Part shown: positions 1-64,000 of the stretch, piece after piece | Layout: every line of letters starts with the position of its first letter | Position numbering within the stretch: the first letter of the stretch is position 1 | Assembly (NCBI RefSeq): GCF_000027125.1 | Contig: NC_017626.1 | Origin: Escherichia coli 042 | Lineage (GTDB): Bacteria; Pseudomonadota; Gammaproteobacteria; Enterobacterales; Enterobacteriaceae | Reading direction: 5' to 3' (one strand) | Length of the DNA: 64,000 nt | The notes under the pieces: generated by a model | What the model saw: only the letters and a program-made list of their open reading frames with translations | Database searches by the model: none | What the model was told of the DNA's origin: nothing | Translations under genes and position numbers: made by a program

Positions 1-680
<680 letters not shown>

Positions 681-688
681 GTAACAGT

Positions 689-767
689 GCCGGATGCGGC
701 GTGAACGCCTTATCCGGCCTACATGTCGCACGAACCAGGTAGGCCCGATAAGCGCAGCGCATCGGGC
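689..767. repeat. REP/BIME element (two inverted REP units)
   Basis: gccggatgcggcgtgaacgccttatccggcctaca followed by gtaggcccgataagcgcagcgcatcgggc in the ascB-hycI intergenic gap. Confidence 0.75.
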
Positions 768-837
768 AATCTGGCGTTTGCTATCAGTTCTGATTCCCTC
801 ATCAAGAACATCCCTGTCCTGATTCCTTACTGAAAAA

Positions 838-1308
838 CTACTCTTCTTCCACCGCTAACTGTGCGAAGCCGCCATTCCCTTCCCAGCCTTCCAGCCGTTG
901 ATAAACGGTTTCTACGGCGTCTTTAATCGGCTGGGTCATCGGGTAGTAAAAGCCGACGATATCCGGCTGGATGCCGAGGAAAATCACTTCGCCAATATCT
1001 TCTTTTAACTGGTCGATAAGGTAGTTCAGCGGCATGTTATGGGTAGTCATCATAAACATCTCGGCGATGTCATCCGGGTCGATGATGCGGATCTCGCCGG
1101 GGTTTAGCCCCATATCCGTGGCGTCGACAATCAGCAGTCGTGTCGGGCGCAGTTCGCGGATAGCGACAATGTCGTTTTCCGGTGCGCTACCGCCGTCAAT
1201 CACCACCCAGTTACCTTTCGGCGCGGCGGCGCACTTTTCCGCCAGCAGCGGGCCTGCGCCATCATCGCCCATCATGCTATTGCCAACACAGAGTAAAACG
1301 TCAGTCAC
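838..1308 (-). CDS. hycI: hydrogenase 3 maturation endopeptidase
   Basis: 156 aa ORF, N-terminus [22 protein letters not shown] typical of HycI/HybD proteases. Confidence 0.92.
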   Translation of the reverse strand: MTDVLLCVGNSMMGDDGAGPLLAEKCAAAPKGNWVVIDGGSAPENDIVAIRELRPTRLLIVDATDMGLNPGEIRIIDPDDIAEMFMMTTHNMPLNYLIDQLKEDIGEVIFLGIQPDIVGFYYPMTQPIKDAVETVYQRLEGWEGNGGFAQLAVEEE

Positions 1309-1711
1309 GCAATCTCCTCACCATCAAATAGATGGCGTTTTCCTGATGAATATCATGCAGCATACTTAACAGCATTGTACTCCATTCTTTCTGCTGCGAA
1401 GTTTGCGTTGCCCGGGCTTTATCGAATGCGTTGGCCAGCATCGGCACATGGTTAATGTCGATGACGATCTCACCATATTTCGGCACGCCTTCCATTTTGC
1501 GGCGGGCTTCGCTGCCCGCCTCCAGAGTGGCAATCCATGCCAGATATTCATCCCACGGGCAGGTGAGCGCCGCTTCCAGGCAATCGATAACCCCAAGGTG
1601 GTGACCAATCGCCAGGCTGTAATAGACCACCTGCTGCGCCTCGGCGGGCGTGGCATCGTTCTCATCAATAAATTTACGGCTCAGTTGACTGAACACCACC
1701 TTTTCACTCAT
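1301..1711 (-). CDS. hycH: formate hydrogenlyase maturation protein
   Basis: 136 aa ORF overlapping hycI and hycG ends; operon position. Confidence 0.88.
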
Positions 1712-2475
1712 CGGATACGCGCCTCTTCAACAACATGATTCAGATGGCTGACAATCTCGTTCAGACGCGGATCGTTTTCCGCTTCCAGCCAGCGTGCAAC
1801 CTGCTCTTCGCCCTGCCCTAACTGTGTCAGGAAGTCATCGGCAATCTGGCGACCGTAACGGTAACCCGCCAGGCGGCGTGCTTCGCGATCTACTTTCACA
1901 CGCAGCGGCTGCACCATATCGCCATGCAGGATCTCCGCCGGTTGTTCATCCTGCTCACCCGGCCCACGGGCGTGAATTTTCTGCTCCAGCAGGCCGAGCG
2001 CCATTGCAAAGCCGTATAGCGTAGCGGCAGGCGTTGGCGGGCAGCCCGGAATGTAGACATCCACCGGGACGATTTTATCCGTACCGCCCCACACGCAGTA
2101 GAGATCGTGGAAAATGCCACCGCTGTTACCGCAGGCACCGTAGGAGATACAGATTTTCGGGTCCGGCGCGGACTGCCACGCACGCAGCGCAGGGGATCGC
2201 ATTGCACGGGTGACCGCGCCGGTAAACAGTAAAATATCCGCATGACGCGGTGAAGGAACGACTTTAATGCCGAAGCGTTCTGCATCGAACAGCGGCGACA
2301 AAGTGGCGAAAATTTCGATTTCGCAGCCGTTGCAGCCGCCGCAGTCCACGCGGTAAACGTAGGCAGAACGTTTGATTTTTTTCAGTAACGACGCCTTCAT
2401 GCTGGCGATGGATTCATCCACCGTCATCGGGACCGGAATGCCGTTGGCGTCACGGGGGCCTAATAAATTGCTCAT
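1708..2475 (-). CDS. hycG: hydrogenase 3 small subunit (NuoB-like)
   Basis: 255 aa; CxxC...GCPP cluster-binding motifs ([19 protein letters not shown]). Confidence 0.93.
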
Positions 2476-3017
2476 CAGATGGCCTCTTTCATATGGCGAG
2501 TCAGTTCAATACGGTCGGACGGCACCAGGCATTTCTGGCGCTTACATTCCGGGCAAGTCTCAAAGCTTTCGCGGTGGTTTTCCGCGCGACTGTCACCATT
2601 GTGCTTAAGCAGTGCAATGGCGTAGTCGATCTCTTTCTGGACGGCGAAAGGACGATTACAGATGCGGCAGTTACACAGCGCGAAACGGGACTGTTGCAGG
2701 AAGTCTTCTTTCTTCCACACCGCCAGTTCGTACTCTTGCGACAGTTTGATCGCCGCCGTCGGGCAGACTTCTTCGCAGCGTCCACAGAAGATGCAGCGTC
2801 CAAGATTGAACTCCCAGGCAAGCTCTCCTGTGGCGAGGTCGGTTTCAACCGTTAAGGCGTTTGACGGGCAGGCATTGACGCAGGCCGCGCAGCCGATGCA
2901 CTGCTGCGGGTTCTGCTCTGGCTTACCACGGAAGTTTTTATCAACCGCAATCGGCTCCAGCGGATAAGACGAGGTCGCCGTGCCGGTTTTGATGACTTTT
3001 TTGATAAAGGTAAACAT
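2475..3017 (-). CDS. hycF: formate hydrogenlyase 2x[4Fe-4S] ferredoxin subunit
   Basis: 180 aa; two CxxCxxCxxxCP motifs. Confidence 0.92.
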
Positions 3018-3026
3018 GGCGATTCC

Positions 3027-4736
3027 TTATTTCAGCGGCGAGTTTTTACGCTCAATGCTGTAACGCTCGAGTTCTTTGTACGGCACCACTTTGCTCTTCT
3101 TCTTACGTACATCGACCACGGTCATGCGGTCGGTACAGGAGTAGCAAGGGTCCAGGCTACCGATAATCAGCGGCGCATCGGAAACAGTGTTGCCACGCAG
3201 CATGTAGCGCAGGGTCGGCCAGTTCGCGTAGGTCGCGGCACGGCAGCGCCAGCGGTACAGCTTCTGGTTGTCGCCGGTCATGCTCCAGTGGATATCGTCG
3301 CCGCGCGGCGCTTCGGCAAAGCCCAGCGCAAAACGGTGCGGAATATAGGTAAAGCCTTCCACCATCAGCGGACCGCCCGGCAGGTTATCCAGACCGTAGT
3401 CGATCATGTTCAGCGCGGTATAGACTTCGTTGATACGAACTTTCAGACGGGAAATAACGTCGCAGCCCTGCTCGCTGTGGACTTCCATTGGCAGCAGGCC
3501 ATAACCAACAAACGGGTGATCGGCACGGGTATCGCGGGCGTGACCGCTGGCGCGGACCATCGGGCCAACGTTACTGAAATCGCGGGCGATTTCCGGGTCC
3601 AGACGACCAATGCCGACAGTACGCTGTTCCATATTCGGTGTGCTCAGCAGCACATCCACCAGCTCCTGCACTTCACGACGCATCTGTTGCGCCAGCTGGC
3701 GGGTCTGGATCATGTCATCTTTCAGCAGATCGCGACGAATCCCGCCGATCAGGTTCAGGCCGTAGGTTTTACGCGCACCGGTGAGGATCTCTGCCATTTT
3801 CATGGAGGTTTCACGCACGCGGAAGAACTGCATAAAGCCGGAGTCGAAACCGGTAAAGTGACAGGCGAGGCCGAGGTTGAGCAGATGCGAGTGCAGGCGT
3901 TCTACCTCCAGCAGAATGGCGCGGATCATCTGCGCACGTTCTGGCACCTGAATACCCATCGCGTTTTCCACCGACGTGGTGTAGGCGGTGCTGTGAGCAA
4001 AGCCGCAGATCCCGCACACACGGTCAGAGAGGAAGGTCACTTCGTTGTAACCCATGCGGGTTTCCGCCAGTTTTTCCATGCCGCGATGGACATAGAACAG
4101 GCGGTAGTCGGCGTCGATAATGTTTTCGCCATCGACGAACAGACGGAAGTGGCCCGGTTCGTCAGAAGTGACGTGCAGCGGACCAATCGGCACGACGTTG
4201 TTTTTCTTGTCGCCCAGTTCGTTGATAAACTCGTAGGTTTCAGCATCGGTAGTCGGTGCCGGACGCTGACGATAATCCATGCTGTCTTTACGCAGCGGAT
4301 AAAGTTCATCCGGCCAGTCATCCGGCAGCACCAGACGACGTTCATCCGGAAGCCCTACCGGAATCAAACCGTACATATCGCGCACTTCACGCTCGCCCCA
4401 CACCGCCGCCGGAACGCGCGGCGTCACGGACGGATACTCCGGTTTGTTGGCGTCAACTTCAACGCGCACGGTTATCCAGCATTTGGTGCCCTTCTCCATC
4501 GACAGCACGTAGTAAACGGCGTAATGACCATTCAGTTTGCGTTCGTCGTTACCAAACAGCACCGACAGCCAGCCCCCCTGCTTGTAGTAGAGAAACTCCA
4601 CCACTTCCGGCAGGTAGTTCACCTTCACGGTCACGGTCAGCTGATCTTTGGTCTGCCAGGCGTGGTCCAGCACGACGCCCGGAAATGCCTCATTCAGCGC
4701 GGCGAGATAATGTTGACCTAATTTTTCTTCAGACAT
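3027..4736 (-). CDS. hycE: hydrogenase 3 [NiFe] large subunit
   Basis: Track ORF 3027..4757 starts at an upstream GTG; recognisable HycE begins MSEEKLGQHYL (569 aa); C-terminal DPCYSCTDR Ni-binding motif. Confidence 0.95.
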   Translation of the reverse strand: MSEEKLGQHYLAALNEAFPGVVLDHAWQTKDQLTVTVKVNYLPEVVEFLYYKQGGWLSVLFGNDERKLNGHYAVYYVLSMEKGTKCWITVRVEVDANKPEYPSVTPRVPAAVWGEREVRDMYGLIPVGLPDERRLVLPDDWPDELYPLRKDSMDYRQRPAPTTDAETYEFINELGDKKNNVVPIGPLHVTSDEPGHFRLFVDGENIIDADYRLFYVHRGMEKLAETRMGYNEVTFLSDRVCGICGFAHSTAYTTSVENAMGIQVPERAQMIRAILLEVERLHSHLLNLGLACHFTGFDSGFMQFFRVRETSMKMAEILTGARKTYGLNLIGGIRRDLLKDDMIQTRQLAQQMRREVQELVDVLLSTPNMEQRTVGIGRLDPEIARDFSNVGPMVRASGHARDTRADHPFVGYGLLPMEVHSEQGCDVISRLKVRINEVYTALNMIDYGLDNLPGGPLMVEGFTYIPHRFALGFAEAPRGDDIHWSMTGDNQKLYRWRCRAATYANWPTLRYMLRGNTVSDAPLIIGSLDPCYSCTDRMTVVDVRKKKSKVVPYKELERYSIERKNSPLK

Positions 4737-4753
4737 GCTCAAACTCTCTTTAA

Positions 4754-5677
4754 TCACGCCGCCAGCAAGGAGACGAACGCTAAAAATGCAAAGCCAAACC
4801 CAGCCCAGGTAATGCGCGGAGTAATATCAAGACGCAGACGGGCCATGCTGTTTTCGAACAGCGCGATAACCAGGACGCCAACCACCAGTTTGACGATGGC
4901 AATCACCAACGCCAGCAGCAGCCCACCGACGGTGAAGGTTTCCATTTGTCCCCACGGAATAAACACCCCGACGAACATCTGCAGCACCACCAACTGTTTC
5001 AGGCTGATACCCCATTTCATGACGCCAAAGCCGCTGCCGCTGTACTCAGAGAGCGGACCTTCCTGCAACTCCTGCTCGGCTTCCGCCAGGTCGAACGGCA
5101 GTTTGCCCATTTCGATAAAAGTGGCGAACGCACAGGCACAAAGCGCCAGCACCAGCGGGATGCTCTGGCTCAGCGGCCAGTGATAAACGGTGTCGGTGAT
5201 GTTGCTGATGTTGGTGGAACCGGCAACCTGTGCGGCAACCCACAGACCAAGCAGCAACATCGGTTCGACCAGCACGCCAAGCATCGCTTCACGGCTCGCG
5301 CCGATAGCGGTAAACGGGCTACCGGTATCCAGACCAGAAATAGCAAAGAAGAAACGCGCGATGGCAAAGAGATACAGTAAAGTGATCAAATCGCCCAGCT
5401 GCGGCAGCGGAGAACCAACGGTCACCACCGGCAGCGCAGTAGCGATAGTCAGCATGACGCCCACCATCACATACGGCGTCAGGCGGAACACCCAGCCGGA
5501 GGCATCCGGGCCAACGCTCTGGCGACCCAGCAGTTTGATAATGTCGCGATACTCCTGCAACACGCCCGGCCCGCGACGGTTATGCAAGCGGGCACGCGCC
5601 ACGCGGGTTATACCGGAGAGCAGCGGCGCAACGGCAAATAACACCAGCGCCTGAATTAACGGATATAAAACACTCAT
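4754..5677 (-). CDS. hycD: formate hydrogenlyase membrane subunit (NuoH-like)
   Basis: 307 aa polytopic membrane protein; operon position. Confidence 0.93.
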   Translation of the reverse strand: MSVLYPLIQALVLFAVAPLLSGITRVARARLHNRRGPGVLQEYRDIIKLLGRQSVGPDASGWVFRLTPYVMVGVMLTIATALPVVTVGSPLPQLGDLITLLYLFAIARFFFAISGLDTGSPFTAIGASREAMLGVLVEPMLLLGLWVAAQVAGSTNISNITDTVYHWPLSQSIPLVLALCACAFATFIEMGKLPFDLAEAEQELQEGPLSEYSGSGFGVMKWGISLKQLVVLQMFVGVFIPWGQMETFTVGGLLLALVIAIVKLVVGVLVIALFENSMARLRLDITPRITWAGFGFAFLAFVSLLAA

Positions 5678-5679
5678 TC

Positions 5680-7506
5680 TCAGGCTCCTCGTGAAACAAT
5701 AATCACCACCAGTACCGCCAGTTCAACCAGCGCCATCCGGCGGAACAGCAACGCACTCCCCTCGCACTGCCAGCCCGGCACCAGCGACACCGGATTCAGC
5801 CATTTGCGCAGTTTCAGCACTGGCGCAAACGCCTGTTTCACCGGCATGGCAAAACCGTGAGCAGTAATCACCATTGATTTTTCATGGTCGTAGCCGCACA
5901 CCCAGGCCGCGCCGCGGGAACGCGACGGCAAACGATCGCCTTTGCAAATCGCCATAATGATGAATGGCAGCAGCGGGCAGGCAATCAGCAGCAACGTGAT
6001 CATGGGTTGAGAAACGGTGGTGTTAGCAGGCTCCAGCGGCAGAGGTACAGCAGCAGAGAGCATCGGCAGCAGCCACGGCGCAGCAACACCGCCAATGACG
6101 CAGCAAATCGCCAGTGCCACCACGCTTACGCTCATCAGGAGCGGCGCACAGGTGGCGTTTTCGGCTTCTTTGGTACGCGGCGCGCCGAGGAACGTGACGC
6201 CATAGACTTTCGCCATACACATCACCGCCAGCGCACCGGTAATTGCCAGACCCACAGCGAGCAGCGGCCCCAGCAGACGGGCAACAAACGCGCCACTATT
6301 GCTCAGCTTGAAGAAGGATTGATAGATAACCCATTCCCCGGCAAACCCGTTCAGCGGCGGCAGCGCAGCCATTGCCATCAGCCCGACTAACATGGCGATG
6401 GAGATAACCGGCATTTTCTTGCCAATACCACCGAGTTTTTCGATATCGCGATGACCGGTACGGAACCAGACGCTCCCCGCCCCGAGGAACAGTACGCTTT
6501 TGAACAGGCTATGGTTAAGCAGATGGTACAGACCACCGACCAGGCCAAGAGCAATCAGCGCCGGTTGTTCGAGCGCGATACCCGTTACGCCAGCGCCCAG
6601 CCCCAGCAGGATAATGCCGATATTCTCCAGGGTGTGGTAAGCCAGCAGGCGCTGGATGTTGTGTTCCATCAACGCATACAGACCACCGACGAACGCGGTG
6701 ATCATGCCGAGCACCAGCAGCGCGATCCCCCACCACAGCGGTGCATTACCGCCCAGCAGCGACAGGGTTAAAATGCCCAGCAGGCCAATTTTCATGACTA
6801 CCGTAGAAAACAACGCGGCAGCTGGCGCAGAGGCGTTAGCATGTGCCTGCGGCACCCAGCCGTGCAGCGGAATAATCCCGGCCAGCAGGCCAAAGCCAAT
6901 CACACCGAGCAGCCAGATATCGGAACCGAGCGGCAGCTGTTGCATACGCATATCCAGCAGGCGCAGATCCAGCGTGCCGTAACGCTGCCACAGCAGCCAG
7001 CAGGCAATCGCCAGCAGCAGAGTGCCAAGACGCCCCAGCGCAAACCACAGTTTGCCCTCTTTGCTGTTGCTGGTGAGGAACACCGCACACAGGGCCATGA
7101 TTTCGGCCATTACCACGAACATGCCGAGGTTGCTGGCGATGACGGCACAGACGGCGGCAGCCATCAACATATTGATCTGCAAGCCGTTGCATTTCACCTG
7201 CGCGTGGCGATGCCAGTCAATGTTGTAGAGGCTGACAAACAGACCGCACAGGCCGAGCGTAATCAGCCAAATCGCGTTAAGCGGAGAGATTTGCACATCG
7301 TAGCTTACCAGCGACAGCGCACCGCTCACGCCAACCGCACCAGTCAGCACAGTGAAGCCCGCGGCTGCCGTATACAGGCTACCCACCGCGCCGCCAATTC
7401 CGGCTATCCAGCCACTCAGCGCCTTTTGAAAAGAAAAGAGAAATGCCAGAACAGCGGCGGCGGCAAACCACGCCACGCCACTATTGATCAGGGAAATTGC
7501 GCTCAT
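5680..7506 (-). CDS. hycC: formate hydrogenlyase membrane subunit (NuoL/antiporter-like)
   Basis: 608 aa polytopic membrane protein; operon position. Confidence 0.93.
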   Translation of the reverse strand: MSAISLINSGVAWFAAAAVLAFLFSFQKALSGWIAGIGGAVGSLYTAAAGFTVLTGAVGVSGALSLVSYDVQISPLNAIWLITLGLCGLFVSLYNIDWHRHAQVKCNGLQINMLMAAAVCAVIASNLGMFVVMAEIMALCAVFLTSNSKEGKLWFALGRLGTLLLAIACWLLWQRYGTLDLRLLDMRMQQLPLGSDIWLLGVIGFGLLAGIIPLHGWVPQAHANASAPAAALFSTVVMKIGLLGILTLSLLGGNAPLWWGIALLVLGMITAFVGGLYALMEHNIQRLLAYHTLENIGIILLGLGAGVTGIALEQPALIALGLVGGLYHLLNHSLFKSVLFLGAGSVWFRTGHRDIEKLGGIGKKMPVISIAMLVGLMAMAALPPLNGFAGEWVIYQSFFKLSNSGAFVARLLGPLLAVGLAITGALAVMCMAKVYGVTFLGAPRTKEAENATCAPLLMSVSVVALAICCVIGGVAAPWLLPMLSAAVPLPLEPANTTVSQPMITLLLIACPLLPFIIMAICKGDRLPSRSRGAAWVCGYDHEKSMVITAHGFAMPVKQAFAPVLKLRKWLNPVSLVPGWQCEGSALLFRRMALVELAVLVVIIVSRGA

Positions 7507-8114
7507 TTAGCCTCTCCACTTTGAGCCTGCTGAAACAAGGTGAGATCGCCAAAGTCCGTGTTAAAAGTCAGCTCACGCTTACGTTTGCTGACGCGGGCGA
7601 TATCGGTGTTATCCACCAGATGCAGGGCTTTAGTCGGGCACATCCGCACGCAGGCCGGACCTTGTTCATCAAAACTACAAAGGTCACATTTGACGGCGAT
7701 CGCGCGAATACCTGGCACCCAGTCAAGCAATGTGCTGACACGCGCCGGAGCAGGCGGTGCCGGTGGCGCTTTCGGGGTATTGGCATTTGCCGGAATATCC
7801 AGCGGACGGCTGCCGGAAAATTCAATTGCGCCAAACGGGCAGGCGATGCCGCACAGTTTGCAGCTTACGCACAGACTTTCATTCAACTGCACGGCCCCAT
7901 CAACGCGGGTGATGGCGTTAACCGGGCAGACCACCGCACAGGGCGCATCTTCACAGTGGTGACAGAGCTGCGGCGCAGATTCTTTTTCATTCAGCATCAC
8001 TCTCAGGCGCGGCATTGATTGCAGGCCGTGCTGGCGATGCGTCTCTGAACAGGCGGCCTCACAAGTGTGGCAGCCGATACAGAGCGTGGAGTCAGCAATT
8101 ACAAAACGATTCAC
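7503..8114 (-). CDS. hycB: formate hydrogenlyase Fe-S subunit
   Basis: 203 aa with four Cys-cluster motifs (CxxCxxCxxxC). Confidence 0.93.
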   Translation of the reverse strand: MNRFVIADSTLCIGCHTCEAACSETHRQHGLQSMPRLRVMLNEKESAPQLCHHCEDAPCAVVCPVNAITRVDGAVQLNESLCVSCKLCGIACPFGAIEFSGSRPLDIPANANTPKAPPAPPAPARVSTLLDWVPGIRAIAVKCDLCSFDEQGPACVRMCPTKALHLVDNTDIARVSKRKRELTFNTDFGDLTLFQQAQSGEAK

Positions 8115-8164
8115 CAGGCATTCCTCAGGTGATTGTCATTTTTGACGAAAACATGCCGATGAAA

Positions 8165-8190
8165 TGTCATTTTCGACACTCATCGACACG
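8165..8190. promoter_or_regulatory. candidate FhlA-type upstream activator motif, copy 1 (hycA-hycB intergenic)
   Basis: tgtcattttcgacactcatcgacacg; near-duplicate of the motif at 8818..8840. Confidence 0.45.
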
Positions 8191-8238
8191 CCCATCCCCA
8201 AACAGGCGTAACGCCTGCAAAACGGGCAAAGCCTCAGC

Positions 8239-8700
8239 TCATGCTGCCGGGCTTTGTCCCTTTACCAGTTGGCTTAAATTCACCGGCACATTGTTTTCAA
8301 TGGCGGTATATAAGCTGTCGTAAACGCCAGCGATTTTTTCGAGATAGTGTTCCAGAACCTGTTCGCGATCGCGGATGTTGACCTTGCCATCAATCATGCC
8401 GTCAATGCTCAGTTGCGCCTGCGCAATCCGCTGTTTGTCTTCACCATCTTTTGTTTCGACGTAATACTCGATGGTGTGGCTGTTAAAGCCATCCGCCAGG
8501 GTGACGTAAATACGAAAATGTTCAAAAAGGACGAAACAGAGTTCTTTGTCCGGCGCGCAGCTCATGGCGTGATGCAGGCGCGCTTTCGATAACGTGATCC
8601 CCTGAACCAGCGAATTGCAGTAGATGTGCCACTGGTCCTGTAGGCGACGATGCCGCTGTGCGATGTAATCGGCTTTCTCGCTTATTTCCCAAATAGTCAT
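8239..8700 (-). CDS. hycA: formate hydrogenlyase regulatory protein
   Basis: 153 aa ORF, first gene of the hyc operon, divergent from hypA. Confidence 0.9.
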   Translation of the reverse strand: MTIWEISEKADYIAQRHRRLQDQWHIYCNSLVQGITLSKARLHHAMSCAPDKELCFVLFEHFRIYVTLADGFNSHTIEYYVETKDGEDKQRIAQAQLSIDGMIDGKVNIRDREQVLEHYLEKIAGVYDSLYTAIENNVPVNLSQLVKGQSPAA

Positions 8701-8736
8701 TGTCAGGTTACCCGTTTAACAGAGATGTCAGCTTTA

Positions 8737-8754
8737 AGCATTTTCTGTGCCAAC
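8737..8754 (-). promoter_or_regulatory. sigma-54 promoter (-24/-12) for the hyc operon
   Basis: Minus-strand read TGGCAC-agaaa-ATGC (plus strand gcattttctgtgcca) about 40 bp upstream of hycA start. Confidence 0.6.
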
Positions 8755-8817
8755 TTTTAATTTATTGTTATTAAAGCGATTTTTAAGCTAAAGATGAATT
8801 TCGTCGCCGTGTCGACG

Positions 8818-8840
8818 TGTCATTTCGACATCATCGACAT
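8818..8840. promoter_or_regulatory. candidate FhlA-type upstream activator motif, copy 2 (hycA-hypA intergenic)
   Basis: tgtcatttcgacatcatcgacat, flanked by further tcgac/tttcg repeats (8796..8842). Confidence 0.5.
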
Positions 8841-8865
8841 TATTCACTGCAGGGATAATCAACAC

Positions 8866-8881
8866 TGGCACAATTATTGCT
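8866..8881 (+). promoter_or_regulatory. sigma-54 promoter (-24/-12) for the hyp operon
   Basis: TGGCAC-aatta-TTGCT about 30 bp upstream of hypA start. Confidence 0.65.
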
Positions 8882-8911
8882 TGTAGCTGGCAATAGTTAA
8901 TGGGAGGCGAT

Positions 8912-9262
8912 ATGCACGAAATAACCCTCTGCCAACGGGCACTGGAATTGATCGAACAGCAGGCCGCAAAACACGGCGCAAAACGCGTAACTGGGGTCTG
9001 GCTCAAAATTGGCGCATTTTCTTGTGTCGAAACCAGCTCTCTTGCCTTTTGTTTTGATCTGGTTTGCCGCGGCAGCGTGGCGGAAGGTTGTAAACTGCAC
9101 CTCGAAGAACAAGAGGCCGAATGCTGGTGTGAAACATGCCAACAGTATGTGACGCTACTGACCCAACGCGTCCGCCGCTGTCCACAGTGTCATGGTGACA
9201 TGCTACAGATTGTGGCAGACGACGGTTTACAGATTCGGCGGATAGAAATAGACCAGGAGTGA
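8912..9262 (+). CDS. hypA: hydrogenase nickel incorporation protein
   Basis: Starts MHEITLCQRALELIEQQ; C-terminal CxxC...CPxC zinc site; 116 aa. Confidence 0.95.
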   Translation: MHEITLCQRALELIEQQAAKHGAKRVTGVWLKIGAFSCVETSSLAFCFDLVCRGSVAEGCKLHLEEQEAECWCETCQQYVTLLTQRVRRCPQCHGDMLQIVADDGLQIRRIEIDQE

Positions 9263-9265
9263 GCG

Positions 9266-10138
9266 ATGTGTACAACATGCGGTTGCGGTGAAGGCAACCT
9301 GTATATCGAGGGTGATGAACATAACCCTCATTCCGCGTTTCGTAGCGCGCCATTTGCCCCGGCGGCACGCCCGAAGATGAAAATCACCGGCATTAAAGCG
9401 CCTGAATTTACCCCCAGCCAGACTGAAGAAGGCGACCTGCATTACGGTCATGGCGAAGCGGGTACTCACGCGCCGGGCATGAGCCAGCGTCGGATGCTGG
9501 AAGTCGAAATTGACGTGCTGGACAAAAATAACCGTCTGGCTGAACGCAACCGCGCGCGCTTTGCTGCCCGCAAGCAACTGGTGCTCAACCTGGTTTCCAG
9601 CCCTGGTTCAGGTAAAACCACCCTGCTGACGGAAACTTTAATGCGCCTGAAAGACAGCGTTCCGTGCGCGGTTATTGAAGGCGATCAGCAAACCGTGAAC
9701 GATGCCGCACGCATTCGCGCTACCGGCACACCAGCGATTCAGGTGAATACCGGTAAAGGCTGCCATCTTGACGCACAGATGATTGCCGACGCCGCACCGC
9801 GCCTGCCACTGGACGATAACGGTATTCTGTTTATCGAAAACGTCGGCAACCTCGTGTGCCCGGCCAGCTTCGATCTCGGTGAAAAACACAAAGTGGCGGT
9901 GCTTTCCGTTACCGAAGGTGAAGACAAACCGCTGAAATATCCGCATATGTTTGCCGCAGCTTCGCTGATGCTGCTCAACAAAGTTGACTTGCTGCCGTAT
10001 CTCAACTTTGACGTTGAGAAGTGCATCGCCTGCGCCCGCGAAGTCAATCCAGAAATTGAAATCATCCTTATTTCCGCCACCAGCGGCGAAGGGATGGACC
10101 AGTGGCTGAACTGGCTGGAGACACAGCGATGTGCATAG
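9266..10138 (+). CDS. hypB: hydrogenase nickel incorporation GTPase
   Basis: 290 aa; N-terminal [10 protein letters not shown] metal-binding motif, His-rich stretch, P-loop GSPGSGKTT. Confidence 0.95.
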
Positions 10139-10401
10139 GCGTTCCCGGGCAGATCCGCACCATTGACGGCAACCAGGCGAAAGTCGACGTCTGCGGCATT
10201 CAGCGCGACGTCGATTTAACGTTAGTCGGCAGCTGCGATGAAAACGGTCAGCCACGCGTGGGCCAGTGGGTACTGGTTCACGTTGGCTTTGCCATGAGCG
10301 TAATTAATGAAGCCGAAGCGCGCGACACTCTCGACGCCTTACAAAACATGTTTGACGTTGAGCCGGATGTCGGTGCGCTGTTGTATGGCGAGGAAAAATA
10401 A
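10129..10401 (+). CDS. hypC: hydrogenase maturation chaperone
   Basis: Starts [12 protein letters not shown] (HypC N-terminal Cys motif); 90 aa; track ORF 10102.. is an upstream extension. Confidence 0.93.
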
Positions 10402-11522
10402 TGCGTTTTGTTGATGAATATCGCGCGCCGGAACAGGTGATGCAGTTAATTGAGCATCTGCGCGAACGTGCTTCACATCTCTCTTACACCGCCGAACGCC
10501 CTCTGCGGATTATGGAAGTGTGCGGTGGTCATACCCACGCCATTTTTAAATTCGGCCTCGACCAGTTGCTGCCGGAAAACGTTGAGTTTATCCACGGTCC
10601 CGGTTGCCCGGTGTGTGTACTGCCGATGGGTAGAATCGACACCTGCGTGGAGATTGCCAGCCATCCGGAAGTCATCTTCTGTACCTTTGGCGACGCCATG
10701 CGCGTGCCGGGGAAACAGGGATCGCTGTTGCAGGCAAAAGCACGCGGTGCCGATGTGCGCATCGTTTACTCGCCGATGGATGCGTTGAAACTGGCGCAGG
10801 AGAATCCAACCCGCAAAGTGGTGTTCTTCGGCTTAGGTTTTGAAACCACCATGCCGACGACGGCCATCACTCTGCAACAGGCGAAAGCGCGTGATGTGCA
10901 GAATTTTTACTTCTTCTGCCAGCATATTACGCTTATCCCGACGCTGCGCAGTTTGCTGGAAGAGCCGGATAACGGTATCGACGCGTTTCTTGCGCCCGGT
11001 CACGTTAGTATGGTTATCGGCACTGATGCCTATAATTTTATCGCCAGCGATTTTCATCGTCCGCTGGTGGTCGCTGGTTTCGAACCCCTTGATCTACTGC
11101 AAGGCGTGGTGATGCTGGTGGAGCAGAAAATAGCGGCCCACAGCAAGGTTGAGAATCAGTATCGTCGGGTGGTGCCGGATGCCGGTAACCTGCTGGCGCA
11201 ACAGGCGATTGCCGATGTGTTCTGTGTCAACGGCGACAGCGAATGGCGCGGCTTAGGCGTGATTGAATCTTCTGGTGTACACCTGACGCCGGATTATCAA
11301 CGATTCGATGCCGAAGCGCATTTCCGCCCGGCACCGCAGCAGGTCTGCGATGACCCGCGCGCACGTTGTGGCGAAGTATTAACGGGCAAATGTAAGCCGC
11401 ATCAATGCCCGCTGTTTGGTAACACCTGTAATCCTCAAACCGCGTTTGGTGCGCTGATGGTTTCCTCCGAAGGAGCGTGCGCCGCGTGGTATCAGTATCG
11501 TCAGCAGGAGAGTGAAGCGTGA
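10401..11522 (+). CDS. hypD: hydrogenase maturation Fe-S protein
   Basis: 373 aa; CGGHTH, GPGCPVCV and FGNTCNP motifs. Confidence 0.95.
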   Translation: MRFVDEYRAPEQVMQLIEHLRERASHLSYTAERPLRIMEVCGGHTHAIFKFGLDQLLPENVEFIHGPGCPVCVLPMGRIDTCVEIASHPEVIFCTFGDAMRVPGKQGSLLQAKARGADVRIVYSPMDALKLAQENPTRKVVFFGLGFETTMPTTAITLQQAKARDVQNFYFFCQHITLIPTLRSLLEEPDNGIDAFLAPGHVSMVIGTDAYNFIASDFHRPLVVAGFEPLDLLQGVVMLVEQKIAAHSKVENQYRRVVPDAGNLLAQQAIADVFCVNGDSEWRGLGVIESSGVHLTPDYQRFDAEAHFRPAPQQVCDDPRARCGEVLTGKCKPHQCPLFGNTCNPQTAFGALMVSSEGACAAWYQYRQQESEA

Positions 11523-12529
11523 ATAATATCCAACTCGCCCACGGTAGCGGCGGCCAGGCGATGCAGCAATTAATCAACAGCCTGTTTATGGAAGCCTTTG
11601 CCAACCCGTGGCTGGCAGAGCAGGAAGATCAGGCACGTCTTGATCTGGCGCAGCTGGTAGCGGAAGGCGACCGTCTGGCGTTCTCCACCGACAGTTACGT
11701 CATTGACCCGCTGTTCTTTCCTGGCGGTAATATCGGCAAGCTGGCGATTTGCGGCACCGCGAATGACGTTGCGGTCAGTGGCGCTATTCCGCGCTATCTC
11801 TCCTGTGGCTTTATCCTCGAAGAAGGATTGCCGATGGAGACACTGAAAGCCGTAGTGACCAGCATGGCAGAAACCGCCCGCGCGGCAGGCATTGCCATCG
11901 TCACTGGCGATACTAAAGTGGTGCAGCGCGGCGCGGCAGATAAACTGTTTATCAACACCGCTGGCATGGGCGCAATTCCGGCGAATATTCACTGGGGCGC
12001 ACAGACGCTAACCGCAGGCGATGTATTGCTGGTTAGCGGTACACTCGGGGACCACGGGGCGACTATCCTTAACCTGCGTGAGCAACTGGGGCTGGACGGC
12101 GAACTAGTCAGCGACTGCGCGGTACTAACGCCGCTTATTCAGACGCTGCGTGACATTCCCGGCGTGAAAGCGCTGCGTGATGCCACCCGTGGTGGTGTGA
12201 ACGCGGTAGTTCATGAGTTCGCGGCAGCCTGCGGTTGCGGTATTGAAATTTCAGAAGCGGCACTGCCGGTTAAACCTGCTGTGCGCGGCGTTTGCGAACT
12301 GCTGGGACTGGACGCCCTTAACTTTGCCAACGAAGGCAAACTGGTGATCGCCGTTGAACGCAACGCGGCAGAGCAAGTGCTGGCAGCGTTACATTCCCAT
12401 CCACTGGGAAAAGACGCGGCGCTGATTGGTGAAGTGGTGGAACGTAAAGGTGTTCGTCTTGCCGGTCTGTATGGCGTGAAACGAACCCTCGATCTACCGC
12501 ACGCCGAACCGCTTCCGCGTATATGCTAA
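11519..12529 (+). CDS. hypE: carbamoyl dehydratase (hydrogenase cyanide-ligand synthesis)
   Basis: 336 aa PurM-like fold protein ending PRIC; operon position. Confidence 0.93.
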   Translation: MNNIQLAHGSGGQAMQQLINSLFMEAFANPWLAEQEDQARLDLAQLVAEGDRLAFSTDSYVIDPLFFPGGNIGKLAICGTANDVAVSGAIPRYLSCGFILEEGLPMETLKAVVTSMAETARAAGIAIVTGDTKVVQRGAADKLFINTAGMGAIPANIHWGAQTLTAGDVLLVSGTLGDHGATILNLREQLGLDGELVSDCAVLTPLIQTLRDIPGVKALRDATRGGVNAVVHEFAAACGCGIEISEAALPVKPAVRGVCELLGLDALNFANEGKLVIAVERNAAEQVLAALHSHPLGKDAALIGEVVERKGVRLAGLYGVKRTLDLPHAEPLPRIC

Positions 12530-12602
12530 TAAAATTCTAAATCTCCTATAGTTAGTCAATGACCTTTTGCACCGCTTTGCGGTGCTTTCCTGGAAGAACA
12601 AA

Positions 12603-14681
12603 ATGTCATATACACCGATGAGTGATCTCGGACAACAAGGGTTGTTCGACATCACTCGGACACTATTGCAGCAGCCCGATCTGGCCTCGCTGTGTGAGGC
12701 TCTTTCGCAACTGGTAAAGCGTTCTGCGCTCGCCGACAACGCGGCTATTGTGTTGTGGCAAGCGCAGACTCAACGTGCGTCTTATTACGCATCGCGTGAA
12801 AAAGACACCCCCATTAAATATGAAGACGAAACTGTTCTGGCACACGGTCCGGTACGCAGCATTTTGTCGCGCCCTGATACGCTGCATTGCAGTTACGAAG
12901 AATTTTGTGAAACCTGGCCGCAGCTGGCCGCAGGTGGGCTATACCCCAAATTTGGTCACTATTGCCTGATGCCACTGGCGGCGGAAGGGCATATTTTTGG
13001 TGGCTGTGAATTTATTCGTTATGACGATCGCCCCTGGAGCGAAAAAGAGTTCAATCGTCTGCAAACATTTACGCAGATCGTTTCTGTCGTCACCGAACAA
13101 ATCCAGAGCCGCGTCGTCAATAATGTCGACTATGAGTTGTTATGCCGGGAGCGCGATAACTTCCGCATCCTGGTTGCCATTACCAACGCGGTGCTTTCCC
13201 GCCTGGATATGGACGAACTGGTCAGCGAAGTCGCCAAAGAAATCCATTACTACTTCGACATTGACGATATCAGCATCGTCTTACGCAGCCACCGTAAAAA
13301 CAAACTCAACATCTACTCCACTCACTATCTTGATAAACAACATCCCGCCCACGAACAGAGCGAAGTCGATGAAGCCGGAACCCTCACCGAACGCGTGTTC
13401 AAAAGTAAAGAGATGCTGCTGATTAATCTCCACGAGCGGGATGATTTAGCCCCCTACGAACGCATGTTGTTCGACACCTGGGGCAACCAGATTCAAACCT
13501 TGTGCCTGTTACCGCTGATGTCTGGCGACACCATGCTGGGCGTGCTGAAACTGGCGCAATGCGAAGAGAAAGTGTTTACCACTACTAATCTGAATTTACT
13601 GCGCCAGATTGCCGAACGTGTGGCAATCGCTGTCGATAACGCCCTCGCCTATCAGGAAATCCATCGTCTGAAAGAACGGCTGGTTGATGAAAACCTCGCC
13701 CTGACCGAGCAGCTCAACAATGTTGATAGTGAATTTGGCGAGATTATTGGCCGCAGCGAAGCCATGTACAGCGTGCTTAAACAAGTTGAAATGGTGGCGC
13801 AAAGTGACAGTACCGTGCTGATCCTCGGTGAAACTGGCACGGGTAAAGAGCTGATTGCCCGCGCGATCCATAATCTCAGTGGGCGTAATAATCGCCGCAT
13901 GGTCAAAATGAACTGCGCGGCGATGCCTGCCGGATTGCTGGAAAGCGATCTGTTTGGTCATGAGCGTGGGGCTTTTACCGGTGCCAGCGCCCAGCGCATT
14001 GGTCGTTTTGAACTGGCGGATAAAAGCTCTCTGTTCCTCGACGAAGTGGGCGATATGCCACTGGAGTTACAGCCGAAGTTGCTGCGTGTATTGCAGGAAC
14101 AGGAGTTTGAACGCCTCGGCAGCAACAAAATCATTCAGACGGACGTGCGTCTAATCGCCGCGACTAACCGCGATCTGAAAAAAATGGTCGCCGACCGAGA
14201 GTTCCGTAGCGATCTCTATTACCGCCTGAACGTATTCCCGATCCACCTGCCGCCACTACGCGAGCGTCCGGAAGATATTCCGCTGCTGGCGAAAGCCTTT
14301 ACCTTCAAAATTGCCCGTCGTCTGGGGCGCAATATCGACAGCATTCCTGCCGAGACGCTGCGCACCTTGAGCAACATGGAGTGGCCGGGTAACGTACGCG
14401 AACTGGAAAACGTCATTGAGCGCGCGGTATTGCTAACACGCGGCAACGTGCTGCAGCTGTCATTGCCAGATATTGCTTTACCGGAGCCTGAAACGCCGCC
14501 TGCCGCAACGGTTGTCGCTCAGGAGGGCGAAGATGAATATCAGTTGATTGTTCGCGTGCTGAAAGAAACTAACGGCGTGGTTGCCGGGCCTAAAGGCGCT
14601 GCGCAACGTCTGGGGCTGAAACGCACGACCCTGCTGTCACGGATGAAGCGACTGGGAATTGATAAATCGGCATTGATTTAA
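12603..14681 (+). CDS. fhlA: formate hydrogenlyase transcriptional activator (sigma-54 enhancer-binding protein)
   Basis: Starts MSYTPMSDLGQQ; GAF domains, AAA+ sigma-54 interaction motifs (GETGTGKE, GAFTGA), C-terminal HTH; 692 aa. Confidence 0.95.
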   Translation: MSYTPMSDLGQQGLFDITRTLLQQPDLASLCEALSQLVKRSALADNAAIVLWQAQTQRASYYASREKDTPIKYEDETVLAHGPVRSILSRPDTLHCSYEEFCETWPQLAAGGLYPKFGHYCLMPLAAEGHIFGGCEFIRYDDRPWSEKEFNRLQTFTQIVSVVTEQIQSRVVNNVDYELLCRERDNFRILVAITNAVLSRLDMDELVSEVAKEIHYYFDIDDISIVLRSHRKNKLNIYSTHYLDKQHPAHEQSEVDEAGTLTERVFKSKEMLLINLHERDDLAPYERMLFDTWGNQIQTLCLLPLMSGDTMLGVLKLAQCEEKVFTTTNLNLLRQIAERVAIAVDNALAYQEIHRLKERLVDENLALTEQLNNVDSEFGEIIGRSEAMYSVLKQVEMVAQSDSTVLILGETGTGKELIARAIHNLSGRNNRRMVKMNCAAMPAGLLESDLFGHERGAFTGASAQRIGRFELADKSSLFLDEVGDMPLELQPKLLRVLQEQEFERLGSNKIIQTDVRLIAATNRDLKKMVADREFRSDLYYRLNVFPIHLPPLRERPEDIPLLAKAFTFKIARRLGRNIDSIPAETLRTLSNMEWPGNVRELENVIERAVLLTRGNVLQLSLPDIALPEPETPPAATVVAQEGEDEYQLIVRVLKETNGVVAGPKGAAQRLGLKRTTLLSRMKRLGIDKSALI

Positions 14682-14725
14682 CAGATGTGGTTATACTCGA
14701 TCAACATTCAATGAAAGGAGGCAGT

Positions 14726-15154
14726 ATGGCAGTTTCAGCAAGAAATCAATTAACCGGAACAGTTAGCGCAGTAGCAATGGGCGCTGTGAATGATGAAGTA
14801 GAACTGACGCTGGCAGGTGGTGCAAAGCTGGTGGCAATTGTGACTCACAGCAGCCAGCAAGCGCTGGGTCTGGCGAAAGGGAAAGAAGCGATTGCCCTGA
14901 TTAAAGCCCCGTGGGTAACGCTGGCAACGGAAGACTGTGGACTGAAATTCTCTGCTCGCAACCAGTTTGCTGGCAGCGTGTCGACAATCACCGAAGGCGC
15001 AGTGAACGCCACTGTCCATATCAAAACGGATGCGGGTTTTGAAATTGTGGCAGTGGTAACAAATGAAAGTCAGGATGAAATGAAACTCACCACTGGCTCA
15101 CGCGTTATTGCATTGATCAAAGCATCAGCCATCCTGATTGCCACCAAAGCGTAA
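14726..15154 (+). CDS. tandem Mop/TOBE-domain protein (putative molybdate-binding molbindin)
   Basis: Two ~70 aa internal repeats (ARNQLTGTVS...LIKAPWVTLATE and ARNQFAGSVS...LIKASAILIATKA); aaaggagg RBS before ATG at 14726; alternative start at 14711. Confidence 0.7.
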   Translation: MAVSARNQLTGTVSAVAMGAVNDEVELTLAGGAKLVAIVTHSSQQALGLAKGKEAIALIKAPWVTLATEDCGLKFSARNQFAGSVSTITEGAVNATVHIKTDAGFEIVAVVTNESQDEMKLTTGSRVIALIKASAILIATKA

Positions 15155-15192
15155 GCGCCTTATTTGCCGGAGAGTATGGCTCTCCGGCAGAT

Positions 15193-15537
15193 TTATTTCT
15201 TTGGACGATATTTTTCTGGCAACTCCGGCACCGGACGCTTGTCATCGATGAGATGACGCACGGTTAAGATCGGATGACGCCACAGCATTCTCGGCCCGGC
15301 CCAACGCATAATCTGTTTCATCTCTTCACGCTTTGCAGGCTGGTAACAGTGCACCGGACACTGCTTACAGGCTGGTTTCTCTTCGCCGAACACACATTTA
15401 TCCAGCCGCTTTTGCGCGTAGGCAAACAGCGCGTCGTAATGCTCCGGCTCCGCTGACGCCTGCGGGCATTTCGCTTGATAAAGATCGATCATTTTTTTAA
15501 TCGTCAGTTTTTCACGAGAGATACGCTTGCCGGACAT
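15193..15537 (-). CDS. ygbA: conserved Cys-rich protein of the nitrosative-stress regulon
   Basis: 114 aa ORF with CxxC pairs; position between fhlA and mutS. Confidence 0.8.
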   Translation of the reverse strand: MSGKRISREKLTIKKMIDLYQAKCPQASAEPEHYDALFAYAQKRLDKCVFGEEKPACKQCPVHCYQPAKREEMKQIMRWAGPRMLWRHPILTVRHLIDDKRPVPELPEKYRPKK

Positions 15538-15554
15538 GCTGCCTCCATACTCTT

Positions 15555-15577
15555 AAGGTGTATTTATATTACAACTT
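15555..15577. promoter_or_regulatory. candidate NsrR operator upstream of ygbA
   Basis: aaggtgtatttatattacaactt: imperfect inverted repeat resembling the AAGATGyATTT-n-AAATrCATCTT NsrR consensus. Confidence 0.4.
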
Positions 15578-15823
15578 AATTTGAAAGGGGACTATGGCTC
15601 TGAAGGAGGAGGTTTATTCAACCGACGCAATTTTGCGTACTTGCTTCATAAGCATCACGCAAAAGCTGCAAAACAGCATCTTTCCCGGAATCACCATCAA
15701 GAACTCGCCGTTCGCTTCTTCCCCTGAAATGATTAACTCCGGTATCATGTGCGCCTTATGTGATTACAACGAAAATAAAAACCATCACACCCCATTTAAT
15801 ATCAGGGAACCGGACATAACCCC

Positions 15824-18385
15824 ATGAGTGCAATAGAAAATTTCGATGCCCATACGCCCATGATGCAGCAGTATCTCAAGCTGAAAGCCCAGCATCCCGA
15901 GATCCTGCTGTTTTACCGGATGGGTGATTTTTATGAACTGTTTTATGACGATGCAAAACGCGCGTCGCAGCTGCTGGATATTTCACTGACCAAACGCGGT
16001 GCTTCCGCGGGAGAGCCGATCCCGATGGCGGGGATCCCCTACCATGCGGTGGAAAACTACCTCGCCAAACTGGTGAATCAGGGCGAGTCCGTTGCCATCT
16101 GCGAACAAATTGGCGATCCGGCGACCAGCAAAGGTCCAGTTGAGCGCAAAGTTGTGCGTATCGTTACGCCAGGCACCATCAGCGATGAAGCCCTGTTACA
16201 AGAGCGCCAGGACAATCTGCTGGCGGCTATCTGGCAGGACAGTAAAGGTTTCGGCTACGCGACGCTGGATATCAGTTCCGGTCGTTTTCGCCTGAGCGAA
16301 CCGGCTGACCGGGAAACGATGGCGGCAGAACTGCAACGCACTAATCCGGCGGAACTGCTATATGCAGAAGATTTTGCTGAGATGTCGCTGATTGAAGGTC
16401 GTCGCGGTCTGCGCCGTCGTCCGCTGTGGGAGTTTGAAATCGACACCGCGCGCCAGCAGTTGAATCTGCAATTTGGCACCCGCGATCTGGTCGGTTTTGG
16501 CGTCGAGAACGCGCCGCGCGGACTTTGTGCTGCCGGTTGTCTGTTGCAGTATGCGAAAGATACCCAACGTACGACTCTGCCGCATATTCGTTCTATCACT
16601 ATGGAACGTGAGCAGGACAGCATCATTATGGATGCCGCGACGCGTCGTAACCTGGAAATTACCCAGAACCTGGCGGGCGGTGCGGAAAACACGCTGGCTT
16701 CAGTGCTCGACTGCACTGTAACGCCGATGGGTAGTCGTATGCTGAAACGCTGGCTGCATATGCCAGTGCGCGATACCCGCGTGTTGCTTGAGCGCCAGCA
16801 AACTATTGGCGCATTGCAGGATTTCACCGCCGAGCTACAGCCGGTGCTGCGTCAGGTCGGCGACCTGGAACGTATTCTGGCGCGTCTGGCTTTACGAACT
16901 GCTCGCCCACGCGATCTGGCCCGTATGCGTCACGCTTTCCAGCAACTGCCGGAGCTGCGTGCGCAGTTAGAAAATGTCGATAGCGCTCCGGTACAGGCGC
17001 TACGTGAAAAAATGGGCGAGTTTGCCGAGCTGCGCGATCTGCTGGAGCGGGCAATCATCGACACACCGCCAGTGCTGGTACGCGACGGTGGTGTTATCGC
17101 ATCGGGCTATAACGAAGAGCTGGATGAGTGGCGCGCGCTGGCTGACGGCGCGACCGATTATCTGGAGCGTCTGGAAGTCCGCGAGCGTGAACGTACTGGC
17201 CTGGACACGCTGAAAGTCGGCTTTAACGCGGTTCATGGTTATTACATTCAGATCAGCCGTGGACAAAGCCATCTGGCACCCATCAACTACATGCGTCGCC
17301 AGACGCTGAAAAACGCCGAGCGCTACATCATTCCAGAGCTAAAAGAGTACGAAGATAAAGTTCTCACCTCAAAAGGCAAAGCACTGGCACTGGAAAAACA
17401 ACTTTATGAAGAGCTGTTCGACCTGCTGTTGCCGCATCTGGAAGCGTTGCAACAGAGCGCGAGCGCGCTGGCGGAACTTGATGTGCTGGTTAACCTGGCG
17501 GAACGGGCCTATACCCTGAACTACACCTGCCCGACCTTCATTGATAAACCGGGTATTCGCATCACCGAAGGTCGCCATCCGGTGGTTGAACAGGTACTGA
17601 ACGAGCCATTTATCGCCAACCCGCTGAACCTGTCGCCGCAGCGTCGCATGTTGATCATTACCGGTCCGAATATGGGCGGTAAAAGTACCTATATGCGCCA
17701 GACCGCACTGATTGCGCTGATGGCCTACATCGGCAGCTATGTACCGGCACAAAAAGTCGAGATTGGACCTATCGACCGTATCTTCACCCGCGTAGGGGCA
17801 GCGGATGATCTGGCATCCGGGCGTTCAACCTTTATGGTGGAGATGACCGAAACCGCCAATATTCTGCATAACGCCACCGAGTACAGTCTGGTGCTGATGG
17901 ATGAGATTGGGCGCGGGACGTCCACTTACGATGGTCTGTCGCTGGCGTGGGCGTGCGCGGAAAATCTGGCGAATAAGATTAAAGCGTTGACGTTGTTTGC
18001 CACCCACTATTTCGAGCTGACCCAGTTACCGGAGAAAATGGAAGGCGTCGCCAACGTGCATCTCGATGCACTGGAGCACGGCGACACCATTGCCTTTATG
18101 CACAGCGTGCAGGATGGCGCGGCGAGCAAAAGCTACGGCCTGGCGGTTGCAGCTCTGGCGGGCGTGCCAAAAGAGGTTATTAAGCGCGCACGGCAAAAAC
18201 TGCGTGAGCTGGAAAGCATTTCGCCGAACGCCGCCGCGACACAGGTCGATGGCACGCAGATGTCGCTGCTTTCAGTGCCGGAAGAAACCTCGCCCGCGGT
18301 GGAAGCGCTGGAAAATCTCGACCCGGATTCACTCACTCCGCGCCAGGCGCTGGAGTGGATTTATCGGTTGAAGAGTCTGGTATAA
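15824..18385 (+). CDS. mutS: DNA mismatch repair protein
   Basis: 853 aa; Walker [10 protein letters not shown]; N-terminal [18 protein letters not shown]. Confidence 0.97.
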
Positions 18386-18391
18386 TATTAA

Positions 18392-18418
18392 TGAGCCCCG
18401 ATTAAACTTCGGGGCTCA
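18392..18418 (+). terminator. hairpin after mutS
   Basis: tgagccccg-attaaactt-cggggctca perfect 9-bp stem directly after the mutS stop. Confidence 0.5.
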
Positions 18419-18489
18419 TATATCTCTTATCCGATAGATAAAAAAGGAGTAAAATAAACACTATTAAGAACAAAACATTCAAGAAAAAA

Positions 18490-19353
18490 ATGAGAATAAC
18501 GATTGCATCAATAATTTTAATAATTAGCGCCACTGCAATAGGCGCCGAAGATACCCCTTCACATTTTGATATTCCCGAGCAAGTATTAAATAATATTACG
18601 AAGGAATCACGAAATAAACTGCAGGATATCATTGCCAAGGCTCAACATGGCGATAAAGCCTCACAAACGGTGATGGGACTCATATACCTGAATGGTCTAT
18701 CTGAAAGTCCTTCAGTGAAGGATATAAACAAAGCATTTTATTGGCTCAACCTTGCAGCAAAGCAAAATTATGATGAAGCTGAATTTTACTTAGGACAGAT
18801 TTATCATTACGGATATGATAATACGGGGCCTAACTATCGTATTGCGATATACTGGTATGAGAAAGCGGCAGAAAAAGGGAATGAACAAGCTCAAATAAAC
18901 TGTGCGAATATTTATCAATTTGGCCCACAGGAATTCCAAAACATTAACAAAGCCAAGTATTGGCTTCAGAAAGCAGTACAGAAGGACAATCCTATTGCAC
19001 ATGCAAACTTAGGGATTATCGGAATTCAAGAGAATAAGTATGCTGAAGCTATCCCTCACTTAAAAATAGCGGCAGAAAAGGGTCAGCGACTCGGCCAATA
19101 TAATTACGGGACACTTTTTTTTAATGGTCAGGGCGTTCCCAAAGATATACGACAGGCTAAATACTGGTTTGAGAAAGCTGCTACTCAAAACTTACCTATT
19201 GCACAAATTACTTTAGGACAAATTTATGCCTGGGGGCTTGATGGAAATGGCATAAATAAAGAAGAAGCGTTGCTCTGGTTAAATAAAGCCAAAGCCCAAG
19301 GTCAATTTACTGATAAACAGATCAACGCCATTATTTCAAAAAAAATAGACTAA
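18490..19353 (+). CDS. secreted Sel1-repeat (TPR-like) protein
   Basis: 287 aa; N-terminal signal peptide; about 7 Sel1-like repeats (recurring xAxxWxxKAAxQG); AT-rich coding sequence. Confidence 0.75.
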   Translation: MRITIASIILIISATAIGAEDTPSHFDIPEQVLNNITKESRNKLQDIIAKAQHGDKASQTVMGLIYLNGLSESPSVKDINKAFYWLNLAAKQNYDEAEFYLGQIYHYGYDNTGPNYRIAIYWYEKAAEKGNEQAQINCANIYQFGPQEFQNINKAKYWLQKAVQKDNPIAHANLGIIGIQENKYAEAIPHLKIAAEKGQRLGQYNYGTLFFNGQGVPKDIRQAKYWFEKAATQNLPIAQITLGQIYAWGLDGNGINKEEALLWLNKAKAQGQFTDKQINAIISKKID

Positions 19354-19377
19354 CTCCAAACCAAAATGCTCAAATCA

Positions 19378-20034
19378 ATGCCATCTATTCGCTATCACAA
19401 AATAGAATCATTTAATTATCGCCATATATGGGCCGTTGGTGATATTCATGGCGATTATCAATTATTACAATCCCGCTTACACCAACTCTCTTTTTGCCCC
19501 GAAACTGACTTACTTATTTCCGTAGGCGATAATATTGATCGTGGGCCGGATAGTCTTAACGTGCTACGCCTGTTAAACCAGCCCTGGTTTACATCGGTTA
19601 AAGGCAACCACGAGGCAATGGCGCTTGATGCCTTCGCGACTGGCGATGGCAATATGTGGCTTGCCAGTGGCGGTGACTGGTTCTTTGAGTTAAATGATTC
19701 AGAACAAAAAGAAGCAATAGACCTGTTGCTTCGCTTTCATCATCTTCCGCATATTATAGAAATCACCAACGATATTATAAAATATGTTATCGTACATGCA
19801 GATTATCCGGGTGATGAATATCAGTTTGGCAAGGAAGTAGCGGAAAGAGAGGTACTCTGGCCTGTTGATCGCGTGCAGAAATCACTCAAAGGCGAGTTAA
19901 AAGAAATAAACGGTGCCGACTGTTTTATCTTCGGGCATATGATGTTTACAAATATCCAGACATTTGCCAATCAGGTTTATATTGATACCGGCTCGCCGGA
20001 AAGCGGGCGGTTATCGTTTTATAAAATAAAATGA
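19378..20034 (+). CDS. pphB: serine/threonine protein phosphatase 2 (PPP family)
   Basis: GDIHG, GDNIDRG and GNHE metallophosphatase motifs; about 218 aa from MPSIRY. Confidence 0.88.
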   Translation: MPSIRYHKIESFNYRHIWAVGDIHGDYQLLQSRLHQLSFCPETDLLISVGDNIDRGPDSLNVLRLLNQPWFTSVKGNHEAMALDAFATGDGNMWLASGGDWFFELNDSEQKEAIDLLLRFHHLPHIIEITNDIIKYVIVHADYPGDEYQFGKEVAEREVLWPVDRVQKSLKGELKEINGADCFIFGHMMFTNIQTFANQVYIDTGSPESGRLSFYKIK

Positions 20035-20039
20035 CAAGA

Positions 20040-20075
20040 CCGGGTAAGGCAAAGCCTCTACCCGGCACTTTTTTA
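20040..20075. terminator. bidirectional hairpin between convergent pphB and ecdD
   Basis: ccgggta-aggcaaagcctc-tacccgg stem-loop followed by a T-run. Confidence 0.55.
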
Positions 20076-20312
20076 TTAACGCTTATCTGCCACCAGCAGT
20101 GGCGGAATGCTCGGCACCATTGGCGCGTCATCAATATCTTTCTGCGTCATGCGGAACGCTTCGGGATAATGTTCGCGGCTGGTGCGGCGCAGCGGTTCGG
20201 TATCGCGCCAGGTATAGAGGCAATGCTGGCACTGGTAGACCGTCCAGACATCTTTTACCGGCGATTTCGCCATCACTTCAATCTGTTCATCAGCACAACG
20301 TGGACAAATCAT
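20076..20312 (-). CDS. ecdD: phenolic acid decarboxylase small subunit (BsdD/VdcD-like)
   Basis: 78 aa Cys-containing ORF immediately downstream of the UbiD-like gene. Confidence 0.75.
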   Translation of the reverse strand: MICPRCADEQIEVMAKSPVKDVWTVYQCQHCLYTWRDTEPLRRTSREHYPEAFRMTQKDIDDAPMVPSIPPLLVADKR

Positions 20313-20322
20313 CTTGTTCTCC

Positions 20323-21750
20323 TTATTGACGTGCGGCCAGCATAGCGGTCAGTTTTTCAGCCCAGGCTTTGGTTTCCGGTAAATCCACCACCGGCTGGCT
20401 GTAGTGACCACGGTTGTCCGGGGCGACAGGCGTGGTAGCGTCGATAATCAGCTTGTCGGTGATACCTGCCGGGCTTGAGCCGGGGTCGAGTTCCAGCACG
20501 GACATATTCGGCAACTGCACCAAATCCCCTGCAGGGTTCACTTTCGAAGAGAGCGCCCACATCACCTGCGGCAGGTTGAACGGATCAACGTCTTCATCGA
20601 CCATAATCACCATCTTCACGTAGCCCAGACCGTGTGGCGTGGTCATCGCACGCAGGCCCACCGCGCGGGCAAAGCCACCGTAGCGTTTTTTGGTGGAGAT
20701 AATCGCCAGCAGGCCGTGGGTGTACATAGCGTTCACCGCCTGCACTTCCGGGAACTCGGCTTTCAGTTGCTGATACAGCGGCACGCAGGTGGCAGGCCCC
20801 ATCAGGTAGTCGATTTCGGTCCACGGCATACCAAGATAGAGCGATTCGAAAATCGGTTTGGTACGGTAAGAGACTTTATCGATACGCACCACGGTCATGT
20901 TACGCCCGCCGGAGTAGTGGCCGGTAAACTCACCGAACGGCCCTTCGATTTCGCGTTTACGGCTTTCGATGACCCCTTCGAGGATCACTTCTGAACCCCA
21001 CGGCACATCAAAACCGGTCAATGGCGCGGTGGCGATCGGGTACGGGCTTTCACGCAGCGCGCCCGCCATTTCATACTCAGACTGATCGTATTTCAGCGGC
21101 GTGGCCCCCATCAGGGTGATGATCGGATCGTTACCGAGCGTGATGGCAATCGGCAGATCTTCACCGCGTTCTTCCGCTTTATGCAGATGCAGAGCGATAT
21201 CGTGCATCGGCACCGGTTGCAGGCCGAGCTTACGTTTGCCCTTCACTTCCATGCGGTAGATGCCGACGTTCTGCTTGCCGAAGTTATCCGGGTCGAGCGG
21301 ATCGCGGGAAACCACGCACGCTTTATCGAGATAGAAACCGCCATCACCGTCGTTTAAACGAAACAGCGGCAGAATATCGAACAGGTTGATCTCGTCGCCA
21401 TCGACGGTGTTCTGCGCCCAGGCTGGATTGGCGCGGCGCTCCGGGGCAATGGGGAAGTTATCCCAGCGGCGGATAAACTCATCAATCTGTTTTTTAACCG
21501 GGGTGTTTGGCGGCAGGCCGAGGGAAATCGCGTGGTTCTGCCAGGAACCGATGGTATTCATCGCCACGCGGGCATCGATAAAGCCGCGAATATTGTCAAA
21601 CCACAGCGCCGGTGCACCATCGCCGATACGTCCGGTGGCGTTGGCAGCGGCTGCCAGATCCGGTTCCGCGTTCACCTCTTCACTGATTTTCAGTAACTGG
21701 CCGTGGTCATCAAGCGCCTGTAAAAAGCTGCGTAAATCATCAAATGCCAT
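20323..21750 (-). CDS. ecdC: UbiD-family (prFMN-dependent) aromatic acid decarboxylase
   Basis: 475 aa with UbiD-family similarity. Confidence 0.85.
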   Translation of the reverse strand: MAFDDLRSFLQALDDHGQLLKISEEVNAEPDLAAAANATGRIGDGAPALWFDNIRGFIDARVAMNTIGSWQNHAISLGLPPNTPVKKQIDEFIRRWDNFPIAPERRANPAWAQNTVDGDEINLFDILPLFRLNDGDGGFYLDKACVVSRDPLDPDNFGKQNVGIYRMEVKGKRKLGLQPVPMHDIALHLHKAEERGEDLPIAITLGNDPIITLMGATPLKYDQSEYEMAGALRESPYPIATAPLTGFDVPWGSEVILEGVIESRKREIEGPFGEFTGHYSGGRNMTVVRIDKVSYRTKPIFESLYLGMPWTEIDYLMGPATCVPLYQQLKAEFPEVQAVNAMYTHGLLAIISTKKRYGGFARAVGLRAMTTPHGLGYVKMVIMVDEDVDPFNLPQVMWALSSKVNPAGDLVQLPNMSVLELDPGSSPAGITDKLIIDATTPVAPDNRGHYSQPVVDLPETKAWAEKLTAMLAARQ

Positions 21751-22343
21751 TATTCATTCTCCTGAGAAAAATTCCGGGCCTGCGGCAATCCTTGCCAGCG
21801 CCTGGCGTGAGGATGTTCGAGGCCAAATTGATCCAGCACGCGGGCTACCACATGGTGGACAATGTCATCTACCGTTTCGGGATGGTTATAAAAGGCAGGC
21901 ATCGGCGGCACCATCGCCACACCCATGCGCGAAAGTGCGAGCATATTTTCGAGATGGATTGTGCTAAGCGGCATTTCACGCGGCACCAGCACCAGTTTGC
22001 GGCCTTCTTTGAGCACGACGTCCGCCGCGCGCCCTACGAGACCATCGGCGTAACCAGCGCGGATACCGGCGAGCGTTTTCATACTGCATGGAATAACGAT
22101 CATGCCGTCGGTACGAAAGGAGCCGGAAGAGATAGTCGCAGCCTGATCCGCCGGGTTATGGCTGAAGTCTGCGAGGGCGGCAACATCGCGAGCGCTGTAA
22201 GGCGTTTCCAGTTCAATGGTGGTTTTCGCCCACTTCGACATCACCAGATGAGTCTCGACATTCGGCATCTCCCGCAGCGCTTGCAGTAATGCCACCCCAA
22301 GAGGCGCACCGGTAGCCCCTGTCATCCCGACGATCAGTCTCAT
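21750..22343 (-). CDS. ecdB: UbiX/Pad1-family flavin prenyltransferase
   Basis: 197 aa; N-terminal MRLIVGMTGATGAPLGV flavoprotein motif. Confidence 0.88.
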   Translation of the reverse strand: MRLIVGMTGATGAPLGVALLQALREMPNVETHLVMSKWAKTTIELETPYSARDVAALADFSHNPADQAATISSGSFRTDGMIVIPCSMKTLAGIRAGYADGLVGRAADVVLKEGRKLVLVPREMPLSTIHLENMLALSRMGVAMVPPMPAFYNHPETVDDIVHHVVARVLDQFGLEHPHARRWQGLPQARNFSQENE

Positions 22344-22360
22344 TGTTTATTCTCTTAATT

Positions 22361-22374
22361 GTTCGTATACGAAC
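22361..22374. promoter_or_regulatory. perfect palindrome in the divergent ecdB/hosA promoter region (candidate MarR-type operator)
   Basis: GTTCGTATACGAAC, 14 bp, self-complementary, about 18 bp upstream of ecdB start. Confidence 0.45.
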
Positions 22375-22489
22375 GTTATTATTAAAATACGCCTCTGTTT
22401 TCATCGCGGCAAGCACTGAAAAGTAACAACATCTTCTTCGTCACTGAAAAACCGCTATGATAGCGGCAGATAGTTTGCCCGGAGTTTAC

Positions 22490-22897
22490 ATGGCGTTACG
22501 AAATAAAGCGTTCCATCAGTTACGACAGCTTTTTCAGCAGCACACGGCTCGCTGGCAGCACGAGTTACCTGACCTCACCAAACCACAGTACGCGGTGATG
22601 CGCGCCATTGCTGATAAGCCTGGTATCGAACAGGTGGCACTGATAGAAGCAGCAGTCAGCACCAAAGCAACGCTGGCAGAAATGTTGACAAGAATGGAAA
22701 ATCGTGGCTTAGTCAGACGTGAACATGACGCCGCTGACAAGCGGCGACGCTTTGTCTGGCTGACTGCCGAAGGAGAAAAGGTACTTGCTGCGGCGATACC
22801 GATTGGTGACAGTGTGGATGCGGAATTTTTGGGGCGTTTGAGTGGAGAAGAGCAGGAGCTGTTTATGCAGCTGGTGCGCAAGATGATGAGCAAATAG
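22490..22897 (+). CDS. hosA: MarR/SlyA-family transcriptional regulator
   Basis: 135 aa from MALRNK; winged-HTH MarR pattern; divergent from ecdB. Confidence 0.85.
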   Translation: MALRNKAFHQLRQLFQQHTARWQHELPDLTKPQYAVMRAIADKPGIEQVALIEAAVSTKATLAEMLTRMENRGLVRREHDAADKRRRFVWLTAEGEKVLAAAIPIGDSVDAEFLGRLSGEEQELFMQLVRKMMSK

Positions 22898-22972
22898 GAT
22901 GCTGATTGCCGGGTAGGACGCTGACGAGTCTTATCCAGGCGACAAAACACACCGACTTCCCAAACAAAAGAA

Positions 22973-23002
22973 AAAGGCCAGCCTCGCTTGAGACTGGCCT
23001 TT
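22973..23002. terminator. rho-independent terminator after rpoS (shared with convergent hosA)
   Basis: aaaggccag-loop-ctggccttt stem; T-rich tail on the minus strand. Confidence 0.65.
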
Positions 23003-23017
23003 CTGACAGATGCTTAC

Positions 23018-24010
23018 TTACTCGCGGAACAGCGCTTCGATATTCAGCCCCTGCGTTTGCAGGATTTCGCGCAAACGGCGCAGGCCTTCAACCTGAATCT
23101 GGCGAACACGTTCACGGGTGAGGCCAATTTCACGACCTACATCTTCCAGTGTTGCCGCTTCGTACCCCAGCAAACCGAATCGACGTGCCAGCACTTCACG
23201 CTGTTTGGCGTTCAGCTCGAACAGCCATTTGACGATGCTCTGCTTCATATCGTCATCTTGCGTGGTATCTTCCGGACCGTTCTCTTTTTCATCGGCCAGG
23301 ATGTCCAGCAACGCTTTTTCGGAATCACCACCCAGCGGGGTGTCTACCGAGGTAATGCGCTCGTTAAGACGAAGCATACGGCTGACGTCATCAACTGGCT
23401 TATCCAGTTGCTCTGCGCTCTCTTCCGCACTTGGTTCGTGGTCCAGTTTATGGGACAACTCGCGTGCGGTTCGCAGGTAAACGTTCAGCTCCTTTACGAT
23501 GTGAATCGGCAAACGAATAGTACGGGTTTGGTTCATAATCGCCCGTTCGATCGTCTGGCGGATCCACCAGGTTGCGTATGTTGAGAAGCGGAAACCACGT
23601 TCCGGGTCAAACTTCTCTACCGCGCGGATCAGCCCCAGGTTGCCCTCTTCGATCAGGTCCAACAGCGCCAGACCACGATTGCCATAACGGCGGGCAATCT
23701 TCACGACCAGACGCAGGTTACTTTCAATCATCCGGCGACGTGAAGCGACATCTCCACGCAGTGCGCGACGCGCGAAATAAACTTCTTCTTCGGCCGTTAA
23801 CAGTGGCGAATAACCAATCTCACCAAGGTAAAGCTGAGTCGCGTCCAACACACGCTGTGTGGCCCCTTGCGATAACAGCTCCTCTTCAGCCAAATCGTTA
23901 TCACTGGGTTCCTCTTCAACTAAGGCTTTCTCGTCAAAAACCTCAACTCCGTTCTCATCAAATTCCGCGTCTTCATTTAAATCATGAACTTTCAGCGTAT
24001 TCTGACTCAT
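23018..24010 (-). CDS. rpoS: RNA polymerase sigma factor sigma-S (sigma-38)
   Basis: 330 aa full-length sigma-70 family protein; codon 33 reads Glu. Confidence 0.97.
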
Positions 24011-24072
24011 AAGGTGGCTCCTACCCGTGATCCCTTGACGGAACTAGCAAGCAAAAGCCTGGTTCCGCCGAA

Positions 24073-25212
24073 TTATCGCTGCGGTAAATAACGCAGCGGG
24101 TTTACGGATTTCCCCTTGTAACGAATTTCAAAATGCAAGCGTGTTGAACTGGTTCCGGTGCTACCCATGGTTGCTATTTTTTGCCCCGCCTTCACTTCTT
24201 GTTGTTCCCGGACCAGCATTGTGTCGTTATGGGCGTAGGCACTCAGGTAATCATCATTATGTTTGATGATAATCAGATTACCGTAGCCGCGCAGCGCGTT
24301 ACCGGCATAAACAACGCGGCCATCTGCGGTCGCGATAATTGCCTGTCCTTTGCTGCCTGCGATATCAATCCCCTTGTTGCCCCCCTCAGAAGCGCCAAAG
24401 GTTTCGATCACTTTGCCCTCAGTCGGCCAGCGCCAGGTGGAGATAGGCGTACTGGTTGATGTACTGCTGACAGTCGGCTCGGTTGTGCTTGCTGTTGGTA
24501 CCGTTACAGGCGCTGTGACCGTGGTCGCAGTTGGCTTGTTGTTCGGCAACATTTTGTTAGCACTCTGTTCACCCGAAGACTCAGAATACGTAATTGTCGG
24601 TTGCGACGCAACAGCAACGGTGGAATTTTGTGCAGGCTTGATCACAACTCCTTGCTCTGCTGCGTCGGCCTGGGTAATGGCATTTCCGCCAGTGATTGGC
24701 GTACCGGAAGCATTACCCACCTGTAAGGTCTGACCGACGTTCAGCGCGTATGGTGCCTGAATATTGTTGCGCTGAGCAAGGTCACGGAAATCGTTGCCAG
24801 TAATCCAGGCGATATAGAAAAGTGTGTCGCCTTTTTTCACGGTATAGGTACTGCCGCTATAACTGCCTTTCGGAATGTTCCCATACTGACGGTTATAGAC
24901 GATGCGTCCGTTTTCCATCTGTACCGGCTGCTGAGCTACTGGCTGTACTGGCTGGATTTGCGGTTGTTGAGTAGCCTGAATTTGTGGCTGCTGTACCGGC
25001 TGAATTTGCGGTTGCTGCGCTGTAGACGTCGTTCCCATTTTCGGCGGTGGCGTAATCAACATACCAGAATTGGTATTTGCAGGCGCATTGCCATTAACGG
25101 AGCTTACCGGTGCCGGTGGATTTGAAGTGTCAGAACAGCCTGCCAGCCATAGCGAAACCAGTGACAAAGCCGCAATGCGGCGAACGGTGAATTTTGGGCT
25201 TCCCGCGCTCAT
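24073..25212 (-). CDS. nlpD: murein hydrolase activator lipoprotein (LysM + M23 domains)
   Basis: 379 aa; lipobox LAGC; QPQIQ repeats; C-terminal M23 peptidase-like domain. Confidence 0.95.
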
Positions 25213-25351
25213 TTATCCCCCAGGAAAAATTGGTTAATAACCAGTGACATAATTACCGTGCAAGGCACCATACTGAACACTGGAAAAGATGTTCACGATA
25301 CGCTGACCTGCGGCAAAATAACCAGGAAAAATCCAGGTATTTCCTCACGTT

Positions 25352-26713
<1,362 letters not shown>

Positions 26714-26733
<20 letters not shown>

Positions 26734-27763
26734 AATCACCTGTTGTGTTGATAAGTTCCCTGACAACGCTGGTTGCAAAACTACCCGCCGGAAGCCAGAA
26801 ACGGATTTCTACGGTGACGTCATCCCACCAGTTCCAGCTTAATTGTTGCGGATACAGCAGCATCGCTCTGCGCGCGGCTTCAACTTTTTCGCGCACCAGT
26901 AAGGCTTGTAATTCAGTTTCTGCGGCGACAGCTGCTTGTTCGAATGCCAACGCTTCACGCTGAGTTCCCCATTCGCCACTGCCCGGCAATGCGGCGGTTA
27001 TCATCAGCTCTTTATCGTTGACGCGACGCTGTAATTCCGCCAGTTCTTCGGTGGTTGCGACAAACCAGCTACCACGTCCGGCTAATTGTAGCGCATCGCC
27101 GTCAACAACTTGATTAACGTCTGCTTTTTTGAGGCGCTCAGCAACAATCTGATTAAACAACGCACTGCGGGCTGCCGACAACCAAAAACTCCGTTTATTG
27201 CGATCGCGCACCGGAGTATTGGTTTGCGCCCAGCGCAGCGCGCCCTGCAAGTTGCTACCGCCAATCCCGAAACGTTGGGCACCGAAGTAGTTCGGTACAC
27301 CTTTTACGCAAATATCGATCAGACGTTGTTCAACGTCATCGCGATTGCTCACTTCGCGCAGAACCAGGGTAAAGGCGTTACCTTTCAGCGCCCCTAAACG
27401 CAGCTTGCGCTTGTGCCGCACATACTCCAGCACCTGGCAGCCTTCCAGTTGAAAGGCGCTCAGATCGGGCATTTCCTTGCCCGGCACGCGAGCACATAAC
27501 CACTGTTCCGTTACAGCATGTTTGTCTTTTTGCCCAGCGAAGCTGACTTCACGGGCATGAATTTTCAGGAATTTCGCCAGTGCATCCGCCACAAAACGGG
27601 TATTGCAGCCGTTTTTGAGGATTCTAACCAGAATATGCTCACCTTCACCATCAGGCTCAAAGCCCAAATCTTCCACCACCACAAAGTCTTCCGGATTGGC
27701 TTTCAGCAACCCGGTGCCTTGCGGTTTACCGTGGAGGTAAGTGAGATTATCAAACTCAATCAT
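26714..27763 (-). CDS. truD: tRNA pseudouridine(13) synthase
   Basis: 349 aa ORF, position between surE and ispF. Confidence 0.92.
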
Positions 27764-28239
27764 TTTGTTGCCTTAATGAGTAGCGCCACCGCTTCACAGG
27801 CAATCCCTTCCCCACGTCCGGTAAATCCAAGTTTTTCCGTAGTAGTGGCTTTCACGTTAACATCATCCATATGGCAGCCGAGATCTTCGGCAATAAACAC
27901 GCGCATTTGTGGTATGTGCGGCAACATCTTCGGTGCCTGAGCGATGATAGTGACATCGACGTTGCCCAGCGTATAACCCTTCGCCTGAATACGACGCCAG
28001 GCTTCGCGTAGCAGCTCGCGGCTGTCGGCACCTTTAAATGCCGGATCGGTATCCGGGAACAGCTTGCCGATATCCCCCAGCGCCGCCGCGCCAAGCAATG
28101 CATCGGTCAACGCATGGAGCGCCACGTCGCCATCAGAATGCGCCAGCAATCCTTTTTCGTAAGGAATGCGTACGCCACCAATGATAATTGGGCCTTCACC
28201 GCCAAAGGCGTGTACGTCAAAACCGTGTCCAATTCGCAT
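27760..28239 (-). CDS. ispF: 2-C-methyl-D-erythritol 2,4-cyclodiphosphate synthase
   Basis: 159 aa; [14 protein letters not shown]-terminus. Confidence 0.96.
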
Positions 28240-28949
28240 TATGTATTCTCCTGATGGATGGTTCGGGTGAGGTAAAACTCGGCCAGTGCCAAATCTTCCG
28301 GGCGCGTGACTTTAATGTTATCCGCGCGGCCTTCGACCAACTGCGGATGAAATCCGCAATATTCCAGCGCCGAGGCTTCGTCGGTAATGGTAGCGCCTTC
28401 ATTTAGAGCGCGCGTCAGGCAGTCATGTAACAGCTCACGAGGGAAAAATTGCGGCGTCAGCGCGTGCCATAAGCCGTTGCGATCAACGGTATGAGCAATA
28501 GCATTTTTGCCCGGTTCGGCACGTTTCATCGTATCGCGCACTGGTGCGGCGAGGATCCCCCCCGTGCGGCTGGTTTCGCTCAACGTCAACAATCGCGCGA
28601 GGTCATCCTGATGCAGACAAGGACGAGCGGCGTCATGCACCAATACCCACTGCGCGTCGCCAGCGGCTTTCAGACCTGCCAGCACCGAATCGGCACGCTC
28701 ATCACCGCCATCTACAACGGTGATTTGCGGATGATTCGCCAGAGGAAGTTGTGCAAAACGGCTATCGCCAGGACTTATGGCAATGACGACACGTTTCACC
28801 CGGGGATGCGCCAGCAGCGCATGCACCGAGTGTTCAAGAATGGTTTGATTACCGATTGAGAGATATTGCTTAGGACATTCCGTTTGCATTCGACGGCCAA
28901 ATCCGGCCGCCGGAACCACGGCGCAAACATCCAAATGAGTGGTTGCCAT
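28239..28949 (-). CDS. ispD: 2-C-methyl-D-erythritol 4-phosphate cytidylyltransferase
   Basis: 236 aa; [11 protein letters not shown] motif. Confidence 0.96.
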
Positions 28950-28967
28950 GTTAATTCCCGGGCTGAT

Positions 28968-29279
28968 TTATCGATTGTTTTGCCCCGCAGACTGTGCGCG
29001 CTTCGACGCGTCAGGCACCAGACGATAAAAAGTTTCGCCCGGCCTGGTCATGCTGAGTTCATTACGCGCACGCTCTTCGAGCGCCTCCTGGCCGCCATTG
29101 AGATCGTCAATTTCGGCAAAAAGTTGATCGTTTCGCGCTTTAAGTTTCGCGTTTGTAGCTTGCTGTGCCGCCACATCATCATTGACGCGGGTATAGTCAT
29201 GTATACCGTTCTTACCGAACCACAGCGAATACTGTAGCCAGACCAGAATAGCCAGCAACAGCAGCGTTAGTTTACCCAT
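28968..29279 (-). CDS. ftsB: cell division protein FtsB
   Basis: 103 aa; N-terminal membrane anchor plus coiled coil. Confidence 0.93.
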
Positions 29280-29472
29280 CCTGCCCCCTGAAAAACGGCA
29301 TCATCATCCCATGCATCCGAAGACGACTCTACATCCTCTGTTGGGGATACCGCGACAACGCGGGCAAATGTACCACATTTGTCCATTGTTACGTATACCC
29401 AGGGCGTGCAGAACATAATCTCATTATTAGTTACGGTTTGAATTATGAACAGAGGAGACAAGAAAGTACAAA

Positions 29473-29796
29473 TTAGCCCAGTAGCCACATAAACAGTGCG
29501 CCAAACATAATGCCTACTGTCATCAGGGTGAAAACAATACTGTAGCGTAGCTTTCCGTCCATCAATGAATGCAGCGCAATCCCCACCACTACTGCGACAG
29601 GCATCAGTGCCAGAAAGAAAGGCCAGGTGTAGATAAAGAAGAACAGCGTGTTAGAGCCATAAATCAACATCGGCATCGCCAGCGCAAATAACCAGGAGAT
29701 AAAACCGACCACGGCACCAGGCAGTGACCATGTGGTTTCTTCATCCTCAGTAAGGCTGTCGTTATTTGTTAGTGTAATGTTATGGCTATTACGCAT
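29473..29796 (-). CDS. ygbE: inner membrane protein (DUF3561)
   Basis: 107 aa ORF with three hydrophobic segments. Confidence 0.8.
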   Translation of the reverse strand: MRNSHNITLTNNDSLTEDEETTWSLPGAVVGFISWLFALAMPMLIYGSNTLFFFIYTWPFFLALMPVAVVVGIALHSLMDGKLRYSIVFTLMTVGIMFGALFMWLLG

Positions 29797-29845
29797 ATTT
29801 GATCCTGTTACTTTGACGAACCGGGCATGGAAACCCGGTGGTGTC

Positions 29846-30451
29846 TCAGGATCTGATAATATCGTTCTGTCTCAACAGATCTAATAATTGCTGTACCAAA
29901 TTTGTTACTAATTGTTCACCATTGAGATGAATTTCTGCCGATTCAGGCGCTTCGTAAACGGAATCTATTCCCGTAAAGTTGCGCAGTTCACCGGCACGCG
30001 CTTTCTTATATAAGCCTTTTGGATCGCGGGCTTCGCAAATCGCCAGCGGCGTATCGACAAATACTTCGATAAAGCGCCCTTCTCCTACGCGTTCACGAAC
30101 CATCTGGCGTTCGGCGCGGTGTGGCGAGATGAATGCGGTCAGCACCACCAGTCCGGCTTCAACCATCAAATTCGCCACTTCACCGACGCGACGGATATTC
30201 TCTTTACGATCGGCATCGCTAAAACCGAGATCGCTGCATAATCCGTGGCGAACATTGTCGCCATCCAGCAGATACGTACTGACGCCGAGTTTATGTAACG
30301 CCTCCTCCAGCGCCCCGGCGACCGTTGATTTACCGGACCCGGAGAGGCCGGTAAACCACAGCACTACACCACGATGACCGTGGTGTAGCTCGCGTTGTTG
30401 TACAGTGACTGGATGGCTATGCCAGACGACGTTTTCGTCATGCAGCGCCAT
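29846..30451 (-). CDS. cysC: adenylylsulfate (APS) kinase
   Basis: 201 aa; P-loop GLSGSGKST. Confidence 0.96.
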
Positions 30452-31878
30452 TATTTATCCCCCAGCAAATCGCGTGCGCCCCAGTGCGGAAAGTGGCGAC
30501 GAACCAGGGCATTCAATTCCAGTTCAAATGCACTGAATTCAGATGGCGCAGCAGTTGCCTGGCTAACTGGCTCGTGCACCATACCGGCACCCACGGTCAC
30601 ATTGCTCAGGCGATCGATAAAAATCAGCCCACCGGTAACCGGATTTTGCTGATAACGATCTAACACCAGTGGCTCGTCAAAAGTGAGATCCACCAGGCCG
30701 ATGCCGTTCAGCGGCAGGTTTTCAACTTCGCGTTGGGTAAGGTTATTAATATCAACCTGATAACGAATACCATCAACACGAGCACGCGTCTTCTTACCGG
30801 CAATTTTGATGTCATAACTCTGGCCCGCGGAAAGCGGCTGTTCCGCCATCCATACCACATCCACCGACGCGCTCTGCACAGCCGGTAACGCTTCGTCTGC
30901 CGCCAGCAGCAGATCGCCACGGCTGATGTCGATCTCATCCGTCAGCACTAGGGTGATCGCTTCTCCGGCAAAGGCTTCTTCGCGATCGCCATCAAAAGTC
31001 ACGATCCGCGCGACGTTTGATTCCACACCAGAGGGCAGCACTTTGACACGTTGCCCGACTTCCACTCGACCGGATGCCAGCGTTCCGGCGTAGCCACGAA
31101 AATCGAGATTCGGGCGATTAACGTACTGCACCGGGAAGCGCATTGGCTGGGCATCCACCACTCGCTGGATCTCCACGGTTTCCAGCACTTCGAGCAGTGT
31201 CGGACCGCTGTACCACGGCATACTTTCACTTTGCGAAGCCACGTTGTCGCCTTCCAGTGCAGAGAGCGGCACAAAGCGGATATCCAGATTACCCGGCAGC
31301 TGCCCGGCAAACGTCAGATAATCTTCGCGAATACGGGTGAACGTCTCTTCACTGTAACCCACCAGATCCATTTTGTTGATCGCCACGACCAGATGTTTGA
31401 TCCCCAACAGTGTGGAGATAAAACTGTGACGACGGGTTTGATCGAGCACGCCTTTACGGGCATCGATCAGTAAGATCGCCAGTTCACATGTCGATGCGCC
31501 AGTCGCCATATTGCGAGTGTACTGCTCGTGCCCTGGGGTATCGGCGATAATAAATTTACGCTTCTCGGTAGAGAAATAACGGTAAGCCACGTCAATGGTG
31601 ATGCCCTGTTCGCGCTCAGCTTGCAGGCCGTCCACCAGCAGAGCCAGATCCAGCTTTTCGCCCTGGGTGCCGTGACGCTTACTGTCGTTATGCAGCGATG
31701 AGAGCTGATCTTCGTAGATTTGGCGGGTATCGTGCAGCAGACGACCAATCAGGGTACTTTTTCCGTCATCGACGCTACCACAAGTCAGAAAACGCAGCAG
31801 GCTTTTATGTTGTTGCGCAATCATCCAGGCTTCGACGCCGCCTTCATTGGCGATTTGTTGTGCAAGTGCGGTGTTCAT
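30451..31878 (-). CDS. cysN: sulfate adenylyltransferase subunit 1 (GTPase)
   Basis: 475 aa; G-domain motifs [18 protein letters not shown]. Confidence 0.96.
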
Positions 31879-31879
31879 C

Positions 31880-32788
31880 TTAAAAATACCCCTGACGTTT
31901 TTTCAACTCCATGGATCCCGCTTGGTCGCGGTCAATCACGCGACCCTGACGTTCACTGGTGGTGGAAACCAGCATCTCTTCGATGATTTCCGGCAGTGTT
32001 TGTGCATTTGACTCCACCGCACCGGTCAGCGGCCAGCAGCCCAGCGTACGGAAACGCACCATCCGTTTTTTAATCACTTCTCCCGGTTGCAGGTCGATAC
32101 GGTTGTCATCAATCATCATCAACATACCGTCGCGTTCCAGAACCGGTCGTTCCGCAGCGAGATACAGTGGAACAATGTCAATATTTTCCAGCCAGATGTA
32201 TTGCCAGATATCCTGCTCGGTCCAGTTAGAGAGCGGGAAGACGCGGATGCTTTCGCCTTTGTTAATTTGCCCGTTGTAGTTGTGCCACAGCTCCGGGCGC
32301 TGATTTTTCGGATCCCAGCGATGGAAGCGGTCACGGAAAGAGTAGATTCGCTCTTTAGCGCGGGATTTCTCTTCGTCGCGGCGCGCACCACCGAAGGCGG
32401 CATCAAAACCGTATTTGTTCAGCGCCTGTTTCAGGCCTTCAGTTTTCATAATATCGGTATGTTTCGCGCTGCCATGAACGAATGGATTAATCCCCATCGC
32501 TACGCCTTCCGGGTTTTTATGCACCAGCAGCTCGCAGCCGTAGGCTTTAGCCGTACGATCGCGGAACTCATACATCTCGCGGAATTTCCAGCCGGTATCG
32601 ACATGCAGCAACGGGAAAGGCAGCGTACCTGGATAAAACGCCTTGCGCGCCAGATGCAGCATGACGCTGGAATCTTTACCGATAGAGTAGAGCATCACCG
32701 GATTTGAGAATTCTGCCGCCACCTCGCGAATAATGTGGATGCTTTCCGCCTCCAGTTGCCGCAGGTGAGTAAGTCGTTTTTGATCCAT
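31880..32788 (-). CDS. cysD: sulfate adenylyltransferase subunit 2
   Basis: 302 aa; PAPS-reductase-like fold with SIGKDS motif. Confidence 0.96.
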
Positions 32789-33039
32789 AACCGTTCCTTT
32801 GCAATACCGCTATTTTCTTGCCATCAGATGTTTCGACTATAGGGAGCGCAGGAGAACGAATGAAATTACCAATTAGAATGAGTAGTTCCTTAACGGAATA
32901 ACGATTTGGCAAAGCTAATATCAAAAAGTGCTTAAGGCACCGGATTTCGGGCGTTTAGGAAGATTTGAAATTGTTTTAGCGCATCGGCAGTTTCATACTA
33001 TGGCGGTAAAAAAATTTGCATGGTATTTAAGGACTCACT

Positions 33040-34077
33040 ATGTTTTCCGCATTGCGCCACCGTACCGCTGCCCTGGCGCTCGGCGTATGCTTTATTCTCC
33101 CCGTACACGCCTCGTCATCTAAACCTGGCGATTTTGCTAATACTCAGGCACGACATATTGCTACTTTCTTTCCGGGACGCATGACCGGAACTCCAGCAGA
33201 AATGTTATCTGCCGATTATATTCGCCAACAGTTTCAGCAAATGGGTTATCGCAGTGATATTCGGACATTTAATAGTCGGTATATTTATACCGCCCGCGAT
33301 AATCGCAAGAGCTGGCATAACGTGACGGGAAGTACGGTGATTGCCGCTCATGAAGGCAAAGCGCCGCAGCAGATCATCATTATGGCGCATCTGGATACTT
33401 ACGCCCCGCTGAGCGATGCTGACGCCGATGCCAATCTCGGCGGGCTGACGTTACAAGGAATGGATGATAACGCCGCAGGTTTAGGTGTCATGCTGGAATT
33501 GGCAGAACGCCTGAAAAATACGCCTACCGAGTATGGTATTCGATTTGTGGCGACCAGTGGTGAAGAGGAAGGGAAATTAGGTGCTGAGAATTTACTCAAG
33601 CGGATGAGTGACACCGAAAAGAAAAATACGCTGCTGGTGATTAATCTCGATAACTTAATTGTTGGCGATAAATTGTATTTCAACAGCGGCGTAAAAACCC
33701 CTGAAGCAGTAAGGAAATTAACGCGCGACAGGGCGCTGGCAATTGCGCGTAGTCATGGAATTGCCGCAACGACCAATCCGGGTTTGAATAAAAATTATCC
33801 GAAGGGTACTGGCTGTTGTAATGACGCCGAAGTTTTCGACAAAGCCGGTATTGCCGTACTTTCGGTAGAAGCAACAAATTGGAATCTTGGGAATAAGGAT
33901 GGTTATCAGCAACGCGCAAAAACAGCTGCATTCCCTGCGGGAAATAGCTGGCATGACGTAAGACTGGATAATCAACAACATATTGATAAGGCACTTCCAG
34001 GAAGAATAGAACGTCGCTGCCGTGATGTTATGCGGATAATGCTACCGCTGGTGAAGGAGCTGGCGAAGGCGTCTTGA
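33040..34077 (+). CDS. iap: alkaline phosphatase isozyme conversion aminopeptidase (M28 family)
   Basis: 345 aa with signal peptide; sits next to the CRISPR array as in E. coli. Confidence 0.92.
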   Translation: MFSALRHRTAALALGVCFILPVHASSSKPGDFANTQARHIATFFPGRMTGTPAEMLSADYIRQQFQQMGYRSDIRTFNSRYIYTARDNRKSWHNVTGSTVIAAHEGKAPQQIIIMAHLDTYAPLSDADADANLGGLTLQGMDDNAAGLGVMLELAERLKNTPTEYGIRFVATSGEEEGKLGAENLLKRMSDTEKKNTLLVINLDNLIVGDKLYFNSGVKTPEAVRKLTRDRALAIARSHGIAATTNPGLNKNYPKGTGCCNDAEVFDKAGIAVLSVEATNWNLGNKDGYQQRAKTAAFPAGNSWHDVRLDNQQHIDKALPGRIERRCRDVMRIMLPLVKELAKAS

Positions 34078-34097
34078 TGGGTTTGAAAATGAGAGCT

Positions 34098-34553
34098 GGG
34101 AGTTCTACCGCAGGGGCGGGGAACTCCAAGTGATGTCCATCATCGCATCCAGTGCGTCCGGTTTATCCCCGCTGACGCGGGGAACACACATGAATGTCGG
34201 TTCAGACCGTGTTTTTACCCGGTTTATCCCCGCTGGCGCGGGGAACACTCGTCGGCGTCTTCACCCGTCGCATAACGCTGCGGTTTATCCCCGCTGGCGC
34301 GGGGAACACTGCCAGCGTGTCGGCGTGCGTTTCGCGCTGCCCGGTTTATCCCCGCTGACGCGGGGAACACTCGATCGATAGCTGCGCGATACCTGCGGGG
34401 ATCGGTTTATCCCCGCTGACGCGGGGAACACGGCAGCTATCGAGGCAGTTATCGAGCGTCGCGCGGTTTATCCCCGCTGACGCGGGGAACACCAAAGGAC
34501 ACCGGGAGGCACCCGGCACCGCAGCGGTTTATCCCCGCTGACGCGGGGAACAC
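34098..34553 (-). CRISPR. type I-E CRISPR array: 8 repeats (the iap-proximal one degenerate), 7 spacers of 32 nt
   Basis: 29-nt repeat cggtttatccccgctg(a/g)cgcggggaacac at 34159, 34220, 34281, 34342, 34403, 34464, 34525; degenerate copy at 34098..34126; 61-nt period. Confidence 0.95.
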
Positions 34554-34649
34554 ACTAAGCATACATAACTGTTTTTAAAAAAATTTATTCCGCATCAACA
34601 ATCTACCAACTAAATTAAAACATTTCCTTATTTTTAAAGAACAGATAAC
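34554..34649 (-). promoter_or_regulatory. CRISPR leader (AT-rich, contains conserved motif acaatctaccaact)
   Basis: AT-rich non-coding segment between last repeat and cas2; motif at 34599..34612 recurs at the same distance in the second leader. Confidence 0.8.
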
Positions 34650-35859
<1,210 letters not shown>

Positions 35860-35863
<4 letters not shown>

Positions 35864-36510
35864 GCCTCTGCTCCGGGTTTGATCAGCATCAGACCACAGC
35901 CGAACGCGCGGCTTTTGCCATACCCCTGGCTCAGACGTTGCAGAAATAACCCAGGATCGGTGACCGTAAGCATCCCCGTATAATCCACGCTACAGAACTG
36001 GATCAGTTGCCGGGAGTTTTCCCGCCGCAGTTGCTGTTGTCGGTAGGCATCGACCGAGGTATCCAGTAGTGTAAAACCGCTTCTTTCCCCCTGCGCTGCC
36101 AGCCAGTCCAGCGCCGCCTGTTGTTGATGCAACCAGACATCACGCCCTTCCGCCTGCCCCCTCACCTGCCGTTTCGCCTCTATCAGCAGATCGTGGCGCT
36201 TACCCGCTTTACAGACTGTTGGATTCGCCCGCAGGTTGAAACAAAGGGATTGTCCGGTACGCAGCTCCGGCGCAAATGACCGGCATTCGATGGTGAACGT
36301 ATCACTTTCCGCCGGGCGTTCCTGCGACAGGACAAAAAAGCGAAACGCGCCCTGGAGTTCTTCCCGACGATAAAGAAATTGCCTTTCTTTGCCACCCGGG
36401 AAAAGATCCCACAGCCACTGATGCATCACATATTCACCGCGATCCACCAGATGCAGCAACTGCGCAGGCGAAAGCTGGCCGGTATGTAAGGTTATTCTTG
36501 AGAGGTACAT
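35860..36510 (-). CDS. casE: CRISPR pre-crRNA endoribonuclease Cas6e (CasE)
   Basis: Likely start MYLSRITLHTGQ (track ORF 35860..36648 is an upstream extension); C-terminal G-rich loop GYGKSRAFGCGLM. Confidence 0.88.
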
Positions 36511-37238
36511 GGTTCCTCCTTGCTGAGCCACGGCCCCTGATTGACGGTGCGTTCCCCAAACAGCCACTGCTGGCGATTTAAAGGAACATCCCGGCGGCGC
36601 AATATTTTGCTCGCGACCAGGCCGTCGTGCTCCCCTTCCCACCAGCATTCATCCTGAAGTTTCGGGAGTGAGACTTTCAGTTCGTGGAAACGATCCTGAT
36701 ACTGTTGGTATGCGTTACGTAAGACATCAGACGCGTTGCCTTCGAGCAGTAACGGCGCAAGTGGTAACGCCAGCGGATGACTTTTTCGCCCCAGATAAAG
36801 CGGAAAAACCGGATGACGTAAATCTTCCTGCAACTGTTCGAGGCTGTAAGGCGCATCGGGGGTTGTTGCCACCGCCACCATCCACCAGGCGTCGGTGTAA
36901 TAGTCGCGCCGGGAGATAATCGCGCTTAGCAGTTCAAGATTACTCAACTCTTCGCGACGGCTGAAATAACGCGCTTTACGCACCTCTTTTGGCATCTGGA
37001 CCGTGTGATAATCCCGTGCCCAGCGCGGGTTACGGCTGGCGCAAACCACCAGTGAATAGTGGCGATTAAACGCGTTTAAGCGTTCGGTATCATCACGCCG
37101 AATCCCTACCCCGGCAGCCAGCAGCCCCAGCAATGCTGAGCGCGAAGGCAGTTCATGGGTATGACGCACTTCACCGGGGGCATCGACGCCCCAGGATGCC
37201 ATCGGCCCATGAAGCTGAAAAATTAGATATTGGCTCAT
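36492..37238 (-). CDS. casD: Cascade subunit Cas5e (CasD)
   Basis: 248 aa; N-terminal MSQYLIFQLHGPMASWG typical of Cas5. Confidence 0.88.
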   Translation of the reverse strand: MSQYLIFQLHGPMASWGVDAPGEVRHTHELPSRSALLGLLAAGVGIRRDDTERLNAFNRHYSLVVCASRNPRWARDYHTVQMPKEVRKARYFSRREELSNLELLSAIISRRDYYTDAWWMVAVATTPDAPYSLEQLQEDLRHPVFPLYLGRKSHPLALPLAPLLLEGNASDVLRNAYQQYQDRFHELKVSLPKLQDECWWEGEHDGLVASKILRRRDVPLNRQQWLFGERTVNQGPWLSKEEPCTSQE

Positions 37239-37248
37239 AAGCCGCCCC

Positions 37249-38304
37249 TTACGCGCAGATAAAGTCCAGCACGTCCTTCATGCTTCCCTGTTTGTTCATC
37301 ACGTCAAAACTTGTGTAATCGGTCTTCTGTTCGTAAACCTTATTCATGTTTTCGCGAAGCGTCGTAATACGCTGCACCGCTTCATCTAACTGCCCGGTGC
37401 CGTTAATGGGTTCATAAAAAGCCGCCGCCAGAGAGCGCGGTTGTTCGATACCTTTTTCTGCCATCGCCCAGGAGGCGTAGGCACGACTGGCAAAGCTGTT
37501 TTGTTTACCGGTTGGGGAAACTTTAAACGCGGCTTCCGTAAAGGCGCGCAGGGTCTGATTAGCCAACGCTTCGTCTCCGCCGAGGTTTTCTACCAACAGA
37601 TCTTTATCAATGCAGATATAGGTGTAGAAAAGTGCTGAACCGAATCCGGTTTCACCAAGATGCCCGGCACCGGCATCTTCAGAAGCCTGGCGCAAATCAT
37701 CAACGGCGGTGAAAAAATCATCTTCGACAATCGTTTCACTGACACCAAACGCATGCGCAACCTGGCAGGCGGCTTCAACATTAAACTCGGGTTTATTCGC
37801 CAGCATACGACCAAACATAGCGATATCTACCGCCATGCGATCTTTACGTAACAAAGCGAGATCTTCCTCTTTTGGCGCGCGCTTTTCTTCGGCCAGTTGA
37901 TGGGCCAGCGCTTTTACGGCGTCAAATTCTGCCGGGCTGATATGGACTAGCTGTTCAGTTTCGGCGTTAGTGAGCGGATCTTTTGGTTTTTTGTCGTTTT
38001 TAGCTTTCCCAAGATAATCCGCAATTTTTGCCGCCCATTCGATGGCTTTTTTCTCTTCGATGCCTTTCTCAATCAGGATAGTTGCCGCCTCACGCGCAAT
38101 ACGCCCACTGCGAATACCAATATGGCCCGCCAGTGCCTGTTCAAAATGTGCAGAAGTGCGCCACGCACGTTTCAGACTTTGTGAGGAAACGCGCAGACGC
38201 GTTGCTCCACCCAGTACCACAGTTTTTGGCGCACCGGTGTCATCACGGTTAAGGTTGGCAGCAGGGTAAGCGGTTAACAAATGAAGCTGAATAAATGTCG
38301 TCAT
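37249..38304 (-). CDS. casC: Cascade backbone subunit Cas7e (CasC)
   Basis: 351 aa; MTTFIQLHLLTAYPAANLNRDDTG typical Cas7e N-terminus. Confidence 0.92.
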   Translation of the reverse strand: MTTFIQLHLLTAYPAANLNRDDTGAPKTVVLGGATRLRVSSQSLKRAWRTSAHFEQALAGHIGIRSGRIAREAATILIEKGIEEKKAIEWAAKIADYLGKAKNDKKPKDPLTNAETEQLVHISPAEFDAVKALAHQLAEEKRAPKEEDLALLRKDRMAVDIAMFGRMLANKPEFNVEAACQVAHAFGVSETIVEDDFFTAVDDLRQASEDAGAGHLGETGFGSALFYTYICIDKDLLVENLGGDEALANQTLRAFTEAAFKVSPTGKQNSFASRAYASWAMAEKGIEQPRSLAAAFYEPINGTGQLDEAVQRITTLRENMNKVYEQKTDYTSFDVMNKQGSMKDVLDFICA

Positions 38305-38318
38305 GAGATAGTCCTTTA

Positions 38319-38855
38319 TTAATTTTGTTCGTTATCGGCGTCGCCAGCCTGGTAATATTCCAGCGCCCAGCGGATACGGATAAATTCTGTTGGCCGCTGC
38401 TGGCGGCGGTGATGATTGAGCAGATCGTCGCTCTCCTGGCACCAGCGGAAAATATCGTCTGCCAAAGAGATAAGATTGACGGAACCATTTAATAATTTGA
38501 CCGCGCGACGTAACTGGCGCAGTAATTCATCCGGCGTTTTGACTGCCGACAGGCGAGTAAAACGCCCCTCAGACATTACCGCCGCCAACTGCGCGGCAAA
38601 AAGCTGCCGTTCATCAATGGCTTTTACATTGGCGGCAACGGCGGCAACCAGCGCCAGTGCGGTAAAACGCCACTCCTGTGATTCAATTTTCCACAACGTG
38701 TGGGTCTGCATCAGCAGAGAACGAAACCCTTCTGACAGACAAACATCATTAACCGTTGTGCTACGCCGCAGACTGGCACGATTGCCTCGTTTTTCCTGCA
38801 ACTCTTCGTGCCATTTACGCAGCGTGGCTTTGTGCTCCTCTTTTACAATACTCAT
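38319..38855 (-). CDS. casB: Cascade small subunit Cse2 (CasB)
   Basis: 178 aa alpha-helical, Arg/Lys-rich ORF between cas7e and cse1. Confidence 0.85.
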   Translation of the reverse strand: MSIVKEEHKATLRKWHEELQEKRGNRASLRRSTTVNDVCLSEGFRSLLMQTHTLWKIESQEWRFTALALVAAVAANVKAIDERQLFAAQLAAVMSEGRFTRLSAVKTPDELLRQLRRAVKLLNGSVNLISLADDIFRWCQESDDLLNHHRRQQRPTEFIRIRWALEYYQAGDADNEQN

Positions 38856-40420
38856 TCAGCAGCCTCCTGCTTTTTCTCCCTGGCGGCTTTAGCACTTTGC
38901 TTCTCCGCCGATGTTGTAAAATATTTCTTGCGCGCGGTCATGACGCGTTTCAAATCAACGGGCTCATAAGGATTAGTGAATACACGCTCGTCAAAATCCT
39001 GACGCGCGAATAACCAAATTTCCTTTTGCCATTTGCCGAGTAATTCATCCGCATCCTGACCTTCTTCAATTTGGCGCACTAACCTCAGGAAGCGATGCTG
39101 AGTTTTGTTCCAGAAGTCGATATCCACAAAACTAAAATCACCCCGAGCACCTTTTGGATCGGAGAACCAGGCTTCTTTCAATGCACTCCGTAACAGACTT
39201 AGAATCCGTGAAGCCGTTTGCGCAACCAGCCGCAGCTTCGGTATCTGGCCTTCTTTTTTATTGAGCAGCAGCGGGAAATGGTGTTCGTACCAACAACGGG
39301 CTTTCATGTTGTCAAAATCATAACCAAATCCCCACAGGCCCACTTTTGTCTGCTTCAGACTGCTGGCATTAAAGAGTTTCACCACCAGCGCGGGAAGTTC
39401 CGTATTGTTTTCTGACTTACCCGTTTCGATAAGACCTAACCAGTCGCGCCAGATTAAACCGCCCGGTTGTGGTTTAACGGAGTAAAACTCACCGCCCTCT
39501 TTAAGTGGTACACGGTAAGGCGTTAAGGGATGCTGCCACATGGCATAATTCGCACCATAATTTTTGGTCGTCATCAGGCTCAGGAGCGAGTCATTCTGCT
39601 CGCCGCAAATATCGCAGTTGCCGACTGTCGTGGTATTAAAATCAATACGAATACGCCGCGGCATTCCCCAGTACGCCTGGAGTTTATTGACCTGATCATG
39701 GGTTACCACCGCACCGGCCAGTTCGCTGGTACGCGTCGGGCCAAGCCAGGGGAAAATCAGATCGTCAAATTTTTTGGGTAGCGGTAAGTCGGCTTCATCC
39801 TGCGGCATCACATTGAGCCACAGTTTGCGCCACAAGGGTGTTTGTTGATTGCCCTGATATTCCTGTAATTCAATCAGAGTGGTCATCGGCCCACCGCCGC
39901 GTAAACCGGTGCGATAGCCTTTGCCGCCTGACGGCGCATTTAACTGTAGGGAGAACAGAGCTAACGCAGAACAATGTGGGCACAGGTATTCCGTTACACC
40001 ACGCTTGATAAAGTGGTCTTTATTAAACTTCGTTGTTTGAGCGCCGGGAATCTCAGGCAGTAGCGAAGCGACCGGAATTTTATCTCCGGTGAGCGCCTCG
40101 AAATCCTGCATAAATGAAGGGGAATCTGGGCCAAACTGGAAAGCATGTTCTAAAGATAGCAATGCTTCCCGTAGCTTTTCAGCTTCCAGTCCGTCTTCCC
40201 AGATATCATCCCAACGACGATGATCTTTTGGCGCGAAGCTGGTTTGTAGTAGCCCCAGCAAAAACTGCCACGCCGCTCCCTGGAGATCTGCCCGCGGCGC
40301 AGCGATATCGACAACATTTTCATCCGCCAGATCGACTGGCGCCAGTTTGCCTGTTGTTCCGTCTTTAAAACGAACGGGCAACCACGGGGTTGTCAGAAGT
40401 GAAAACGAGTTCATACGCAT
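38852..40420 (-). CDS. casA: Cascade large subunit Cse1 (CasA)
   Basis: Track ORF 38852..40483 begins at TTG; first ATGs are 21-23 codons in (MRMNSFSLLTTPWLPV), giving about 522 aa. Confidence 0.85.
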   Translation of the reverse strand: MRMNSFSLLTTPWLPVRFKDGTTGKLAPVDLADENVVDIAAPRADLQGAAWQFLLGLLQTSFAPKDHRRWDDIWEDGLEAEKLREALLSLEHAFQFGPDSPSFMQDFEALTGDKIPVASLLPEIPGAQTTKFNKDHFIKRGVTEYLCPHCSALALFSLQLNAPSGGKGYRTGLRGGGPMTTLIELQEYQGNQQTPLWRKLWLNVMPQDEADLPLPKKFDDLIFPWLGPTRTSELAGAVVTHDQVNKLQAYWGMPRRIRIDFNTTTVGNCDICGEQNDSLLSLMTTKNYGANYAMWQHPLTPYRVPLKEGGEFYSVKPQPGGLIWRDWLGLIETGKSENNTELPALVVKLFNASSLKQTKVGLWGFGYDFDNMKARCWYEHHFPLLLNKKEGQIPKLRLVAQTASRILSLLRSALKEAWFSDPKGARGDFSFVDIDFWNKTQHRFLRLVRQIEEGQDADELLGKWQKEIWLFARQDFDERVFTNPYEPVDLKRVMTARKKYFTTSAEKQSAKAAREKKQEAAE

Positions 40421-40511
40421 CCTCTCGTAAAAAAGACCATCCCAGGTCGGTTGTCCATCATTCCATCCTTTTGGGTGTATCAACTATTCAGAGAGCCCTG
40501 TCGCAGGCATC

Positions 40512-43169
40512 TCAACCAACCTTGCCAGTCAATCCTTCCATAGCCGAATACCCGCAACTTTCGTCATCGGTGACTAAAATCACGTTTGCCATCTCCGGAT
40601 CTTGCCGCTGTTCAATGCACCACTGCCTGAACGCATCCCCTTCCAGTAAAGAAAACTCATCCCGATGTTTTTTCCACCAGCTTCGACGCACTCTGACAAC
40701 GCTCATTTCCCATGCGTGAGCACCGGTGGCATAAGGCTTCACCACACCGTCAATACAGGTAGCCAGCCACAGGGAAACAGATTCCTCAGCCAGACGTGTC
40801 GACAGCTTTTCCGGAAGGTAATCGTTGATATTGGCGGCATAGCCAGGCTTGAAGTTCAGGACAAACTTTTTAGCCATTGCGCGATCGCAGTAATATTTGC
40901 CCACTTGCTCCTGCTCACTGCGGGCAAATCCTTCCGGCATTGCCACGTCTTCACCGTAGACTGATTCAATAAGAAGCCGGGCTGCGTGTGGCATCTGAAT
41001 AGCGCCTTGCTCACGCAGCACACGCTGCGTCAGCCAGATTCGCCCATGATCGGGGTAGACATATGCACTGTTACGCATGGCGCTGCCAAACCATTCGTCA
41101 CCCGGAGAGTCATCCCAGACGGGAGCCAGAATCAGCAATTCAGGAGGGGAACGCTCATCTTTTCCGTCACGCTTTAACTGACCATTAATATCGCGGATAT
41201 GCCGCTGTAATCGCCCCGCCCGCTGGATTAGCAAATCAATGTGGGCCAGGTCGGAGATCATTTCGTCCAGGTCACAATCGACGCTCTGCTCTAATACCTG
41301 AGTACAAATAAGGACTTTTCCGGCACGCTGTGAGTTACCTTCTTTACCAAAGCGTGCCAGCGTTTCCGTTTCAATTCGCTGGCGATCGCTAAAAGCAAAG
41401 CGGCTATGAAAAAGTGAAAGGCTGGAAGCGGGAATGACGCCGCGGGCAAGCAGCTGACGATGAACCTTAATAGCGTCATCGACAGAATTCCGGATCCAGG
41501 CGATGCATTTCCCCTGACTTACCGCCGATTCGATATGTGCAATACATTCTTGTTCGCTATGAAGCCAACCCACACACACGTTGCGCTCAACTTCTTTGCG
41601 CGTCGCTACCCGGTGCGAATGCAAATCGGATTTCGTGACATGCGTCAGCCATGGGTAATCATCCTTTTCAAGGAACGGAGCTTCTTGTTGGCCCTCTGCA
41701 CCACGCGCAAAGGCAGCGACGAGTTTGTCGCGCTGCTGTTGAGATAACGTAGCAGAAAGCAAAATGATACTGTTTCCGCCACGCGCCTGCCGCTCAATCA
41801 ATCCTTCAAGAATGCACGACATGTAAGCGTCACAGGCATGGATCTCATCAGCCAGCAGGATTTTTTTACTCAACCCCAGAAGCCGCAGATTATTATGTTT
41901 GAACGGCATCACCGCCATCATCGCCTGATCCAAGGTGCCGACGCCAATTTCAGCCAGCAACGCCTTCTTGTTACTGTCGGCAAACCAGGCCGCACATCCC
42001 TGGCTGAACGCTTGTTCATCCGGTTCTTCTGACCCGACTAAATCACCGGACCAGAGTGATTCATTGAAGCGGTCCATTAATGTATGGGCACTGTGTGCCA
42101 GCACCAGGCTGGGGCGGGATTCTGGCGAATAGAAAGCAAGCCAGGTTTTGACCAGCCGATCGTACATGGCATTGGCCGTTGCCATTGTTGGCAGGCCAAA
42201 AAACAAACCCTGAGCTTTCCCCGCAGCCATCAACCTGTGGACCATGATAAGCGCTGCTTCTGTTTTACCTGCGCCAGTCACATCCTCCAGAATAAATAAC
42301 TGTGGCCCAGGCTGGCTGATATCCAGATCCAGTACCTTTTGCTGTAACGGTGTCGGGTGCTCAATAAAAGGAAACAGTGTATTAATTCCGGTGAAAGGCG
42401 CGGTTTGTGCTTTTGGAGGAAAGACGGTTAAGGCGTTTTGAGCCTGAACTAAAGCCTTCTGCCAGTAATCTTTAATATCCATTGCCTGTGCAACGCGTGG
42501 AAAAAACCGCGTTGACGATCCCGTCCAGTCTGCGAGTACGACGGTTGCAGAGATATACCAGGAAAGTTGTTTTATAAGTTCAACGCCCTCGTCATCATCC
42601 CAGAATGTGGGGATCTCGATGAGCGGGAACAGTGTCTTGATTGCAAGGAGAAAATCTCGTGCGGCAGCTTTGTCTTCAGGCAGAAAATTATCCAGTTCAT
42701 CCATACGATCAGGAGGCTGACCATGATGCCCGGTAGTCATGGGCATCCACATCTCTATTACCCGTTTAAGTTTGCGGGGAGAGAGTGAAGATGAAGGAAG
42801 CAACTCTTCACATTCAATTAAATAATGATTCCACAACCAGTAGCCCAGCGTTGAATGAGAGATCTTTTCGTAATTTTTTCTTGCACTTTCCGGAACCTTG
42901 AGCTGTGGGTGCAGGTAAAGTTGCTGAAAAGAGCGGGCAAATTTTCCAGTATCGTGCCAACACAGCAACCAGGCGAAAAATTGTGCTGCCTGCTCCGTGT
43001 CAGCGATACCTAATTGACGAAAATAGTCAGCCAACCCGAAACAGTTGTTTTTGACCATTAAATAACCCGTCGCGGCTACATCCAGCGAATGCCAGCAAAG
43101 TAGATGATAGTCGTCGCCGCCCTCTTTCTCGCCACGTCGGGTTTTTCCCCAGAAATCAAAGAAAGTCAC
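40512..43169 (-). CDS. cas3: CRISPR-associated nuclease-helicase Cas3 (HD domain + SF2 helicase)
   Basis: 885 aa; N-terminal HD motifs (LCWHSLDV, HDTGK), Walker A GAGKT, DEAH-like LADEIH. Confidence 0.95.
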   Translation of the reverse strand: MTFFDFWGKTRRGEKEGGDDYHLLCWHSLDVAATGYLMVKNNCFGLADYFRQLGIADTEQAAQFFAWLLCWHDTGKFARSFQQLYLHPQLKVPESARKNYEKISHSTLGYWLWNHYLIECEELLPSSSLSPRKLKRVIEMWMPMTTGHHGQPPDRMDELDNFLPEDKAAARDFLLAIKTLFPLIEIPTFWDDDEGVELIKQLSWYISATVVLADWTGSSTRFFPRVAQAMDIKDYWQKALVQAQNALTVFPPKAQTAPFTGINTLFPFIEHPTPLQQKVLDLDISQPGPQLFILEDVTGAGKTEAALIMVHRLMAAGKAQGLFFGLPTMATANAMYDRLVKTWLAFYSPESRPSLVLAHSAHTLMDRFNESLWSGDLVGSEEPDEQAFSQGCAAWFADSNKKALLAEIGVGTLDQAMMAVMPFKHNNLRLLGLSKKILLADEIHACDAYMSCILEGLIERQARGGNSIILLSATLSQQQRDKLVAAFARGAEGQQEAPFLEKDDYPWLTHVTKSDLHSHRVATRKEVERNVCVGWLHSEQECIAHIESAVSQGKCIAWIRNSVDDAIKVHRQLLARGVIPASSLSLFHSRFAFSDRQRIETETLARFGKEGNSQRAGKVLICTQVLEQSVDCDLDEMISDLAHIDLLIQRAGRLQRHIRDINGQLKRDGKDERSPPELLILAPVWDDSPGDEWFGSAMRNSAYVYPDHGRIWLTQRVLREQGAIQMPHAARLLIESVYGEDVAMPEGFARSEQEQVGKYYCDRAMAKKFVLNFKPGYAANINDYLPEKLSTRLAEESVSLWLATCIDGVVKPYATGAHAWEMSVVRVRRSWWKKHRDEFSLLEGDAFRQWCIEQRQDPEMANVILVTDDESCGYSAMEGLTGKVG

Positions 43170-43380
43170 AATGTTTTTATCCTTCAGTAAAACTTAAAGG
43201 ATATTTACGCATATATTAAAAATTATCTGTGATATATATCGTTCAATAAAACATTTACATTATGAATAATCAAATAGTTTTCATCCGTAATATATATGAA
43301 TAATAAACATAGGCATAATATTCACATAAACAATATAAATTAAAAAAGGGTGCAGGAGACCAAACCATCACAATTCAGTA

Positions 43381-43402
43381 CGCGGGGTTTTACCCCCGCG
43401 TG
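43381..43402 (-). terminator. GC-rich hairpin immediately 3' of the hok-like ORF
   Basis: acgcgggg-tttta-ccccgcgt perfect 8-bp stem starting 6 nt after the stop codon. Confidence 0.5.
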
Positions 43403-43407
43403 GTGGC

Positions 43408-43560
43408 TACTTCTTCGATTCGTAAGCGAGAACTGCCTTAAACTCCATACCACGTTCTCTGATACTCAACTCACACAACGAGTCGCCTACCATCAGCGTG
43501 AATCCCAGTACTGTACAACACAGTACGATGATTGCCACAAGGGCATATTTTGTCAGCATG
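43408..43560 (-). CDS. hok: Hok/Gef-family type I toxin (small membrane peptide)
   Basis: 50 aa [50 protein letters not shown]; matches Hok/Gef pattern (TM helix, SLCE, AYES); GGAGG 7 nt upstream of ATG; below the 60-aa track cutoff. Confidence 0.8.
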
Positions 43561-43769
43561 TCTTGCCTCCCTGCAAAGAAGAGACTAACATTCGAATTGC
43601 TTAGGTTCGAACGCTGGCCTCAGGTTGATTGAAATATCGCCTGGGGCTTTTGTCCATCTGGAACCTCGCGAATGCTTAACGCCAGACAGCCTCAAGCACC
43701 CAACGCCATTCTATACCTGTTAATTTTCCCTGCGATGTTCACCTTTAAATGCCGGAATGCTGCTCGCAA

Positions 43770-43812
43770 AATAAAAACGCCCCCATCATTTCTGACAGAG
43801 GCGTTTAATTTA
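43770..43812 (-). terminator. probable terminator of the cysJIH operon
   Basis: aaacgcc ... ggcgttt inverted repeat followed by a T-run on the minus strand just downstream of cysH stop. Confidence 0.45.
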
Positions 43813-43823
43813 TCCGGCAATAT

Positions 43824-44558
43824 TTACCCTTCGTGTAACCCACATTCCCTTTTTAAGCCAAAGAAACGCGTTTCTTCTTCCGCCATGCCGGGTTCCCATT
43901 TACGGGTTGTATGGGTATCACCGACGGATAAATATCCTTCGTCCCATAATGGATGATATTTCAGGCCATGTTTTTGCAGATACTGATATATCGTTCGGTT
44001 ATCCCAGTCGATAATCGGCAGCACTTTAAATACGCCACGCTGAATTGCCAGCACCGGTAAATTGGCGCGACTGCCGGATTGTTCGCGGCGCAGGCCAGCA
44101 AACCACGTTTGCGCATTCAGTTCTTTCAGCGCCCGGTTCATCGGTTCGACTTTGTTGATGTCATTGTACTTTTCAATGCCTTCAACACCCTGCTCCCACA
44201 GTTTGCCGTAGCGCGCTTCCTGCCAGGCGGCGCTTTCGGTAGCGCGGTACACTTTCAGGTTGAGCTTGAGTTTGTCCGTTAACTCGTCAATAAAGCGGTA
44301 GGTTTCCGGGAACAGATAACCCGTATCGGTCAGGATCACCGGGATATCCGGGTGAATCTGATTCACCAGATGCAGGCTCACCGCCGCCTGAATGCCGAAA
44401 CTGGAAGAAAGTACATATTCACCGGGCAGATTATCCAGCGCCCAGGCAACGCGGCCTTCAGCATCCAGTTTTTCCAGTTCGGCGTTAGTTTCTGCCAGCG
44501 CCAGAATGCGATCTACCTTCGGCAGTTCGTTCAGGGCGTTTAGATCGAGTTTGGACAT
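43824..44558 (-). CDS. cysH: phosphoadenosine phosphosulfate (PAPS) reductase
   Basis: 244 aa from [10 protein letters not shown]; C-terminal ECGLH motif. Confidence 0.96.
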
Positions 44559-44577
44559 AGATTCCTCACTGTTTGCT

Positions 44578-44622
44578 TTGCCTGATGCGACGCTCACACG
44601 TCTTATCAGGCCTACAAGACCG
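44578..44622. repeat. REP element
   Basis: gcctgatgcgacgctcacacgtcttatcaggcctaca between cysH and cysI. Confidence 0.7.
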
Positions 44623-44633
44623 GGCTGATGGTT

Positions 44634-46346
44634 TTAATCCCACAAATCGCGCGCCGGATCGAGCACCGGGCGAATGATGCCCGCACGCACCGTAAAGTCG
44701 CCGAAGCCTTCACCCGCTTCGCGCTCTTTCGCCCAGCGCCCTATCAGTTCATCAAGCGACGCCAGGATTTCCGGCTCGGTGATGTTTTCTTTATACATCC
44801 GTGGGATACGTGTCCCAATGCGGTTGCCGCCAAGATGCAGGTTGTAGCGACCCGGCGCTTTACCCACCAGGCCCATTTCCGCCAGCATCGCACGACCACA
44901 ACCGTTCGGGCAGCCTGTTACACGCATCACGATATGCTCATCGCTGACACCATGTTTCGCCATTAAATTATCGATGTTGTCGATAAAAGACGGCAGGAAA
45001 CGCTCTGCTTCCGCCATCGCCAGCGGGCAAGTCGGGAACGAGACGCAGGCCATTGAGTTTTCACGCTGCGGCGTGACGGCATTCATTAACCCGCTCTCTT
45101 TGGCGATCTTCTCGATCTTCGCTTTCTCGCTTTCCGGTACGCCGGCGATGATCAGATTCTGGTTCGCCGTAATGCGGAAATCACCTTTGTGGATCTTCGC
45201 GATCTCCAGCAGGCCGGTTTTCAGCGGACGCCCCGGATAATCAAGGATGCGACCATTTTCGATAAACAGCGTCAGGTGCCAGTTATCATCAATGCCCTTA
45301 ACCCAGCCAATACGATCTCCGCGTCCGGTGAACTCATACGGACGGATCGGTTCAAATTTGATCCCCGCACGACGCTCCACTTCTGCTTTAAACGTCTCAA
45401 CCCCAACGCGTTCCAGCGTGTATTTGGTTTTGGCATTTTTACGATCGGTACGGTTACCCCAGTCGCGCTGAGTCGTCACGACGGCTTCCGCCACCGCCAA
45501 GGTATGCTCCAGCGGCAGATAACCAAACTCACTCGCCGTGCGGGCGTAGGTTTTCTTGTTGCCGTGCTCGATGGAAAGCCCGCCGCCCACCAGCAGGTTA
45601 AAGCCCACCAGCTTGCCGTTTTCGGCGATCGCCACGAAGTTCATATCGTTGGCGTGCAGATCGATATCGTTCTGCGGCGGTATCACCACCGTGGTTTTGA
45701 ACTTACGCGGCAGATAGGTCTGACCGAGTATCGGCTCTTCATCGGTGGTGGCGACTTTTTCCTGATCGAGCCAGATCTCCGCATACGCGCGAGTACGCGG
45801 CAGCAGATGTTCAGAGATTTTCTTCGCCCATTCATAGGCTTCCGCGTGCAGCTGCGACTCGTAAGGGTTCGAGGTGCAGAGTACGTTACGGTTCATGTCG
45901 TTAGCAGTCGCCAGCGCATCAAGACCGACCGAGTGCAGCATCTGGTGCACCGGTTTGACGTTCTTTTTCAGAATGCCGTGGAACTGAAACGTCTGGCGGT
46001 TGGTCAGGCGAATGCTGCCATAGATGGTGTTTTCACCGGCAAATTTATCGATCGCCTGCCACTGTTTGGTGGTAATCACCCCACCCGGCAGACGACAGCG
46101 CAGCAGCATCGCATGACGCGGCTCCAGCTTCTGTTCAGCACGTTCAGCGCGGATGTCGCGGTCATCCTGTTGATACATGCCGTGGAAGCGGATCAGCAGG
46201 AAGTTATCGCCCTTAAAGCCGCCGGTCAGACCGTCGTTTAAATCTTCCGCAATGGTGCCGCGCAGGTAGTTGCTCTCCAGCTTCATGCGCTCGGCGTCTG
46301 CCAGTTTTCCTTCGACCACTAAAGGCCCTGGATGTTTTTCGCTCAT
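44634..46346 (-). CDS. cysI: sulfite reductase hemoprotein beta subunit
   Basis: 570 aa; siroheme/Fe-S Cys motifs (TGCPNGC). Confidence 0.96.
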
Positions 46347-48145
46347 TAGTAGACATCTCGCTGATAACGGCGCTCTACGCGCAGCTCACTTAAAAATTCA
46401 TCCGCCGCTTCGGTGTCCATGCCACCAAATTCGGCAATCACTTCCAGAAGTGCCTGCTCAACGTCTTTCGCCATGCGATTAGCGTCGCCGCAGACATAAA
46501 TGTGGGCACCGTCATTGATCCAGCGCCACAGCTCTGCGCCCTGTTCGCGCAGTTTGTCTTGTACGTAAATTTTTTCTTTTTGATCGCGCGACCAGGCAAG
46601 ATCGATCCGCGTCAGCACGCCCTCTTTGACGTAGCGCTGCCATTCCACCTGGTAGAGGAAATCTTCCGTAAAGTGCGGGTTGCCAAAGAACAGCCAGTTT
46701 TTCCCCGGCGCTTCGTCGGCGGCGCGTTGCTGCATAAAGGCGCGGAACGGCGCGATGCCGGTGCCTGGGCCAATCATAATCACTGGGGTTTCTGGGTTGG
46801 CTGGCAGGCGGAAGTTGTCGTTATGTTCGATAAATACGCGGACTTCGCCCTCTTCTTCCACGCGGTCCGCGAGGAAGCTGGAGGCACCACCGGCACGGGC
46901 GCGGCCTTCCACGTCGTAACGCACCACACCAACGGTGACGTGTACTTCGTTCTCGACTTCCGCCTGCGAGGAGGCGATGGAATACAGGCGCGGGGTCAGC
47001 GGGCGCAGCAGATTAATCAGCGCTTCGGCATTCAGTTGCGCCGGAGAGAAACGCACCATGTCGACAATCGGCGTGGTCGCGGCGTAATGCTGTAACTTCG
47101 CTTTATCGCCCACCAGCGGCAGCAGCGTTTCGCTGCGGGTAAGCGTGGCGTAGTTCTCAACAATGTTGGCGGTGTTGACGGTCAGTTCAAAGTGCCACTG
47201 GAGCGCTTCGCTCAGGGTCAGCGTTTTGCCGTCAACGGTGACAGTTTCATCGCCTTTCAGCCACAGCAGTTCGACAAGTTCTTTCACCAGTGCCGGATCG
47301 TTCTGATACCAGACGCCCAGCGCGTCACCCGGCTGGTAACGCAGGCCCGAGTCACCTAAGTCAATTTCGATATGGCGAACGTCTTTTTCAGAGTTACGCC
47401 CGGTAATTTTCTGGTTAACAGAGAGGCTCGCCACCAGCGGCGCGTCTTTGCTGTACGGGCTGGTGTGGATTTCATTTACCGCGCCAGTAGCGACGGATTG
47501 CGAAGGTGCCGCGACAGGCGCACGCGATTTAAGCGCATCAACCACGCGGGCGCGCCACTCGATGGCAGCAGCCTGGTATTCAACGTCGGCATCGACACGG
47601 TCGAGCAGGCGTTCACCGCCCAGTTCCGCCAGCTTGCTGTCAAAATCTTTCCCGGACTGGCAGAAAAATTCATAAGAGCTATCGCCGAGGCTAAACACGG
47701 CAAACGCGGTGTTTTCCAGCTTTGGCGCTTTTTTGGAGAACAGGAACTTATGCAGCGCGACGGCTTCTTCCGGCGGTTCCCCTTCCCCTTGCGTTGACGT
47801 CACCACGATGAGCAGTTTTTCGCTGGCGATTTGTTTGAATTTATAGTCGCCCGCGTTCACCAGCTTAACGTTCAGTTTTGCCGCTAATAAATCATCGCGT
47901 AATGCTTCAGCAACCCGGCGCGCATTGCCGGTTTGCGAAGCAGAGATAATAGTTATACCCGGCATTTCTGCGGCTGGCGCTGGCGTCGCTGCAAGCGCAG
48001 CAGGCTGCTGATTGAGCACGCCCCAGAAATAGCCAGAAACCCAGGCAAGCTGGGTGGGAGTTAAATCGGTCGTGGCCGCCTGAAGGCGTGCCAGTTGCTC
48101 CGGGTTCAACGGAAGCAACGCGGAAGGTGGGACCTGTGTCGTCAT
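46346..48145 (-). CDS. cysJ: sulfite reductase flavoprotein alpha subunit
   Basis: 599 aa; flavodoxin plus FNR-like domains. Confidence 0.96.
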
Positions 48146-48460
48146 GCGTCGTTATGTTCCAGTAAGCAAAGCTGTTTCTGCGCCCTGTCAGCGCCCATAA
48201 AACAGAAGAGAAGGTAAGGTTAACGGGGTGAACGGTGTGGATTAAAGACGGGATAGCGATAACTAATAACCAAATCGACTAACCTGTTTTAGCAATAGTC
48301 TTTAACAACAAAATAGATTAACCAACCCAATGAAAAACAAATGAATTTAGCCAATCATTAAGATAAATTAGCGATTTTGCGCAACAAAGTCGTTTTAGAT
48401 AATGCGAAAAAACAGCCTTTCCGGTACTCTACGGCGGTTTTATCGTCCTGTAGAGAAATT
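48146..48460. promoter_or_regulatory. divergent cysJIH / queD promoter region (expected CysB-activated cysJ promoter)
   Basis: 315-bp AT-rich non-coding gap upstream of cysJ; individual sites not resolved. Confidence 0.5.
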
Positions 48461-48826
48461 ATGATGTCCACCACGTTATTTAAAGATTTCACCTTCGAAG
48501 CCGCTCACCGCTTACCACACGTCCCGGAAGGACATAAATGTGGTCGCCTGCACGGGCATTCCTTTATGGTGCGACTGGAAATCACCGGGGAAGTCGATCC
48601 GCATACGGGCTGGATTATCGATTTCGCTGAACTGAAAGCGGCGTTTAAGCCAACCTACGAGCGTCTCGATCACCATTATCTCAATGATATTCCAGGTCTG
48701 GAAAACCCAACCAGCGAAGTTTTAGCAAAATGGATTTGGGATCAAGTTAAACCGGTTGTGCCGCTGTTAAGTGCGGTGATGGTAAAAGAAACCTGTACTG
48801 CAGGCTGTATCTATCGCGGCGAATGA
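48461..48826 (+). CDS. queD: 6-carboxy-5,6,7,8-tetrahydropterin synthase
   Basis: 121 aa from [18 protein letters not shown]; CxxHGH motif. Confidence 0.93.
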
Positions 48827-48903
48827 TAAGAGTGTGTCGGCGGTCAATTTCCCTTAAGTAACGCCATGTTAGGGTGTTGTGTTCTGGATATCTGGGGCAT
48901 GAC

Positions 48904-50175
48904 ATGGAAGACAACTGCGACATTATTATTATTGGTGCGGGTATAGCAGGCACCGCTTGCGCGTTACGCTGCACGCGGGCAGGTTTGTCCGTTCTGTTAC
49001 TGGAACGCGCTGAAATCCCCGGCAGCAAAAATCTTTCCGGCGGGCGTTTATACACCCATGCGCTCGCGGAACTCCTCCCGCAATTTCATCTGACCGCGCC
49101 TCTTGAACGACGCATCACTCACGAAAGCCTTTCTCTGCTAACGCCGGATGGCGCAACGACGTTTTCCAGCTTACAGCCCGGCCGTGAATCCTGGAGTGTA
49201 TTACGTGCACGGTTCGATCCGTGGCTGGTTGCCGAAGCCGAAAAAGAAGGTGTCGAATGCATCCCCGGTGCGACGGTGGATGCGCTGTATGAAGAAAACG
49301 GCAGGGTGTGTGGTGTCATTTGTGGTGACGATATTCTCCGCGCCCGTTATGTGGTGCTGGCAGAAGGTGCCAACAGCGTCCTGGCTGAACGTCACGGGTT
49401 AGTGACTCGTCCTGCTGGCGAAGCGATGGCGTTGGGGATCAAAGAAGTGCTGTCGCTGGAAACATCCGCTATTGAAGAACGTTTTCATCTGGAGAATAAC
49501 GAAGGCGCAGCGTTGCTGTTCAGCGGCGGGATCTGTGATGACTTACCCGGCGGCGCATTTCTTTATACTAATCAACAAACGCTCTCGTTAGGGATTGTTT
49601 GCCCGCTCTCTTCCCTTACGCAAAGTCGTGTTCCGGCAAGCGAGCTGCTGGCTCGCTTTAAAACGCATCCGGCAGTGCGCCCGCTTATCAAAAACACGGA
49701 ATCACTGGAGTATGGTGCGCATCTGGTGCCAGAAGGTGGCTTGCACAGTATGCCGGTGCAATACGCCGGTAACGGCTGGCTGCTGCTGGGCGATGCGTTG
49801 CGCAGTTGCGTCAATACCGGAATTTCCGTGCGCGGCATGGATATGGCGCTAACTGGCGCGCAGGCGGCGGCACAAACGCTGATAAGCGCCTGCCAGCACC
49901 GCGAGCCGCAAAATCTGTTTCCGCTTTATCATCACAACGTCGAGCGCAGCCTGCTATGGGATGTTCTACAACGTTATCAGCATGTTCCGGCGCTTTTGCA
50001 ACGCCCTGGATGGTACCGTGCGTGGCCTGCGTTAATGCAGGATATTTCCCGCGATTTATGGGATCAGGGTGATAAACCTGTTCCACCGCTGCGCCAGTTA
50101 TTCTGGCGTCATTTACGTCGTCACGGCCTGTGGCATCTGGCGGGCGATGTTGTCAGGAGTATTCGATGTCTGTAG
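48904..50175 (+). CDS. ygcN: FixC-like flavoprotein dehydrogenase (ETF:quinone oxidoreductase family)
   Basis: About 423 aa from MEDNCDIIIIGAGIAGTA (FAD-binding GxGxxG). Confidence 0.88.
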   Translation: MEDNCDIIIIGAGIAGTACALRCTRAGLSVLLLERAEIPGSKNLSGGRLYTHALAELLPQFHLTAPLERRITHESLSLLTPDGATTFSSLQPGRESWSVLRARFDPWLVAEAEKEGVECIPGATVDALYEENGRVCGVICGDDILRARYVVLAEGANSVLAERHGLVTRPAGEAMALGIKEVLSLETSAIEERFHLENNEGAALLFSGGICDDLPGGAFLYTNQQTLSLGIVCPLSSLTQSRVPASELLARFKTHPAVRPLIKNTESLEYGAHLVPEGGLHSMPVQYAGNGWLLLGDALRSCVNTGISVRGMDMALTGAQAAAQTLISACQHREPQNLFPLYHHNVERSLLWDVLQRYQHVPALLQRPGWYRAWPALMQDISRDLWDQGDKPVPPLRQLFWRHLRRHGLWHLAGDVVRSIRCL

Positions 50176-50426
50176 CCCGTAATCTCTGGCGCGCTGCTGA
50201 TGCGCCACATATTGTTCCGGCAGACTCCGTTGAGCGCCAGACGGCACAACAGTTGATTAACGCTTGTCCGGCTGGTCTTTTTTCGCTCACACCGGAGGGT
50301 GATTTGCACGTTGATTATCGTAATTGTCTGGAGTGCGGCACCTGCCGTTTGCTGTGCGATGAAAAAACGCTACAACAGTGGCACTATCCGCCTTCCGGAT
50401 TCGGCATCACCTACCGCTTTGGATAA
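50166..50426 (+). CDS. ygcO: FixX-like ferredoxin
   Basis: 86 aa from MSVARN; CxxCxxC...C motif. Confidence 0.85.
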   Translation: MSVARNLWRAADAPHIVPADSVERQTAQQLINACPAGLFSLTPEGDLHVDYRNCLECGTCRLLCDEKTLQQWHYPPSGFGITYRFG

Positions 50427-50442
50427 ATAATAAGGATAATTT

Positions 50443-51018
50443 ATGCCCCTCTTACACCTGCTCCGCCAGAATCCGGTGATTGCTGCCGTTAAAGATAATG
50501 CCAGCCTGCAACTGGCAATCGATTCTGAATGCCAGTTTATTTCCGTGTTGTACGGCAATATCTGCACCATCAGTAATATCGTTAAAAAGATTAAAAACGC
50601 CGGAAAATATGCCTTTATTCATGTTGATTTGCTGGAAGGCGCATCGAACAAAGAAGTGGTGATTCAGTTTCTGAAACTGGTGACCGAGGCGGACGGCATT
50701 ATCAGCACGAAAGCATCGATGCTAAAAGCGGCAAGAGCGGAAGGTTTTTTCTGTATTCATCGCCTGTTTATTGTTGATTCGATTTCGTTTCACAACATTG
50801 ATAAGCAAGTTGCGCAATCGAATCCGGATTGTATTGAGATCCTGCCAGGCTGTATGCCTAAAGTGCTAGGCTGGGTGACGGAGAAAATCCGCCAACCGCT
50901 GATTGCCGGCGGGCTGGTGTGCGATGAAGAAGATGCGCGTAATGCGATTAACGCGGGTGTTGTGGCGCTTTCCACCACGAATACCGGGGTCTGGACGTTA
51001 GCGAAAAAATTGCTTTGA
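50443..51018 (+). CDS. ygcP: GlpP-like glycerol-3-phosphate-responsive antiterminator family protein
   Basis: 191 aa ORF with GlpP-family similarity. Confidence 0.8.
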   Translation: MPLLHLLRQNPVIAAVKDNASLQLAIDSECQFISVLYGNICTISNIVKKIKNAGKYAFIHVDLLEGASNKEVVIQFLKLVTEADGIISTKASMLKAARAEGFFCIHRLFIVDSISFHNIDKQVAQSNPDCIEILPGCMPKVLGWVTEKIRQPLIAGGLVCDEEDARNAINAGVVALSTTNTGVWTLAKKLL

Positions 51019-51054
51019 CGGGATACTCGTAACGAGTTGAATTTGTGTGATTTG

Positions 51055-51160
51055 TAGGCTGCACGCCACATCCGACATTCAGCGCCTGATGCGACGCTTG
51101 ACGCGTCTTATCAGGCTTACAAGTCCCCAGCCCAGAACCGTAGGCAGGATCATCCGGCTG
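51055..51160. repeat. REP/BIME element
   Basis: gcctgatgcgacgcttgacgcgtcttatcaggcttaca plus flanking inverted copy between ygcP and ygcQ. Confidence 0.7.
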
Positions 51161-51164
51161 CACG

Positions 51165-52025
51165 TTATTGGCATTCTGCGTGAATGTTTGTCACCAGTGC
51201 CTCCAGCACCACTTTCCAGTCATCAACCACGCCAACATCTGCCTGTGAAAATACCGCTGCGCTGGCGTCATGATTAATCGCCACCACAAACTTGCTATTG
51301 CGTACGCCCGCCATTAACGCTGCTGCGCCGGAAGCGCCAACAACAATACACACCTCAGGTGCCAGCAGATGTCCGGAAATACCAATCACTTTTTCAGCAT
51401 CAACGCCACCGTTCATCACTCGCGCCCGACTGTAGCCCACTTCGGCTCCCAGCTTTTCTGCCAGCATAGCGATTTCCTGGTTATCTGCCTCTCCGCCCTG
51501 CCCCACCACCAGCACCCGTCTGGCCTCAGCTAATGGGTCACGGGTAACATTTTTCAGATCCTCTGTGCTAACCAGCCAGTCGGGAAGCGCGCCGGGGACA
51601 ATGTTCAGTTGCTGCATACCAGAGGGCAATGTGGCGTTTTTCACTGCTCCCGCCTGGCGGGCAAGGGAAAGGCATAGCGGGCGTTTTTCTGTTTGCAGCG
51701 TCGCCGTTAGCGCATTTCCCCAGTGGGATTTGCGCACGCTTACGGTTGAAATATCTAACGAAGTCACCTGGCAGATGCTTGCACCATGTAAACGCCAGGC
51801 CAGCCGGGTCGACAGTTCATCACCAAACGTTCCCGGCGGAAAGAGAACAACGTCCGCTGGCGTTCGCTGCCACTGTTCCACCAGCGCATCCAGCACCTGT
51901 TCCGCCACTACGGGCTGAGGTTCAATCTGCCAGTGTGCCAGGGTACAACCGCTGAAATCCTGTTCTGCCAGCCAGCTCGCTATTGCGGCATTCTCCTGAT
52001 TTATTGTCACAATTGCGATATTCAT
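51165..52025 (-). CDS. ygcQ: electron transfer flavoprotein alpha subunit (FixB-like)
   Basis: About 286 aa from MNIAIV; ETF-alpha C-terminal FAD domain. Confidence 0.88.
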   Translation of the reverse strand: MNIAIVTINQENAAIASWLAEQDFSGCTLAHWQIEPQPVVAEQVLDALVEQWQRTPADVVLFPPGTFGDELSTRLAWRLHGASICQVTSLDISTVSVRKSHWGNALTATLQTEKRPLCLSLARQAGAVKNATLPSGMQQLNIVPGALPDWLVSTEDLKNVTRDPLAEARRVLVVGQGGEADNQEIAMLAEKLGAEVGYSRARVMNGGVDAEKVIGISGHLLAPEVCIVVGASGAAALMAGVRNSKFVVAINHDASAAVFSQADVGVVDDWKVVLEALVTNIHAECQ

Positions 52026-52801
52026 GGCTGCATCCTTTGGCGTAAATAGTCCTGCCATAGCTTTTGCGCTTTTTCTGCTACCGTTTGCCCATCAATCAGC
52101 GTCGCTCCGCGTTGTTGCTCTGCTCTTGCCAGTTGCAGACACTGCATCGCTGGCGATTCGGCAGCAACAGTTTTACGGATAATTGCTGCTTTCCCCGCCG
52201 CCATTCGCTGACGCATTCCCGGTACTGGCAAGGCCACTTCACCGCACTGACGCACGGCAATCACCGCAGGCAAGCGAACCCGGCAACAGCGCAGCCCATG
52301 TTCAGTACGCTGTTCGAGGGTGATAAACGGCGCGTCGAGAGTGAAACGCTCCACCTGGGTGAAGCAGGGCCAGCCCAGCATTTCCGCCAGCAAAAATGGC
52401 GTTTGCCCATTCTGCCCTTCGCTGCTTTGGCAGCCGGTAATTATCAGATCCAGCGGATTCTGACGCTGCCATTCGGCAATATGGCGAGCGACAAATTCCG
52501 GCGCAAAGCGCAGATCTGCCGCCGTCTCCAGTAATACAGCTTCCTCAAACCCAAGAGCCATGAGATAGCGCAGCCATTGCAACGCCCGTTCATCCCCCAT
52601 GCTCAACGCGGTTAAAGACATCGACGTACCGTTTTTTCTCTGCGTCAACAGCAGCGCGGCGGCAGCCTGTTCATCAGCACCGAGTAAACTTCGCAGAAGC
52701 GAAACATCCGGCCCGCAGTTACCCTGAGCCGCCGCCTGCCACTCTTTTTCCGCCAGCATTCCGGCATCCGGTTCGGCTTTAAACGCTAACAGAATGTTCA
52801 T
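52022..52801 (-). CDS. ygcR: electron transfer flavoprotein beta subunit (FixA-like)
   Basis: About 259 aa from MNILLAFK. Confidence 0.88.
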   Translation of the reverse strand: MNILLAFKAEPDAGMLAEKEWQAAAQGNCGPDVSLLRSLLGADEQAAAALLLTQRKNGTSMSLTALSMGDERALQWLRYLMALGFEEAVLLETAADLRFAPEFVARHIAEWQRQNPLDLIITGCQSSEGQNGQTPFLLAEMLGWPCFTQVERFTLDAPFITLEQRTEHGLRCCRVRLPAVIAVRQCGEVALPVPGMRQRMAAGKAAIIRKTVAAESPAMQCLQLARAEQQRGATLIDGQTVAEKAQKLWQDYLRQRMQP

Positions 52802-54116
52802 TCGCACCTCCTACATTTCCCGCCGCCACCAGCGGGAGTGCTTTGGTTTCTGGTGCCCATAGCCAGGTCACAACAAACCCAATCAACAACACTGCCGCCA
52901 GAAGCAATAAGGTGGCCTGCATTCCCCACTGCGCCAGCACCCACGGCAGCAGGCCGGTACTTACCGCCGCGCCCAACCGGCTCATGGCGGTGGCAAAACC
53001 GACGCCCAGAGAGCGAATGTCGGTGGGGAAACTTTCCGCAGGCAAAATGCCCACCAGATTACTGACTGCCGAAATGGTGGTACTGAAGAGAACAAAAAGC
53101 AGCAGCGTTAATGAACTGCCGGAAGGCAAACAGGCCATCACAACCAGCGTTGCCGCCAGCAGCAAAAAACTGCCAAGTAAAAATTTGCGATGTGCCAGCA
53201 GGTGCGTCAGAACTAATCCCAGCAGCGCGCCCACAATTAACAACGCATTAAGCATCAGGCTGGCAGTCAGCGCATCTTCCAGTCCAATCGTCTGGGCGAT
53301 AGTTGGCAGCCAGGTATAAATCACAAACCACGGGATCACGAGGCAGACAAAGAAGACGCTGTTAAACACCGTGCGCCGCCAGTAACGTGAAGAGAACAAA
53401 GTTTTGATATGTTTATGGGTCGCCGTTGCCACTTCATCGCCCAATAAAACATGGGGACCCAAATAGCGATGTACGATAGCGTGAGCTTCTGCAAAACGCC
53501 CCTGGCGCAGTAGCCAGCGCGGCGATTCTGGTGTTCCCCAACGTAACAGGGTAATCAGCAAGGCGGGCAGCGCCGCCGATGCCAGCAGCCAGCGCCAGGC
53601 CTCCGGGCTTTCGCTAATAAAGTGATGTCCGGCAATACTTGCCAGCACATAGCCCACCGTCCACACCACGCTGAATGCGCCCAGCAAAATACCGCGATGG
53701 CGGCGCGGAGAAAATTCAGCCAGCAAGGTGTGGCCTACTGAATAATCGCCTCCCAGTCCAATGCCTATCAAAATGCGCAGGCCAATCAGGTGCTCTGGCG
53801 TGGTGGCAAAAAATTGTAAAAACGAGGCGAGCGTAATCAGCACAAAGCTGAAGGTGAAGATTTTTTGTCGCCCGATATGGTCGGAGATCCACCCCAAAAC
53901 CAGACTGCCAAGAAACAAACCCAGTAGCGCCGAGCCGCCGATCATTCCTGCCATAAACGGCGTCAGTTGCATGGCTGGCGTAAGCTGAATAATGGCGTAC
54001 CCAATGACGCCGAGGACATAACCATCGGTCAGGTGTGCGCCGAAAGTGAGCGCAGCAATTCGGCAGTGAAAACTGTTAAGCGGTAAATCATCCATTCGCA
54101 CCGGTGAAGTGTTCAT
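52779..54116 (-). CDS. ygcS: MFS transporter
   Basis: About 445 aa from MNTSPV; 12-TM MFS signature GRQK. Confidence 0.88.
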   Translation of the reverse strand: MNTSPVRMDDLPLNSFHCRIAALTFGAHLTDGYVLGVIGYAIIQLTPAMQLTPFMAGMIGGSALLGLFLGSLVLGWISDHIGRQKIFTFSFVLITLASFLQFFATTPEHLIGLRILIGIGLGGDYSVGHTLLAEFSPRRHRGILLGAFSVVWTVGYVLASIAGHHFISESPEAWRWLLASAALPALLITLLRWGTPESPRWLLRQGRFAEAHAIVHRYLGPHVLLGDEVATATHKHIKTLFSSRYWRRTVFNSVFFVCLVIPWFVIYTWLPTIAQTIGLEDALTASLMLNALLIVGALLGLVLTHLLAHRKFLLGSFLLLAATLVVMACLPSGSSLTLLLFVLFSTTISAVSNLVGILPAESFPTDIRSLGVGFATAMSRLGAAVSTGLLPWVLAQWGMQATLLLLAAVLLIGFVVTWLWAPETKALPLVAAGNVGGANEHSVSV

Positions 54117-54209
54117 CTTTACCCCTTCATTGTCCGGTAATAAGAACGGCTTCTCACCTGAGAAGCCGAAAAGGCAACGCCCCGTCACCACGGGACGCTG
54201 CCTGACACA

Positions 54210-55664
54210 TTATTTTTCAATCGGATAGATAGTACCCGTGTTCATAATACCGTTAGGATCGAACTGCTTTTTCAGTCCTTCCAGCAACGCCCATGCGCTG
54301 CCGTGTTCCAGTTTGCTCCAGTGAACGCGATGTTTACCGATACCGTGGTGGTGCACCATCGAACCGCCGAGGCGAATGGTTTCTTCGCAGATGATTTTGT
54401 TGAGCGGATTGTGGTACTTGTCGATTTCCTCTTCCGGTTTGCAGTCTACAACGTTGTAGTCGTACACGAAGTACATGTTGGTGCCGTTCTGGTAGCTGTG
54501 AGAGGAGTGACCGCCCAGCATGGTGATGTCGTCGGCGTGTGGGAACTCGGTACGAATACGGTTGATGACGCTTTCGTAGATTTCGTGGATGCAGCTCCAG
54601 CAGCCGGACACTTCGGTGGTAAAGCCCATGTTGCCAGTTTTGAGGATCTGCACACGTTCGGCAGCCACTTTATCCGGCCCCCAGTTCAGGTTGTTAAACC
54701 AGGTTTCGATCAGTTTGCTGTCTACGCGCTGGCACTGCGGGTAGCGAGCAACAATTTCCGCAATCCCTTCGCCCGTCGCCTTCGCAATGCGTGGGTTACC
54801 TTCAGCCATAAAGATCAGCACGCATTTTCCGTCGGCAAAATGGGTGAAGTGTTGGGTGCCATCTTCAGCGTCATACAAACGAGCGATCGACGGACGATAC
54901 CCTTCCACCATGATTTCACGCAGGATGTTGAAGCCGGTTTTCATGTCTTCCAGGATATAGCCGTAGAAGAGGTTGTTTTCCGGGGTGAACTTAAAGATTT
55001 TCACAGTTACTTCAGTGATATAGCACAATGCACCTTCGTTGCCGATGATGATGTGACGAATGTCCGGGCCAGCTGCGCGGCGTGGCACGTTTTTAATACG
55101 TGTGACGGTGCCATCAGCCAATACTGCTTCCAGACCAACGACCATATCTTCGATTGCGCCGTAGAGTGTGGAAAACTGCCCGATACTGCGGGTCGCCACC
55201 AGGCCGCCCATCTGCGCCAGCGGCTTTGACTGCGGAGAATGCCCCGTGGTGTAACCTTTTTCACGCAACGCGTTTTCCAGCACCTCCAGCGGAACGCCAC
55301 ATTGCGCCGTGGCCTGCATATTCTCAATATCAATATTAATGATTTGATTCATGGCGGAGCCGTCGAGCACCACCGAGTTTTCCACAACGGTTTCCAGCCC
55401 ACCTTCGGTGGCGGAAGCACCGGTACGTGGCACACCGTTAATTTTGTGCGCATTCATAAAATTCAGCACACGGGAGACTTGTTCTGTGGAACCGAGTTTT
55501 ACGACCGCTGCCGGAATCGGCAAAGTATAAATACCATGAATATCCGGAAATTTACGAAAACGGTCAATACTGTTTTTCTTTAATACTGTTTCATCGGTAA
55601 TTACGCGATCTGCACCAACAATTTCCTTTAGCTGGTCGACAATCGCTGCGCGAGATAAAGACAT
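54210..55664 (-). CDS. ygcU: FAD-linked oxidoreductase (FAD-binding PCMH-type domain)
   Basis: 484 aa ORF with FAD-linked oxidase similarity. Confidence 0.88.
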   Translation of the reverse strand: MSLSRAAIVDQLKEIVGADRVITDETVLKKNSIDRFRKFPDIHGIYTLPIPAAVVKLGSTEQVSRVLNFMNAHKINGVPRTGASATEGGLETVVENSVVLDGSAMNQIINIDIENMQATAQCGVPLEVLENALREKGYTTGHSPQSKPLAQMGGLVATRSIGQFSTLYGAIEDMVVGLEAVLADGTVTRIKNVPRRAAGPDIRHIIIGNEGALCYITEVTVKIFKFTPENNLFYGYILEDMKTGFNILREIMVEGYRPSIARLYDAEDGTQHFTHFADGKCVLIFMAEGNPRIAKATGEGIAEIVARYPQCQRVDSKLIETWFNNLNWGPDKVAAERVQILKTGNMGFTTEVSGCWSCIHEIYESVINRIRTEFPHADDITMLGGHSSHSYQNGTNMYFVYDYNVVDCKPEEEIDKYHNPLNKIICEETIRLGGSMVHHHGIGKHRVHWSKLEHGSAWALLEGLKKQFDPNGIMNTGTIYPIEK

Positions 55665-55733
55665 AGTAATTCCTTCCTGATAATAAAAATGGAATAATCA
55701 TTAATAAGAGAAAACAGAAACCACCGTTATGGA

Positions 55734-56519
55734 TTAGCGCACTAAATAACCGCCATCAACCACTAATAAATGTCCGTTGACATAATTCGATGCCGGACTT
55801 GCGAGGAATACGGCTGCGCCCATTAAATCCTGAGTATCGCCCCAACGGTTTGCCGGAATATGTTCAAGAACGCGCTGGTTAGTTTCTGGATTACTACGGG
55901 TCGCCAGAGTGATATCGGTAGCGTAATATCCCGGGGCAATACCATTCACCTGAATATTATATTGACCTAATTCATCGCAATAGGCTTTGGTGAATCCGGC
56001 AAGAGCATGTTTAGTGGCAGAATAAGCAGGTGACCATTGTCCACCTAAGTAAGAGAACAATGAACAGATATTAATGATTTTACCGCTTTTCTGCGGGATC
56101 ATAATTTTTGCAGCTTCATAGCTTAACTCGAATGCGGCGGTCAGGTTCACATCAATCATTGGATCCCAGTCGGCACGACCGAAGTCCAGCACCTTATTCA
56201 GCTTACAAATACCGGCATTGTTAACCAGAATATCGACGGTACCGAAACGTTCGCAACAGGCGGCGATTATCTTCTGCGGCGCGCCTTTTGCGGTGATATC
56301 CACCTGCATAAAATCAACTTCAACACCCTGTTTTTCAATCATTCCCTTTGTTTCGCCGTTATCTTTAACGAAGCTTGGAATAAAGATATTTGCACCAGCT
56401 TTGGCCAGCGCCATGGCAAATGCCTGGCCTAAACCGCTATTCCCGCCGGTAACAATTGCGGTTTTACCTTTCAGGGAGAAAAAATCCATTGAGAACGCAT
56501 TGAGAGATTCGATTGACAT
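55734..56519 (-). CDS. ygcW: short-chain dehydrogenase/reductase (SDR)
   Basis: About 261 aa from MSIESLN; TGGNSGLG cofactor motif, YxxxK catalytic pair. Confidence 0.88.
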   Translation of the reverse strand: MSIESLNAFSMDFFSLKGKTAIVTGGNSGLGQAFAMALAKAGANIFIPSFVKDNGETKGMIEKQGVEVDFMQVDITAKGAPQKIIAACCERFGTVDILVNNAGICKLNKVLDFGRADWDPMIDVNLTAAFELSYEAAKIMIPQKSGKIINICSLFSYLGGQWSPAYSATKHALAGFTKAYCDELGQYNIQVNGIAPGYYATDITLATRSNPETNQRVLEHIPANRWGDTQDLMGAAVFLASPASNYVNGHLLVVDGGYLVR

Positions 56520-56837
56520 AGTTAGCTCCAATTTCCGTAAGGCAAAAAAAAAGAAAGGTAACTTCCCCCGCGAGAGGGAAGTTACCTTTCTCATTATCTC
56601 TGGTAACTGGAGATAATTTTTATCATAAGGGCATAATCGCTAATGTGATCGTAATCACAGTGTTATATTCGAATTGTCAAATAATTTTAAAAAGCAGAAG
56701 CGTGATTACTCTCACACAACACCACTGCTTTCCATGTTATTTCTTATTGCAATTACTAGAGACCTGAGAAAAGTAATCCACCTGAAAGGGCGGCTTACTT
56801 TTCTCTTTTTTTTGTCTATTACAAATGGGAATACGAT

Positions 56838-58115
56838 ATGCAACACAACTCATATCGCCGTTGGATAACCCTCGCGATAATTAGTTTTAGCGGCGGCGTT
56901 AGTTTCGACCTGGCTTATTTACGTTATATTTATCAAATTCCCATGGCGAAATTTATGGGATTCAGCAATACCGAGATAGGTTTAATAATGAGTACCTTTG
57001 GTATTGCGGCTATTATTCTTTATGCCCCCAGCGGCGTTATTGCCGATAAATTTTCACACCGCAAAATGATTACTTCCGCGATGATCATTACCGGATTACT
57101 GGGTCTGTTAATGGCAACATATCCACCGCTGTGGGTAATGCTCTGTATTCAGGTCGCCTTTGCGATAACGACGATTTTAATGCTGTGGTCGGTGTCGATT
57201 AAAGCCGCCTCGTTGCTGGGCGATCATAGCGAGCAAGGGAAAATTATGGGCTGGATGGAAGGGCTGCGCGGCGTCGGTGTAATGTCGCTGGCGGTGTTTA
57301 CCATGTGGGTCTTTTCTCGCTTTGCACCGGATGACAGCGCCAGCCTGAAAACGGTCATTATTATCTATAGTGTGGTTTACATTCTGCTGGGCATTTTGTG
57401 TTGGTTTTTTGTTAGCGATAACAACAACCTGCGCAATACCAATAACGAAGAAAAACAGTCATTCCAGCTTAGCGACATCCTGGCTGTTTTGCGCATCAGC
57501 ACCACCTGGTATTGCAGCATGGTGATTTTTGGTGTCTTCACCATCTACGCCATTCTGAGTTACTCCACCAACTATCTGACCGAAATGTACGGCATGTCGC
57601 TGGTGGCGGCGAGCTACATGGGGATTGTGATCAACAAAATCTTCCGCGCACTGTGCGGCCCACTTGGTGGCATTATCACCACCTACAGCAAAGTGAAATC
57701 CCCTACCCGCGTGATCCAAATCCTTTCCGTACTCGGCTTGCTGGCGTTAACTGCCCTGCTCGTCACGAACTCTAACCCGCAATCGGTCGCGATGGGGATT
57801 GGCCTGATTTTACTGCTGGGATTCACCTGTTACGCCTCACGCGGGCTGTACTGGGCCTGCCCTGGCGAAGCGAGAACACCGTCTTACATTATGGGCACCA
57901 CGGTAGGTATTTGTTCGGTGATTGGATTCCTGCCGGATGTCTTCGTTTACCCGATTATCGGCTACTGGCAAGACACCCTGCCCGCTGCAGAAGCCTACCG
58001 CAATATGTGGCTGATGGGCATGGCGGCGCTTGCCATGGTGATCGTCTTTACCTTTTTGCTGTTCCAAAAAATTCGTACTGCTGATAGCGCCCCTGCTATG
58101 GCTAGCAGCAAGTAA
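56838..58115 (+). CDS. yqcE: MFS transporter
   Basis: 425 aa polytopic membrane ORF divergent from ygcW. Confidence 0.88.
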   Translation: MQHNSYRRWITLAIISFSGGVSFDLAYLRYIYQIPMAKFMGFSNTEIGLIMSTFGIAAIILYAPSGVIADKFSHRKMITSAMIITGLLGLLMATYPPLWVMLCIQVAFAITTILMLWSVSIKAASLLGDHSEQGKIMGWMEGLRGVGVMSLAVFTMWVFSRFAPDDSASLKTVIIIYSVVYILLGILCWFFVSDNNNLRNTNNEEKQSFQLSDILAVLRISTTWYCSMVIFGVFTIYAILSYSTNYLTEMYGMSLVAASYMGIVINKIFRALCGPLGGIITTYSKVKSPTRVIQILSVLGLLALTALLVTNSNPQSVAMGIGLILLLGFTCYASRGLYWACPGEARTPSYIMGTTVGICSVIGFLPDVFVYPIIGYWQDTLPAAEAYRNMWLMGMAALAMVIVFTFLLFQKIRTADSAPAMASSK

Positions 58116-58141
58116 GTCCAGAAAATTACAGGAGAAAAATC

Positions 58142-59620
58142 ATGTCGAAAAAATACATCATAGGGATTGATGGCGGAAGTCAGAGCACAAAAGTGGTGAT
58201 GTATGATCTGGAAGGTAATGTGGTTTGCGAAGGCAAAGACTTATTGCAGCCGATGCACACGCCAGATGCCGATACCGCAGAACATCCTGACGACGATTTA
58301 TGGGCATCATTATGTTTTGCCGGTCACGATTTGATGAGTCAGTTTGCCGGGAATAAAGAAGATATTGTCGGTATTGGTCTGGGCTCCATCCGTTGCTGCC
58401 GTGCGTTATTGAAAGCCGATGGCACGCCAGCTGCGCCGTTGATTAGCTGGCAGGATGCACGCGTTACACGCCCTTACGAACATACGAATCCTGACGTGGC
58501 ATATGTCACCTCTTTTTCAGGTTATCTGACGCATCGCTTAACCGGCGAGTTTAAAGACAATATCGCCAACTATTTTGGTCAGTGGCCGGTGGATTATAAG
58601 ACCTGGGCATGGAGTGAAGATGCCGCAGTCATGGAGAAGTTTAATATCCCCCGTCATATGCTGTTTGATGTGCAAATGCCTGGCACCGTCCTCGGACATA
58701 TCACACCACAAGCCGCACTGGCGACACATTTCCCGGCAGGACTGCCGGTTGTTTGTACCACCAGTGATAAACCGGTAGAAGCTCTGGGGGCCGGATTACT
58801 GGATAATGAAACTGCGGTAATTTCTCTTGGCACTTACATCGCATTGATGATGAACGGCAAAGCACTGCCGAAAGATCCGGTGGCGTACTGGCCAATTATG
58901 TCTTCTATTCCGCAAACATTGCTGTATGAAGGTTACGGTATCCGCAAAGGCATGTGGACAGTGAGCTGGCTGCGCGACATGTTAGGCGAGTCGTTAATTC
59001 AGGATGCCAAAGCACAGGATCTTTCACCGGAAGATTTACTCAACAAGAAAGCGTCTTGTGTGCCGCCTGGCTGTAATGGTCTGATGACGGTGCTGGACTG
59101 GCTGACCAATCCGTGGGAACCGTACAAACGCGGGATTATGATCGGCTTTGATTCCAGCATGGATTACGCATGGATATATCGTTCGATACTGGAAAGCGTG
59201 GCGCTGACGCTGAAGAACAATTACGACAATATGTGTAATGAAATGAATCACTTTGCAAAGCATGTGATCATTACTGGCGGTGGTTCGAACAGCGATCTGT
59301 TTATGCAGATTTTTGCCGACGTGTTCAACCTTCCGGCACGACGTAACGCCATTAATGGTTGTGCAAGTCTGGGGGCAGCGATTAATACGGCGGTAGGTCT
59401 GGGGCTATACCCGGATTACGCAACGGCTGTCGACAAAATGGTTCGCATGAAAGATATCTTTATGCCTGTTGAGAGCAACGCCAAACGCTACGACGCGATG
59501 AATAAAGGCATTTTCAAAGACCTAACCAAACACACTGATGTGATCCTGAAAAAATCGTATGAAGTGATGCATGGTGAGCTGGGGAATGAAGATTCGATCC
59601 AGAGCTGGTCGAATGCGTAA
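58142..59620 (+). CDS. ygcE: FGGY-family carbohydrate kinase
   Basis: 492 aa; N-terminal IIGIDGGSQSTK sugar-kinase motif. Confidence 0.9.
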   Translation: MSKKYIIGIDGGSQSTKVVMYDLEGNVVCEGKDLLQPMHTPDADTAEHPDDDLWASLCFAGHDLMSQFAGNKEDIVGIGLGSIRCCRALLKADGTPAAPLISWQDARVTRPYEHTNPDVAYVTSFSGYLTHRLTGEFKDNIANYFGQWPVDYKTWAWSEDAAVMEKFNIPRHMLFDVQMPGTVLGHITPQAALATHFPAGLPVVCTTSDKPVEALGAGLLDNETAVISLGTYIALMMNGKALPKDPVAYWPIMSSIPQTLLYEGYGIRKGMWTVSWLRDMLGESLIQDAKAQDLSPEDLLNKKASCVPPGCNGLMTVLDWLTNPWEPYKRGIMIGFDSSMDYAWIYRSILESVALTLKNNYDNMCNEMNHFAKHVIITGGGSNSDLFMQIFADVFNLPARRNAINGCASLGAAINTAVGLGLYPDYATAVDKMVRMKDIFMPVESNAKRYDAMNKGIFKDLTKHTDVILKKSYEVMHGELGNEDSIQSWSNA

Positions 59621-59666
59621 GTGAGGAAGACCGGGCGGGAAACTGCCCGGCCTGAACATACCTGAA

Positions 59667-59804
59667 TGGTTATCCCCGCTGACGCGGGGAACATAAGTTC
59701 GACAACTTAAAAAATGATAACAAGTCCGGTTTATCCCCGCTGATGCAGGGAACATAATAAAAACTTTAACTAGTTCGGTTTATCCCTGTTTTTACAAGGA
59801 ATAT
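59667..59804 (-). CRISPR. degenerate CRISPR remnant (3 decayed I-E repeats)
   Basis: tggttatccccgctgacgcggggaacat, cggtttatccccgctgatgcagggaacat, cggtttatccctgtttttacaaggaatat, separated by 32-nt and 20-nt spacers. Confidence 0.7.
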
Positions 59805-60257
59805 TAACTACACTCGATGTCTTTAGAATAAAAGACAATACGAATCGCACTTTATCAATTTTCACTTAAAGTATGAACTGGATATCTTTATTCATAAGAA
59901 CTATTCATCAACAGCGTATAGAGGCGATTATGTAAAATCACTCATTAGCCTCAAAACAAAGACAAATTTCCAGATTTATTACTTAATCAATGAATAATAA
60001 GCTTAAAAAATACACTGTTATTCTAAAGAAAAAATTAACAGGCATTAATTAATATTAAAAAAATAATATATTAAAATTTCTTAACGATTTAAGAATCATA
60101 CAAATAACACTTTGATTAAATTTAATTTTTTGTATCGATAATTGTGAACTTCTCTGGCATGGAGAACTATTTTGAACATGAGGTGTTACGTGGATATGTT
60201 GCTTATTACAAGTACTGCTAATATAAAAACTTGAGAAAGAGATAACGGGTTATATGG

Positions 60258-60408
60258 TGGTTTATCCCCGCTGGCGCGGGGAACTCTTGGCATAGGCGCT
60301 ATAGCGGCGCTCTGTGTCCGGTTTATCCCCGCTGACGTGGGGAACTCAAAGACAAATTTCTTTGTTCCTATGGCCAGACCGGTTTATCCCCGCTGGCGCG
60401 GGGAACTC
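60258..60408 (-). CRISPR. second type I-E CRISPR array: 3 repeats, 2 spacers of 32 nt
   Basis: Repeats at 60258, 60319, 60380 ((t/c)ggtttatccccgctg(g/a)cg(c/t)ggggaactc); 61-nt period. Confidence 0.9.
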
Positions 60409-60540
60409 TCTAAACATAACCTATTATTAATTAATGATTTTTTAAGCCAGTCACAATCTACCAACTTTACAGTATCACACAAACAACACATCCATTATGT
60501 TAAAGAGCATTTAATCCATTGATTAAAAAGATAAATATTT
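60409..60540 (-). promoter_or_regulatory. leader of the second CRISPR array
   Basis: AT-rich; motif acaatctaccaact at 60453..60466, 45 nt from the last repeat, matching the first leader (46 nt). Confidence 0.75.
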
Positions 60541-60746
60541 GAAATAACTCTATTCAAACTAAAATCTACCAAATTTCACCGCAATAATTTTCACTCCAAC
60601 GAAAAATTAACGCCATAAAATTTGTAGAGAATGATAATGATTAGTTCAGGATGGGCAAAATGGAGGTTTTTCAGAGGCGACAAAGAATATAAATGAGTAG
60701 AAGTCTTTACAGGTTCCACCCATTTATAACGCTTATAAATGTTTAA

Positions 60747-61418
60747 TCAGGCAATATTTAAATATTTATGCGTTTGCATCGACAAACGCCAGTTGCGCGC
60801 AATGCACGTATCGATACATAAACGAGTAGCATCATCCTTTTGGCTAATCGGCTGCAGTGCAATGACTCGCGGTTTATCATCGGTCAGTGTTGCCAGTAGT
60901 TCATCCAGTGCTTCAATATCACGTACGCGTCCCACTGGATGCTTGATTTCGTTGGCTCGCTCCAGTGCCTGTGACAACACTTCATAGCCGCCGCGCATGT
61001 TCAGCTTTGGCGATACGGTAACCCAGGTATTCGGTGTGCAGCGTACCTCATGAGTACCACTGGTTTCGATCTGGCAGCTAAAACCGTTCTTTTCGAGCAG
61101 GTCAGTCAGTGGCAGCAAATCATGAATGCAAGGCTCACCACCCGTAATCACCACATGCCGCGCGGTGTATCCCTGGCGACCAATGACAGCCAGCAAGTCT
61201 TCACTGCTCGCCGCCCCCCACTTATCACTCTCTTTGGTCTTCGCCAGAATGCTGAAAAGGGAGACTTCCCGATCCTCAAGCTTTTCCCAGGTGTGTTTGG
61301 TGTCGCACCAGGCACAGCCAACCGGGCATCCCTGTAAACGAATAAAAATGGCGGGGACGCCGGTAAAGTAACCCTCACCTTGCAGGGTCTGGAACATCTC
61401 GTTAATCGGGTACTGCAT
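60747..61418 (-). CDS. queE: 7-carboxy-7-deazaguanine synthase (radical SAM)
   Basis: 223 aa; CPVGCAWCDT radical-SAM cysteine motif. Confidence 0.93.
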   Translation of the reverse strand: MQYPINEMFQTLQGEGYFTGVPAIFIRLQGCPVGCAWCDTKHTWEKLEDREVSLFSILAKTKESDKWGAASSEDLLAVIGRQGYTARHVVITGGEPCIHDLLPLTDLLEKNGFSCQIETSGTHEVRCTPNTWVTVSPKLNMRGGYEVLSQALERANEIKHPVGRVRDIEALDELLATLTDDKPRVIALQPISQKDDATRLCIDTCIARNWRLSMQTHKYLNIA

Positions 61419-61590
61419 AGCATTCTCTGTGAAGTGGATAATTGTTAATTATTGCAGATCCTGCCACAACAATCATGTCTTATTAACATTCTGTTACAGG
61501 CAGGTTTAAGGCAAAAAGTGGATGAGATCATAAAGAATAAAATGAAGCGGCGTATTATGTTTTAAGGAATTAATTAAAAGGGACATAGAC

Positions 61591-62193
61591 ATGCTCAGGA
61601 TATTCATCGTAATTATATTTATTGCCAATTTATCAGGCTGTGGATATAACGATATTCAAACCTATGATGAGCAGGTTAACGCCTCCTGGTCTGAGGTATT
61701 GAATCAATATCAACGTCGCGCCGATCTTATTCCTAATCTTGTCGCCAGTATTAAAGGTTATTCCAGCCATGAACAAGAGGTACTGGAAGCCGTAACATTG
61801 GCACGTAGCCAGGCTAATCGCGCCAGTAGCGATCTTCAGCAAGCTCCGGGAGATGCGCAAAAATTACAAGCCTGGCAACAAGCCCAGGCGCAGGTGTCTC
61901 GCACTCTCGGTCAGTTAACGATAATTAGTGAACGTTACCCTGATTTAAAAGCTCAGGAACTCTATCAAAATTTAATGGTACAGCTCGAAGGAAGTGAAAA
62001 TAGAATTGCCGTTGCGCGAGGAAGATATATTAAAGCCATTGAACAATATAATGTCACTATCCGCAAATTCCCCGCTGTATTAACCGCAAAGGTCATGGAT
62101 TACACACCGAAGAAAAATTATTTGCCGGATGACGTCGCAGCTGTGAGTAAAGCACCAATAATAGATTTTAGCCAGAATGCTAATGCGCATTAA
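61591..62193 (+). CDS. lemA: LemA-family lipoprotein
   Basis: 200 aa; lipobox LSGC; LemA-family similarity. Confidence 0.8.
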   Translation: MLRIFIVIIFIANLSGCGYNDIQTYDEQVNASWSEVLNQYQRRADLIPNLVASIKGYSSHEQEVLEAVTLARSQANRASSDLQQAPGDAQKLQAWQQAQAQVSRTLGQLTIISERYPDLKAQELYQNLMVQLEGSENRIAVARGRYIKAIEQYNVTIRKFPAVLTAKVMDYTPKKNYLPDDVAAVSKAPIIDFSQNANAH

Positions 62194-62206
62194 GCGGGGA
62201 AGTTAT

Positions 62207-63100
62207 ATGCGAAATTTTATCTTCCTTATGGCTTTCTTCTGTTCATCTGTGTTTGCCACACAAATTCCAGTACCTGAATCACCCAGGTATGTGAATGACT
62301 TAACCGGCACATTGACAAACAGTGAAGTAAACACCCTGACCAACCAGATTAAAGCCCTGACGCAAAAAAACAACGCACAGTTGGTCGTGTTAGTGGTTGA
62401 AACAACAGGCGATGAAACCATCGAGCAGTACGCAACGCGGGTATTCGATAGCTGGAAACCGGGTGATAAAGACCGCGATGATGGCGTTCTACTGTTAGTC
62501 GCCTGGCAGGATAATACCGTGCGTATTGAAATTGGTTACGGACTGGAAGGTATTATTACGGATGCGCAGTCCGGGAAAATTATTCGCAACAGTATTATTC
62601 CGGCATTTAAAAAAGGCGACCTGGCTGGCGGTTTACAAAAGGGGATCAGCGATATTGAAAGTCGTCTGACGGGGAATAATTTAGCAACGATAACACCGAC
62701 CGATTACCCTTTGCCCTTTAGTGGTTGGTGGGCTTTGTTAGTCTGGGCGATAGTACTGACGTTTATTTCTGCCAGAGGATATGTCAAAACACTGGGACTA
62801 ATTTGCTTCGCAGCTATTGTACTGGCCTTTGTTTTACCTATAGCAGGTTTCAGCGGAAGCTGGGGAGTGCTCGCAACATTACTCTGCTTCGCCACACCGT
62901 TCCTGGCTGTCGCCATCGCTTTTACTCCCTTCGGCAAAAAGGTTCGGGATTCGATGCGTAATACCAACCAGCCATCACGCCATACAAGAAACAATTCTTC
63001 CTCCCACTATTCGTCATCGTCATCCTCTTCATTCGACAATGACAATTTCCGCGGTGGTGGCGGTTCATCTGGTGGCGGTGGCGCTTCCGGGCGCTGGTAA
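62207..63100 (+). CDS. ygcG: TPM-domain membrane protein with Gly/Ser-rich C-terminal tail
   Basis: About 297 aa from MRNFIF; signal peptide, TPM domain, TM segments, tail SSSHYSSSSSSSFDNDNFRGGGGSSGGGGASGRW. Confidence 0.8.
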   Translation: MRNFIFLMAFFCSSVFATQIPVPESPRYVNDLTGTLTNSEVNTLTNQIKALTQKNNAQLVVLVVETTGDETIEQYATRVFDSWKPGDKDRDDGVLLLVAWQDNTVRIEIGYGLEGIITDAQSGKIIRNSIIPAFKKGDLAGGLQKGISDIESRLTGNNLATITPTDYPLPFSGWWALLVWAIVLTFISARGYVKTLGLICFAAIVLAFVLPIAGFSGSWGVLATLLCFATPFLAVAIAFTPFGKKVRDSMRNTNQPSRHTRNNSSSHYSSSSSSSFDNDNFRGGGGSSGGGGASGRW

Positions 63101-63114
63101 CAAAAGGAATTGAT

Positions 63115-64000
63115 ATGCGTATTTTTCTCTTACTTCTGATGCTATGCGGTTTTCAGGTATTCGCTGAACGATTGCCTTCAGTGACTGACTTAACCGGGAC
63201 ATTAACGACAGAAGAACAAAGTGCTTTAAATCAACAATTACAGACTCTCGAGCAGCAAAACCACTTCCAGGTGGCCGTGTTGGTTACGCCGACCACAGGG
63301 GGCAAAAATATTAAACTTGCAGCCTCGCAGAGCTACGGGTTATATCACTGGAAACCCGTTGGAGAGAAGCGATATGGCGAAGGAATCTTAATTCTCGTCC
63401 TCTGGCCGGAAGGGCTGGCGTCAATGAAGATTGGACATGGACTGGAACAGATGTTGCCGCCGGAACAAGCTGCACAAATTGTTCGTTACCATATGCAGCC
63501 AGAATTCGAAAAAAACAATCTCTTTGCTGGATTAACGGGCGGAATTGAAAGCATCGCACAGTTTACCCATATCAAAGCGAACCTTAGCCCTTTGGATGCT
63601 TTAGCCAATCATCTGTTTGCTAATCCGCAACGTTCGCTGCCATGTCTTGCCTGGACACTGCTGATGATCGTTGCCATCGTTGTCCTCTGGCGATTTGCCA
63701 GCCGCCCAGGGCGTGGCATATGGATGATATCGATGATTACCCCTATGGTCTGGTTTTTCTTCTTTCAGGACGATGTCATCATTCGGCGGGTGTCGATCGT
63801 TTGTTTTAGTTTATTGTTCGCAACAACCTGCTGGCAGCGTCTCGCGGTAGTTTTTAATATGTGCCGCGCATTTCCTATGATGCTGGCCCCCAAAAATAAA
63901 AACACTAAAGTGAAAAAACAAAAGAAGACTCCGCAGGTTCGTGAATCAGGACGAAATTCATTGTTTGTCGTGATGCTGATAATTATTGTGGGATGGTGCC
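63115..64000 (+). CDS. second TPM-domain membrane protein (3' end beyond window)
   Basis: ATG at 63115; signal peptide MRIFLLLLMLCGFQVFA; TPM-like domain; not in ORF track, so presumably open to the window edge. Confidence 0.65.
   Translation, partial: MRIFLLLLMLCGFQVFAERLPSVTDLTGTLTTEEQSALNQQLQTLEQQNHFQVAVLVTPTTGGKNIKLAASQSYGLYHWKPVGEKRYGEGILILVLWPEGLASMKIGHGLEQMLPPEQAAQIVRYHMQPEFEKNNLFAGLTGGIESIAQFTHIKANLSPLDALANHLFANPQRSLPCLAWTLLMIVAIVVLWRFASRPGRGIWMISMITPMVWFFFFQDDVIIRRVSIVCFSLLFATTCWQRLAVVFNMCRAFPMMLAPKNKNTKVKKQKKTPQVRESGRNSLFVVMLIIIVGWC

Follow-up and report, generated by a model that had tools for sequence, protein, structure and literature searches.

The locus considered here raises the question of what a strongly AT-rich stretch of DNA, lying directly upstream of cas3 in Escherichia coli 042, belongs to and what it controls. 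A preliminary description took this stretch for an H-NS nucleation site that silences cas3 and, given a compact junction to the next gene, the whole cas operon. The surrounding window (the whole stretch of DNA that was analysed, 64,000 nucleotides) carries, in order, cysJIH, hok/sok, cas3, casA-casB-cas7-cas5-cas6e-cas1-cas2, a CRISPR array and iap, with gene names and annotation taken from the 99.9%-identical record NZ_CP018957. Every cas gene is on the minus strand, as judged from the open reading frame (ORF) list and the annotation of the matching record.

The CRISPR-Cas system of the window is type I-E, of the non-K-12 "cas-E1" variant, and its Cas3 differs from that of K-12; by protein search it belongs to the lineage of Salmonella, Citrobacter and Klebsiella (69-74% amino acid identity). 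The strain K-12 carries cas-E2, not cas-E1 (Almendros et al. 2014, PMC3903273), and the primer cas3E1-R of the same source near-matches 43118..43137, supporting the E1 identity of the cas3 in the window. This cas3 (40512..43169, minus strand) is an uninterrupted ORF of 885 codons from a GTG start. It is followed by a 97-bp spacer of 49% GC (40415..40511), the tightly packed genes for Cascade and adaptation (casA to cas2, 34650..40414), the AT-rich CRISPR2.1 leader (34554..34649), which includes a promoter-like site of 9.2 bits, and the CRISPR2.1 array, in which repeat detection finds seven repeats (34160..34553). In the otherwise 99.9%-identical record Ecol_316, the array has five more spacer-repeat units (305 bp), so the window derives from another isolate.

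Boundaries and ownership of the tract

The AT-rich tract (43170..43340) sits at the outer end of the cas module, between the 3' end of the hok mRNA (~43341) and a cas3 GTG start codon (43169..43167, minus strand) that is conserved across genera. In the cas-less strain PU-1, iap is followed by ~60 bp and then by an identical hok locus; the tract is absent, and homology to the window starts exactly at 43340/43341 in the alignment. A search of 5,426 genomes places the boundary at the same position: where this cas variant is missing, the match starts no earlier than 43341, and in K-12-type genomes it is confined to the hok 5' region. In K-12, hok is cut right after its ATG and an unrelated 91-bp cas3 upstream region follows. 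The tract, absent from cas-less and K-12-type genomes, thus forms the outer end of the cas-E1 module as an intergenic region specific to this variant, and belongs neither to hok nor to the backbone.

An intergenic element termed IG4 is reported to be invariably linked to cas-E1 (Almendros et al. 2014). The tract is probably this IG4, an identification made by position and linkage. The cas-E1 5' junction is found in 2,768 of 5,426 complete genomes (2,625 and 143 with the two alleles described below for the cas3 start), compared to 1,181 with a K-12-type junction.

Composition of the tract

The AT bias directly upstream of the GTG-initiated cas3 ORF is real. The 171 bases of 43170..43340 include 34 G/C (19.9% GC, 80.1% A+T), whereas the window has a mean of 52.0% GC with a standard deviation of 6.6% for 171-bp windows (tract z ~ -4.9). 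The bias is thus extreme, but a tract in which one base in five is G or C is not "almost devoid of G/C", as had been stated. The initial span of 43170-43380 is likewise too generous: it holds for 43170..43340, but 43341..43380 is not AT-rich and represents the hok mRNA 3' end. The island is 171-176 bp long in flanking DNA of ~50% GC, and the lowest-GC 100 bp near it (17% GC) are at 43248..43347. It is the second-lowest-GC locus in the 64 kb, with 66 of the 63,830 windows of 171 bp ranking below it. TpA steps, which go with flexibility and a narrow minor groove, are four-fold enriched in the tract (0.171 vs 0.043 in the window), and ten AnTm tracts of at least 4 bases are present.

The sole locus of lower GC is 59974..60144 (15.8% GC), in the intergenic region of CRISPR-II. 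The CRISPR-II locus (59660..60740 of the window) lies between ygcE and queE, holds the most AT-rich stretch of the window and includes three intact repeats (60259..60408) and degenerate ones at ~59670..59800. The three lowest-GC loci of the 64 kb are all in CRISPR-Cas regions, and the K-12 equivalent of the ygcE/queE region is listed as an H-NS-associated promoter island (PMC3661553).

The short A/T tracts had been described as phased; however, no helical phasing is detected in the tract, as the AA/TT power at periods of 10-11.25 bp (0.30) is below the shuffle mean (0.51) and is reached by 74% of shuffles (p=0.74). Unusual curvature is also not detected by a wedge model: the maximum within the tract, 19.6 degrees, is reached or exceeded at 7% of window positions, and mean curvature is 9.3 in the tract vs 10.5 in the window.

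Promoter content and conservation

Promoter-like sites are denser in the tract than anywhere else in the window. With a threshold of 4 bits, a position weight matrix (PWM) scan detects 42 of them in 301 bp, whereas 300-bp chunks elsewhere average 6.8 and hold 40 at most; the density arises largely from base composition. The best match in the tract (8.4 bits) is ordinary, the window mean of the best match per 300 bp being 7.1, and a strict sigma-70 consensus scan finds no site in the tract. Since the PWM sites are many and weak and none is outstanding, the transcription start site (TSS) is not fixable from sequence.

Conservation narrows the choice. In an alignment of eight sequences of the tract, pairwise identity climbs towards cas3, from a mean of 63% in the distal 60 bp (43281..43340) to 83% in the next 68 bp (43213..43280), 93% in the 43 bp before the GTG and 96% in the first 30 nt of cas3. 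Indels and rapid change mark the distal half, which is deleted in Escherichia sp. L007. The conserved proximal half (43213..43280, minus strand) includes a candidate core promoter of 6.9-7.0 bits, with a -35 element (TTTATT/TTGAAC) at 43250..43241 and a -10 element (GATAAT) at 43227..43222, the latter being the only candidate -10 to keep A2 and T6 in all eight aligned sequences. The cas3 TSS is accordingly predicted at ~43213-43215 on the minus strand, and the tract almost certainly holds the cas3 promoter.

A CRP site in the tract was looked for and rejected. The only matches have 3 mismatches (43228..43243 and 43311..43326), and the window as a whole shows no excess of such matches, with 189 where chance alone predicts 210; one TGTGA half-site (43228..43232) is conserved. 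A pattern shared with C. rodentium and Salmonella (CATAAT..TTGA..ATCACA) was seen by eye and set aside, as it has no statistical support. The ygc gene region of the window has two CRP-like sites 57 bp apart (56644..56659 and 56701..56716), of which one is the perfect consensus (TGTGATCGTAATCACA) and the other has a single mismatch.

Silencing by H-NS

The high-affinity motif of H-NS is said to be TCGATAAATT or tCG(t/a)T(a/t)AATT, reportedly from work of Lang et al. in 2007. Within 43170..43345, TCGATAAATT has no match at up to 2 mismatches and TCGWTWWATT has none at up to 1 mismatch. The curvature and H-NS motif scan by which a nucleation site was to be recognised thus returns ordinary curvature and no high-affinity motif match in the tract. 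What stands of the proposed nucleation site is its composition, with 80% A+T over 171 bp and four-fold TpA enrichment as in H-NS-silenced AT-rich promoter regions, and what falls away is the motif, the phasing and the curvature. A tract that is 80% A+T, TpA-rich, crowded with promoter-like sites and conserved towards cas3 fits a cas3 promoter and 5' untranslated region (5'UTR) likely to bind H-NS.

The precedents from related systems are mixed. The cas3 unit of S. Typhi is reported to be silenced by H-NS (Medina-Aparicio 2017, via PMC8039139), and K-12 cas3 is repressed eight-fold by H-NS in stationary phase (PMC4782391). The K-12 casA/cas3 and ygcE/queE AT-rich regions are H-NS-bound "promoter islands" (PMC3661553). 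The promoter of K-12 cas3, by contrast, depends mainly on CRP for activation, and deletion of hns affects it only slightly in exponential phase in LB (Yang et al. 2020, PMC7019758). Almendros et al. warn that conclusions from K-12 may not apply to E1 (PMC3903273), and in the literature searched no regulation, expression or ChIP study of cas-E1 was found. AT-rich DNA is also present upstream of cas3 in Salmonella and C. rodentium (lowest 100 bp 23% GC). The E1 island is short (~175 bp) and has flanks of normal GC, so the spreading of H-NS from it may be limited. By analogy with these systems, silencing of the tract by H-NS is plausible.

Taken as a whole, the explanation that is favoured, with a fair margin of doubt, is that the tract is a variant-specific cas-E1 intergenic region that provides the cas3 promoter and 5'UTR and is coated by H-NS. 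The boundaries of the tract, its link to cas-E1, its composition and the rise of conservation in the direction of cas3 are demonstrated here. Under this explanation, the tract forms the end of the cas-E1 type I-E module between the resident hok mRNA 3' end and the cas3 GTG, with a core promoter presumed to lie in the conserved proximal block (-10 GATAAT at 43227..43222, TSS ~43214). The TpA-rich, 80% A+T DNA with its overlapping weak promoter-like hexamers would be coated by H-NS, possibly with StpA alongside, and the coat would keep cas3 transcription low until a LeuO-type antagonist or changed conditions relieve it. More speculatively, transcripts started in the tract may run on into casABCDE12.

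Another account holds the tract to be an ordinary weak promoter and spacer, in which the AT bias reflects foreign origin and relaxed constraint, cas3 expression is low and constitutive or of a CRP type, and H-NS has no meaningful role. The fast, indel-prone evolution of the distal half, the missing H-NS motif, phasing and curvature, the conserved TGTGA half-site and the example of the CRP-activated, barely H-NS-responsive K-12 cas3 promoter (PMC7019758) all speak for it, and about one chance in four is left to it. However, 20% GC over 170 bp is far outside the normal composition of E. coli intergenic DNA, the CRP-pattern match has 3 mismatches and is of a class found at chance frequency, and H-NS action on cas3 is precedented in both S. 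Typhi and stationary-phase K-12. An H-NS-coated cas3 promoter and 5'UTR is retained as the preferred reading.

The cas3-casA junction and control of the operon

Silencing of the whole operon from the tract had been argued from the compactness of the cas3-casA junction. The distance from cas3 to the annotated casA ATG (40414) is 97 bp, not the 28 bp implied by a TTG-initiated ORF. The gap differs widely among related loci, with 414 bp in K-12, 424 bp in one Salmonella type, 495 bp in C. rodentium, 11 bp in the common Salmonella type and 97 bp in E1 (a scan of genome contigs with Cas3 peptides gave five loci, and the Salmonella and Citrobacter loci were found by protein search followed by contig look-up; the upstream intergenic length of Salmonella L014 is left out, as its gene table appears inconsistent with the sequence upstream of cas3). 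The E1 spacer keeps only ~55 bp, next to casA, that resemble the long spacer of a Salmonella relative. As E1 is without the long AT-rich cas3-casA spacer of K-12, the tract and the CRISPR leader (21% GC at 34561..34660) are the only two strongly AT-rich islands of the locus.

The same lack of a long spacer makes control of the whole operon from the tract possible. A terminator after cas3 is not detected in a consensus scan, and the spacer folds no better than shuffles (z -1.2). With no canonical terminator, a non-significant fold and no AT patch, read-through from the cas3 promoter into casABCDE12 is plausible. By contrast, the spacer includes a promoter-like site of its own (TTGATA-15-TGgAATGAT, 8.5 bits, predicted TSS ~40450), as good as any in the tract, and a weak, long imperfect stem followed by a T6 run (40434..40429), either of which could uncouple casA from cas3 expression.

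These features bear on the reading of the locus as a single operon, in which a single transcript from cas3 to cas2, possibly with the CRISPR array, arises from the tract as its one H-NS-gated promoter, and silencing of the tract shuts down all of cas-E1. The loss of all but 97 bp of the spacer, the resemblance of the remaining ~55 bp to the long Salmonella spacer, the lack of an AT-rich patch near casA and the missing terminator are in its favour. The spacer promoter-like site and T6 run count against it, as does S. Typhi, where, across a gap of 11 bp, cas3 and cse1-to-CRISPR are reported as separate units (PMC8039139) and the latter is reported to be under its own LeuO/H-NS/Lrp control. A single operon is on balance improbable, at between one chance in five and one in four. 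Its evolutionary form, in which spacer loss in E1 moved control to the tract and left one H-NS-gated promoter, a single cas3-casABCDE12 transcript and a leak by read-through from hok, is put at the lower end of that range. If it were true, E1 strains would regulate Cas3 and Cascade together, as K-12 does not, read-through from the constitutively transcribed hok could leak into the operon, and regulation in most E. coli would not follow the paradigm taken from K-12.

In one Salmonella type and in C. rodentium, the long spacer between cas3 and cse1 (L014 and L015, 5150..5260) opens directly behind cas3 with a GC hairpin, after which come two sequences that resemble CRISPR repeats, the one good and the other degenerate. 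The C. rodentium spacer encodes a CreTA module of toxin and crRNA-like antitoxin (PMC12055562), and the CreTA-type spacer region is lost in E. coli cas-E1 and the common Salmonella type.

In K-12 (cas-E2), H-NS and LeuO act on the 414-bp cas3-casA spacer (PMC4782391 and PMC3903273). Almost all knowledge of E. coli CRISPR-Cas regulation comes from K-12, yet E1, the commoner junction, is without such a spacer. This contrast of architecture makes the tract the prime candidate for the control region of the majority E. coli CRISPR-Cas variant. If it is that region, it is the obvious place to test the apparent silence of CRISPR-Cas in natural E. coli, including O157:H7.

The start codon of cas3

The part of the tract nearest to cas3 is read here as untranslated, in conflict with the reference annotation. 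In most E1 strains, RefSeq has cas3 start within the tract, at the ATG that corresponds to 43212, and so annotates a protein of 899 aa. The allele with this ATG in frame (T3) is found in 2,625 of 5,426 genomes and the T4 allele in 143. The window has the latter: one extra T (T4 at 43189..43192) throws the 43212 ATG out of frame, and the ATG opens only an 11-codon mini-ORF (ATG..TAA, 43212..43177, minus strand). The supposed lack of an ORF in the tract is thus to be qualified, since it holds this mini-ORF in the window and the RefSeq cas3 ATG in 2,625 E. coli. Because of the extra T, the cas3 of the near-identical record is labelled "frameshifted" by RefSeq, a label found on cas3 in every T4 record whose RefSeq annotation was checked.

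Several findings point to the GTG at 43169 as the true start. The GTG and the Shine-Dalgarno sequence that precedes it (AAGGA, 43184..43180, minus strand) are kept in E. albertii, Intestinirhabdus, C. rodentium and two types of Salmonella, all of them without the ATG extension, and Cas3 homologues are 880-892 aa in length. In the divergent E. coli L009, the upstream ATG is likewise out of frame. The T4 allele occurs on at least four divergent cas3 backgrounds (dS 0.16-0.27), and all T4-bearing alleles are intact 885-codon ORFs with a dN/dS of 0.13-0.15, the same as in T4-versus-T3 comparisons. In view of the GTG conservation, the homologue lengths, L009 and the dN/dS of ~0.14, the cas3 start is therefore read as GTG at 43169. 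The "pseudogene" call is probably an artefact of an over-extended reference protein, the gene being probably intact, and 43170..43212 is best read as 5'UTR.

The opposing view, in which 43170..43212 is coding, cas3 starts at the upstream ATG (its product beginning MRKYPLSLLKDKNIV) and the window cas3 is a frameshifted pseudogene, agrees with the RefSeq annotation of the 99.9%-identical record and with the greater number of genomes that have the in-frame allele, but it has perhaps one chance in ten. The upstream ATG is without a Shine-Dalgarno sequence and lies ~3 nt from the predicted TSS, whereas the GTG has one and is conserved without the extension in the relatives named above; the recurrence of T4 on divergent backgrounds with intact ORFs and a dN/dS of 0.13-0.15, and the out-of-frame ATG of L009, weigh in the same direction. 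With the GTG as start, ~143 complete genomes have a cas3 that is labelled "frameshifted" and is probably intact, which affects surveys that count functional CRISPR-Cas systems.

The hok/sok neighbour

The hok/sok locus beside the tract (43341..43720) looks complete. It includes a promoter -10 element (TAGAAT), a sok-family 5' region (Rfam sok RF01794 at 43544..43701, 109.6 bits against a gathering threshold of 59), a Hok coding sequence (43559..43407, annotated as a 50-aa Hok/Gef protein) and a 5'-3' fold-back. The hok mRNA (43341..43701, minus strand) is assigned to the backbone, outside the cas module, by the Rfam match, fold and annotation; its 5' end (43701) pairs with the 3' end at ~43347-43362, which is followed by a U6 run, in both the minimum free energy and centroid structures (z -2.9). 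The preliminary description had the hok locus begin immediately beyond the tract. The two do adjoin; however, hok is on the same strand as cas3 and is transcribed towards it, hence the locus ends, and does not begin, beside the tract. Although the tract directly adjoins the hok mRNA 3' end and its U6 run, its assignment to hok/sok as a terminator or 3' flank is refuted for practical purposes, as cas-less strains keep an identical hok locus without the tract, the alignment stops exactly at 43340/43341, the hok mRNA lies wholly outside the tract by both Rfam match and fold, and Rfam at a permissive threshold finds no family in the tract, only sok beside it.

The hok locus is interrupted in other strains. 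In K-12, the cas-E2 module truncates hok directly behind its ATG. Some T4 lineages of E. coli have an IS4-family, IS421/IS186-like element in the GC-rich hok 3' hairpin, with a 12-bp duplication; the insertions (~1480..2820 in L017 and L018) are just outside the AT tract. This agrees with the hot spot for IS186 that Almendros et al. 2014 describe (PMC3903273). The same flanking sequence as in the IS-bearing L017 and L018 is also found in E. albertii L010, upstream of ~1640. A loss of hok in E. albertii L010 was considered and dropped, as the data suggest an IS421/IS186-like insertion in the hok 3' hairpin instead.

Comparison with known systems

The tract has no significant homology to characterised cas regulatory regions, with all z at most 2.4 against the K-12 IGLB and cas3 upstream regions, the Salmonella and C. 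rodentium cas3 upstream regions or cas3-cse1 spacers, the CRISPR leader and the CRISPR-II AT region. A match of TAATGTAAAT...TTGAACG to the spacer of Salmonella L014 (blastn E 0.008) fell to z 1.7 and was discarded.

The presumed mechanistic model is the K-12 IGLB, which includes Pcas; H-NS silences it and LeuO lifts the silencing (Pul 2010 and Westra 2010, via PMC4782391 and PMC3903273). Like the tract, IGLB is an AT-rich island in a type I-E locus (lowest 100 bp 18% GC). Unlike the tract, it is 414 bp long, separates cas3 from casA and serves as promoter region for casABCDE12, not for cas3, and the two have no detectable similarity (Smith-Waterman 18.0 vs a shuffle mean of 19.1, z -0.4). The K-12 cas3 promoter (PMC7019758) is closer in position, as it drives cas3 from DNA between a hok/sok remnant and cas3; however, it is 91 bp long with 34% GC, has a footprinted CRP site and a slight H-NS effect, and is unrelated in sequence (z 1.0).

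The S. Typhi locus resembles E1 in the lineage of its Cas3 (69-74% identity), its GTG start, its AT-rich cas3 upstream region (23% GC minimum) and its very short cas3-cse1 gap. Its cas3 upstream region differs in being 441 bp long and shared with the divergent sopD, the similarity to the tract is not significant (z 0.6), and its cse1 operon is reported to have its own promoter (PMC8039139). Promoter islands, which are horizontally acquired, H-NS-associated DNA (PMC3661553), share with the tract an AT-rich composition and an extremely close packing of promoter-like sites that overlap one another (Panyukov and Ozoline 2013, PMC3661553), with the density of the tract determined by a simple PWM and not by the algorithm of those authors. 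The listed islands are 304-468 bp long, and the tract, at 171-176 bp, is shorter than the ~300 bp by which such islands are defined.

The counterpart closest to the tract itself is IG4, which also lies between hok/sok and the E1 cas3, is found only with cas-E1 and is absent in cas-less and E2 strains. In its source (PMC3903273), IG4 is used as a marker of module exchange and is assigned no function. To this the present analysis adds the exact boundaries, the ownership by the cas module, the rejection of phasing, of a nucleation motif, of an ORF-free tract and of a very compact junction, the likely mis-annotation of cas3 and the contrast in architecture between E1 and K-12. By analogy, the tract appears to work most like the H-NS-controlled AT-rich promoter regions of type I-E loci, and it is a feature of an expected kind.

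Follow-up and report, generated by a model that had tools for sequence, protein, structure and literature searches.

The intergenic region between cas3 and cysH in Escherichia coli 042 raises the question of whether it holds an intact type I toxin-antitoxin module, as was proposed in an initial annotation made from the letters of the sequence. We addressed this question within a stretch of 64,000 nucleotides of contig NC_017626.1 (assembly GCF_000027125.1), referred to here as the window, whose first letter is position 1. The region is very probably an intact chromosomal module of the hok/sok type, namely the hokX (hokG)/sokX locus of E. coli. Observation supplies the peptide family, the leader family, the homology of SokX, the predicted pairing between the 5' and 3' ends of the mRNA and the intactness relative to other strains, and every element predicted by the reading as a Hok/Gef toxin with a Sok-like antisense RNA is present. 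The locus has been catalogued and named before and is, in that sense, ordinary.

The toxin gene sits between cas3 and cysH as proposed, and both flanking genes are confirmed on the minus strand.
43407..43559, minus strand: hokX (= hokG) toxin ORF, 50 amino acids plus stop, with ATG at 43559-43557 and stop TAG at 43409-43407
43566..43570, minus strand: hok Shine-Dalgarno GGAGG in the sequence, 6 nt before the ATG
43824..44558, minus strand: cysH, flank
40512..43169 (PGAP-style start 43212), minus strand: cas3, flank
The 50-codon minus-strand ORF exists as described, with its coordinates shifted by one base from the 43408..43560 originally given (43559..43407), and the ribosome-binding site GGAGG that had been assigned to it is found at 43570-43566. 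The proposed architecture of one transmembrane helix followed by SLCE and AYES motifs is borne out by the peptide: both motifs are present, and residues 5-24 are uncharged and hydrophobic, lying between K4 and D26. The Pfam family PF01848 (HOK_GEF) matches residues 5-46 across its full model (1-42/42) with an i-Evalue of 6.3e-10, and the NCBIfam models for HokA (E=2.6e-14) and for the Hok subfamily (E=3.6e-10) also match, both below their curated equivalog and subfamily cut-offs. Conserved residues of Hok peptides have been listed as C-x-T, LCE and a later E (preprint, bioRxiv 10.1101/2025.08.07.668861); the family-conserved residues in HokX are C14-C15-T16, L28-C29-E30 and E39. By the HOK_GEF match (E=6.3e-10) and the leader match to RF01794 described below (E=1e-25), the assignment of this ORF to Hok/Gef is far beyond chance. 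An N-terminal extension of Hok was considered and rejected, as an in-frame UGA at 43622-43620 is followed by no ATG, GTG or TTG before 43559. The ORF was said to be absent from the ORF track on account of its size, and with 50 amino acids it does lie below the default minimum of 60 used in ORF listing. The lesson for annotation is that a length filter on ORF tracks will pass over genes as short as some 50 codons; hokX itself is already called by PGAP.

The identity of the gene follows from its product and its position. The peptide is identical to RefSeq WP_000956458.1, a 'Hok/Gef family protein', and to Swiss-Prot HOKG_ECO57, 'Putative protein HokG'. An exact-sequence cluster look-up places the 50-residue HokG sequence on at least 1000 contigs, and WP_000956458.1 occurs in O157:H7, O104:H4, O2:K2:H1 and other strains. 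Along with the same protein, the window has the same chromosomal position, adjoining cysH on the iap/cas3 side, and the order cysH-hok-cas3 or cysH-hok-iap was seen in all fetched loci that retain the ORF. Previous work has found hok and sokX adjoining cysH in 90% of uropathogenic strains and sokX only in K-12-like strains (PMC12736100), and a locus at the same site in AIEC has been termed 'homologous to hokX in E. coli B' (PMC7232551).

Upstream of the toxin ORF, the minus strand carries a recognizable hok-family leader, bounded above by the terminator of cysH.
43775..43806, minus strand: intrinsic terminator of cysH, with a stem of 14 pairs and then a T-run, which bounds the hokX module on its upper side
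43708..43713, minus strand: candidate -10 TAGAAT of the hokX mRNA promoter, read from the sequence
43544..43701, minus strand: leader of the hok family, matched by all of Rfam RF01794 (model positions 1-157) with 109.6 bits, where the gathering score is 59, and E=1e-25
43342..43701, minus strand: predicted full-length hokX mRNA, ~360 nt, with its 5' end at Rfam model position 1 and its 3' end at the end of the U6 run
The roughly 260 bp upstream of the ORF had been assigned to a regulated 5' mRNA region and a Sok-like RNA. Both are present there, although the leader upstream of the ATG takes up only 142 nt (43701..43560), the rest being promoter and cysH terminator. No Rfam family other than RF01794 turned up in the 64-kb window. 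Although named 'sok', RF01794 models the hok-sense leader, and Sok is its complement: on the sense strands of two controls it scores 88.9 bits for hok of R100, which has been characterised by experiment, and 87.1 bits for hokE, and the match ends at the hok AUG. These controls rule out taking the Rfam match for a minus-strand RNA distinct from the hok mRNA. Rfam matches to ctRNA_p42d and Spot_42 at 43766-43866 were also discarded; they correspond to the cysH terminator and lie far below thresholds.

The promoter of the hokX mRNA is less conspicuous than its leader. All hokX alleles share TAGAAT, and the corresponding hexamer in hokE is TAAGAT; the candidate -35 (ATCGCA, 43736-43731) is weak. 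A consensus promoter scan called neither the hok nor the Sok promoter, both of which fall below its threshold, and its sole match, at 43556-43528 on the minus strand, was rejected as lying inside the ORF and below shuffle expectation. The 3' end of the mRNA was placed, by inference, where the homology between cas3-flanked and iap-flanked strains stops. With this end, the hokX unit extends about 40 nt further 3' than the interval first annotated, to 43342, and takes in fbi and the U-run.

Opposite the leader, the plus strand encodes the antisense RNA.
43599..43657, plus strand: SokX, an antisense RNA of 59 nt with 56/59 identity (95%) to its K-12 homologue sokX (b4701)
43563..43591, plus strand: Sok promoter-like site in the sequence, with -35 TTGCCT (43563-68), a 17-nt spacer and -10 TAACAT (43586-91)
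A search of this strand for a Sok-like promoter and terminator had been suggested. The SokX homologue, with its hairpin and U-tail, was found; in its predicted fold (-21.3 kcal/mol) the 5' end is free, and a long hairpin with imperfect pairing leads into the tail UUUUGU. The promoter fared less well, being sub-consensus and missed by the scanner: the site, 7 nt before the SokX 5' end, agrees with consensus at 8/12 positions and hence falls under the scanner threshold. K-12, which has an annotated SokX, shows no difference across 43563-43591, and the spacing from SokX to the hok ATG and to the leader AUG equals that of sokE/hokE in K-12. By homology to the annotated K-12 sokX, the locus encodes a cis-antisense RNA of about 60 nt, with a promoter-like site of its own at a conserved position, as expected of a Sok. 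In EHEC EDL933, the Rfam feature 'sok_15/sokX' has had RNA-seq reads assigned to it.

Beyond its parts, a hok-type mRNA is recognized by the way in which its two ends fold together, and here the predictions are specific.
43688..43701, minus strand: tac-like 5' element GGGUGCUUGAGGCU, partner of 43361-43348 in both the MFE and the centroid structure predicted for the full-length mRNA
43348..43361, minus strand: fbi-like element GGUCUCCUGCACCC, 6+6 bp with the 5' end
43362..43377, minus strand: 3' segment whose predicted partner, in MFE helices of 8 bp and 5 bp, is the Sok-target region 43608-43593
43587..43615, minus strand: Sok-target hairpin, 10-bp stem and loop CCUAAGCAA with CUAA (YUNR-type U-turn), predicted only in the 3'-truncated fold
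43342..43347, minus strand: U6 run directly after fbi, conserved end of the module (sequence, allele comparison)
Folding of 43380..43800 had been suggested as a way to look for long-range tac/fbi pairing; the pairing is found, but that interval would omit fbi. The full-length fold (43701..43341) has an MFE of -126.9 kcal/mol, with z=-2.9 against shuffles. In its predicted helices, GGGUGC, the first six nucleotides, pairs with GCACCC (43353-48), and GAGGCU (43693-88) pairs with GGUCUC (43361-56). The hok Shine-Dalgarno and AUG lie in local helices of the same fold, with GAGG at 43569-43566 paired to 43578-43575 and AAGA at 43564-43561 paired to 43582-43579. In folds from which the last 20-40 nt have been removed, the 5' end goes into a local hairpin (43701-43692 with 43679-43670) and the Sok-target hairpin forms, the arms of which pair with 43377-43362 instead when the mRNA is full length. 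The loop and 5' arm of this hairpin are complementary to the 5' tail of SokX.

Allele comparison is consistent with the tac-fbi pairing. All three allelic substitutions within it preserve pairing (G-C to G-U in O157:H7; G-U to G-C and U-G to C-G in TB06052). When the tac-fbi duplex energy was compared with shuffles, hokX was beaten by 59/2000, hokE by 73/2000 and the validated R100 by 298/2000; the advantage of hokX over shuffles is modest, and the R100 value marks this as a test of low power. RNAalifold on 8 hokX alleles and hokE gave 5 double-change pairs, in an alignment of little divergence in which fbi of hokE sits one column out of register, and among these sequences it gave no double compensatory changes within tac-fbi.

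In plasmid R1, translation of hok is coupled to that of an overlapping frame, Mok, and it is at this step that the hokX mRNA departs most from the textbook arrangement.
43553..43591, minus strand: 12-codon leader ORF from three-frame translation, its stop overlapping hok codons 2-3 (AUGCUGA)
No canonical Mok overlapping hok was found in any of the three frames of the hokX mRNA, whereas the R100 control yields its 70-residue Mok. The leader ORF has no Shine-Dalgarno in the sequence. A Mok-like coupling role for it is plausible but unproven, and since the ORF has only 12 codons and lacks a Shine-Dalgarno, coupling is a less secure step here than in R1. More generally, the hokX/hokE branch is without a canonical Mok, and the textbook coupling step should not be assumed there.

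We propose a model where a weak promoter near 43713-43708 would give rise to an mRNA of about 360 nt, running from 43701 to about 43342. In the full-length mRNA, tac (43701-43688) would be paired with fbi (43361-43348), and the Shine-Dalgarno and start codon would be held in local helices; this closure and sequestration would leave the mRNA untranslated and inaccessible to antisense RNA. Slow trimming from the 3' end would then drop fbi, the 5' end would refold and the hairpin at 43615-43587 would present its U-turn loop. The 59-nt SokX, transcribed from the opposite strand and, if it resembles R1 Sok, unstable, would bind the target hairpin, block ribosome entry at the leader ORF (43591-43553) and trigger cleavage of the duplex. 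Upon depletion of SokX, the leader ORF would be translated and the helix that sequesters the Shine-Dalgarno opened, as in the R1 system. Hok, an inner-membrane peptide of 50 amino acids, would then be made and would depolarise the membrane. For the 3' processing, the refolding, the cleavage by RNase III and the coupling through the leader ORF, it is from hok/sok of plasmid R1 that we infer the behaviour of hokX.

The same locus might, however, be regulated unlike R1, with SokX mainly promoting decay of the processed mRNA, Hok gated by sequestration of its own GGAGG and AUG, and the 12-codon ORF incidental. The leader can be read in both directions on this point. Its AUG is without a Shine-Dalgarno, no long ORF overlaps hok, and a GAGG at 43621-43618, where the Mok Shine-Dalgarno of R1 would be, has no start codon after it, all of which would suit an incidental ORF; yet this same AUG is conserved in hokE as well as in 9/9 hokX alleles, and at both loci its distance from the Sok 5' end is exactly 8 nt. 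Likewise, the strong Shine-Dalgarno that hok possesses, predicted to be base-paired in the full-length fold, could be gate enough by itself, but the leader stop lies across the beginning of hok, and its only variant, G43554A, keeps both a stop (UGA to UAA) and Leu2 of Hok. In hokE, moreover, the AUG is in frame with hok, which suggests that it is used. We regard regulation of this other kind as unlikely, albeit a serious possibility, and favor the R1-like model with its leader ORF in a coupling role.

The 3' end of the transcript invites a further speculation. The homology between cas3-flanked and iap-flanked strains ends right after the U-run, at 43341, and thereby marks the boundary of the hokX module. 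No stable local terminator hairpin was found before the U6 run, the last 39 nt folding with only -3.1 kcal/mol, and a terminator scan finds the cysH terminator only. The tac-fbi helix is the only stable helix abutting the conserved U6 run, and the start of cas3 lies 130-170 nt downstream on the same strand. It is tempting to speculate that hokX has no terminator of its own and that the tac-fbi helix together with U6 terminates transcription, so that termination would be coupled to the inert fold and transcripts that fail to close would read into cas3. With a 12-codon ORF in place of Mok, a trait that hokE has in altered form, the hokX/hokE branch would then be a mechanistic variant of the R1 paradigm. 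We consider this combined proposal quite improbable.

Between the stop codon and fbi lies a feature at which the locus is interrupted in other strains.
43381..43400, minus strand: 3' GC hairpin CGCGGGG-GUAAAA-CCCCGCG (sequence, fold), also an IS186 target (GGGG-N6-CCCC)
The perfect GC hairpin reported directly 3' of the ORF is indeed there, beginning 6 nt past the stop. Its arms, CGCGGGG (43400-43394) and CCCCGCG (43387-43381), enclose the loop GUAAAA and form 7 perfect pairs, or 8 with A43401-U43380. GGGG-N6-CCCC has been described as the target motif of IS186 (PMC6925257). Among 5426 complete E. coli genomes, the match to the window is split within the hairpin, at 43385-43396, in about 800, and in both cases that were opened, O104:H4 2011C-3493 and S1-CAM-01-C, an element of the IS421/IS186 family is located exactly at the split. 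The hairpin after hok is an IS186 hot spot, which explains why an IS element is so often found just 3' of hok ORFs. As a separate observation, IS insertions at the hok hairpin border the type I-E cas operon, which in at least one strain has been lost alongside.

Despite these insertions, the uninterrupted locus prevails in the species. The hokX ORF is present at >=95% identity in 4218 of the 5426 complete E. coli genomes (78%), in single copy and always on the chromosome, and among the matches listed the annotation reads 'Hok/Gef family protein' in 40/40 records. The end of the ORF, the hairpin and fbi are contiguous, as in the window, in 3416/5426 (63%); the intact architecture is the majority state. 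An evenly spaced sample of 30 rows gives estimates of about 20% of genomes for the deletion of the K-12 type and a few percent for a larger deletion. In K-12 MG1655 itself, the cas3-cysH spacer is annotated with the sRNA gene sokX (b4701), antisense to cysH and cas3, and homology to the window sets in precisely with the hok ATG: K-12 has retained the start codon together with leader and promoter and has lost the ORF from codon 2 onward.

The word 'intact' in the initial annotation is justified by this comparison. ORF, leader, Sok region and the elements of the 5' and 3' ends are all present in the window, unlike in K-12 or O104:H4, and alignment with other strains shows the upstream regulatory elements in place where their deletion had been considered. 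The window copy is uninterrupted, in contrast to K-12, where the ORF is deleted, and to E. coli B and O104:H4, where an IS element lies 3' of hok. Strain 042 carries the uninterrupted form and is usable as a natural wild type for hokX/sokX.

Variation within the ORF points to selection on the peptide. Across nine alleles, the variable sites are 8 synonymous and 1 non-synonymous (C15F), and the identical protein WP_000956458.1 is encoded by 7/11 sampled alleles as well as by the window ORF, including O157:H7 at 92% intergenic identity. This skew toward synonymous sites, with the same protein across phylogroups, suggests that hokX is under purifying selection.

The possibilities that the gene is non-toxic on overexpression, or is not transcribed, were raised at the outset, and the literature bears on both. 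An identical peptide, 46_982 (plasmid LRP171), was cloned under an arabinose promoter in a series in which 42/45 constructs were toxic (2026 preprint, bioRxiv 10.1101/2025.08.07.668861), the non-toxic ones being 19_179, 60_1482 and 69_1540 only (bioRxiv 10.1101/2025.08.07.668861). As 46_982 appears neither among these nor on the list of peptides not cloned, the HokX peptide is probably toxic on induction, by exclusion. Transcription has been reported: hokG mRNA was detected in ten clinical UTI isolates, and A-to-I editing of hokG at 10-37% in all ten of them, in a 2025 study (PMC13017025), the validation primers of which match the window at 43557-43538 and 43417-43398.
43419..43425, minus strand: TTACGAA in the sequence, an instance of the TadA motif YTACGAA spanning the Tyr46 codon, with the editable A at 43423
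The YTACGAA motif was defined in earlier work (PMC12255301), and in the window it is predicted to fall in a local stem-loop with a 9-nt loop, CUUACGAAU.

These data also bear on whether hokX, although structurally intact, is inert, a silenced or decaying relic like the hok loci of K-12 that yields no toxin under natural conditions. Weak -35 elements would be in keeping with silencing, but the mRNA is detected and edited in 10/10 UTI isolates, and the identical peptide is toxic by the exclusion given above. Chromosomal hok loci are often inactivated, and at this one some 20% of genomes are without the ORF and some 15% have an interrupted hairpin; the intact form nevertheless persists in 63%, with synonymous-skewed substitutions and a protein identical across phylogroups. 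An inert relic is, in our estimation, very unlikely. That the ORF is a chance frame beside SokX as the only real gene, as its mere 50 codons and the K-12 annotation of sokX alone might suggest, has a negligible probability and is already refuted by the Pfam and NCBIfam matches, the 78% identity to HokE, the mainly synonymous drift, the PGAP annotation in thousands of genomes and the fact that K-12 is without the ORF through deletion from codon 2 onward.

We therefore return to the reading of an intact hokX/sokX module and set it beside the systems that it resembles. With hokX/sokX of E. coli as previously named, the window copy is the same gene, and nothing of substance differs. With hokB of E. 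coli, hokX shares a YTACGAA stem-loop in the mRNA that resembles tRNA-Arg2 and in which A-to-I editing makes a Tyr codon read as Cys. The codon concerned is Tyr29 in hokB and, close to the C-terminus, Tyr46 in hokX/hokG, and editing reaches 10-37% in hokG as against up to 89.6% in hokB, the highest site reported.

The hok/sok system of plasmids R1 and R100 has in common with hokX the peptide family, the leader covariance model, the 5'-3' pairing of tac and fbi, an antisense RNA of about 60 nt encoded in cis opposite the leader, and a GC hairpin that directly follows the stop codon. The peptides of R1 and hokX are nonetheless distant, falling into different 60% clusters, and R1 has a 70-codon Mok overlapping hok and a dedicated terminator after fbi, both of which hokX lacks. 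R1 is also plasmid-borne with post-segregational killing demonstrated, whereas hokX is a fixed chromosomal locus. For chromosomal hok loci, Pedersen and Gerdes reportedly noted in 1999 that post-segregational killing had not been shown.

The closest paralogue of hokX is hokE/sokE, with 78% identity between the peptides, 83% nucleotide identity between the ORFs and membership of the same 60% cluster. The leaders of the two can be aligned throughout, Sok occupies the same position, and hokE is likewise without a canonical Mok. Both have a GGGG-N6-CCCC hairpin 3' of the stop, and that of hokE carries IS186 in K-12. They differ in that hokE has an insertion of 4 nt ahead of its ATG, which brings the upstream AUG into frame with hokE, while in hokX this AUG begins a distinct 12-codon ORF. 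They differ also in that a distinct GC-rich hairpin comes after the hokE fbi (AGGCACC), while U6 comes directly after that of hokX. The paralogue of hokE/sokE, hokX/sokX belongs to the usual set of hok loci on the E. coli chromosome.

The GC hairpin that lies directly 3' of hokX has the form of a known insertion target.

43381-43400: GC hairpin, GGGG-N6-CCCC, directly 3' of the hok ORF
43385-43396: TSD region within this hairpin

GGGG-N6-CCCC is the target favoured by IS186 (PMC6925257), and elements of the IS421/IS186 family sit exactly at the hokX hairpin in O104:H4 and S1-CAM-01-C. The hairpin is split in about 800 of 4220 hokX carriers, and at K-12 hokE an IS186B lies within the counterpart hairpin. 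The preference of IS186 for the GC hairpin probably accounts for the frequency with which IS elements are found just downstream of hok ORFs.

In S1-CAM-01-C (NZ_CP145718.1, 168-1975), the IS421 in the hokX hairpin is followed immediately by a CRISPR array and iap, and all cas genes of type I-E are absent. This arrangement suggests that the cas operon was deleted via the IS, with the deletion anchored at the hok hairpin. A CRISPR array is also present in the window, built of a 29-nt repeat, CGGTTTATCCCCGCTG(A/G)CGCGGGGAACAC, in at least seven regular copies with a 61-nt period; an Rfam scan of this region returned no family at gathering score.

34100-34553: type I-E CRISPR array, between iap and cas2

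In genomes of the K-12 type, the hokX promoter is still there, as are the 142-nt leader and the ATG (2220-2412 of the K-12 locus; window 43557-43740); the stretch from the ORF through fbi, the 3' element of the mRNA, has been lost. This deletion accompanies the K-12 variant of cas3. The K-12 leader runs directly toward cas3, whose start is 92 nt off on the same strand, and the leftover hokX promoter could add to cas3 transcription there. In the window, the cas3 start region (43169-43212) contains one T more than in strain bR120 (TTTT, 43192-43189). With this T, the upstream ATG chosen by PGAP (43212) does not share the cas3 frame, and in Ecol_316, a near-identical strain, the annotation reads 'cas3 frameshifted'. 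Since a frame of 885 aa runs uninterrupted from GTG 43169, with AAGGA upstream of it, the apparent frameshift is probably an issue of start-codon annotation rather than a dead cas3.

In the HokX peptide, C15F (WP_000956460.1; codon 15, window 43516, minus strand) is the sole amino-acid polymorphism among the sampled alleles. It is carried by TB06052, O169:H41 and S1-CAM-01-C and falls at the variable position between the Cys and the Thr that are conserved in the helix. The Tyr46 codon lies within TTACGAA (43419-43425, minus strand), an exact match to the TadA motif YTACGAA, and is predicted to sit in a stem-loop whose loop is CUUACGAAU. For UTI isolates, published work gives editing levels of 10-37% for hokG (= hokX); editing at this codon would convert Tyr46 to Cys.

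In the hairpin predicted as the Sok target, the loop (43597-43605, minus strand) varies by allele group: CCUAAGCAA in the window, CCCAAACAA in K-12, D3, bR120 and O104:H4, and CGUAGCAA in O157:H7 and TB06052. Among these three loops, only CCUAAGCAA has a clean YUNR (CUAA) U-turn motif. As Sok is cis-encoded, it co-varies automatically with its target loop.

At 43766-43866 (minus strand), where the terminator hairpin of cysH lies, Rfam gives two weak matches below threshold: ctRNA_p42d at 24.9 bits (gathering score 50) and Spot_42 at 19.7 bits (gathering score 80). Both are chance likenesses to terminator stem-loops. RF01794, named 'sok antitoxin', matches as follows.

43544-43701, minus strand: RF01794 in the window
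327-503: RF01794 in comparison locus L013
454-609: RF01794 in comparison locus L014

These matches mark the hok strand rather than that of Sok: what the family represents is the leader in hok-sense orientation, beginning at the 5' end of the mRNA and reaching the hok AUG. Read counts on Rfam 'sok' features therefore measure the sense leader, sok_15/sokX in EHEC being one example of a feature counted in this way (PMC5331693).

Follow-up and report, generated by a model that had tools for sequence, protein, structure and literature searches.

Gene content of the ygc cluster

The window (the whole 64-kb stretch of DNA that was analysed) is 99.7% identical to strain A10 and 96.2% identical to K-12 MG1655. 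It contains a cluster of ten genes (ygcNOP, ygcQRSUW and yqcE-ygcE), all present and intact in an ORF check at the positions given by the first-pass annotation, which had also placed the divergent ygcW/yqcE intergenic region correctly at 56520-56837. Within this region a conserved terminator/antiterminator leader occurs twice, once on either side of one strong CRP site. The features, in order along the window, are:

48904-50175, + strand: ygcN, FixC-like FAD-dependent oxidoreductase of the ETF:quinone oxidoreductase type
50166-50426, + strand: ygcO, FixX-like ferredoxin, 86 aa
50443-51018, + strand: ygcP, GlpP family (PF04309), putative ligand-dependent RNA antiterminator
51165-52025, - strand: ygcQ, divergent ETF alpha subunit (EtfA/FixB-like)
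52022-52801, - strand: ygcR, divergent ETF beta subunit (EtfB/FixA-like)
52779-54188, - strand: ygcS, MFS transporter, sugar-porter/aromatic-acid/organic-cation-like
54210-55664, - strand: ygcU, AGPS-like flavoenzyme, FAD_binding_4 and FAD-oxidase_C (GlcD/AGPS fold)
55734-56519, - strand: ygcW, SDR oxidoreductase, KduD/gluconate-5-dehydrogenase-like
56544-56613, - strand: leader attenuator A (ygcW leader), from terminator scan, fold, covariation and covariance model
56644-56659, no strand: CRP site TGTGATTACGATCACA, exact match, between the two divergent promoters
56746-56813, + strand: leader attenuator B (yqcE-ygcE leader), from covariance model and fold, paralogous to A
56838-58115, + strand: yqcE, MFS transporter of the anion:cation symporter type
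58142-59620, + strand: ygcE, FGGY kinase of a distinct subfamily

The family assignments made earlier hold in NCBIfam profile searches (Pfam for YgcP), with none of the ten proteins reaching an NCBIfam equivalog cut-off. The substrate had been called unassigned, and we likewise find no function in RefSeq/PGAP names of 2026 or NCBIfam release 20, and no paper in the searchable literature that assigns a substrate to the cluster. YgcW scores 349.7 bits against PRK06935 (cut-off 369). The closest solved structures to YgcE are LsrK (6.7e-54) and glycerol kinases (∼1e-39); its residues R84, W103 and D209 are the equivalents of GlpK R83, W103 and the catalytic D245, while GlpK E84 is replaced by cysteine. 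YgcS matches TIGR00895 (9e-54), TIGR00879 (7e-42) and TIGR00898, “cation transport protein” (2e-39); the K-12-type start of its gene is probably the ATG at 54119, and its overexpression was reported to yield more NMN from nicotinamide (PMC8601175). YqcE matches TIGR00893 (7.8e-19; dN/dS 0.04-0.07) and travels with the core enzymes in Enterobacterales and Photobacterium (58% identity).

Conservation and genomic surroundings

In Escherichia, Citrobacter, Klebsiella spallanzanii, Raoultella, Pluralibacter, Yokenella, Cedecea and Buttiauxella, the cluster is flanked by queD and queE. Of 5426 complete E. coli genomes, 5060 carry its region; about 7% hold less than 80% of it, and some of the latter retain just the final 457 bp of ygcE. 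The GC content is 48-57% in most 1-kb windows, like that of the flanking cysJI. An accessory origin, as proposed earlier, is thus not supported, since this queD-queE position, shared by many Enterobacteriaceae, speaks against a recent island; judged by its sequence record, this is an old, well-conserved catabolic cluster. The CRISPR arrays said to bracket it do so on one side: immediately 3′ of ygcE there are repeats at 59667-59805 (degenerate) and 60259-60409, but on the upstream side 14 kb with cas genes, cysHIJ and queD separate the cluster from the array (34160-34553). REP elements do not bracket the cluster, the REP-like matches being at 44580 and, inside it, at 51084 in the ygcP-ygcQ gap.

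Across phyla the conserved core comprises only the SDR YgcW, the flavoenzyme YgcU and the FGGY kinase YgcE, usually with YgcP. These three enzymes share 43-79% identity across Proteobacteria, Firmicutes, Desulfobacterota and Spirochaetota (YgcE 43-57% across phyla; YgcW 62-79% in Firmicutes and Photobacterium), with dN/dS of 0.01-0.07, against a range of 0.007-0.31 for all ten ORFs. Enterococcus canis has a GldA-family glycerol dehydrogenase in place of YgcW. Co-conservation, purifying selection and a common cis-regulatory RNA and CRP site bear out the description of the genes as a coherent module.

Leader attenuators, YgcP and CRP

In leader A, a 19-bp terminator stem (56592-56551) is followed by U9, and a 7-bp antiterminator (AGUUACC/GGUAACU) with the conserved loop AGAGAUAAUGAGAAA overlaps the terminator stem; the fold has a free energy of -35.2 kcal/mol (z -6.3), and the leader scores 77.1 bits (E ∼1e-13) against our covariance model R1. 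Leader B has an AUUACU/AGUAAU antiterminator, a terminator and U8 (-22.3 kcal/mol, z -4.1; R1 76.9 bits). In both, the terminators are strong and the antiterminators are weak on their own. The two helices are mutually exclusive and both covary: in the leader alignment the terminator helix is 98.2% paired, with both sides changed in 9 of 14 pairs, and the antiterminator helix shows GC/AU and UA/CG swaps and is 92.5% paired. We found no Rfam family for the motif (RUUACY-GAG-GAGAAARGURAY), and we propose that these are two previously undescribed attenuators that keep the cluster off.

R1 has exactly two matches in the window and 118 in 71 loci, including loci outside model building (Sporomusa, the Firmicutes MAG HGW-Firmicutes-7, Salsuginibacillus and Enterococcus). 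The motif is absent from all seven full-length loci without ygcP and from three truncated loci; the sole exception to its tracking of YgcP is Serratia microhaemolytica, where the RNA elements are present with no ygcP within 21 kb, which counts against a role of YgcP. YgcP itself, annotated earlier as a GlpP-like antiterminator, does match PF04309 (G3P_antiterm, E 1.6e-62; PDB 3kts, E 1.2e-27) and evolves slowly (dN/dS 0.014-0.056); its likely targets, the two leaders, had been overlooked. On certain metagenomic contigs without the YgcW-YgcU-YgcE core, the motif stands ahead of MttB-like genes, so its reach may extend to further regulons.

The CRP site is an exact match, with 0 expected by chance. 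CRP was found to bind it in vivo by ChIP in ETEC (PMC4287617) and in vitro with a Kd of 1.7 nM by Footprint-seq (PMC12871828), and yqcE-ygcE is among the Crp-activated operons (PMC8085971). A sigma-70 RNAP SELEX peak, together with H-NS, is also on record here (PMC3946193).

One could instead suppose that the genes are cryptic or decaying and that the hairpins are ordinary bidirectional terminators or independent sRNA genes with no link to YgcP. Expression under laboratory conditions is very low, H-NS was noted to bind the intergenic region, the cluster region is incomplete in the minority of E. coli genomes noted above, and a short RNA of MG1655 that had escaped earlier detection, encoded 5′ of yqcE on its own strand and examined by northern blot, was first listed as a candidate sRNA (PMC4681348). 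Such a reading is nevertheless very improbable given ten intact ORFs under purifying selection, synteny maintained across Enterobacteriaceae genera, and the position of the hairpins downstream of the promoters and upstream of the start codons, where a conserved 5′ element pairs, with covariation, with the 5′ arm of the terminator. Moreover, the motif stands before different genes in distant phyla (SDR, kinase, BCCT, ABC transporter and MttB-like), and ygcP accompanies it in all but one case having enough flanking DNA.

YgcU and the electron transfer genes

YgcU is the most conserved protein of the cluster (dN/dS 0.007-0.07; 71-73% identity in Sporomusa, Alkalihalobacillus and Photobacterium). 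Its family profile matches AGPS at E 1.8e-62 and glycolate oxidase at 3.3e-38, and its R262, Y398 and H438-H440, invariant in 15 homologues, align with AGPS R419, Y578 and H615-617. The top 30 Foldseek matches of the YgcU model, a predicted structure of moderate confidence (pLDDT 76), are AGPS, with D-lactate dehydrogenases close behind. A generic FAD-linked oxidase, as first annotated, is rejected, since YgcU has these AGPS catalytic residues and not the Glu-His of the GlcD-like neighbour oxidase described below. Substitution or cleavage at C1 of a DHAP-like intermediate therefore appears, from these residues, at least as likely as simple oxidation; YgcU may work like AGPS, yet is not to be classed as AGPS.

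The ETF and FixCX-like proteins are all far from their reference families. YgcN (423 aa) scores 377.9 bits against PRK10015 and 363.9 against FixC, both under cut-off, and YgcO 76.9 bits against FixX (cut-off 166); EtfA-type matches of YgcQ have E-values of 1e-21 or weaker, far under cut-off, and EtfB-type matches of YgcR 1e-11 or weaker (PDB 1efp_B, 5.5e-12). These genes change 5-10 times as fast as the core enzymes (dN/dS 0.06-0.23 for ygcN, 0.14-0.31 for ygcQ and 0.09-0.22 for ygcR) and are missing from many otherwise complete clusters, so that they are optional and outside the universal core, not integral to the module as the first-pass annotation had it.

YgcU and YgcQR might form a complex like the lactate dehydrogenase/ETF complex LctBCD, carrying out the anaerobic oxidation of a D-2-hydroxy acid, with electrons going to quinone through FixCX and with the kinase and SDR acting upstream. 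YgcU does match GlcD, LctD and D-LDH (E 1e-22 to 1e-38), the ETF genes lie immediately after ygcU wherever they are present, and the best PDB matches of YgcQ are LctC, ranked first, and canonical EtfA (each ∼1e-21). However, YgcQ has no counterpart of the N-terminal ferredoxin domain of LctC, its alignment beginning at LctC residue 139, and YgcU has the AGPS Tyr and Arg and an invariant HHH where the neighbour oxidase has Ser-Glu-His. This second, truly GlcD-like oxidase lies 3′ of the ETF genes in Sporomusa, Photobacterium and two further loci, and by its position could be the real ETF partner there. We consider an LctBCD-like complex quite improbable.

Substrate clues from other taxa

Outside Enterobacterales, the cluster adjoins BCCT or OpuC/OsmF-type betaine transporters and MttB-type quaternary-amine methyltransferases, and a betaine-aldehyde-dehydrogenase-like ALDH and formaldehyde-activating enzyme (Fae) occur in or near it or behind the same RNA motif. 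This context suggests degradation of a glycerol-like compound with a quaternary ammonium group rather than a plain sugar. E. coli has MFS transporters, not BCCT or OpuC, so the suggestion draws on other taxa. The main text of a proteomic study of Citrobacter amalonaticus on choline or carnitine does not mention the cluster proteins, which is weakly against either compound as an inducer.

The “polyol or sugar acid” proposed earlier overlooks this strongest comparative signal. Under that proposal a neutral substrate would be taken up by MFS transporters, phosphorylated by YgcE and oxidized by YgcW and YgcU, with electrons passing via ETF/FixCX to quinone; it could be likened to erythritol catabolism, where the kinase EryA precedes a flavin-linked polyol-phosphate dehydrogenase. 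The FGGY kinase, the KduD-like SDR and the sugar-porter and galactonate-type MFS transporters agree with it, as do CRP activation, typical of carbon-source operons, and the ETF and FixCX genes, which share the cluster in Enterobacteriaceae under purifying selection. We still regard it as unlikely: in other phyla the core is tied to betaine-type transporters and methyltransferases instead of sugar transporters, YgcU, with its AGPS catalytic set, is unrelated to the GlpD/EryB type, and many complete clusters have no ETF. Nor is any aldolase, isomerase, epimerase or dehydratase conserved with the core in the loci compared across phyla, which would fit a product that enters glycolysis directly. 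What stands of the original interpretation is the module and the plausibility of its kinase and flavin steps, while its substrate class calls for revision and its accessory origin is not supported.

A model for the ygc regulon

Our best model, to which we give about an even chance, is that CRP and YgcP antitermination control a catabolic route whose candidate substrate is a glycerol substituted at C1 and bearing a quaternary ammonium group. The genes would form a normally silent regulon of two operons, ygcWUSRQ and yqcE-ygcE, assisted by ygcNOP as a helper operon of its own. A single CRP site would activate both divergent promoters, and both transcripts would halt by default at the leader terminator until YgcP, with a phosphorylated pathway intermediate, binds the RUUACY...GAG...GAGAAARGURAY element and stabilizes the weak antiterminator hairpin, allowing read-through. 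Since the cluster carries its own kinase, plain glycerol-3-phosphate is probably not the ligand. Regulation is the best-supported part of the model, drawing on the strong terminators and weak antiterminators, the covarying helices, the distribution of R1, CRP binding and the reported short RNA.

The substrate would be a glycerol-like 1,2-diol, such as a betaine glyceryl ether, entering via YqcE or YgcS (BCCT or OpuC-type systems in other phyla). YgcW would oxidize its secondary alcohol and YgcE phosphorylate the primary alcohol, giving a 1-substituted dihydroxyacetone phosphate, from which AGPS-type flavin chemistry of YgcU at C1 would release the substituent to leave DHAP or a close derivative. 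YgcQR and the FixCX-like YgcNO would connect the YgcU flavin to the quinone pool, either removing electrons or holding the flavin oxidized without O2. The pathway is supported by conservation of the three core enzymes, the AGPS and GlpK residues, the GldA replacement and the betaine-type neighbours. Against it count the moderate pLDDT of the YgcU model with D-lactate dehydrogenases close in the fold search, and the purifying selection on ETF/FixCX (dN/dS 0.09-0.31), for which a redox-neutral AGPS-type substitution has no obvious need.

Comparison with known systems

In regulation the closest parallel is GlpP of Bacillus subtilis, which acts at glpD, glpFK and glpTQ: in both systems a small PF04309 protein is encoded with catabolic genes, the operons carry an intrinsic terminator in the leader, and the expected inducer is a phosphorylated glycerol-type intermediate, with catabolite control layered on top. 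The ygc system differs in its Gram-negative host and its target operons, and binding of YgcP to RNA is putative.

AGPS/ADPS (EC 2.5.1.26), an enzyme of ether-lipid synthesis, is what YgcU resembles most in both sequence and fold, and the YgcU family keeps its catalytic Arg419, Tyr578 and His615-617 loop. The companions mirror the ether-lipid route, with an SDR resembling alkyl-DHAP reductase and a kinase for a glycerol derivative. YgcU lacks the ∼170-residue N-terminal extension of AGPS, and its residues 283-345, between two conserved blocks, do not align with AGPS; the matching AGPS segment contributes to the lipid tunnel. Its context also differs, being catabolic, CRP-controlled and tied to hydrophilic-solute transporters and ETF.

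With FixABCX/EtfABCX systems (E. coli fixABCX and ydiQRST) the cluster shares the same set of domains: EtfB, EtfA, a FixC-type flavoprotein and a FixX ferredoxin. E. coli fixABCX adjoins caiTABCDE, and the ygc set likewise has neighbours with a plausible role in processing a quaternary ammonium compound. Unlike fixABCX, the four ygc genes are split over two operons (ygcRQ and ygcNO), their products fall far under the Fix equivalog cut-offs, and they are the fast-evolving, optional part of their clusters.

Finally, the MttB-like genes near the motif or core recall the non-pyrrolysine MttB-superfamily systems of anaerobic Firmicutes (MtgB, MtpB, MtcB and MtyB). The E. coli cluster differs from these demethylation systems in having no MttB homologue, and the metagenomic MttB-like proteins score under the trimethylamine-methyltransferase cut-off. 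Metagenomic contigs, from soda lakes among other sources, carry an MttB-like gene directly 3′ of the leader motif, beside OpuC-type transporters, and in one locus (L075) such a gene follows the ygcW, ygcE, ygcU and ETF genes in the same orientation, apparently in one operon.

Gene content and conservation of the ygc cluster

We found all ten open reading frames that the first-pass annotation had placed within 48904-59620 of the window, each intact and at the same position; in the RefSeq annotation of the matching locus the order is queD, ygcN-ygcO-ygcP (forward), ygcQ-ygcR-ygcS-ygcU-ygcW (reverse), yqcE-ygcE (forward), CRISPR and queE. The family assignments were also right, judging by NCBIfam matches and, for YgcP, by PF04309 (E 1.6e-62): YgcN is related to FixC, YgcO to FixX, YgcQ to EtfA and YgcR to EtfB; YgcS and YqcE are MFS transporters; YgcU has the fold of GlcD and AGPS (the alkyl-DHAP synthase of ether-lipid synthesis); YgcW is a KduD-like SDR; and YgcE is an FGGY kinase. 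The cluster is still without an assigned substrate, as that annotation had it: none of the ten proteins reaches the curated cut-off of an NCBIfam equivalog (release June 2026), their PGAP names are generic, and no paper in the searchable literature to 2025 that names ygcW, yqcE or ygcE gives a function for them. Our searches found no literature linking FGGY, BCCT, ETF or AGPS-like genes, and the main text of a proteomics paper on choline and carnitine in Citrobacter amalonaticus does not mention the cluster. Overexpression of YgcS helps NMN production (PMC8601175), an effect that does not define the natural substrate of this transporter; the "YgcO" of a PTS-Ntr review is a typing error for YcgO and not the cluster protein.

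At least 80% of the region is held by 5060 of 5426 complete E. coli genomes, and the identity to the window is 99.7% in strain A10 (the best match) and 96.2% in K-12 MG1655; among the remaining genomes (about 7%), some retain just the last 457 bp of ygcE. Of 5431 records, just 9 are identical to the region at 99% or more, the majority lying at 95-97%, so the window comes from an uncommon lineage near strain A10, a wood-wren isolate. IS3/IS1397 insertions lie inside the cluster in some E. coli genomes. There is also a 9-bp GC-rich hairpin, CGGCUUCUC-AGGU-GAGAAGCCG, at 54147-54168 (reverse strand), between the ygcU stop codon and the K-12-type ygcS start (ATG at 54119), which could act as a terminator within the operon or stabilise the RNA; it sits within the longer ygcS frame annotated for strain A10, which suggests that this 469-aa start call is too long.

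Across species we compared 67 loci from one-genome-per-species collections. The arrangement queD-cluster-queE, with cysJ beyond, is found in Escherichia, Citrobacter, Klebsiella spallanzanii, Raoultella, Pluralibacter, Yokenella, Cedecea and Buttiauxella, and the Serratia cluster occupies another site, adjoining metH and lysC. Most 1-kb windows have a GC content of 48-57%, the coding ones resembling the cysJI flank; only the windows with the ygcW/yqcE intergenic region and with the 3′ end of ygcE have lower values. The queD-queE synteny across Enterobacteriaceae genera and the unremarkable GC content contradict the accessory origin proposed earlier, and on these grounds we reject a recent horizontal island. 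That proposal had also pointed to CRISPR and REP elements bracketing the cluster, for which we located the following:

34160-34553: CRISPR array, 14 kb upstream of the cluster
51060-51125: REP-like palindromic element (GCCTGATGCGACGC..., match at 51084) in the convergent ygcP/ygcQ gap, within the cluster
59667-59805: three CRISPR repeats directly 3′ of ygcE, degenerate, 62-79% identical to the reference repeat
60259-60409: three CRISPR repeats between ygcE and queE, a very short array

Thus, a CRISPR array does lie directly 3′ of ygcE, but the other flanking array is 14 kb away and the REP-like element is inside the cluster. Both arrays between ygcE and queE are of type I-E; they were overlooked by Tandem Repeats Finder and recovered by direct repeat search. 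The same REP-like 14-mer occurs again at 44580, just 3′ of the open reading frame at 44634. Separately, on contigs assigned to two non-enterobacterial genomes, a Planctomycetota MAG and Chryseobacterium sp. 18061, ygcU lies among enterobacterial neighbours at 100% or 88% identity, most likely through contamination or mis-binning rather than gene transfer.

Table. dN/dS of cluster genes in comparisons with Citrobacter, Klebsiella, Raoultella, Pluralibacter and Cedecea
ygcU, ygcW, ygcP, ygcE, yqcE: 0.01-0.07
ygcN, ygcO, ygcQ, ygcR: 0.08-0.31

From these ratios all cluster genes are functional, the electron-transfer genes being far less constrained; together with the intact reading frames they lead us to reject a pseudogenised cluster.

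Two leader attenuators and their probable regulator

The divergent ygcW/yqcE region contains two copies of one leader motif, each ending in an intrinsic terminator, on either side of a CRP site:

56544..56613 (reverse strand): attenuator A, ygcW leader
56592..56551 (reverse strand): terminator of attenuator A, 19-bp stem followed by nine T, from a terminator scan
56644-56659: palindromic CRP site, ygcW/yqcE intergenic region
56746-56813 (forward strand): attenuator B, second copy of the motif in the leader of yqcE-ygcE, terminator stem followed by U8

A promoter-like site precedes the terminator of attenuator A, and the ygcW start codon follows it. In the ygcW leaders of 24 genera a conserved block, CAGUUACY-AGAGA-nn-AUGAGAAARGURAC, leads into the terminator; a 7-bp antiterminator helix forms when the RUUACY on the 5′ side of the block pairs with GURAY, and the loop sequence of this helix is conserved across leaders. 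Since GURAY, the 3′ arm of the antiterminator, is also part of the 5′ arm of the terminator, the two structures are mutually exclusive. There is covariation in both: in one leader alignment (A1) pairing stands at 91.8% for the terminator, eight of whose pairs are altered on both sides, and at 98.2% for the antiterminator, and one position changes jointly in both helices, from C:G:C to U:A:U; in the full alignment the figures are 98.2% for the terminator, with double-sided changes in 9 of 14 pairs, and 92.5% for the antiterminator, with double changes between pair types (GC 69/AU 35 and UA 74/CG 26). The two leader RNAs alone fold as the terminator (-35.2 kcal/mol, z -6.3, and -22.3 kcal/mol, z -4.1) and the antiterminator hairpins are weak (-9.4 and -1.4 kcal/mol); therefore the default state is off, and the antiterminator needs a stabilising factor.

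A covariance model of the motif, built from 61 leaders, finds exactly two copies in the 64-kb window, attenuators A and B (E ~1e-13), and 118 copies over 71 loci. Matches outside the building set precede the SDR gene and a BCCT gene in Sporomusa, ygcU and a BCCT gene in a Firmicutes MAG, an OpuC-like ABC operon in Salsuginibacillus and Alkalicoccus, and the glycerol dehydrogenase and kinase genes in Enterococcus canis. No Rfam 15 family reaches its gathering score over 44000-64000, the best sub-threshold matches for the leaders scoring at most 25 bits against cut-offs of 44-170. These leader attenuators are very probably real regulatory elements, and the motif, which is common to Enterobacterales, Vibrionaceae and anaerobic Firmicutes and not in Rfam, is a candidate new family of cis-regulatory RNA.

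The motif was seen in every locus with ygcP, and was absent from seven full-length loci without ygcP and from three truncated ones. The sole exception to this co-occurrence is Serratia microhaemolytica, with both leader elements, the full enzyme set and no ygcP in its 21-kb locus; its regulator may be encoded elsewhere in the genome. In Limnobaculum eriocheiris (locus L038, 3088-3170) the matches overlap on both strands and the ygcW leader is without the usual 5′ RUUACY arm, so that the divergent leaders may share one bidirectional terminator.

Independent published data fit the picture of two attenuators. CRP was bound at the cluster site in vivo in ETEC (PMC4287617) and in vitro with a Kd of 1.7 nM (PMC12871828); yqcE-ygcE are in a list of Crp-activated genes (PMC8085971); and the ygcW/yqcE spacer was bound by RNA polymerase (PMC3946193). 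A short MG1655 RNA "upstream of yqcE on the same strand", among previously undetected RNAs and probed by northern blot (PMC4681348), can be read as the attenuated leader transcript.

By analogy with GlpP of Bacillus subtilis, CRP-dependent initiation would be followed by YgcP-dependent antitermination. YgcP, whose gene co-occurs with the motif, is a putative ligand-dependent binder of the leader RNA, and it is likely that YgcP acts on both attenuators.

A conserved three-enzyme core

YgcW, YgcU and YgcE are the only three enzymes found together in every sampled phylum, with identities to the E. coli proteins of 62-79%, 54-73% and 43-57%, respectively, and YgcP is their usual companion. This core occurs in Sporomusa, Syntrophomonadaceae, a Firmicutes MAG, halophilic Bacillaceae, Enterococcus canis, Desulfobacterales, Spirochaeta and Photobacterium. 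The ETF genes, where found, come after ygcU; they are present in anaerobes and facultative anaerobes (Enterobacteriaceae, Photobacterium), and missing from some facultative Enterobacterales (Erwinia, Pantoea, Serratia proteamaculans), from Enterococcus canis and from aerobic Bacillaceae clusters. They may serve a true dehydrogenase step, for which aerobes would use O2 or a housekeeping ETF instead, or may keep the YgcU flavin oxidised in the absence of O2; both roles would fit this distribution, and the ETF role is the weakest point of the model.

A profile of 15 YgcU homologues finds AGPS at E 1.8e-62 and its best 2-hydroxy-acid oxidase at 3.3e-38, and YgcU R262, Y398 and H438-H440, all invariant in the family, align with AGPS R419, Y578 and H615-617 (positions fixed by the PDB chains of the R419H and Y578F mutants). 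The top 30 Foldseek matches of the YgcU AlphaFold model (pLDDT 76) are AGPS chains (best E 1.8e-27), but the separation of AGPS (1e-27) from D-lactate dehydrogenases (1e-24) is weak, so the argument for AGPS rests on the profile E-values and catalytic residues and not on fold rank. Sporomusa has a second, GlcD-like oxidase adjoining its ETF genes, with SEHG where YgcU has VHHHG; the Glu-His (EHG) motif of the GlcD/D-LDH type is metal-binding. The reaction that defines AGPS replaces an acyl group on DHAP with an alkyl group.

YgcE keeps the equivalents of glycerol-kinase Arg83, Trp103 and the catalytic Asp245, with Glu84 replaced by Cys. In Enterococcus canis a GldA-family glycerol dehydrogenase (444 bits against an NCBIfam cut-off of 336) stands in place of the SDR, a non-orthologous displacement that points to secondary-alcohol oxidation of a glycerol-like 1,2-diol. 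In the loci compared the core has no conserved aldolase, isomerase or dehydratase at its side; therefore the product of the three steps should be a central metabolite. A route by which a 1-substituted glycerol becomes a 1-substituted DHAP, from which YgcU would remove the substituent by AGPS-type chemistry, would fit the features of all three enzymes together. That the substrate has a glycerol-type moiety and is processed to a DHAP derivative is a tentative reading, to which we give somewhat less than an even chance.

Neighbouring genes and the class of substrate

Outside Enterobacterales, the transporter beside the core is usually betaine-type: BCCT in Sporomusa, Alkalihalobacillus, Photobacterium and the Firmicutes MAG, and an OpuC/OsmF-like ABC system in Syntrophomonadaceae, Salsuginibacillus, Alkalicoccus and soda-lake contigs. 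The YgcS matches include organic-cation-transporter-like families. Metagenomes scanned for the Firmicutes form of the motif yielded 12 loci, in which it precedes ygcW (three), an OpuC-like operon (three) or an MttB-superfamily methyltransferase (five); in one metagenome locus (L075) an MttB-like gene follows the W-E-U-ETF genes in the same orientation, apparently in one operon. Demethylation by non-pyrrolysine MttB proteins is established for glycine betaine, proline betaine, carnitine and gamma-butyrobetaine. Additional genes in Erwinia, Pantoea and Serratia encode a BADH-like aldehyde dehydrogenase, an aldo-keto reductase, a GcvA-like regulator and a formaldehyde-activating enzyme (above its cut-off), and in Alkalihalobacillus an aspartase-like lyase, an aldehyde dehydrogenase and a zinc alcohol dehydrogenase. 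A substrate with a quaternary ammonium group is the most economical reading of these neighbours, and we hold the chances for and against it to be evenly balanced.

On four anaerobe metagenome contigs (L077, 4939-8705; also L073, L081 and L083) the motif lies between a gene of the opine (octopine/nopaline) dehydrogenase family and an MttB-like methyltransferase gene, followed by genes for a PanB-like hydroxymethyltransferase and an OpuC-type transporter, and the contig lacks the SDR/flavoenzyme/kinase core; control by the motif may extend to a wider quaternary-amine regulon.

Deacylated DGTS, DGTA and DGCC are glyceryl ethers of trimethyl-homoserine and related betaines, and such ethers fit the link to AGPS best, glycerophosphocholine and trimethylammonio-propanediol being alternatives. 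A deacylated betaine lipid would be oxidised at C2 and phosphorylated, and the AGPS-type flavoenzyme would cut the otherwise inert glyceryl-ether bond, giving DHAP and a betaine alcohol; the latter would be handled by MttB-type demethylases in anaerobes, and by the alcohol dehydrogenase, aldehyde dehydrogenase and aspartase-like lyase in Alkalihalobacillus. Expression of the whole regulon would depend on a leader RNA of a new class, read by GlpP-family proteins across Proteobacteria and Firmicutes. A betaine-lipid head group specifically is an improbable substrate, and it is equally doubtful that YgcW-YgcE-YgcU form a reverse ether-lipid pathway, which would be the first bacterial route for water-soluble betaine-lipid head groups and would come with a new class of GlpP-read leader RNA.

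Discussion

Ten adjacent E. coli K-12 genes have stood without function in annotation since the genome was sequenced, and the "unknown sugar" of this cluster can now be replaced by a testable three-part hypothesis. The first-pass outline was partly right about the kinase and the flavin step, and missed the leader RNAs, the AGPS-type chemistry and the quaternary-amine context. The two attenuators, with YgcP and CRP, offer a genetic handle on silent genes in place of guessing at inducers; and the AGPS-type site, the glycerol-dehydrogenase displacement, the betaine-type transporters and MttB would narrow the candidates to quaternary-ammonium glycerol derivatives. Should the cluster degrade a betaine-lipid head group or a related choline-type compound, it would also be relevant to trimethylamine metabolism in the gut and to the marine cycling of carbon and nitrogen.

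Four known systems can be compared with the cluster. Antitermination is established for the GlpP family in B. subtilis; YgcP matches the full PF04309 (G3P_antiterm) model and PDB 3kts (E 1.2e-27), and the leaders of ygcW and yqcE share with that system intrinsic terminators overlapped by a conserved alternative helix; the motif would carry GlpP-type antitermination beyond the Bacillus glycerol genes. As in FixABCX/EtfABCX, the cluster encodes EtfB, EtfA, a FixC-type flavoprotein and a FixX ferredoxin (domain-level matches), but none of the four reaches a Fix equivalog cut-off, and in PDB comparison YgcQ and YgcR are as distant from canonical as from bifurcating ETFs, the type that has a second FAD and oxidises NADH. 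The Ldh-EtfAB (LctBCD) complexes, which are 2-hydroxy-acid dehydrogenases, differ in two respects: YgcU has VHHHG instead of the Glu-His dehydrogenase motif, and the alignment of YgcQ (286 aa) begins only at LctC residue 139, whereas EtfA of the LctBCD type has an N-terminal ferredoxin domain. With AGPS, YgcU shares the PCMH-type FAD domain and FAD-oxidase_C cap (PF01565 and PF02913) and the equivalents of catalytic Arg419, Tyr578 and the His615-His617 loop. However, YgcU is shorter (484 aa vs. 658), the profile alignment begins at AGPS residue 178, and AGPS 438-523 and YgcU 283-345, between the conserved blocks, do not align; the N-terminal extension and the lipid-binding region for long-chain acyl/alkyl substrates are thus features of AGPS without a counterpart in YgcU.

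Follow-up and report, generated by a model that had tools for sequence, protein, structure and literature searches.

The intergenic region between ygcE and queE in the window (the whole 64-kb stretch of DNA that was analyzed) is almost certainly the published CRISPR-II locus of E. coli, made up of the array CRISPR2.2, a 0.5-kb AT-rich stretch, the array CRISPR2.3, and its leader, leader2.3. The locus, its two sub-arrays, the leader, and the role of a 14-nt motif that this leader shares with the cas-proximal one are all already known. CRISPR-II has been described as lying between ygcE and ygcF (queE), with CRISPR2.2 and CRISPR2.3 0.5 kb apart, a leader adjoining CRISPR2.3 only, and CRISPR-I some 24 kb away (PMC3903273, PMC3737337, PMC10910852); the locus names and layout are also found in PMC4489801. 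The organism is Escherichia coli: a 22-kb stretch of the window is 100.0% identical to strain CB6837, and the region was matched in 5408 of 5426 complete E. coli genomes, on the chromosome every time.

The ygcE-queE intergenic region (59621-60746) contains six copies of a type I-E repeat, all in one orientation, three of them intact or nearly so and three degraded (Table 1). The sequence-only reading had proposed a three-repeat array at 60258-60408, about 25 kb from the cas genes, and the array is indeed there, separated by about 25.7 kb from the array and leader next to cas2 and by 17 kb from the distal end of cas3. The crRNA-sense strand of this second array is the minus strand, so that its leader occupies the side facing queE and the degraded repeats lie on the trailer side. 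The three decayed repeats and the 20-nt spacer described earlier are likewise present, but they begin at 59666 rather than 59667 and are not upstream of the array. For the same reason of minus-strand transcription, the repeat that had been called the last one, although rightly placed next to the leader, is actually the first, leader-proximal repeat. In those split-locus strains that were examined, the interval between the arrays varies little, from 502 to 504 nt (502 nt in the window versus 503 nt in K-12 when the two were compared). A search of the region against Rfam returned no CRISPR repeat family and no other RNA family, either at gathering scores or at E <= 1. Downstream of queE, at 61591-63100, a LemA-family gene is followed by TPM-domain genes at the place where K-12 has yqcG and ygcG; the right flank of the locus thus differs between lineages.

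Table 1. Features of the CRISPR-II locus and of the cas-proximal locus in the window; mismatches are counted against the repeat consensus CGGTTTATCCCCGCTGGCGCGGGGAACTC, and leader positions are numbered from the leader-repeat junction
Feature	Position	Strand	Remarks
CRISPR2.1, cas-proximal array	34098-34553	-	8 A-type repeats and 7 spacers
CRISPR2.1 leader (leader-A type)	34554-34649	-	motif at 34598-34611
Complete type I-E cas operon, O157-type variant	34650-43169	-	cas2, cas1, cas6e, cas5e, cas7e, cse2, cse1, cas3
ygcE	58142-59620	+	flanking gene
CRISPR2.2 terminal repeat R1	59666-59694	-	ATGGTTATCCCCGCTGACGCGGGGAACAT; 6 mismatches; 7-bp hairpin intact, -15.1 kcal/mol
CRISPR2.2 32-nt spacer	59695-59726	-	AAGTTCGACAACTTAAAAAATGATAACAAGTC; identical in K-12 and relatives
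CRISPR2.2 repeat R2	59727-59755	-	5 mismatches; hairpin kept via one G-U wobble, -12.1 kcal/mol
CRISPR2.2 short spacer	59756-59775	-	20 nt; repeat spacing 49 bp, not 61 bp
CRISPR2.2 repeat R3, most degraded	59776-59804	-	11 mismatches; 18/29 to consensus, first 11 nt identical
AT-rich stretch between arrays	59805-60257	no strand	453 nt, GC 17-31%
CRISPR2.3 trailer repeat	60258-60286	-	1 mismatch; TGG... at distal end; same variant at K-12 trailer end
CRISPR2.3 leader-distal "anchor" spacer (spacer 2)	60287-60318	-	TTGGCATAGGCGCTATAGCGGCGCTCTGTGTC; 32 nt
CRISPR2.3 middle repeat	60319-60347	-	CGGTTTATCCCCGCTGACGTGGGGAACTC; 2 mismatches (two substitutions)
CRISPR2.3 leader-proximal spacer (spacer 3)	60348-60379	-	AAAGACAAATTTCTTTGTTCCTATGGCCAGAC; 32 nt
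CRISPR2.3 leader-proximal repeat, predicted integration site	60380-60408	-	exact consensus, 0 mismatches
leader2.3	60409-60746	-	AT-rich, up to queE; 338 bp
IHF-binding region, leader -9 to -35	60417-60443	-	position taken from review PMC10011333
Upstream Cas1-Cas2 anchoring motif, -45 to -58	60453-60466	-	AGTTGGTAGATTGT (transcribed strand)
queE	60747-61418	-	flanking gene

CRISPR2.3 is a small type I-E array of three 29-nt repeats with a period of 61 and 61 bp and two 32-nt spacers that differ from each other. All three repeats match, over 29 nt, CGGTTTATCCCCGCTGRCGCGGGGAACWC, the repeat of the E. coli "CRISPR2" cluster. The two outer repeats are predicted to form the 7-bp stem and 4-nt loop of the Cas6e type (-15.1 kcal/mol), whereas the substitutions in the middle repeat break one pair of the Cas6e-hairpin stem and raise the predicted folding energy to -9.7 kcal/mol. 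The same middle-repeat variant is present in BEC1-S17 and ECA64, both of the relatives whose repeats were printed. The broken pair may impair cutting by Cas6e and might lower the yield of both crRNAs. For CRISPR-2 of K-12, transcription and crRNA processing are reported in the review PMC10011333; a simple promoter scan of the window missed the region published as the CRISPR-2 promoter.

When targets of the two CRISPR2.3 spacers were sought, none was found among 50,697 phage records, 72,556 plasmid records, and the 5426 E. coli genomes, and IMG/VR yielded no exact 24-mers for these spacers or for the CRISPR2.2 spacer. The matches that the CRISPR2.3 and CRISPR2.2 spacers gave in the plasmid collection were confined to chromosomes filed as plasmids and one chance match in Bacillus. 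We also noted an exact 14-nt identity, CAAAGACAAATTTC, between the inter-array DNA (59957-59970) and the point where the middle repeat meets the leader-end spacer (60347-60360), which shuffled sequences reach at a rate of about 0.014. It stops after 13 spacer bases and covers the PAM-distal end, and we regard it as probably due to chance.

Leader2.3 is AT-rich and carries both an IHF site and the upstream motif, with a core identical to that of K-12 and BL21. It matches the K-12 leader at 118 of 120 positions and the BL21 leader at 98 of the first 100. Positions -1 to -62 are nearly invariant in nine strains, the divergent strain E69 included, while the more distal part of the leader varies. 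The IHF region is the same in the window, K-12, and BL21, and matches the consensus WATCAANNNNTTR only with 2 mismatches. A perfect IHF consensus, AATCAATGGATTA, is found further upstream (60512-60524; leader2.3 -104 to -116) and is kept in 9/9 strains compared; it sits in a TTAATC/GATTAA palindrome and overlaps a possible -10 box, TTAAAT, which was read from the sequence and placed to fit the transcription start reported near -95.

As the sequence-only reading had noticed, the motif ACAATCTACCAACT occurs at the same distance from the repeats in both leaders. There are exactly two copies of it in the 64 kb, and each starts 44 nt past the leader-proximal repeat, which ends at 34553 in one array and at 60408 in the other. 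When up to 2 mismatches are allowed, 3 matches are obtained against 0.24 expected. The copy in leader2.3 is invariant in the nine strains. In an ungapped alignment, the two leaders agree at 14/14 positions within the motif, compared with 22/44 from there to the repeat and 9/42 on the far side; hence the motif is the only strongly conserved block between them. Yoganand et al. mapped in a K-12 leader a Cas1-Cas2 binding block, CBS2, at -46 to -57 and an integrase anchoring site (IAS) at -50 to -53 (PMC5224486); in the review PMC10011333, the IHF site is assigned to -9 to -35 and the contact upstream of it to -50 to -55. Since the motif spans the experimentally mapped CBS2 and IAS, it corresponds to a known functional element. 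A second copy with 2 mismatches is located at 60561-60574 (leader2.3 -153 to -166) and varies in 2 of the 9 strains.

In the account given in PMC3737337, Yosef et al. found the first 40-60 bp of the CRISPR2.3 leader to be needed for array expansion. The earlier suggestion that the leader is probably still recognized for adaptation gains support from the position of the motif over the mapped Cas1-Cas2 site and from the approximately 98% likeness of the leader to that of BL21. From the shared motif and from the natural arrays of strains with the same cas variant, we infer that the O157-type Cas1-Cas2 of the window would recognize leader2.3. One mismatched combination of leader and cas variants has been reported to give aberrant insertions (PMC3737337).

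The cas operon of the window encodes eight products, all of which score above the NCBIfam cut-offs. Its Cas1 is 99% identical to that of O157:H7 and 85% identical to that of K-12, and the CRISPR2.1 leader is near-identical to the O157:H7 leader, unlike the K-12 one. Just past cas3, at 43544-43701 on the minus strand, there is an RNA of the sok antitoxin family (Rfam RF01794, 109.6 bits). According to the literature, hok/sok is present in all CRISPR-I arrangements except that with the K-12-type cas variant, so a sok beyond cas3 fits an O157-type operon. The leader-end spacer of CRISPR2.1, CAAAGGACACCGGGAGGCACCCGGCACCGCAG (34493-34524), matches P1-like phage-plasmids at 32/32 positions, and the protospacer is followed by CTT, the canonical PAM. 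The query with this spacer gave 215 plasmid places in E. coli genomes; among the matches listed, all the plasmid ones were to it. Two neighboring CRISPR2.1 spacers, 34371-34402 and 34432-34463, have in common an 11-nt reverse-complement segment (TCGATAGCTGC and GCAGCTATCGA) and are internally repetitive; they may derive from overlapping or repeated parts of one target.

Work on near-identical leaders allows the operation of the locus to be proposed. Read on the minus strand from queE to ygcE, the order of elements is leader2.3, CRISPR2.3, 0.5 kb of AT-rich DNA, and CRISPR2.2. CRISPR2.3, having no cas genes of its own, would be served in trans by the type I-E operon 25 kb away. IHF would bind the leader at -9 to -35 and bend the DNA, and the bend would bring the motif at -45 to -58 against Cas1-Cas2 at the leader-repeat junction (60408/60409). 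New spacers would enter at that junction, with duplication of the first repeat. The array would be transcribed from a weak leader promoter, as has been reported, and Cas6e would cut each repeat hairpin to release two crRNAs for Cascade. The CRISPR2.3 of the window stands at the small end of its size range. The type I-E systems of E. coli are reported to be silenced by H-NS and to acquire spacers rarely (PMC3737337, PMC10910852).

The anchor spacer occurs in 44 of the 5426 genomes, at one place each, and all carriers inspected have it as the trailer-end spacer of CRISPR2.3; in 20 genomes it is accompanied by spacer 3. We compared the arrays of 13 genomes, writing spacers from the leader-distal to the leader-proximal end, so that the window reads [2,3]. 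Ecol_316 has [2,3,5]; ECA64, GF60, O17_K12a, and CB6837 have [2,3,5,4]; BEC1-S17 has [2,3,4]; KK19-02 has [2,5,4]; C4 has [2,3,12,13,14]; 2014C-3075 has [2,25,26,27]; N3 has [2,15-24]; MS69-1 has [2,28-39]; and VCSW7 has [2]. The pattern is that of a common trailer with differing, lineage-specific leader ends and an occasional internal loss. An array that was invariant among related genomes had been named as the finding that would speak against the earlier reading; CRISPR2.3 is not invariant, and it is the leader-end spacers that differ.

The comparison with CB6837 suggests in which direction the window has changed. Leader2.3 of CB6837 is 100% identical to that of the window, yet its CRISPR2.3 has two spacers more, and all four of its spacers are also found in more distant relatives. 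The window array is therefore most simply seen as shrunken, its two newest units probably having been lost when identical repeats recombined. CRISPR2.1 presents the opposite picture: the window has three leader-end spacers (34371-34524) that are missing from CB6837, and CH4796, Ecol_316, THO-008, and E01 carry some or all of the three. Together, the differences from CB6837 indicate that both arrays turn over between near-identical genomes, mostly by loss. Four other strains (A10, LSC52, 2021CK-01784, and CH4796) are 99.9% identical to the window over the cas-to-yqcE stretch, and have another ygcE allele and wholly different CRISPR2.3 spacers with an anchor of their own, which suggests that a recombination breakpoint lies immediately ahead of CRISPR-II.

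These losses bear on the strongest alternative, namely that array and leader, intact in sequence, are silent and no longer extended or used in nature, the relatives differing through deletion and recombination only. The change between the window and its closest genome is a loss and not a gain, as seen across the two arrays; internal losses have occurred in BEC1-S17, KK19-02, and strain 755; deletion-dominated diversity and very slow acquisition have been described for E. coli (PMC10910852); and the two CRISPR2.3 spacers had no targets in the phages, plasmids, E. coli genomes, and IMG/VR searched. However, the anchor spacer is followed, from lineage to lineage, by no fewer than five distinct spacer series, and a history of deletion only would need a single ordered ancestral array of about 38 spacers. 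The leader core from -1 to -62 is nearly invariant even in E69 while the distal leader is variable, and in CRISPR2.1 the spacer at the leader end matches P1 perfectly, with CTT as the PAM. On balance we consider a silent array unlikely, though it deserves some weight, and favor a leader2.3 that has kept its capacity to be recognized.

CRISPR2.2 agrees with its published description as three repeats and two invariable spacers beside ygcE, 0.5 kb from CRISPR2.3 and without a leader (PMC4489801): layout, invariance, and absence of a leader are all seen in the window. Of the 5426 complete genomes, 4048 carry its 32-nt spacer at 100% identity, as a rule in a single position each, and 3863 have the whole 151-nt stretch at >=99% identity. 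Searches of phages, plasmids, and the 5426 genomes gave this spacer neither a phage match nor a genuine plasmid match, and no second match in E. coli. In the divergent strain E69, R1 is followed by the 32-nt spacer with two substitutions and by an identical R3, without R2 and the 20-nt spacer; the identity of R3 in this strain means that its decay is old. A scan of species representatives with the exact CRISPR2.2 pattern, which misses diverged copies, returned one genome, E69. We looked for a decayed leader beside CRISPR2.2 and rejected it, as the in-register identity with leader2.3 equals that of shuffled controls (p 0.36-0.64) and 27% of shuffles do as well as or better than the best local alignment. 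A match between the inter-array DNA and leader2.3 around the motif, shifted by 2 nt, reaches 32/70 and is suggestive at most. We conclude that CRISPR2.2 is a non-growing relic, ancient and fixed in the species. Of the earlier description of an "older, eroded array," erosion stands, and "ancient and fixed" would be the better wording in place of "older."

Another possibility is that CRISPR2.2 was never a separate, older array and that it and CRISPR2.3 are halves of one array into which the 0.5 kb of AT-rich DNA was inserted. The two have the same orientation and repeat family, an AT-rich sequence has been described as splitting the CRISPR2 array (PMC10910852), and some strains have a single continuous array. 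Yet CRISPR2.3 has its own altered trailer repeat (TGG...), kept in K-12 and relatives, and the CRISPR2.2 repeats end in AACAT or AATAT, an ending not seen in CRISPR2.3. At the edges of the 0.5 kb there are no inverted ends, no duplications, and no remnants of a transposase. In S1-SRL-01-C, which has a single array, the first repeat is a hybrid that joins the body of CRISPR2.2 R1 to a CRISPR2.3 ending; this points to deletion of what lay in between by recombination between repeats, and speaks for two arrays as the earlier arrangement. A split array thus appears distinctly improbable, and we retain two arrays.

A third possibility is that CRISPR2.2 is still processed: were its repeats cut by Cas6e, read-through transcription could produce one fixed crRNA, with some non-immune role, in about three-quarters of E. 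coli genomes. Each of the three degraded repeats can be folded as a stem of 7 bp closed by a 4-nt loop, R3 still doing so at -7.9 kcal/mol by means of two double substitutions and one G-U pair; the 32-nt spacer shows the identity in 4048 genomes noted above; and a scan found no terminator-like site between CRISPR2.2 and CRISPR2.3. Selection for structure was nevertheless rejected as an explanation, since the pairing-preserving pattern of R3 has, by our own estimate, a chance of about 0.3 under simple GC-to-AT drift and is no evidence of function. We hold a processed, non-immune CRISPR2.2 to be very improbable indeed, given that the invariance of its spacer is ordinary within-species conservation, that the spacer has no second match in the E. 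coli genomes, phages, and plasmids searched, that R2 and the 20-nt spacer are absent in E69 and the whole remnant in S1-SRL-01-C, and that R3 has lost the conserved loop and the three terminal bases.

As a discovery the locus carries little weight; it has some practical value. Arrays so small tend to escape automatic annotation: RefSeq marks a CRISPR in relatives with at least five repeats, but most of those with three to four spacers lack the mark. Both arrays change between genomes that are 100% identical over 22 kb, and are useful for strain typing. The window also illustrates that a short array can be shrunken rather than young.

Three known systems come closest to what we observe. CRISPR-II of K-12 MG1655 resembles the window in its flanking genes, orientation, CRISPR2.2 repeats and 32-nt spacer, gap, and trailer repeat. 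It differs in that its CRISPR2.3 has 6 spacers compared with 2 in the window, none of them in common; in that its CRISPR2.3 repeats end in CAC, whereas those of the window end in CTC (T type); and in that its cas operon is the K-12 variant rather than the O157 variant. The array adjoining queE in BL21 is the homologous locus, with a leader that is 98% identical over the first 100 nt, including the IHF region and the upstream motif. Spacer-acquisition assays are reported to have used this array as their substrate (Yosef 2012, cited in PMC3737337; the region is given in PMC5224486). BL21 has 13 spacers and no cas genes, and in the assays K-12 Cas1-Cas2 was supplied from a plasmid, whereas the window has its own O157-type Cas1-Cas2. 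Finally, leader-A with CRISPR2.1 of O157:H7 (cas-EO variant) is of the same type as the cas-proximal leader of the window, the Cas1 proteins being 99% identical. Leader-A and leader2.3 have an identical 14-nt motif at the same offset and are about 50% identical in register outside it; leader-A is 96 bp long and abuts cas2, whereas leader2.3 extends over 338 bp.

What the first reader, a model, noticed from the sequence alone, without database searches (positions are those of the whole stretch)
61591..64000. LemA / TPM / TPM three-gene membrane module next to queE
A LemA lipoprotein is followed by two TPM-domain membrane proteins. The first has an unusual Ser- and Gly-rich low-complexity C-terminal tail; the second runs off the window edge. 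The module's role is poorly defined and it may be larger here than in K-12, where I recall only ygcG.
Basis: partly seen in the sequence, partly recalled or inferred. Interest (0 to 1): 0.35.

Follow-up and report, generated by a model that had tools for sequence, protein, structure and literature searches.

The report
LemA plus three TPM membrane genes

Summary
The window has lemA (61591-62193), a 297-aa TPM protein (62207-63100) and a second TPM gene (63115 onward) that is cut by the window edge.

A genome that is 100% identical over 61400-64000 shows the second TPM gene runs to 382 aa. It is followed by a third TPM gene (297 aa) and a hairpin terminator before eno. The module therefore has four genes.

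1102 of 5426 complete E. coli genomes carry this form. About 3929 carry the K-12 form (yqcG + ygcG), and 340 carry lemA + TPM + a 120-aa ORF.

The "unusual" Ser/Gly tail is a family hallmark. All paralogs, and 61 of 63 TPM genes next to lemA in other Proteobacteria, end in GGGG[AS]SGxW.

The lemA-TPM pairing is conserved: 63 of 69 loci with enough downstream sequence have it. TPM2 is restricted to Escherichia. All four genes are under purifying selection (dN/dS 0.04-0.43).

K-12 yqcG aligns collinearly and in frame with the 5' end of lemA, so it is probably a lemA relic.

Function is unknown. My best guess is a periplasm-facing envelope complex in which the TPM domains act as accessory or assembly factors. 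A fused AlphaFold test of LemA-TPM contact was inconclusive (pTM 0.51).

Verdict: already known as annotation, low interest.

The parts
61419..61590 (.). Divergent queE-lemA intergenic region (172 bp), the presumed promoter region for both genes. It contains a candidate PhoP-box-like site at 61492-61508 (TGTTACAGGCAGGTTTA).
   Evidence: The queE-proximal ~90 bp are nearly identical between this haplotype and K-12; the lemA-proximal part diverges. In K-12, PhoP-P binds the 300 bp upstream of queE, and deleting yqcG raises queE expression (PMC4974570). The box match has 2 mismatches and is not significant on its own (21 matches in the window against 12.8 expected). No strong sigma-70 consensus was found.
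61591..62193 (+). lemA: a 200-aa LemA-family protein with a lipoprotein signal peptide (lipobox LSGC, Cys17, nt 61630-61641).
   Evidence: PF04011 164 bits against a cut-off of 26.2. E 7e-33 to T. maritima LemA, PDB 2ETD. L-x-G-C-G-Y-N is invariant in 11 proteobacterial homologues. dN/dS 0.04-0.17.
62207..63100 (+). TPM1: a 297-aa protein with a signal peptide (62207-62257), a periplasmic TPM domain (62291-62659), three hydrophobic spans, and a basic Ser/Gly-rich tail (62933-63097) ending in GGGGSSGGGGASGRW (63053-63097).
   Evidence: PF04536 139 bits. E 2e-22 to PDB 7TBR and 6e-20 to BA41 (5ANP), which has the same tail. Hydropathy and charge support the topology. The gene starts 13 nt after the lemA stop. 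dN/dS 0.13-0.19.
63115..64000 (+). TPM2, 5' 886 nt of a 1149-nt gene (382 aa). It has a signal peptide (63115-63165), a divergent TPM domain (63181-63561), about five hydrophobic spans, and the same GGGGSSGGGGSSGRW end. The gene would end at window-equivalent position 64263.
   Evidence: PF04536 77 bits. The full length comes from Ecol_316, which is 100% identical over 61400-64000. Full-length homologues occur only in Escherichia. dN/dS 0.21-0.43.

Best explanation
The finding is the 5' three quarters of a four-gene chromosomal operon, lemA-TPM1-TPM2-TPM3, lying between queE and eno.

Shown:
- LemA has a lipoprotein signal, so its helical domain is in the periplasm.
- Each TPM protein has a signal peptide, a ~150-aa acidic TPM domain (periplasmic), 3-5 membrane spans, and a basic Ser/Gly-rich tail (cytoplasmic by the positive-inside rule) ending in the conserved motif GGGG[AS]SGRW.
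- The genes are 5-14 nt apart and are followed by one hairpin terminator.
- lemA followed by a long TPM gene is a conserved pair across alpha-, beta- and gamma-Proteobacteria.
- All four genes are under purifying selection.

Inferred:
- The proteins form a periplasm-facing envelope complex. The TPM domains act as non-catalytic, or only weakly catalytic, accessory or assembly factors that dock on membrane protein complexes. Psb32/TLP18.3, CcoZ, MSMEG_4692 and YdjH do this in other systems.
- The three paralogs give different specificities.
- Expression comes from the queE-lemA divergent region, which in K-12 binds PhoP and drives the envelope-stress-induced small protein YqcG.
- K-12 and about 72% of E. 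coli carry a reduced form. There, lemA has decayed to the 46-aa yqcG ORF and only one TPM gene (ygcG, an allele of the fourth gene) remains.
For: Anatomy and domains.
Conserved pairing: 63 of 69 proteobacterial lemA loci with enough downstream sequence have a same-strand TPM gene immediately downstream, and 61 of these 63 end in the Gly-rich...W tail. Klebsiella has lemA + one TPM at the same queE|eno locus. E. albertii has the four-gene form.
Purifying selection: dN/dS 0.04-0.43.
TPM domains as accessory or assembly factors: PMC11237479, 10.1101/2025.01.14.632903, PMC8267372, 10.1101/2025.05.08.652833.
PhoP binding upstream of queE and the effect of deleting yqcG: PMC4974570.
yqcG as a lemA relic: the DNA alignment is collinear, and the reading frame is shared over the signal-peptide codons. 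Identity is 69% over lemA nt 1-36 and 48% over nt 37-100, with permutation p about 3e-4.
ygcG residues 60-262 are 87% identical in protein (96.8% in DNA) to gene 4 of four-gene strains annotated O83:H1 and similar.
Population counts.
Against: No experiment links LemA or YgcG-type TPM proteins to any process; MamQ is the only LemA-family member tied to one.
BA41, BA42 and TLP18.3 have measurable phosphatase or ATPase activity (cited), so a catalytic role is not excluded.
An AlphaFold2 model of mature LemA fused to the TPM1 domain, built with 36 paired sequences, gave pTM 0.51. That is no confident interface.
Most E. coli do without lemA, TPM1 and TPM2. O157:H7 has a nonsense codon in TPM1. IS insertions and deletions occur at the locus. 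The module is therefore dispensable.
The PhoP-box match is not significant on its own, and no PhoP or envelope-stress data exist for the lemA haplotype.
Confidence: 0.4

Rival explanations
1. The TPM domains are real periplasmic metal-dependent phosphatases or nucleotidases (ATPase/ADPase-like). The module hydrolyses a periplasmic phospho-compound, and LemA is an accessory protein.
For: TPM1 matches BA41 (PDB 5ANP, E 6e-20), which has the same architecture and tail, and it matches BA42. BA41 is reported to have ATPase/ADPase activity, BA42 phosphatase activity, and TLP18.3 low acid phosphatase activity (references listed). The family motifs (V-x-D-L-T..L, GYGLEG) are kept in all three paralogs.
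Against: The reported activities are low. Two comparative-genomics analyses argue that the phosphatase assignment is unlikely and favour an assembly or chaperone-like role. Structurally placed TPM proteins (Psb32, MSMEG_4692, CcoZ) act as bound subunits or assembly factors. Three tandem paralogs with divergent membrane parts fit binding specificity better than a single enzymatic step.
Confidence: 0.2
2. In E. coli the module has no important function. It is a dispensable, decaying accessory locus, and its main present-day effect is in cis, on queE regulation through the shared PhoP-bound intergenic region.
For: Only 1102 of 5426 genomes keep the four genes, and about 3929 have the reduced K-12 form. 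Independent lesions are seen: a nonsense codon in O157:H7 TPM1, an IS1-associated deletion, an IS4 insertion (H31), and frameshifted yqcG and ygcG. Deleting yqcG in K-12 changes queE expression. TPM2 dN/dS reaches 0.43.
Against: dN/dS is well below 1 for all four genes, including in comparison with E. albertii (0.04-0.21). The four-gene form is kept in a second Escherichia species. The lemA-TPM pair is conserved across Proteobacteria.
Confidence: 0.25
3. It is an anti-phage defence system or a mobile-element cargo locus, which would explain the hypervariable haplotypes.
For: There are several deeply divergent haplotypes at one chromosomal site, mosaic recombination within gene 4, and a CRISPR array next door.
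Against: None of the five proteins hits PADLOC. All 5410 matching places are chromosomal and none is on a plasmid. There are no integrase genes, tRNA genes or flanking repeats, the position between queE and eno is fixed, and the same locus is occupied in Klebsiella.
Confidence: 0.03

Closest known systems
Proteobacterial lemA - long TPM (YgcG/COG1512-type) - short TPM gene cluster; in Bacteroidota, BA41 and BA42 of Bizionia argentinensis
   Same: A LemA lipoprotein gene is immediately followed on the same strand by a TPM protein with a signal peptide, TPM domain, membrane span(s) and a Gly-rich tail ending in GGGGASGxW (63 of 69 loci). BA41 (PDB 5ANP) has the same tail.
   Different: Here the long TPM gene is present in three tandem paralogs. 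The short TPM partner is absent: it is about 165 aa, has no signal peptide, ends in NELPDxP, and occurs in 33 of 62 loci. TPM2, with about five spans, has full-length homologues only in Escherichia.
E. coli K-12 yqcG-ygcG
   Same: It sits in the same chromosomal slot between queE and eno and has the same queE-proximal intergenic DNA. ygcG is a long TPM protein with the identical GGGGSSGGGGASGRW end. Its codons 60-290 are an allele of gene 4 as found in some four-gene strains.
   Different: K-12 lacks lemA (only a 46-aa relic ORF, yqcG, remains), TPM1 and TPM2. YgcG is only 45-48% identical to TPM1 and TPM3 of this window.
TPM-domain accessory or assembly factors: Psb32/TLP18.3 (photosystem II), CcoZ (C. 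jejuni cbb3 oxidase), MSMEG_4692 (mycobacterial CIII-CIV supercomplex), YdjH (B. subtilis PspA operon)
   Same: All have a TPM domain on the extracytoplasmic or lumenal side, anchored to the membrane. YdjH also has a low-complexity segment after the domain.
   Different: No partner complex is known here. The Psb32 equivalog score is far below its cut-off (38 against 160 bits). The gene neighbourhoods differ: lemA here, against psb, cco or pspA genes in the other systems.
MamQ (magnetosome LemA-family protein) and T. maritima LemA (PDB 2ETD)
   Same: The helical LemA domain is shared (E 7e-33 to 2ETD; MamQ model E 1e-26), and it is membrane-anchored at the N-terminus.
   Different: The MamQ equivalog cut-off is not met (94 against 250 bits). 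The anchor here is a lipobox rather than a transmembrane helix, and there is no magnetosome context.

Membership tests
LemA family (Pfam PF04011) | Profile match above the Pfam gathering score, covering the whole domain | tested here: met
   164.4 bits against a cut-off of 26.2, profile positions 1-149 of 149. E 7e-33 to PDB 2ETD.
LemA family (Pfam PF04011) | N-terminal membrane anchor (a lipobox in Proteobacteria) | tested here: met
   MLRIFIVIIFIANLSGC. L-x-G-C-G-Y-N is invariant in 11 homologues. The hydrophobic segment spans residues 1-20. Lipidation itself was not tested.
MamQ (NCBIfam NF040966, equivalog) | Score at or above the curated cut-off | tested here: not met
   93.8 bits against a cut-off of 250.
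TPM domain (Pfam PF04536) | Profile match above the gathering score | tested here: met
   TPM1 scores 139 bits and TPM2 77.2 bits against a cut-off of 22.1. TPM1 matches PDB 7TBR, 5ANP and 2KW7 at E 1e-19 to 2e-22. TPM3 was not run against Pfam. It is annotated as TPM by PGAP and is 42% identical to TPM1.
YgcG-type long TPM membrane proteins | Signal peptide + TPM domain + transmembrane span(s) + Gly-rich C-terminal tail ending ...GGGG[AS]SGxW | tested here: met
   All three paralogs and K-12 YgcG have this architecture. The same tail is found in 61 of 63 lemA-adjacent TPM genes and in BA41.
Canonical lemA - long TPM - short TPM cluster | lemA directly upstream of a long TPM gene on the same strand | tested here: met
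   The gap is 13 nt. The pattern holds in 63 of 69 loci.
Canonical lemA - long TPM - short TPM cluster | A third gene encoding a short (~165 aa) TPM protein without a signal peptide, ending in NELPDxP | tested here: not met
   It is absent from L001; genes 3 and 4 are both long-type. It is present in 33 of 62 other loci.
Psb32 (NCBIfam NF047379, equivalog) | Score at or above the curated cut-off | tested here: not met
   34-40 bits against a cut-off of 160.
TPM phosphatase / ATPase-ADPase (BA41, BA42, TLP18.3) | Measured metal-dependent phosphohydrolase activity | not testable with these tools
   Only sequence similarity to BA41 and BA42 is available.
Known anti-phage defence systems (PADLOC-DB) | Any protein matching a defence-system model | tested here: not met
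   None of the five proteins matched at E <= 0.01.

The most novel reading that the evidence does not exclude
The lemA-TPM operon is the intact form of a PhoP-linked envelope module. In it, an outer-membrane-targeted LemA lipoprotein (Gly at +2) and inner-membrane TPM proteins bridge the periplasm, and the invariant cytoplasmic GGGG[AS]SGxW end is a docking or signalling motif. In most E. coli lineages, K-12 included, decay of lemA created the small stress protein YqcG and changed how queE is controlled, and with it PhoQ-dependent filamentation. The narrower claim, that yqcG is a lemA relic, is much better supported; I put it at roughly 0.8.
Probability: 0.08. Interest if true: 0.55.

Novelty: already known. 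Interest (0 to 1): 0.2.

Why it matters
The practical value is small. The result shows that K-12 is a poor model for this locus. About one fifth of E. coli, including O157:H7, ATCC 25922 and E. albertii-like lineages, carry an intact lemA and three TPM genes that K-12 lacks.

LemA and YgcG-type TPM proteins are widespread and conserved as a pair, yet neither has an assigned function. A four-gene strain is therefore the right background for deletion, topology and pull-down experiments.

The link to yqcG gives a concrete example of a characterised small protein that arose from the remains of a larger gene. It also suggests that the envelope-stress and PhoP responsiveness seen for yqcG and queE in K-12 may reflect how the ancestral lemA operon was regulated.

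The deeply conserved C-terminal GGGG[AS]SGxW motif is an unexplained feature that can be tested directly.

Tried and rejected
1. AlphaFold2 on mature LemA fused by a 20-residue linker to the TPM1 periplasmic domain, with 36 paired LemA/TPM rows from different Proteobacteria. The result was pTM 0.51, with the TPM domain at pLDDT about 95 and LemA at about 75. There is no confident interface. The test is inconclusive because the alignment is shallow, the linker is artificial and no PAE is available.

2. K-12 ygcG as a TPM1::TPM3 deletion chimera. Rejected: residues 1-59 are 34% identical to TPM1 and 39-41% to TPM3 or gene 4, so they cannot be assigned to either. Only the 3' part (from L002 6489) is clearly an allele of gene 4.

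3. Search for an intermediate haplotype (intact lemA with K-12-type ygcG) using the YgcG N-terminus. It returned only E. coli fragments, a dead end.

4. PhoP box. There is one match with 2 mismatches at 61492-61508, but such matches are not enriched in the window, so it stays a candidate only.

5. Sigma-70 promoter scan. Nothing convincing lies upstream of lemA.

6. Rfam over 59400-64000: no family matched.

7. PADLOC: no hits.

8. Literature. There is no paper on the LemA-TPM module. The ygcG and yqcG mentions are incidental apart from PMC4974570. Hemm et al. 2010, the source of the envelope-stress annotation of YqcG, is not held. That point rests on the RefSeq product name, the EcoCyc function as quoted in PMC5821084, and my own recollection.

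9. The RefSeq 'pseudogene, missing C-terminus' flags on TPM1 in several strains were checked and rejected. The ORFs are intact.
Full report
**1. Observation.**
The ORF list and the sequence show the following on the + strand, after the divergent queE gene (60747-61418, - strand):
- lemA at 61591-62193 (200 aa);
- an ORF whose annotated start is the ATG at 62207 and which ends at 63100 (297 aa; TPM1);
- an ORF starting at 63115 that is still open at 64000 (295 codons; TPM2).

Pfam confirms LemA (PF04011, 164 bits) and the TPM domain (PF04536) in TPM1 (139 bits) and TPM2 (77 bits). LemA begins MLRIFIVIIFIANLSGC, a lipoprotein signal with Cys17. TPM1 ends in a 55-residue tail with 15 Ser and 10 Gly.

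**2. What lies beyond the window.**
Megablast of 61400-64000 against 5426 complete E. coli genomes found strain Ecol_316 at 100% identity. Upstream of about 61300 the window and Ecol_316 differ slightly (98.4% identity, with a different CRISPR spacer content). Ecol_316 is therefore a proxy for the window, not its source.

In Ecol_316 (L001; window coordinate = L001 + 55399):
- TPM2 is 382 aa.
- Five nucleotides later comes a third TPM gene, TPM3 (297 aa).
- Next comes a hairpin, GCCAGCC-cgaa-GGCTGGC, flanked by A and T runs.
- Then comes the convergent eno gene.

Gaps between the four genes are 13, 14 and 5 nt. The module is therefore a four-gene unit, lemA-TPM1-TPM2-TPM3.

**3. Protein anatomy.**
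Each TPM protein has, in order:
- an N-terminal signal peptide;
- an acidic TPM domain of about 150 aa;
- three hydrophobic spans (TPM1, TPM3, K-12 YgcG) or about five (TPM2);
- a tail rich in Lys/Arg and then Ser/Gly.

By the positive-inside rule, the TPM domain is periplasmic and the tail cytoplasmic. This is an inference.

All three paralogs and K-12 YgcG end in GGGGSSGGGG[AS]SGRW, although they are only 30-48% identical elsewhere. The same ending occurs in Klebsiella, Brenneria and Pseudomonas homologues. It also occurs in BA41 of the Bacteroidota species Bizionia argentinensis (PDB 5ANP...GGGGASGGW). The tail is a conserved family signature, not an oddity.

**4. Conservation of the module.**
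A scan of one genome per species with a LemA alignment returned 80 proteobacterial loci.
- Of the 69 with at least 1.3 kb downstream, 63 have a TPM gene on the same strand directly after lemA, and 61 of these end in the Gly-rich...W tail.
- Of the 62 with at least 2.2 kb downstream, 33 also have a short TPM gene of about 165 aa, with no signal peptide, ending in NELPDxP.

The canonical cluster is therefore lemA, then a long TPM, then often a short TPM. Escherichia differs by having three long-type genes and no short one.

Klebsiella quasipneumoniae has lemA plus a single TPM gene in the same queE|eno slot. E. albertii has the four-gene form. Full-length TPM2 homologues (>=78% identity) were found only in Escherichia; the next hits cover only the TPM domain, at <=41% identity. 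That search has limited sensitivity.

Nei-Gojobori dN/dS against O157:H7, an O83:H1 strain and E. albertii is 0.04-0.17 for lemA, 0.13-0.19 for TPM1, 0.21-0.43 for TPM2 and 0.11 for TPM3 (like-for-like alleles). For the neighbours queE and eno it is <=0.02. The four genes are functional but less constrained than their housekeeping neighbours.

**5. Population structure in E. coli.**
| Haplotype | Gene content | Genomes |
|---|---|---|
| A | lemA + 3 TPM (>=80% of the 3.8-kb interval) | 1102 of 5426 |
| C (K-12 type) | yqcG + ygcG | 3929 |
| B | lemA + a divergent but intact TPM1 (79% aa identity) + an unrelated 120-aa membrane ORF | 340 |

The remaining genomes include IS-associated deletions. 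All matches are chromosomal.

Within haplotype A, some strains (NRG 857C, GABEEC10) carry a mosaic fourth gene. Its first ~180 nt resemble TPM3, and the rest is 96.8% identical in DNA to K-12 ygcG. K-12 ygcG is therefore an allele of the fourth gene. Its first 59 codons, and the DNA upstream of them, belong to a deeply diverged lineage that I could not assign.

O157:H7 has a TTA-to-TGA nonsense change at TPM1 codon 225. Several RefSeq records flag an intact TPM1 as 'missing C-terminus', apparently by comparison with that truncated protein.

**6. yqcG as a lemA relic.**
Homology between haplotype A and K-12 runs through queE and the intergenic region, then fades 33 nt into lemA.

A multiple alignment shows that the K-12 sequence remains collinear with the start of lemA. 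Identity is 69% over lemA nt 1-36 and 48% over nt 37-100. The permutation p is about 3e-4, somewhat optimistic because the alignment was optimised first.

The yqcG ORF starts at an ATG in what is the lemA 5' UTR; in haplotype A that ATG is followed by a stop two codons later. From there yqcG reads in the lemA frame through the signal-peptide codons (IIFI in both). It has lost the lipobox Cys and stops after 46 codons, 13 nt before ygcG.

I conclude with about 0.8 confidence that yqcG is what remains of lemA. Whether the K-12 lineage also lost TPM1 and TPM2, or descends from a two-gene ancestor like that of Klebsiella, is unresolved.

**7. Function.**
The literature held here contains no study of the LemA-TPM module.
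- LemA: MamQ is the only family member linked to a process.
- TPM domains: there are two views.
  - Weak phosphatase or ATPase/ADPase activity, reported for BA41, BA42 and TLP18.3 (references).
  - A chaperone-like or assembly role for membrane complexes, argued from genomic context. This is consistent with Psb32 on photosystem II and with CcoZ and MSMEG_4692 on respiratory complexes.
- In K-12, phosphorylated PhoP binds the 300 bp upstream of queE and the next 300 bp, and deleting yqcG raises queE expression.
- yqcG is annotated as a cell-envelope stress response protein. The primary paper is not held.

I therefore favour a periplasm-facing envelope complex in which the TPM domains act as accessory or assembly factors, expressed from the shared queE-lemA control region. 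This is an inference from context, not a demonstrated mechanism (confidence 0.4).

An AlphaFold2 test of LemA-TPM1 contact was inconclusive (pTM 0.51). PADLOC gave no hits, and Rfam found nothing.

**8. Novelty and verdict.**
The genes are annotated in more than a thousand RefSeq genomes, and the lemA-TPM pairing is a widespread conserved neighbourhood, so the feature is already known.

This work adds:
- the fourth gene;
- the finding that the tail is a family hallmark;
- the Escherichia-specific TPM2;
- the haplotype frequencies;
- the probable origin of yqcG from lemA.

Interest is low (0.2).

Noticed in passing
window 59667-59805 and 60259-60409: Two short CRISPR arrays with type I-E repeats (GGTTTATCCCCGCTGGCGCGGGGAACTC) lie between ygcE and queE. 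The first has three degenerate copies; the second has three good copies at 61-nt spacing. Spacer content differs from Ecol_316, even though the lemA region is identical.
   Followed up: partly
L002 6158-6298 (K-12-type yqcG), compared with window 61557-61700: The small-protein gene yqcG aligns collinearly and in frame with the 5' UTR and first ~100 nt of lemA. It appears to be a relic of lemA that has lost the lipobox cysteine.
   Followed up: yes
L003 6808-7479, L093 2289-2960, L094 2289-2960: RefSeq/PGAP annotates TPM1 as an incomplete pseudogene ('missing C-terminus') in these genomes. The ORFs are in fact intact to the GGGGASGRW end. The 224-codon annotated length equals the truncated O157:H7 protein, which suggests an annotation artefact.
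   Followed up: yes
L092 2961-2963 (O157:H7 NE1127): There is a TTA-to-TGA nonsense mutation at codon 225 of TPM1. It removes the last membrane span and the tail, and the downstream sequence is otherwise conserved.
   Followed up: partly
L001 13865-13961 compared with L002 11286-12018: The mazEF toxin-antitoxin genes found between mazG and relA in K-12-type genomes are absent in Ecol_316, the genome identical to the window at the lemA locus. This region lies outside the window.
   Followed up: no
L004, L005 and L093, upstream of queE: In some strains the yqcE-ygcE-CRISPR segment upstream of queE is replaced by a sucrose utilisation cluster (porin, PTS IIBC, sucrose-6-phosphate hydrolase, LacI-type regulator). 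Both flanks of queE are therefore variable.
   Followed up: no
L003 7749-8111: Haplotype B carries an unrelated 120-aa ORF with two hydrophobic segments in place of TPM2 and TPM3. It is present in 340 genomes at >=99% identity and has no Pfam, NCBIfam or PADLOC match.
   Followed up: partly
queE: window 60747-61418, compared with L002, L092 and L094: Synonymous divergence of queE between E. coli haplotypes (dS 0.11-0.17) is two to three times that of eno on the other side of the module (0.04-0.05). Old or imported alleles seem to extend into queE.
   Followed up: partly
L019, L025, L031, L047 and others, about 0.7-1.1 kb downstream of lemA: About half of proteobacterial lemA loci have a third gene for a short TPM protein of about 165 aa. 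It lacks a signal peptide and ends in a conserved NELPDxP motif. It is presumably cytoplasmic and is absent from E. coli.
   Followed up: partly
L001 9776-9800 (window-equivalent 65175-65199): A perfect 7-bp hairpin (GCCAGCC cgaa GGCTGGC), flanked by an A run and a T run, lies between the TPM3 and eno stop codons. It is a likely bidirectional terminator, and the consensus scan did not list it.
   Followed up: no
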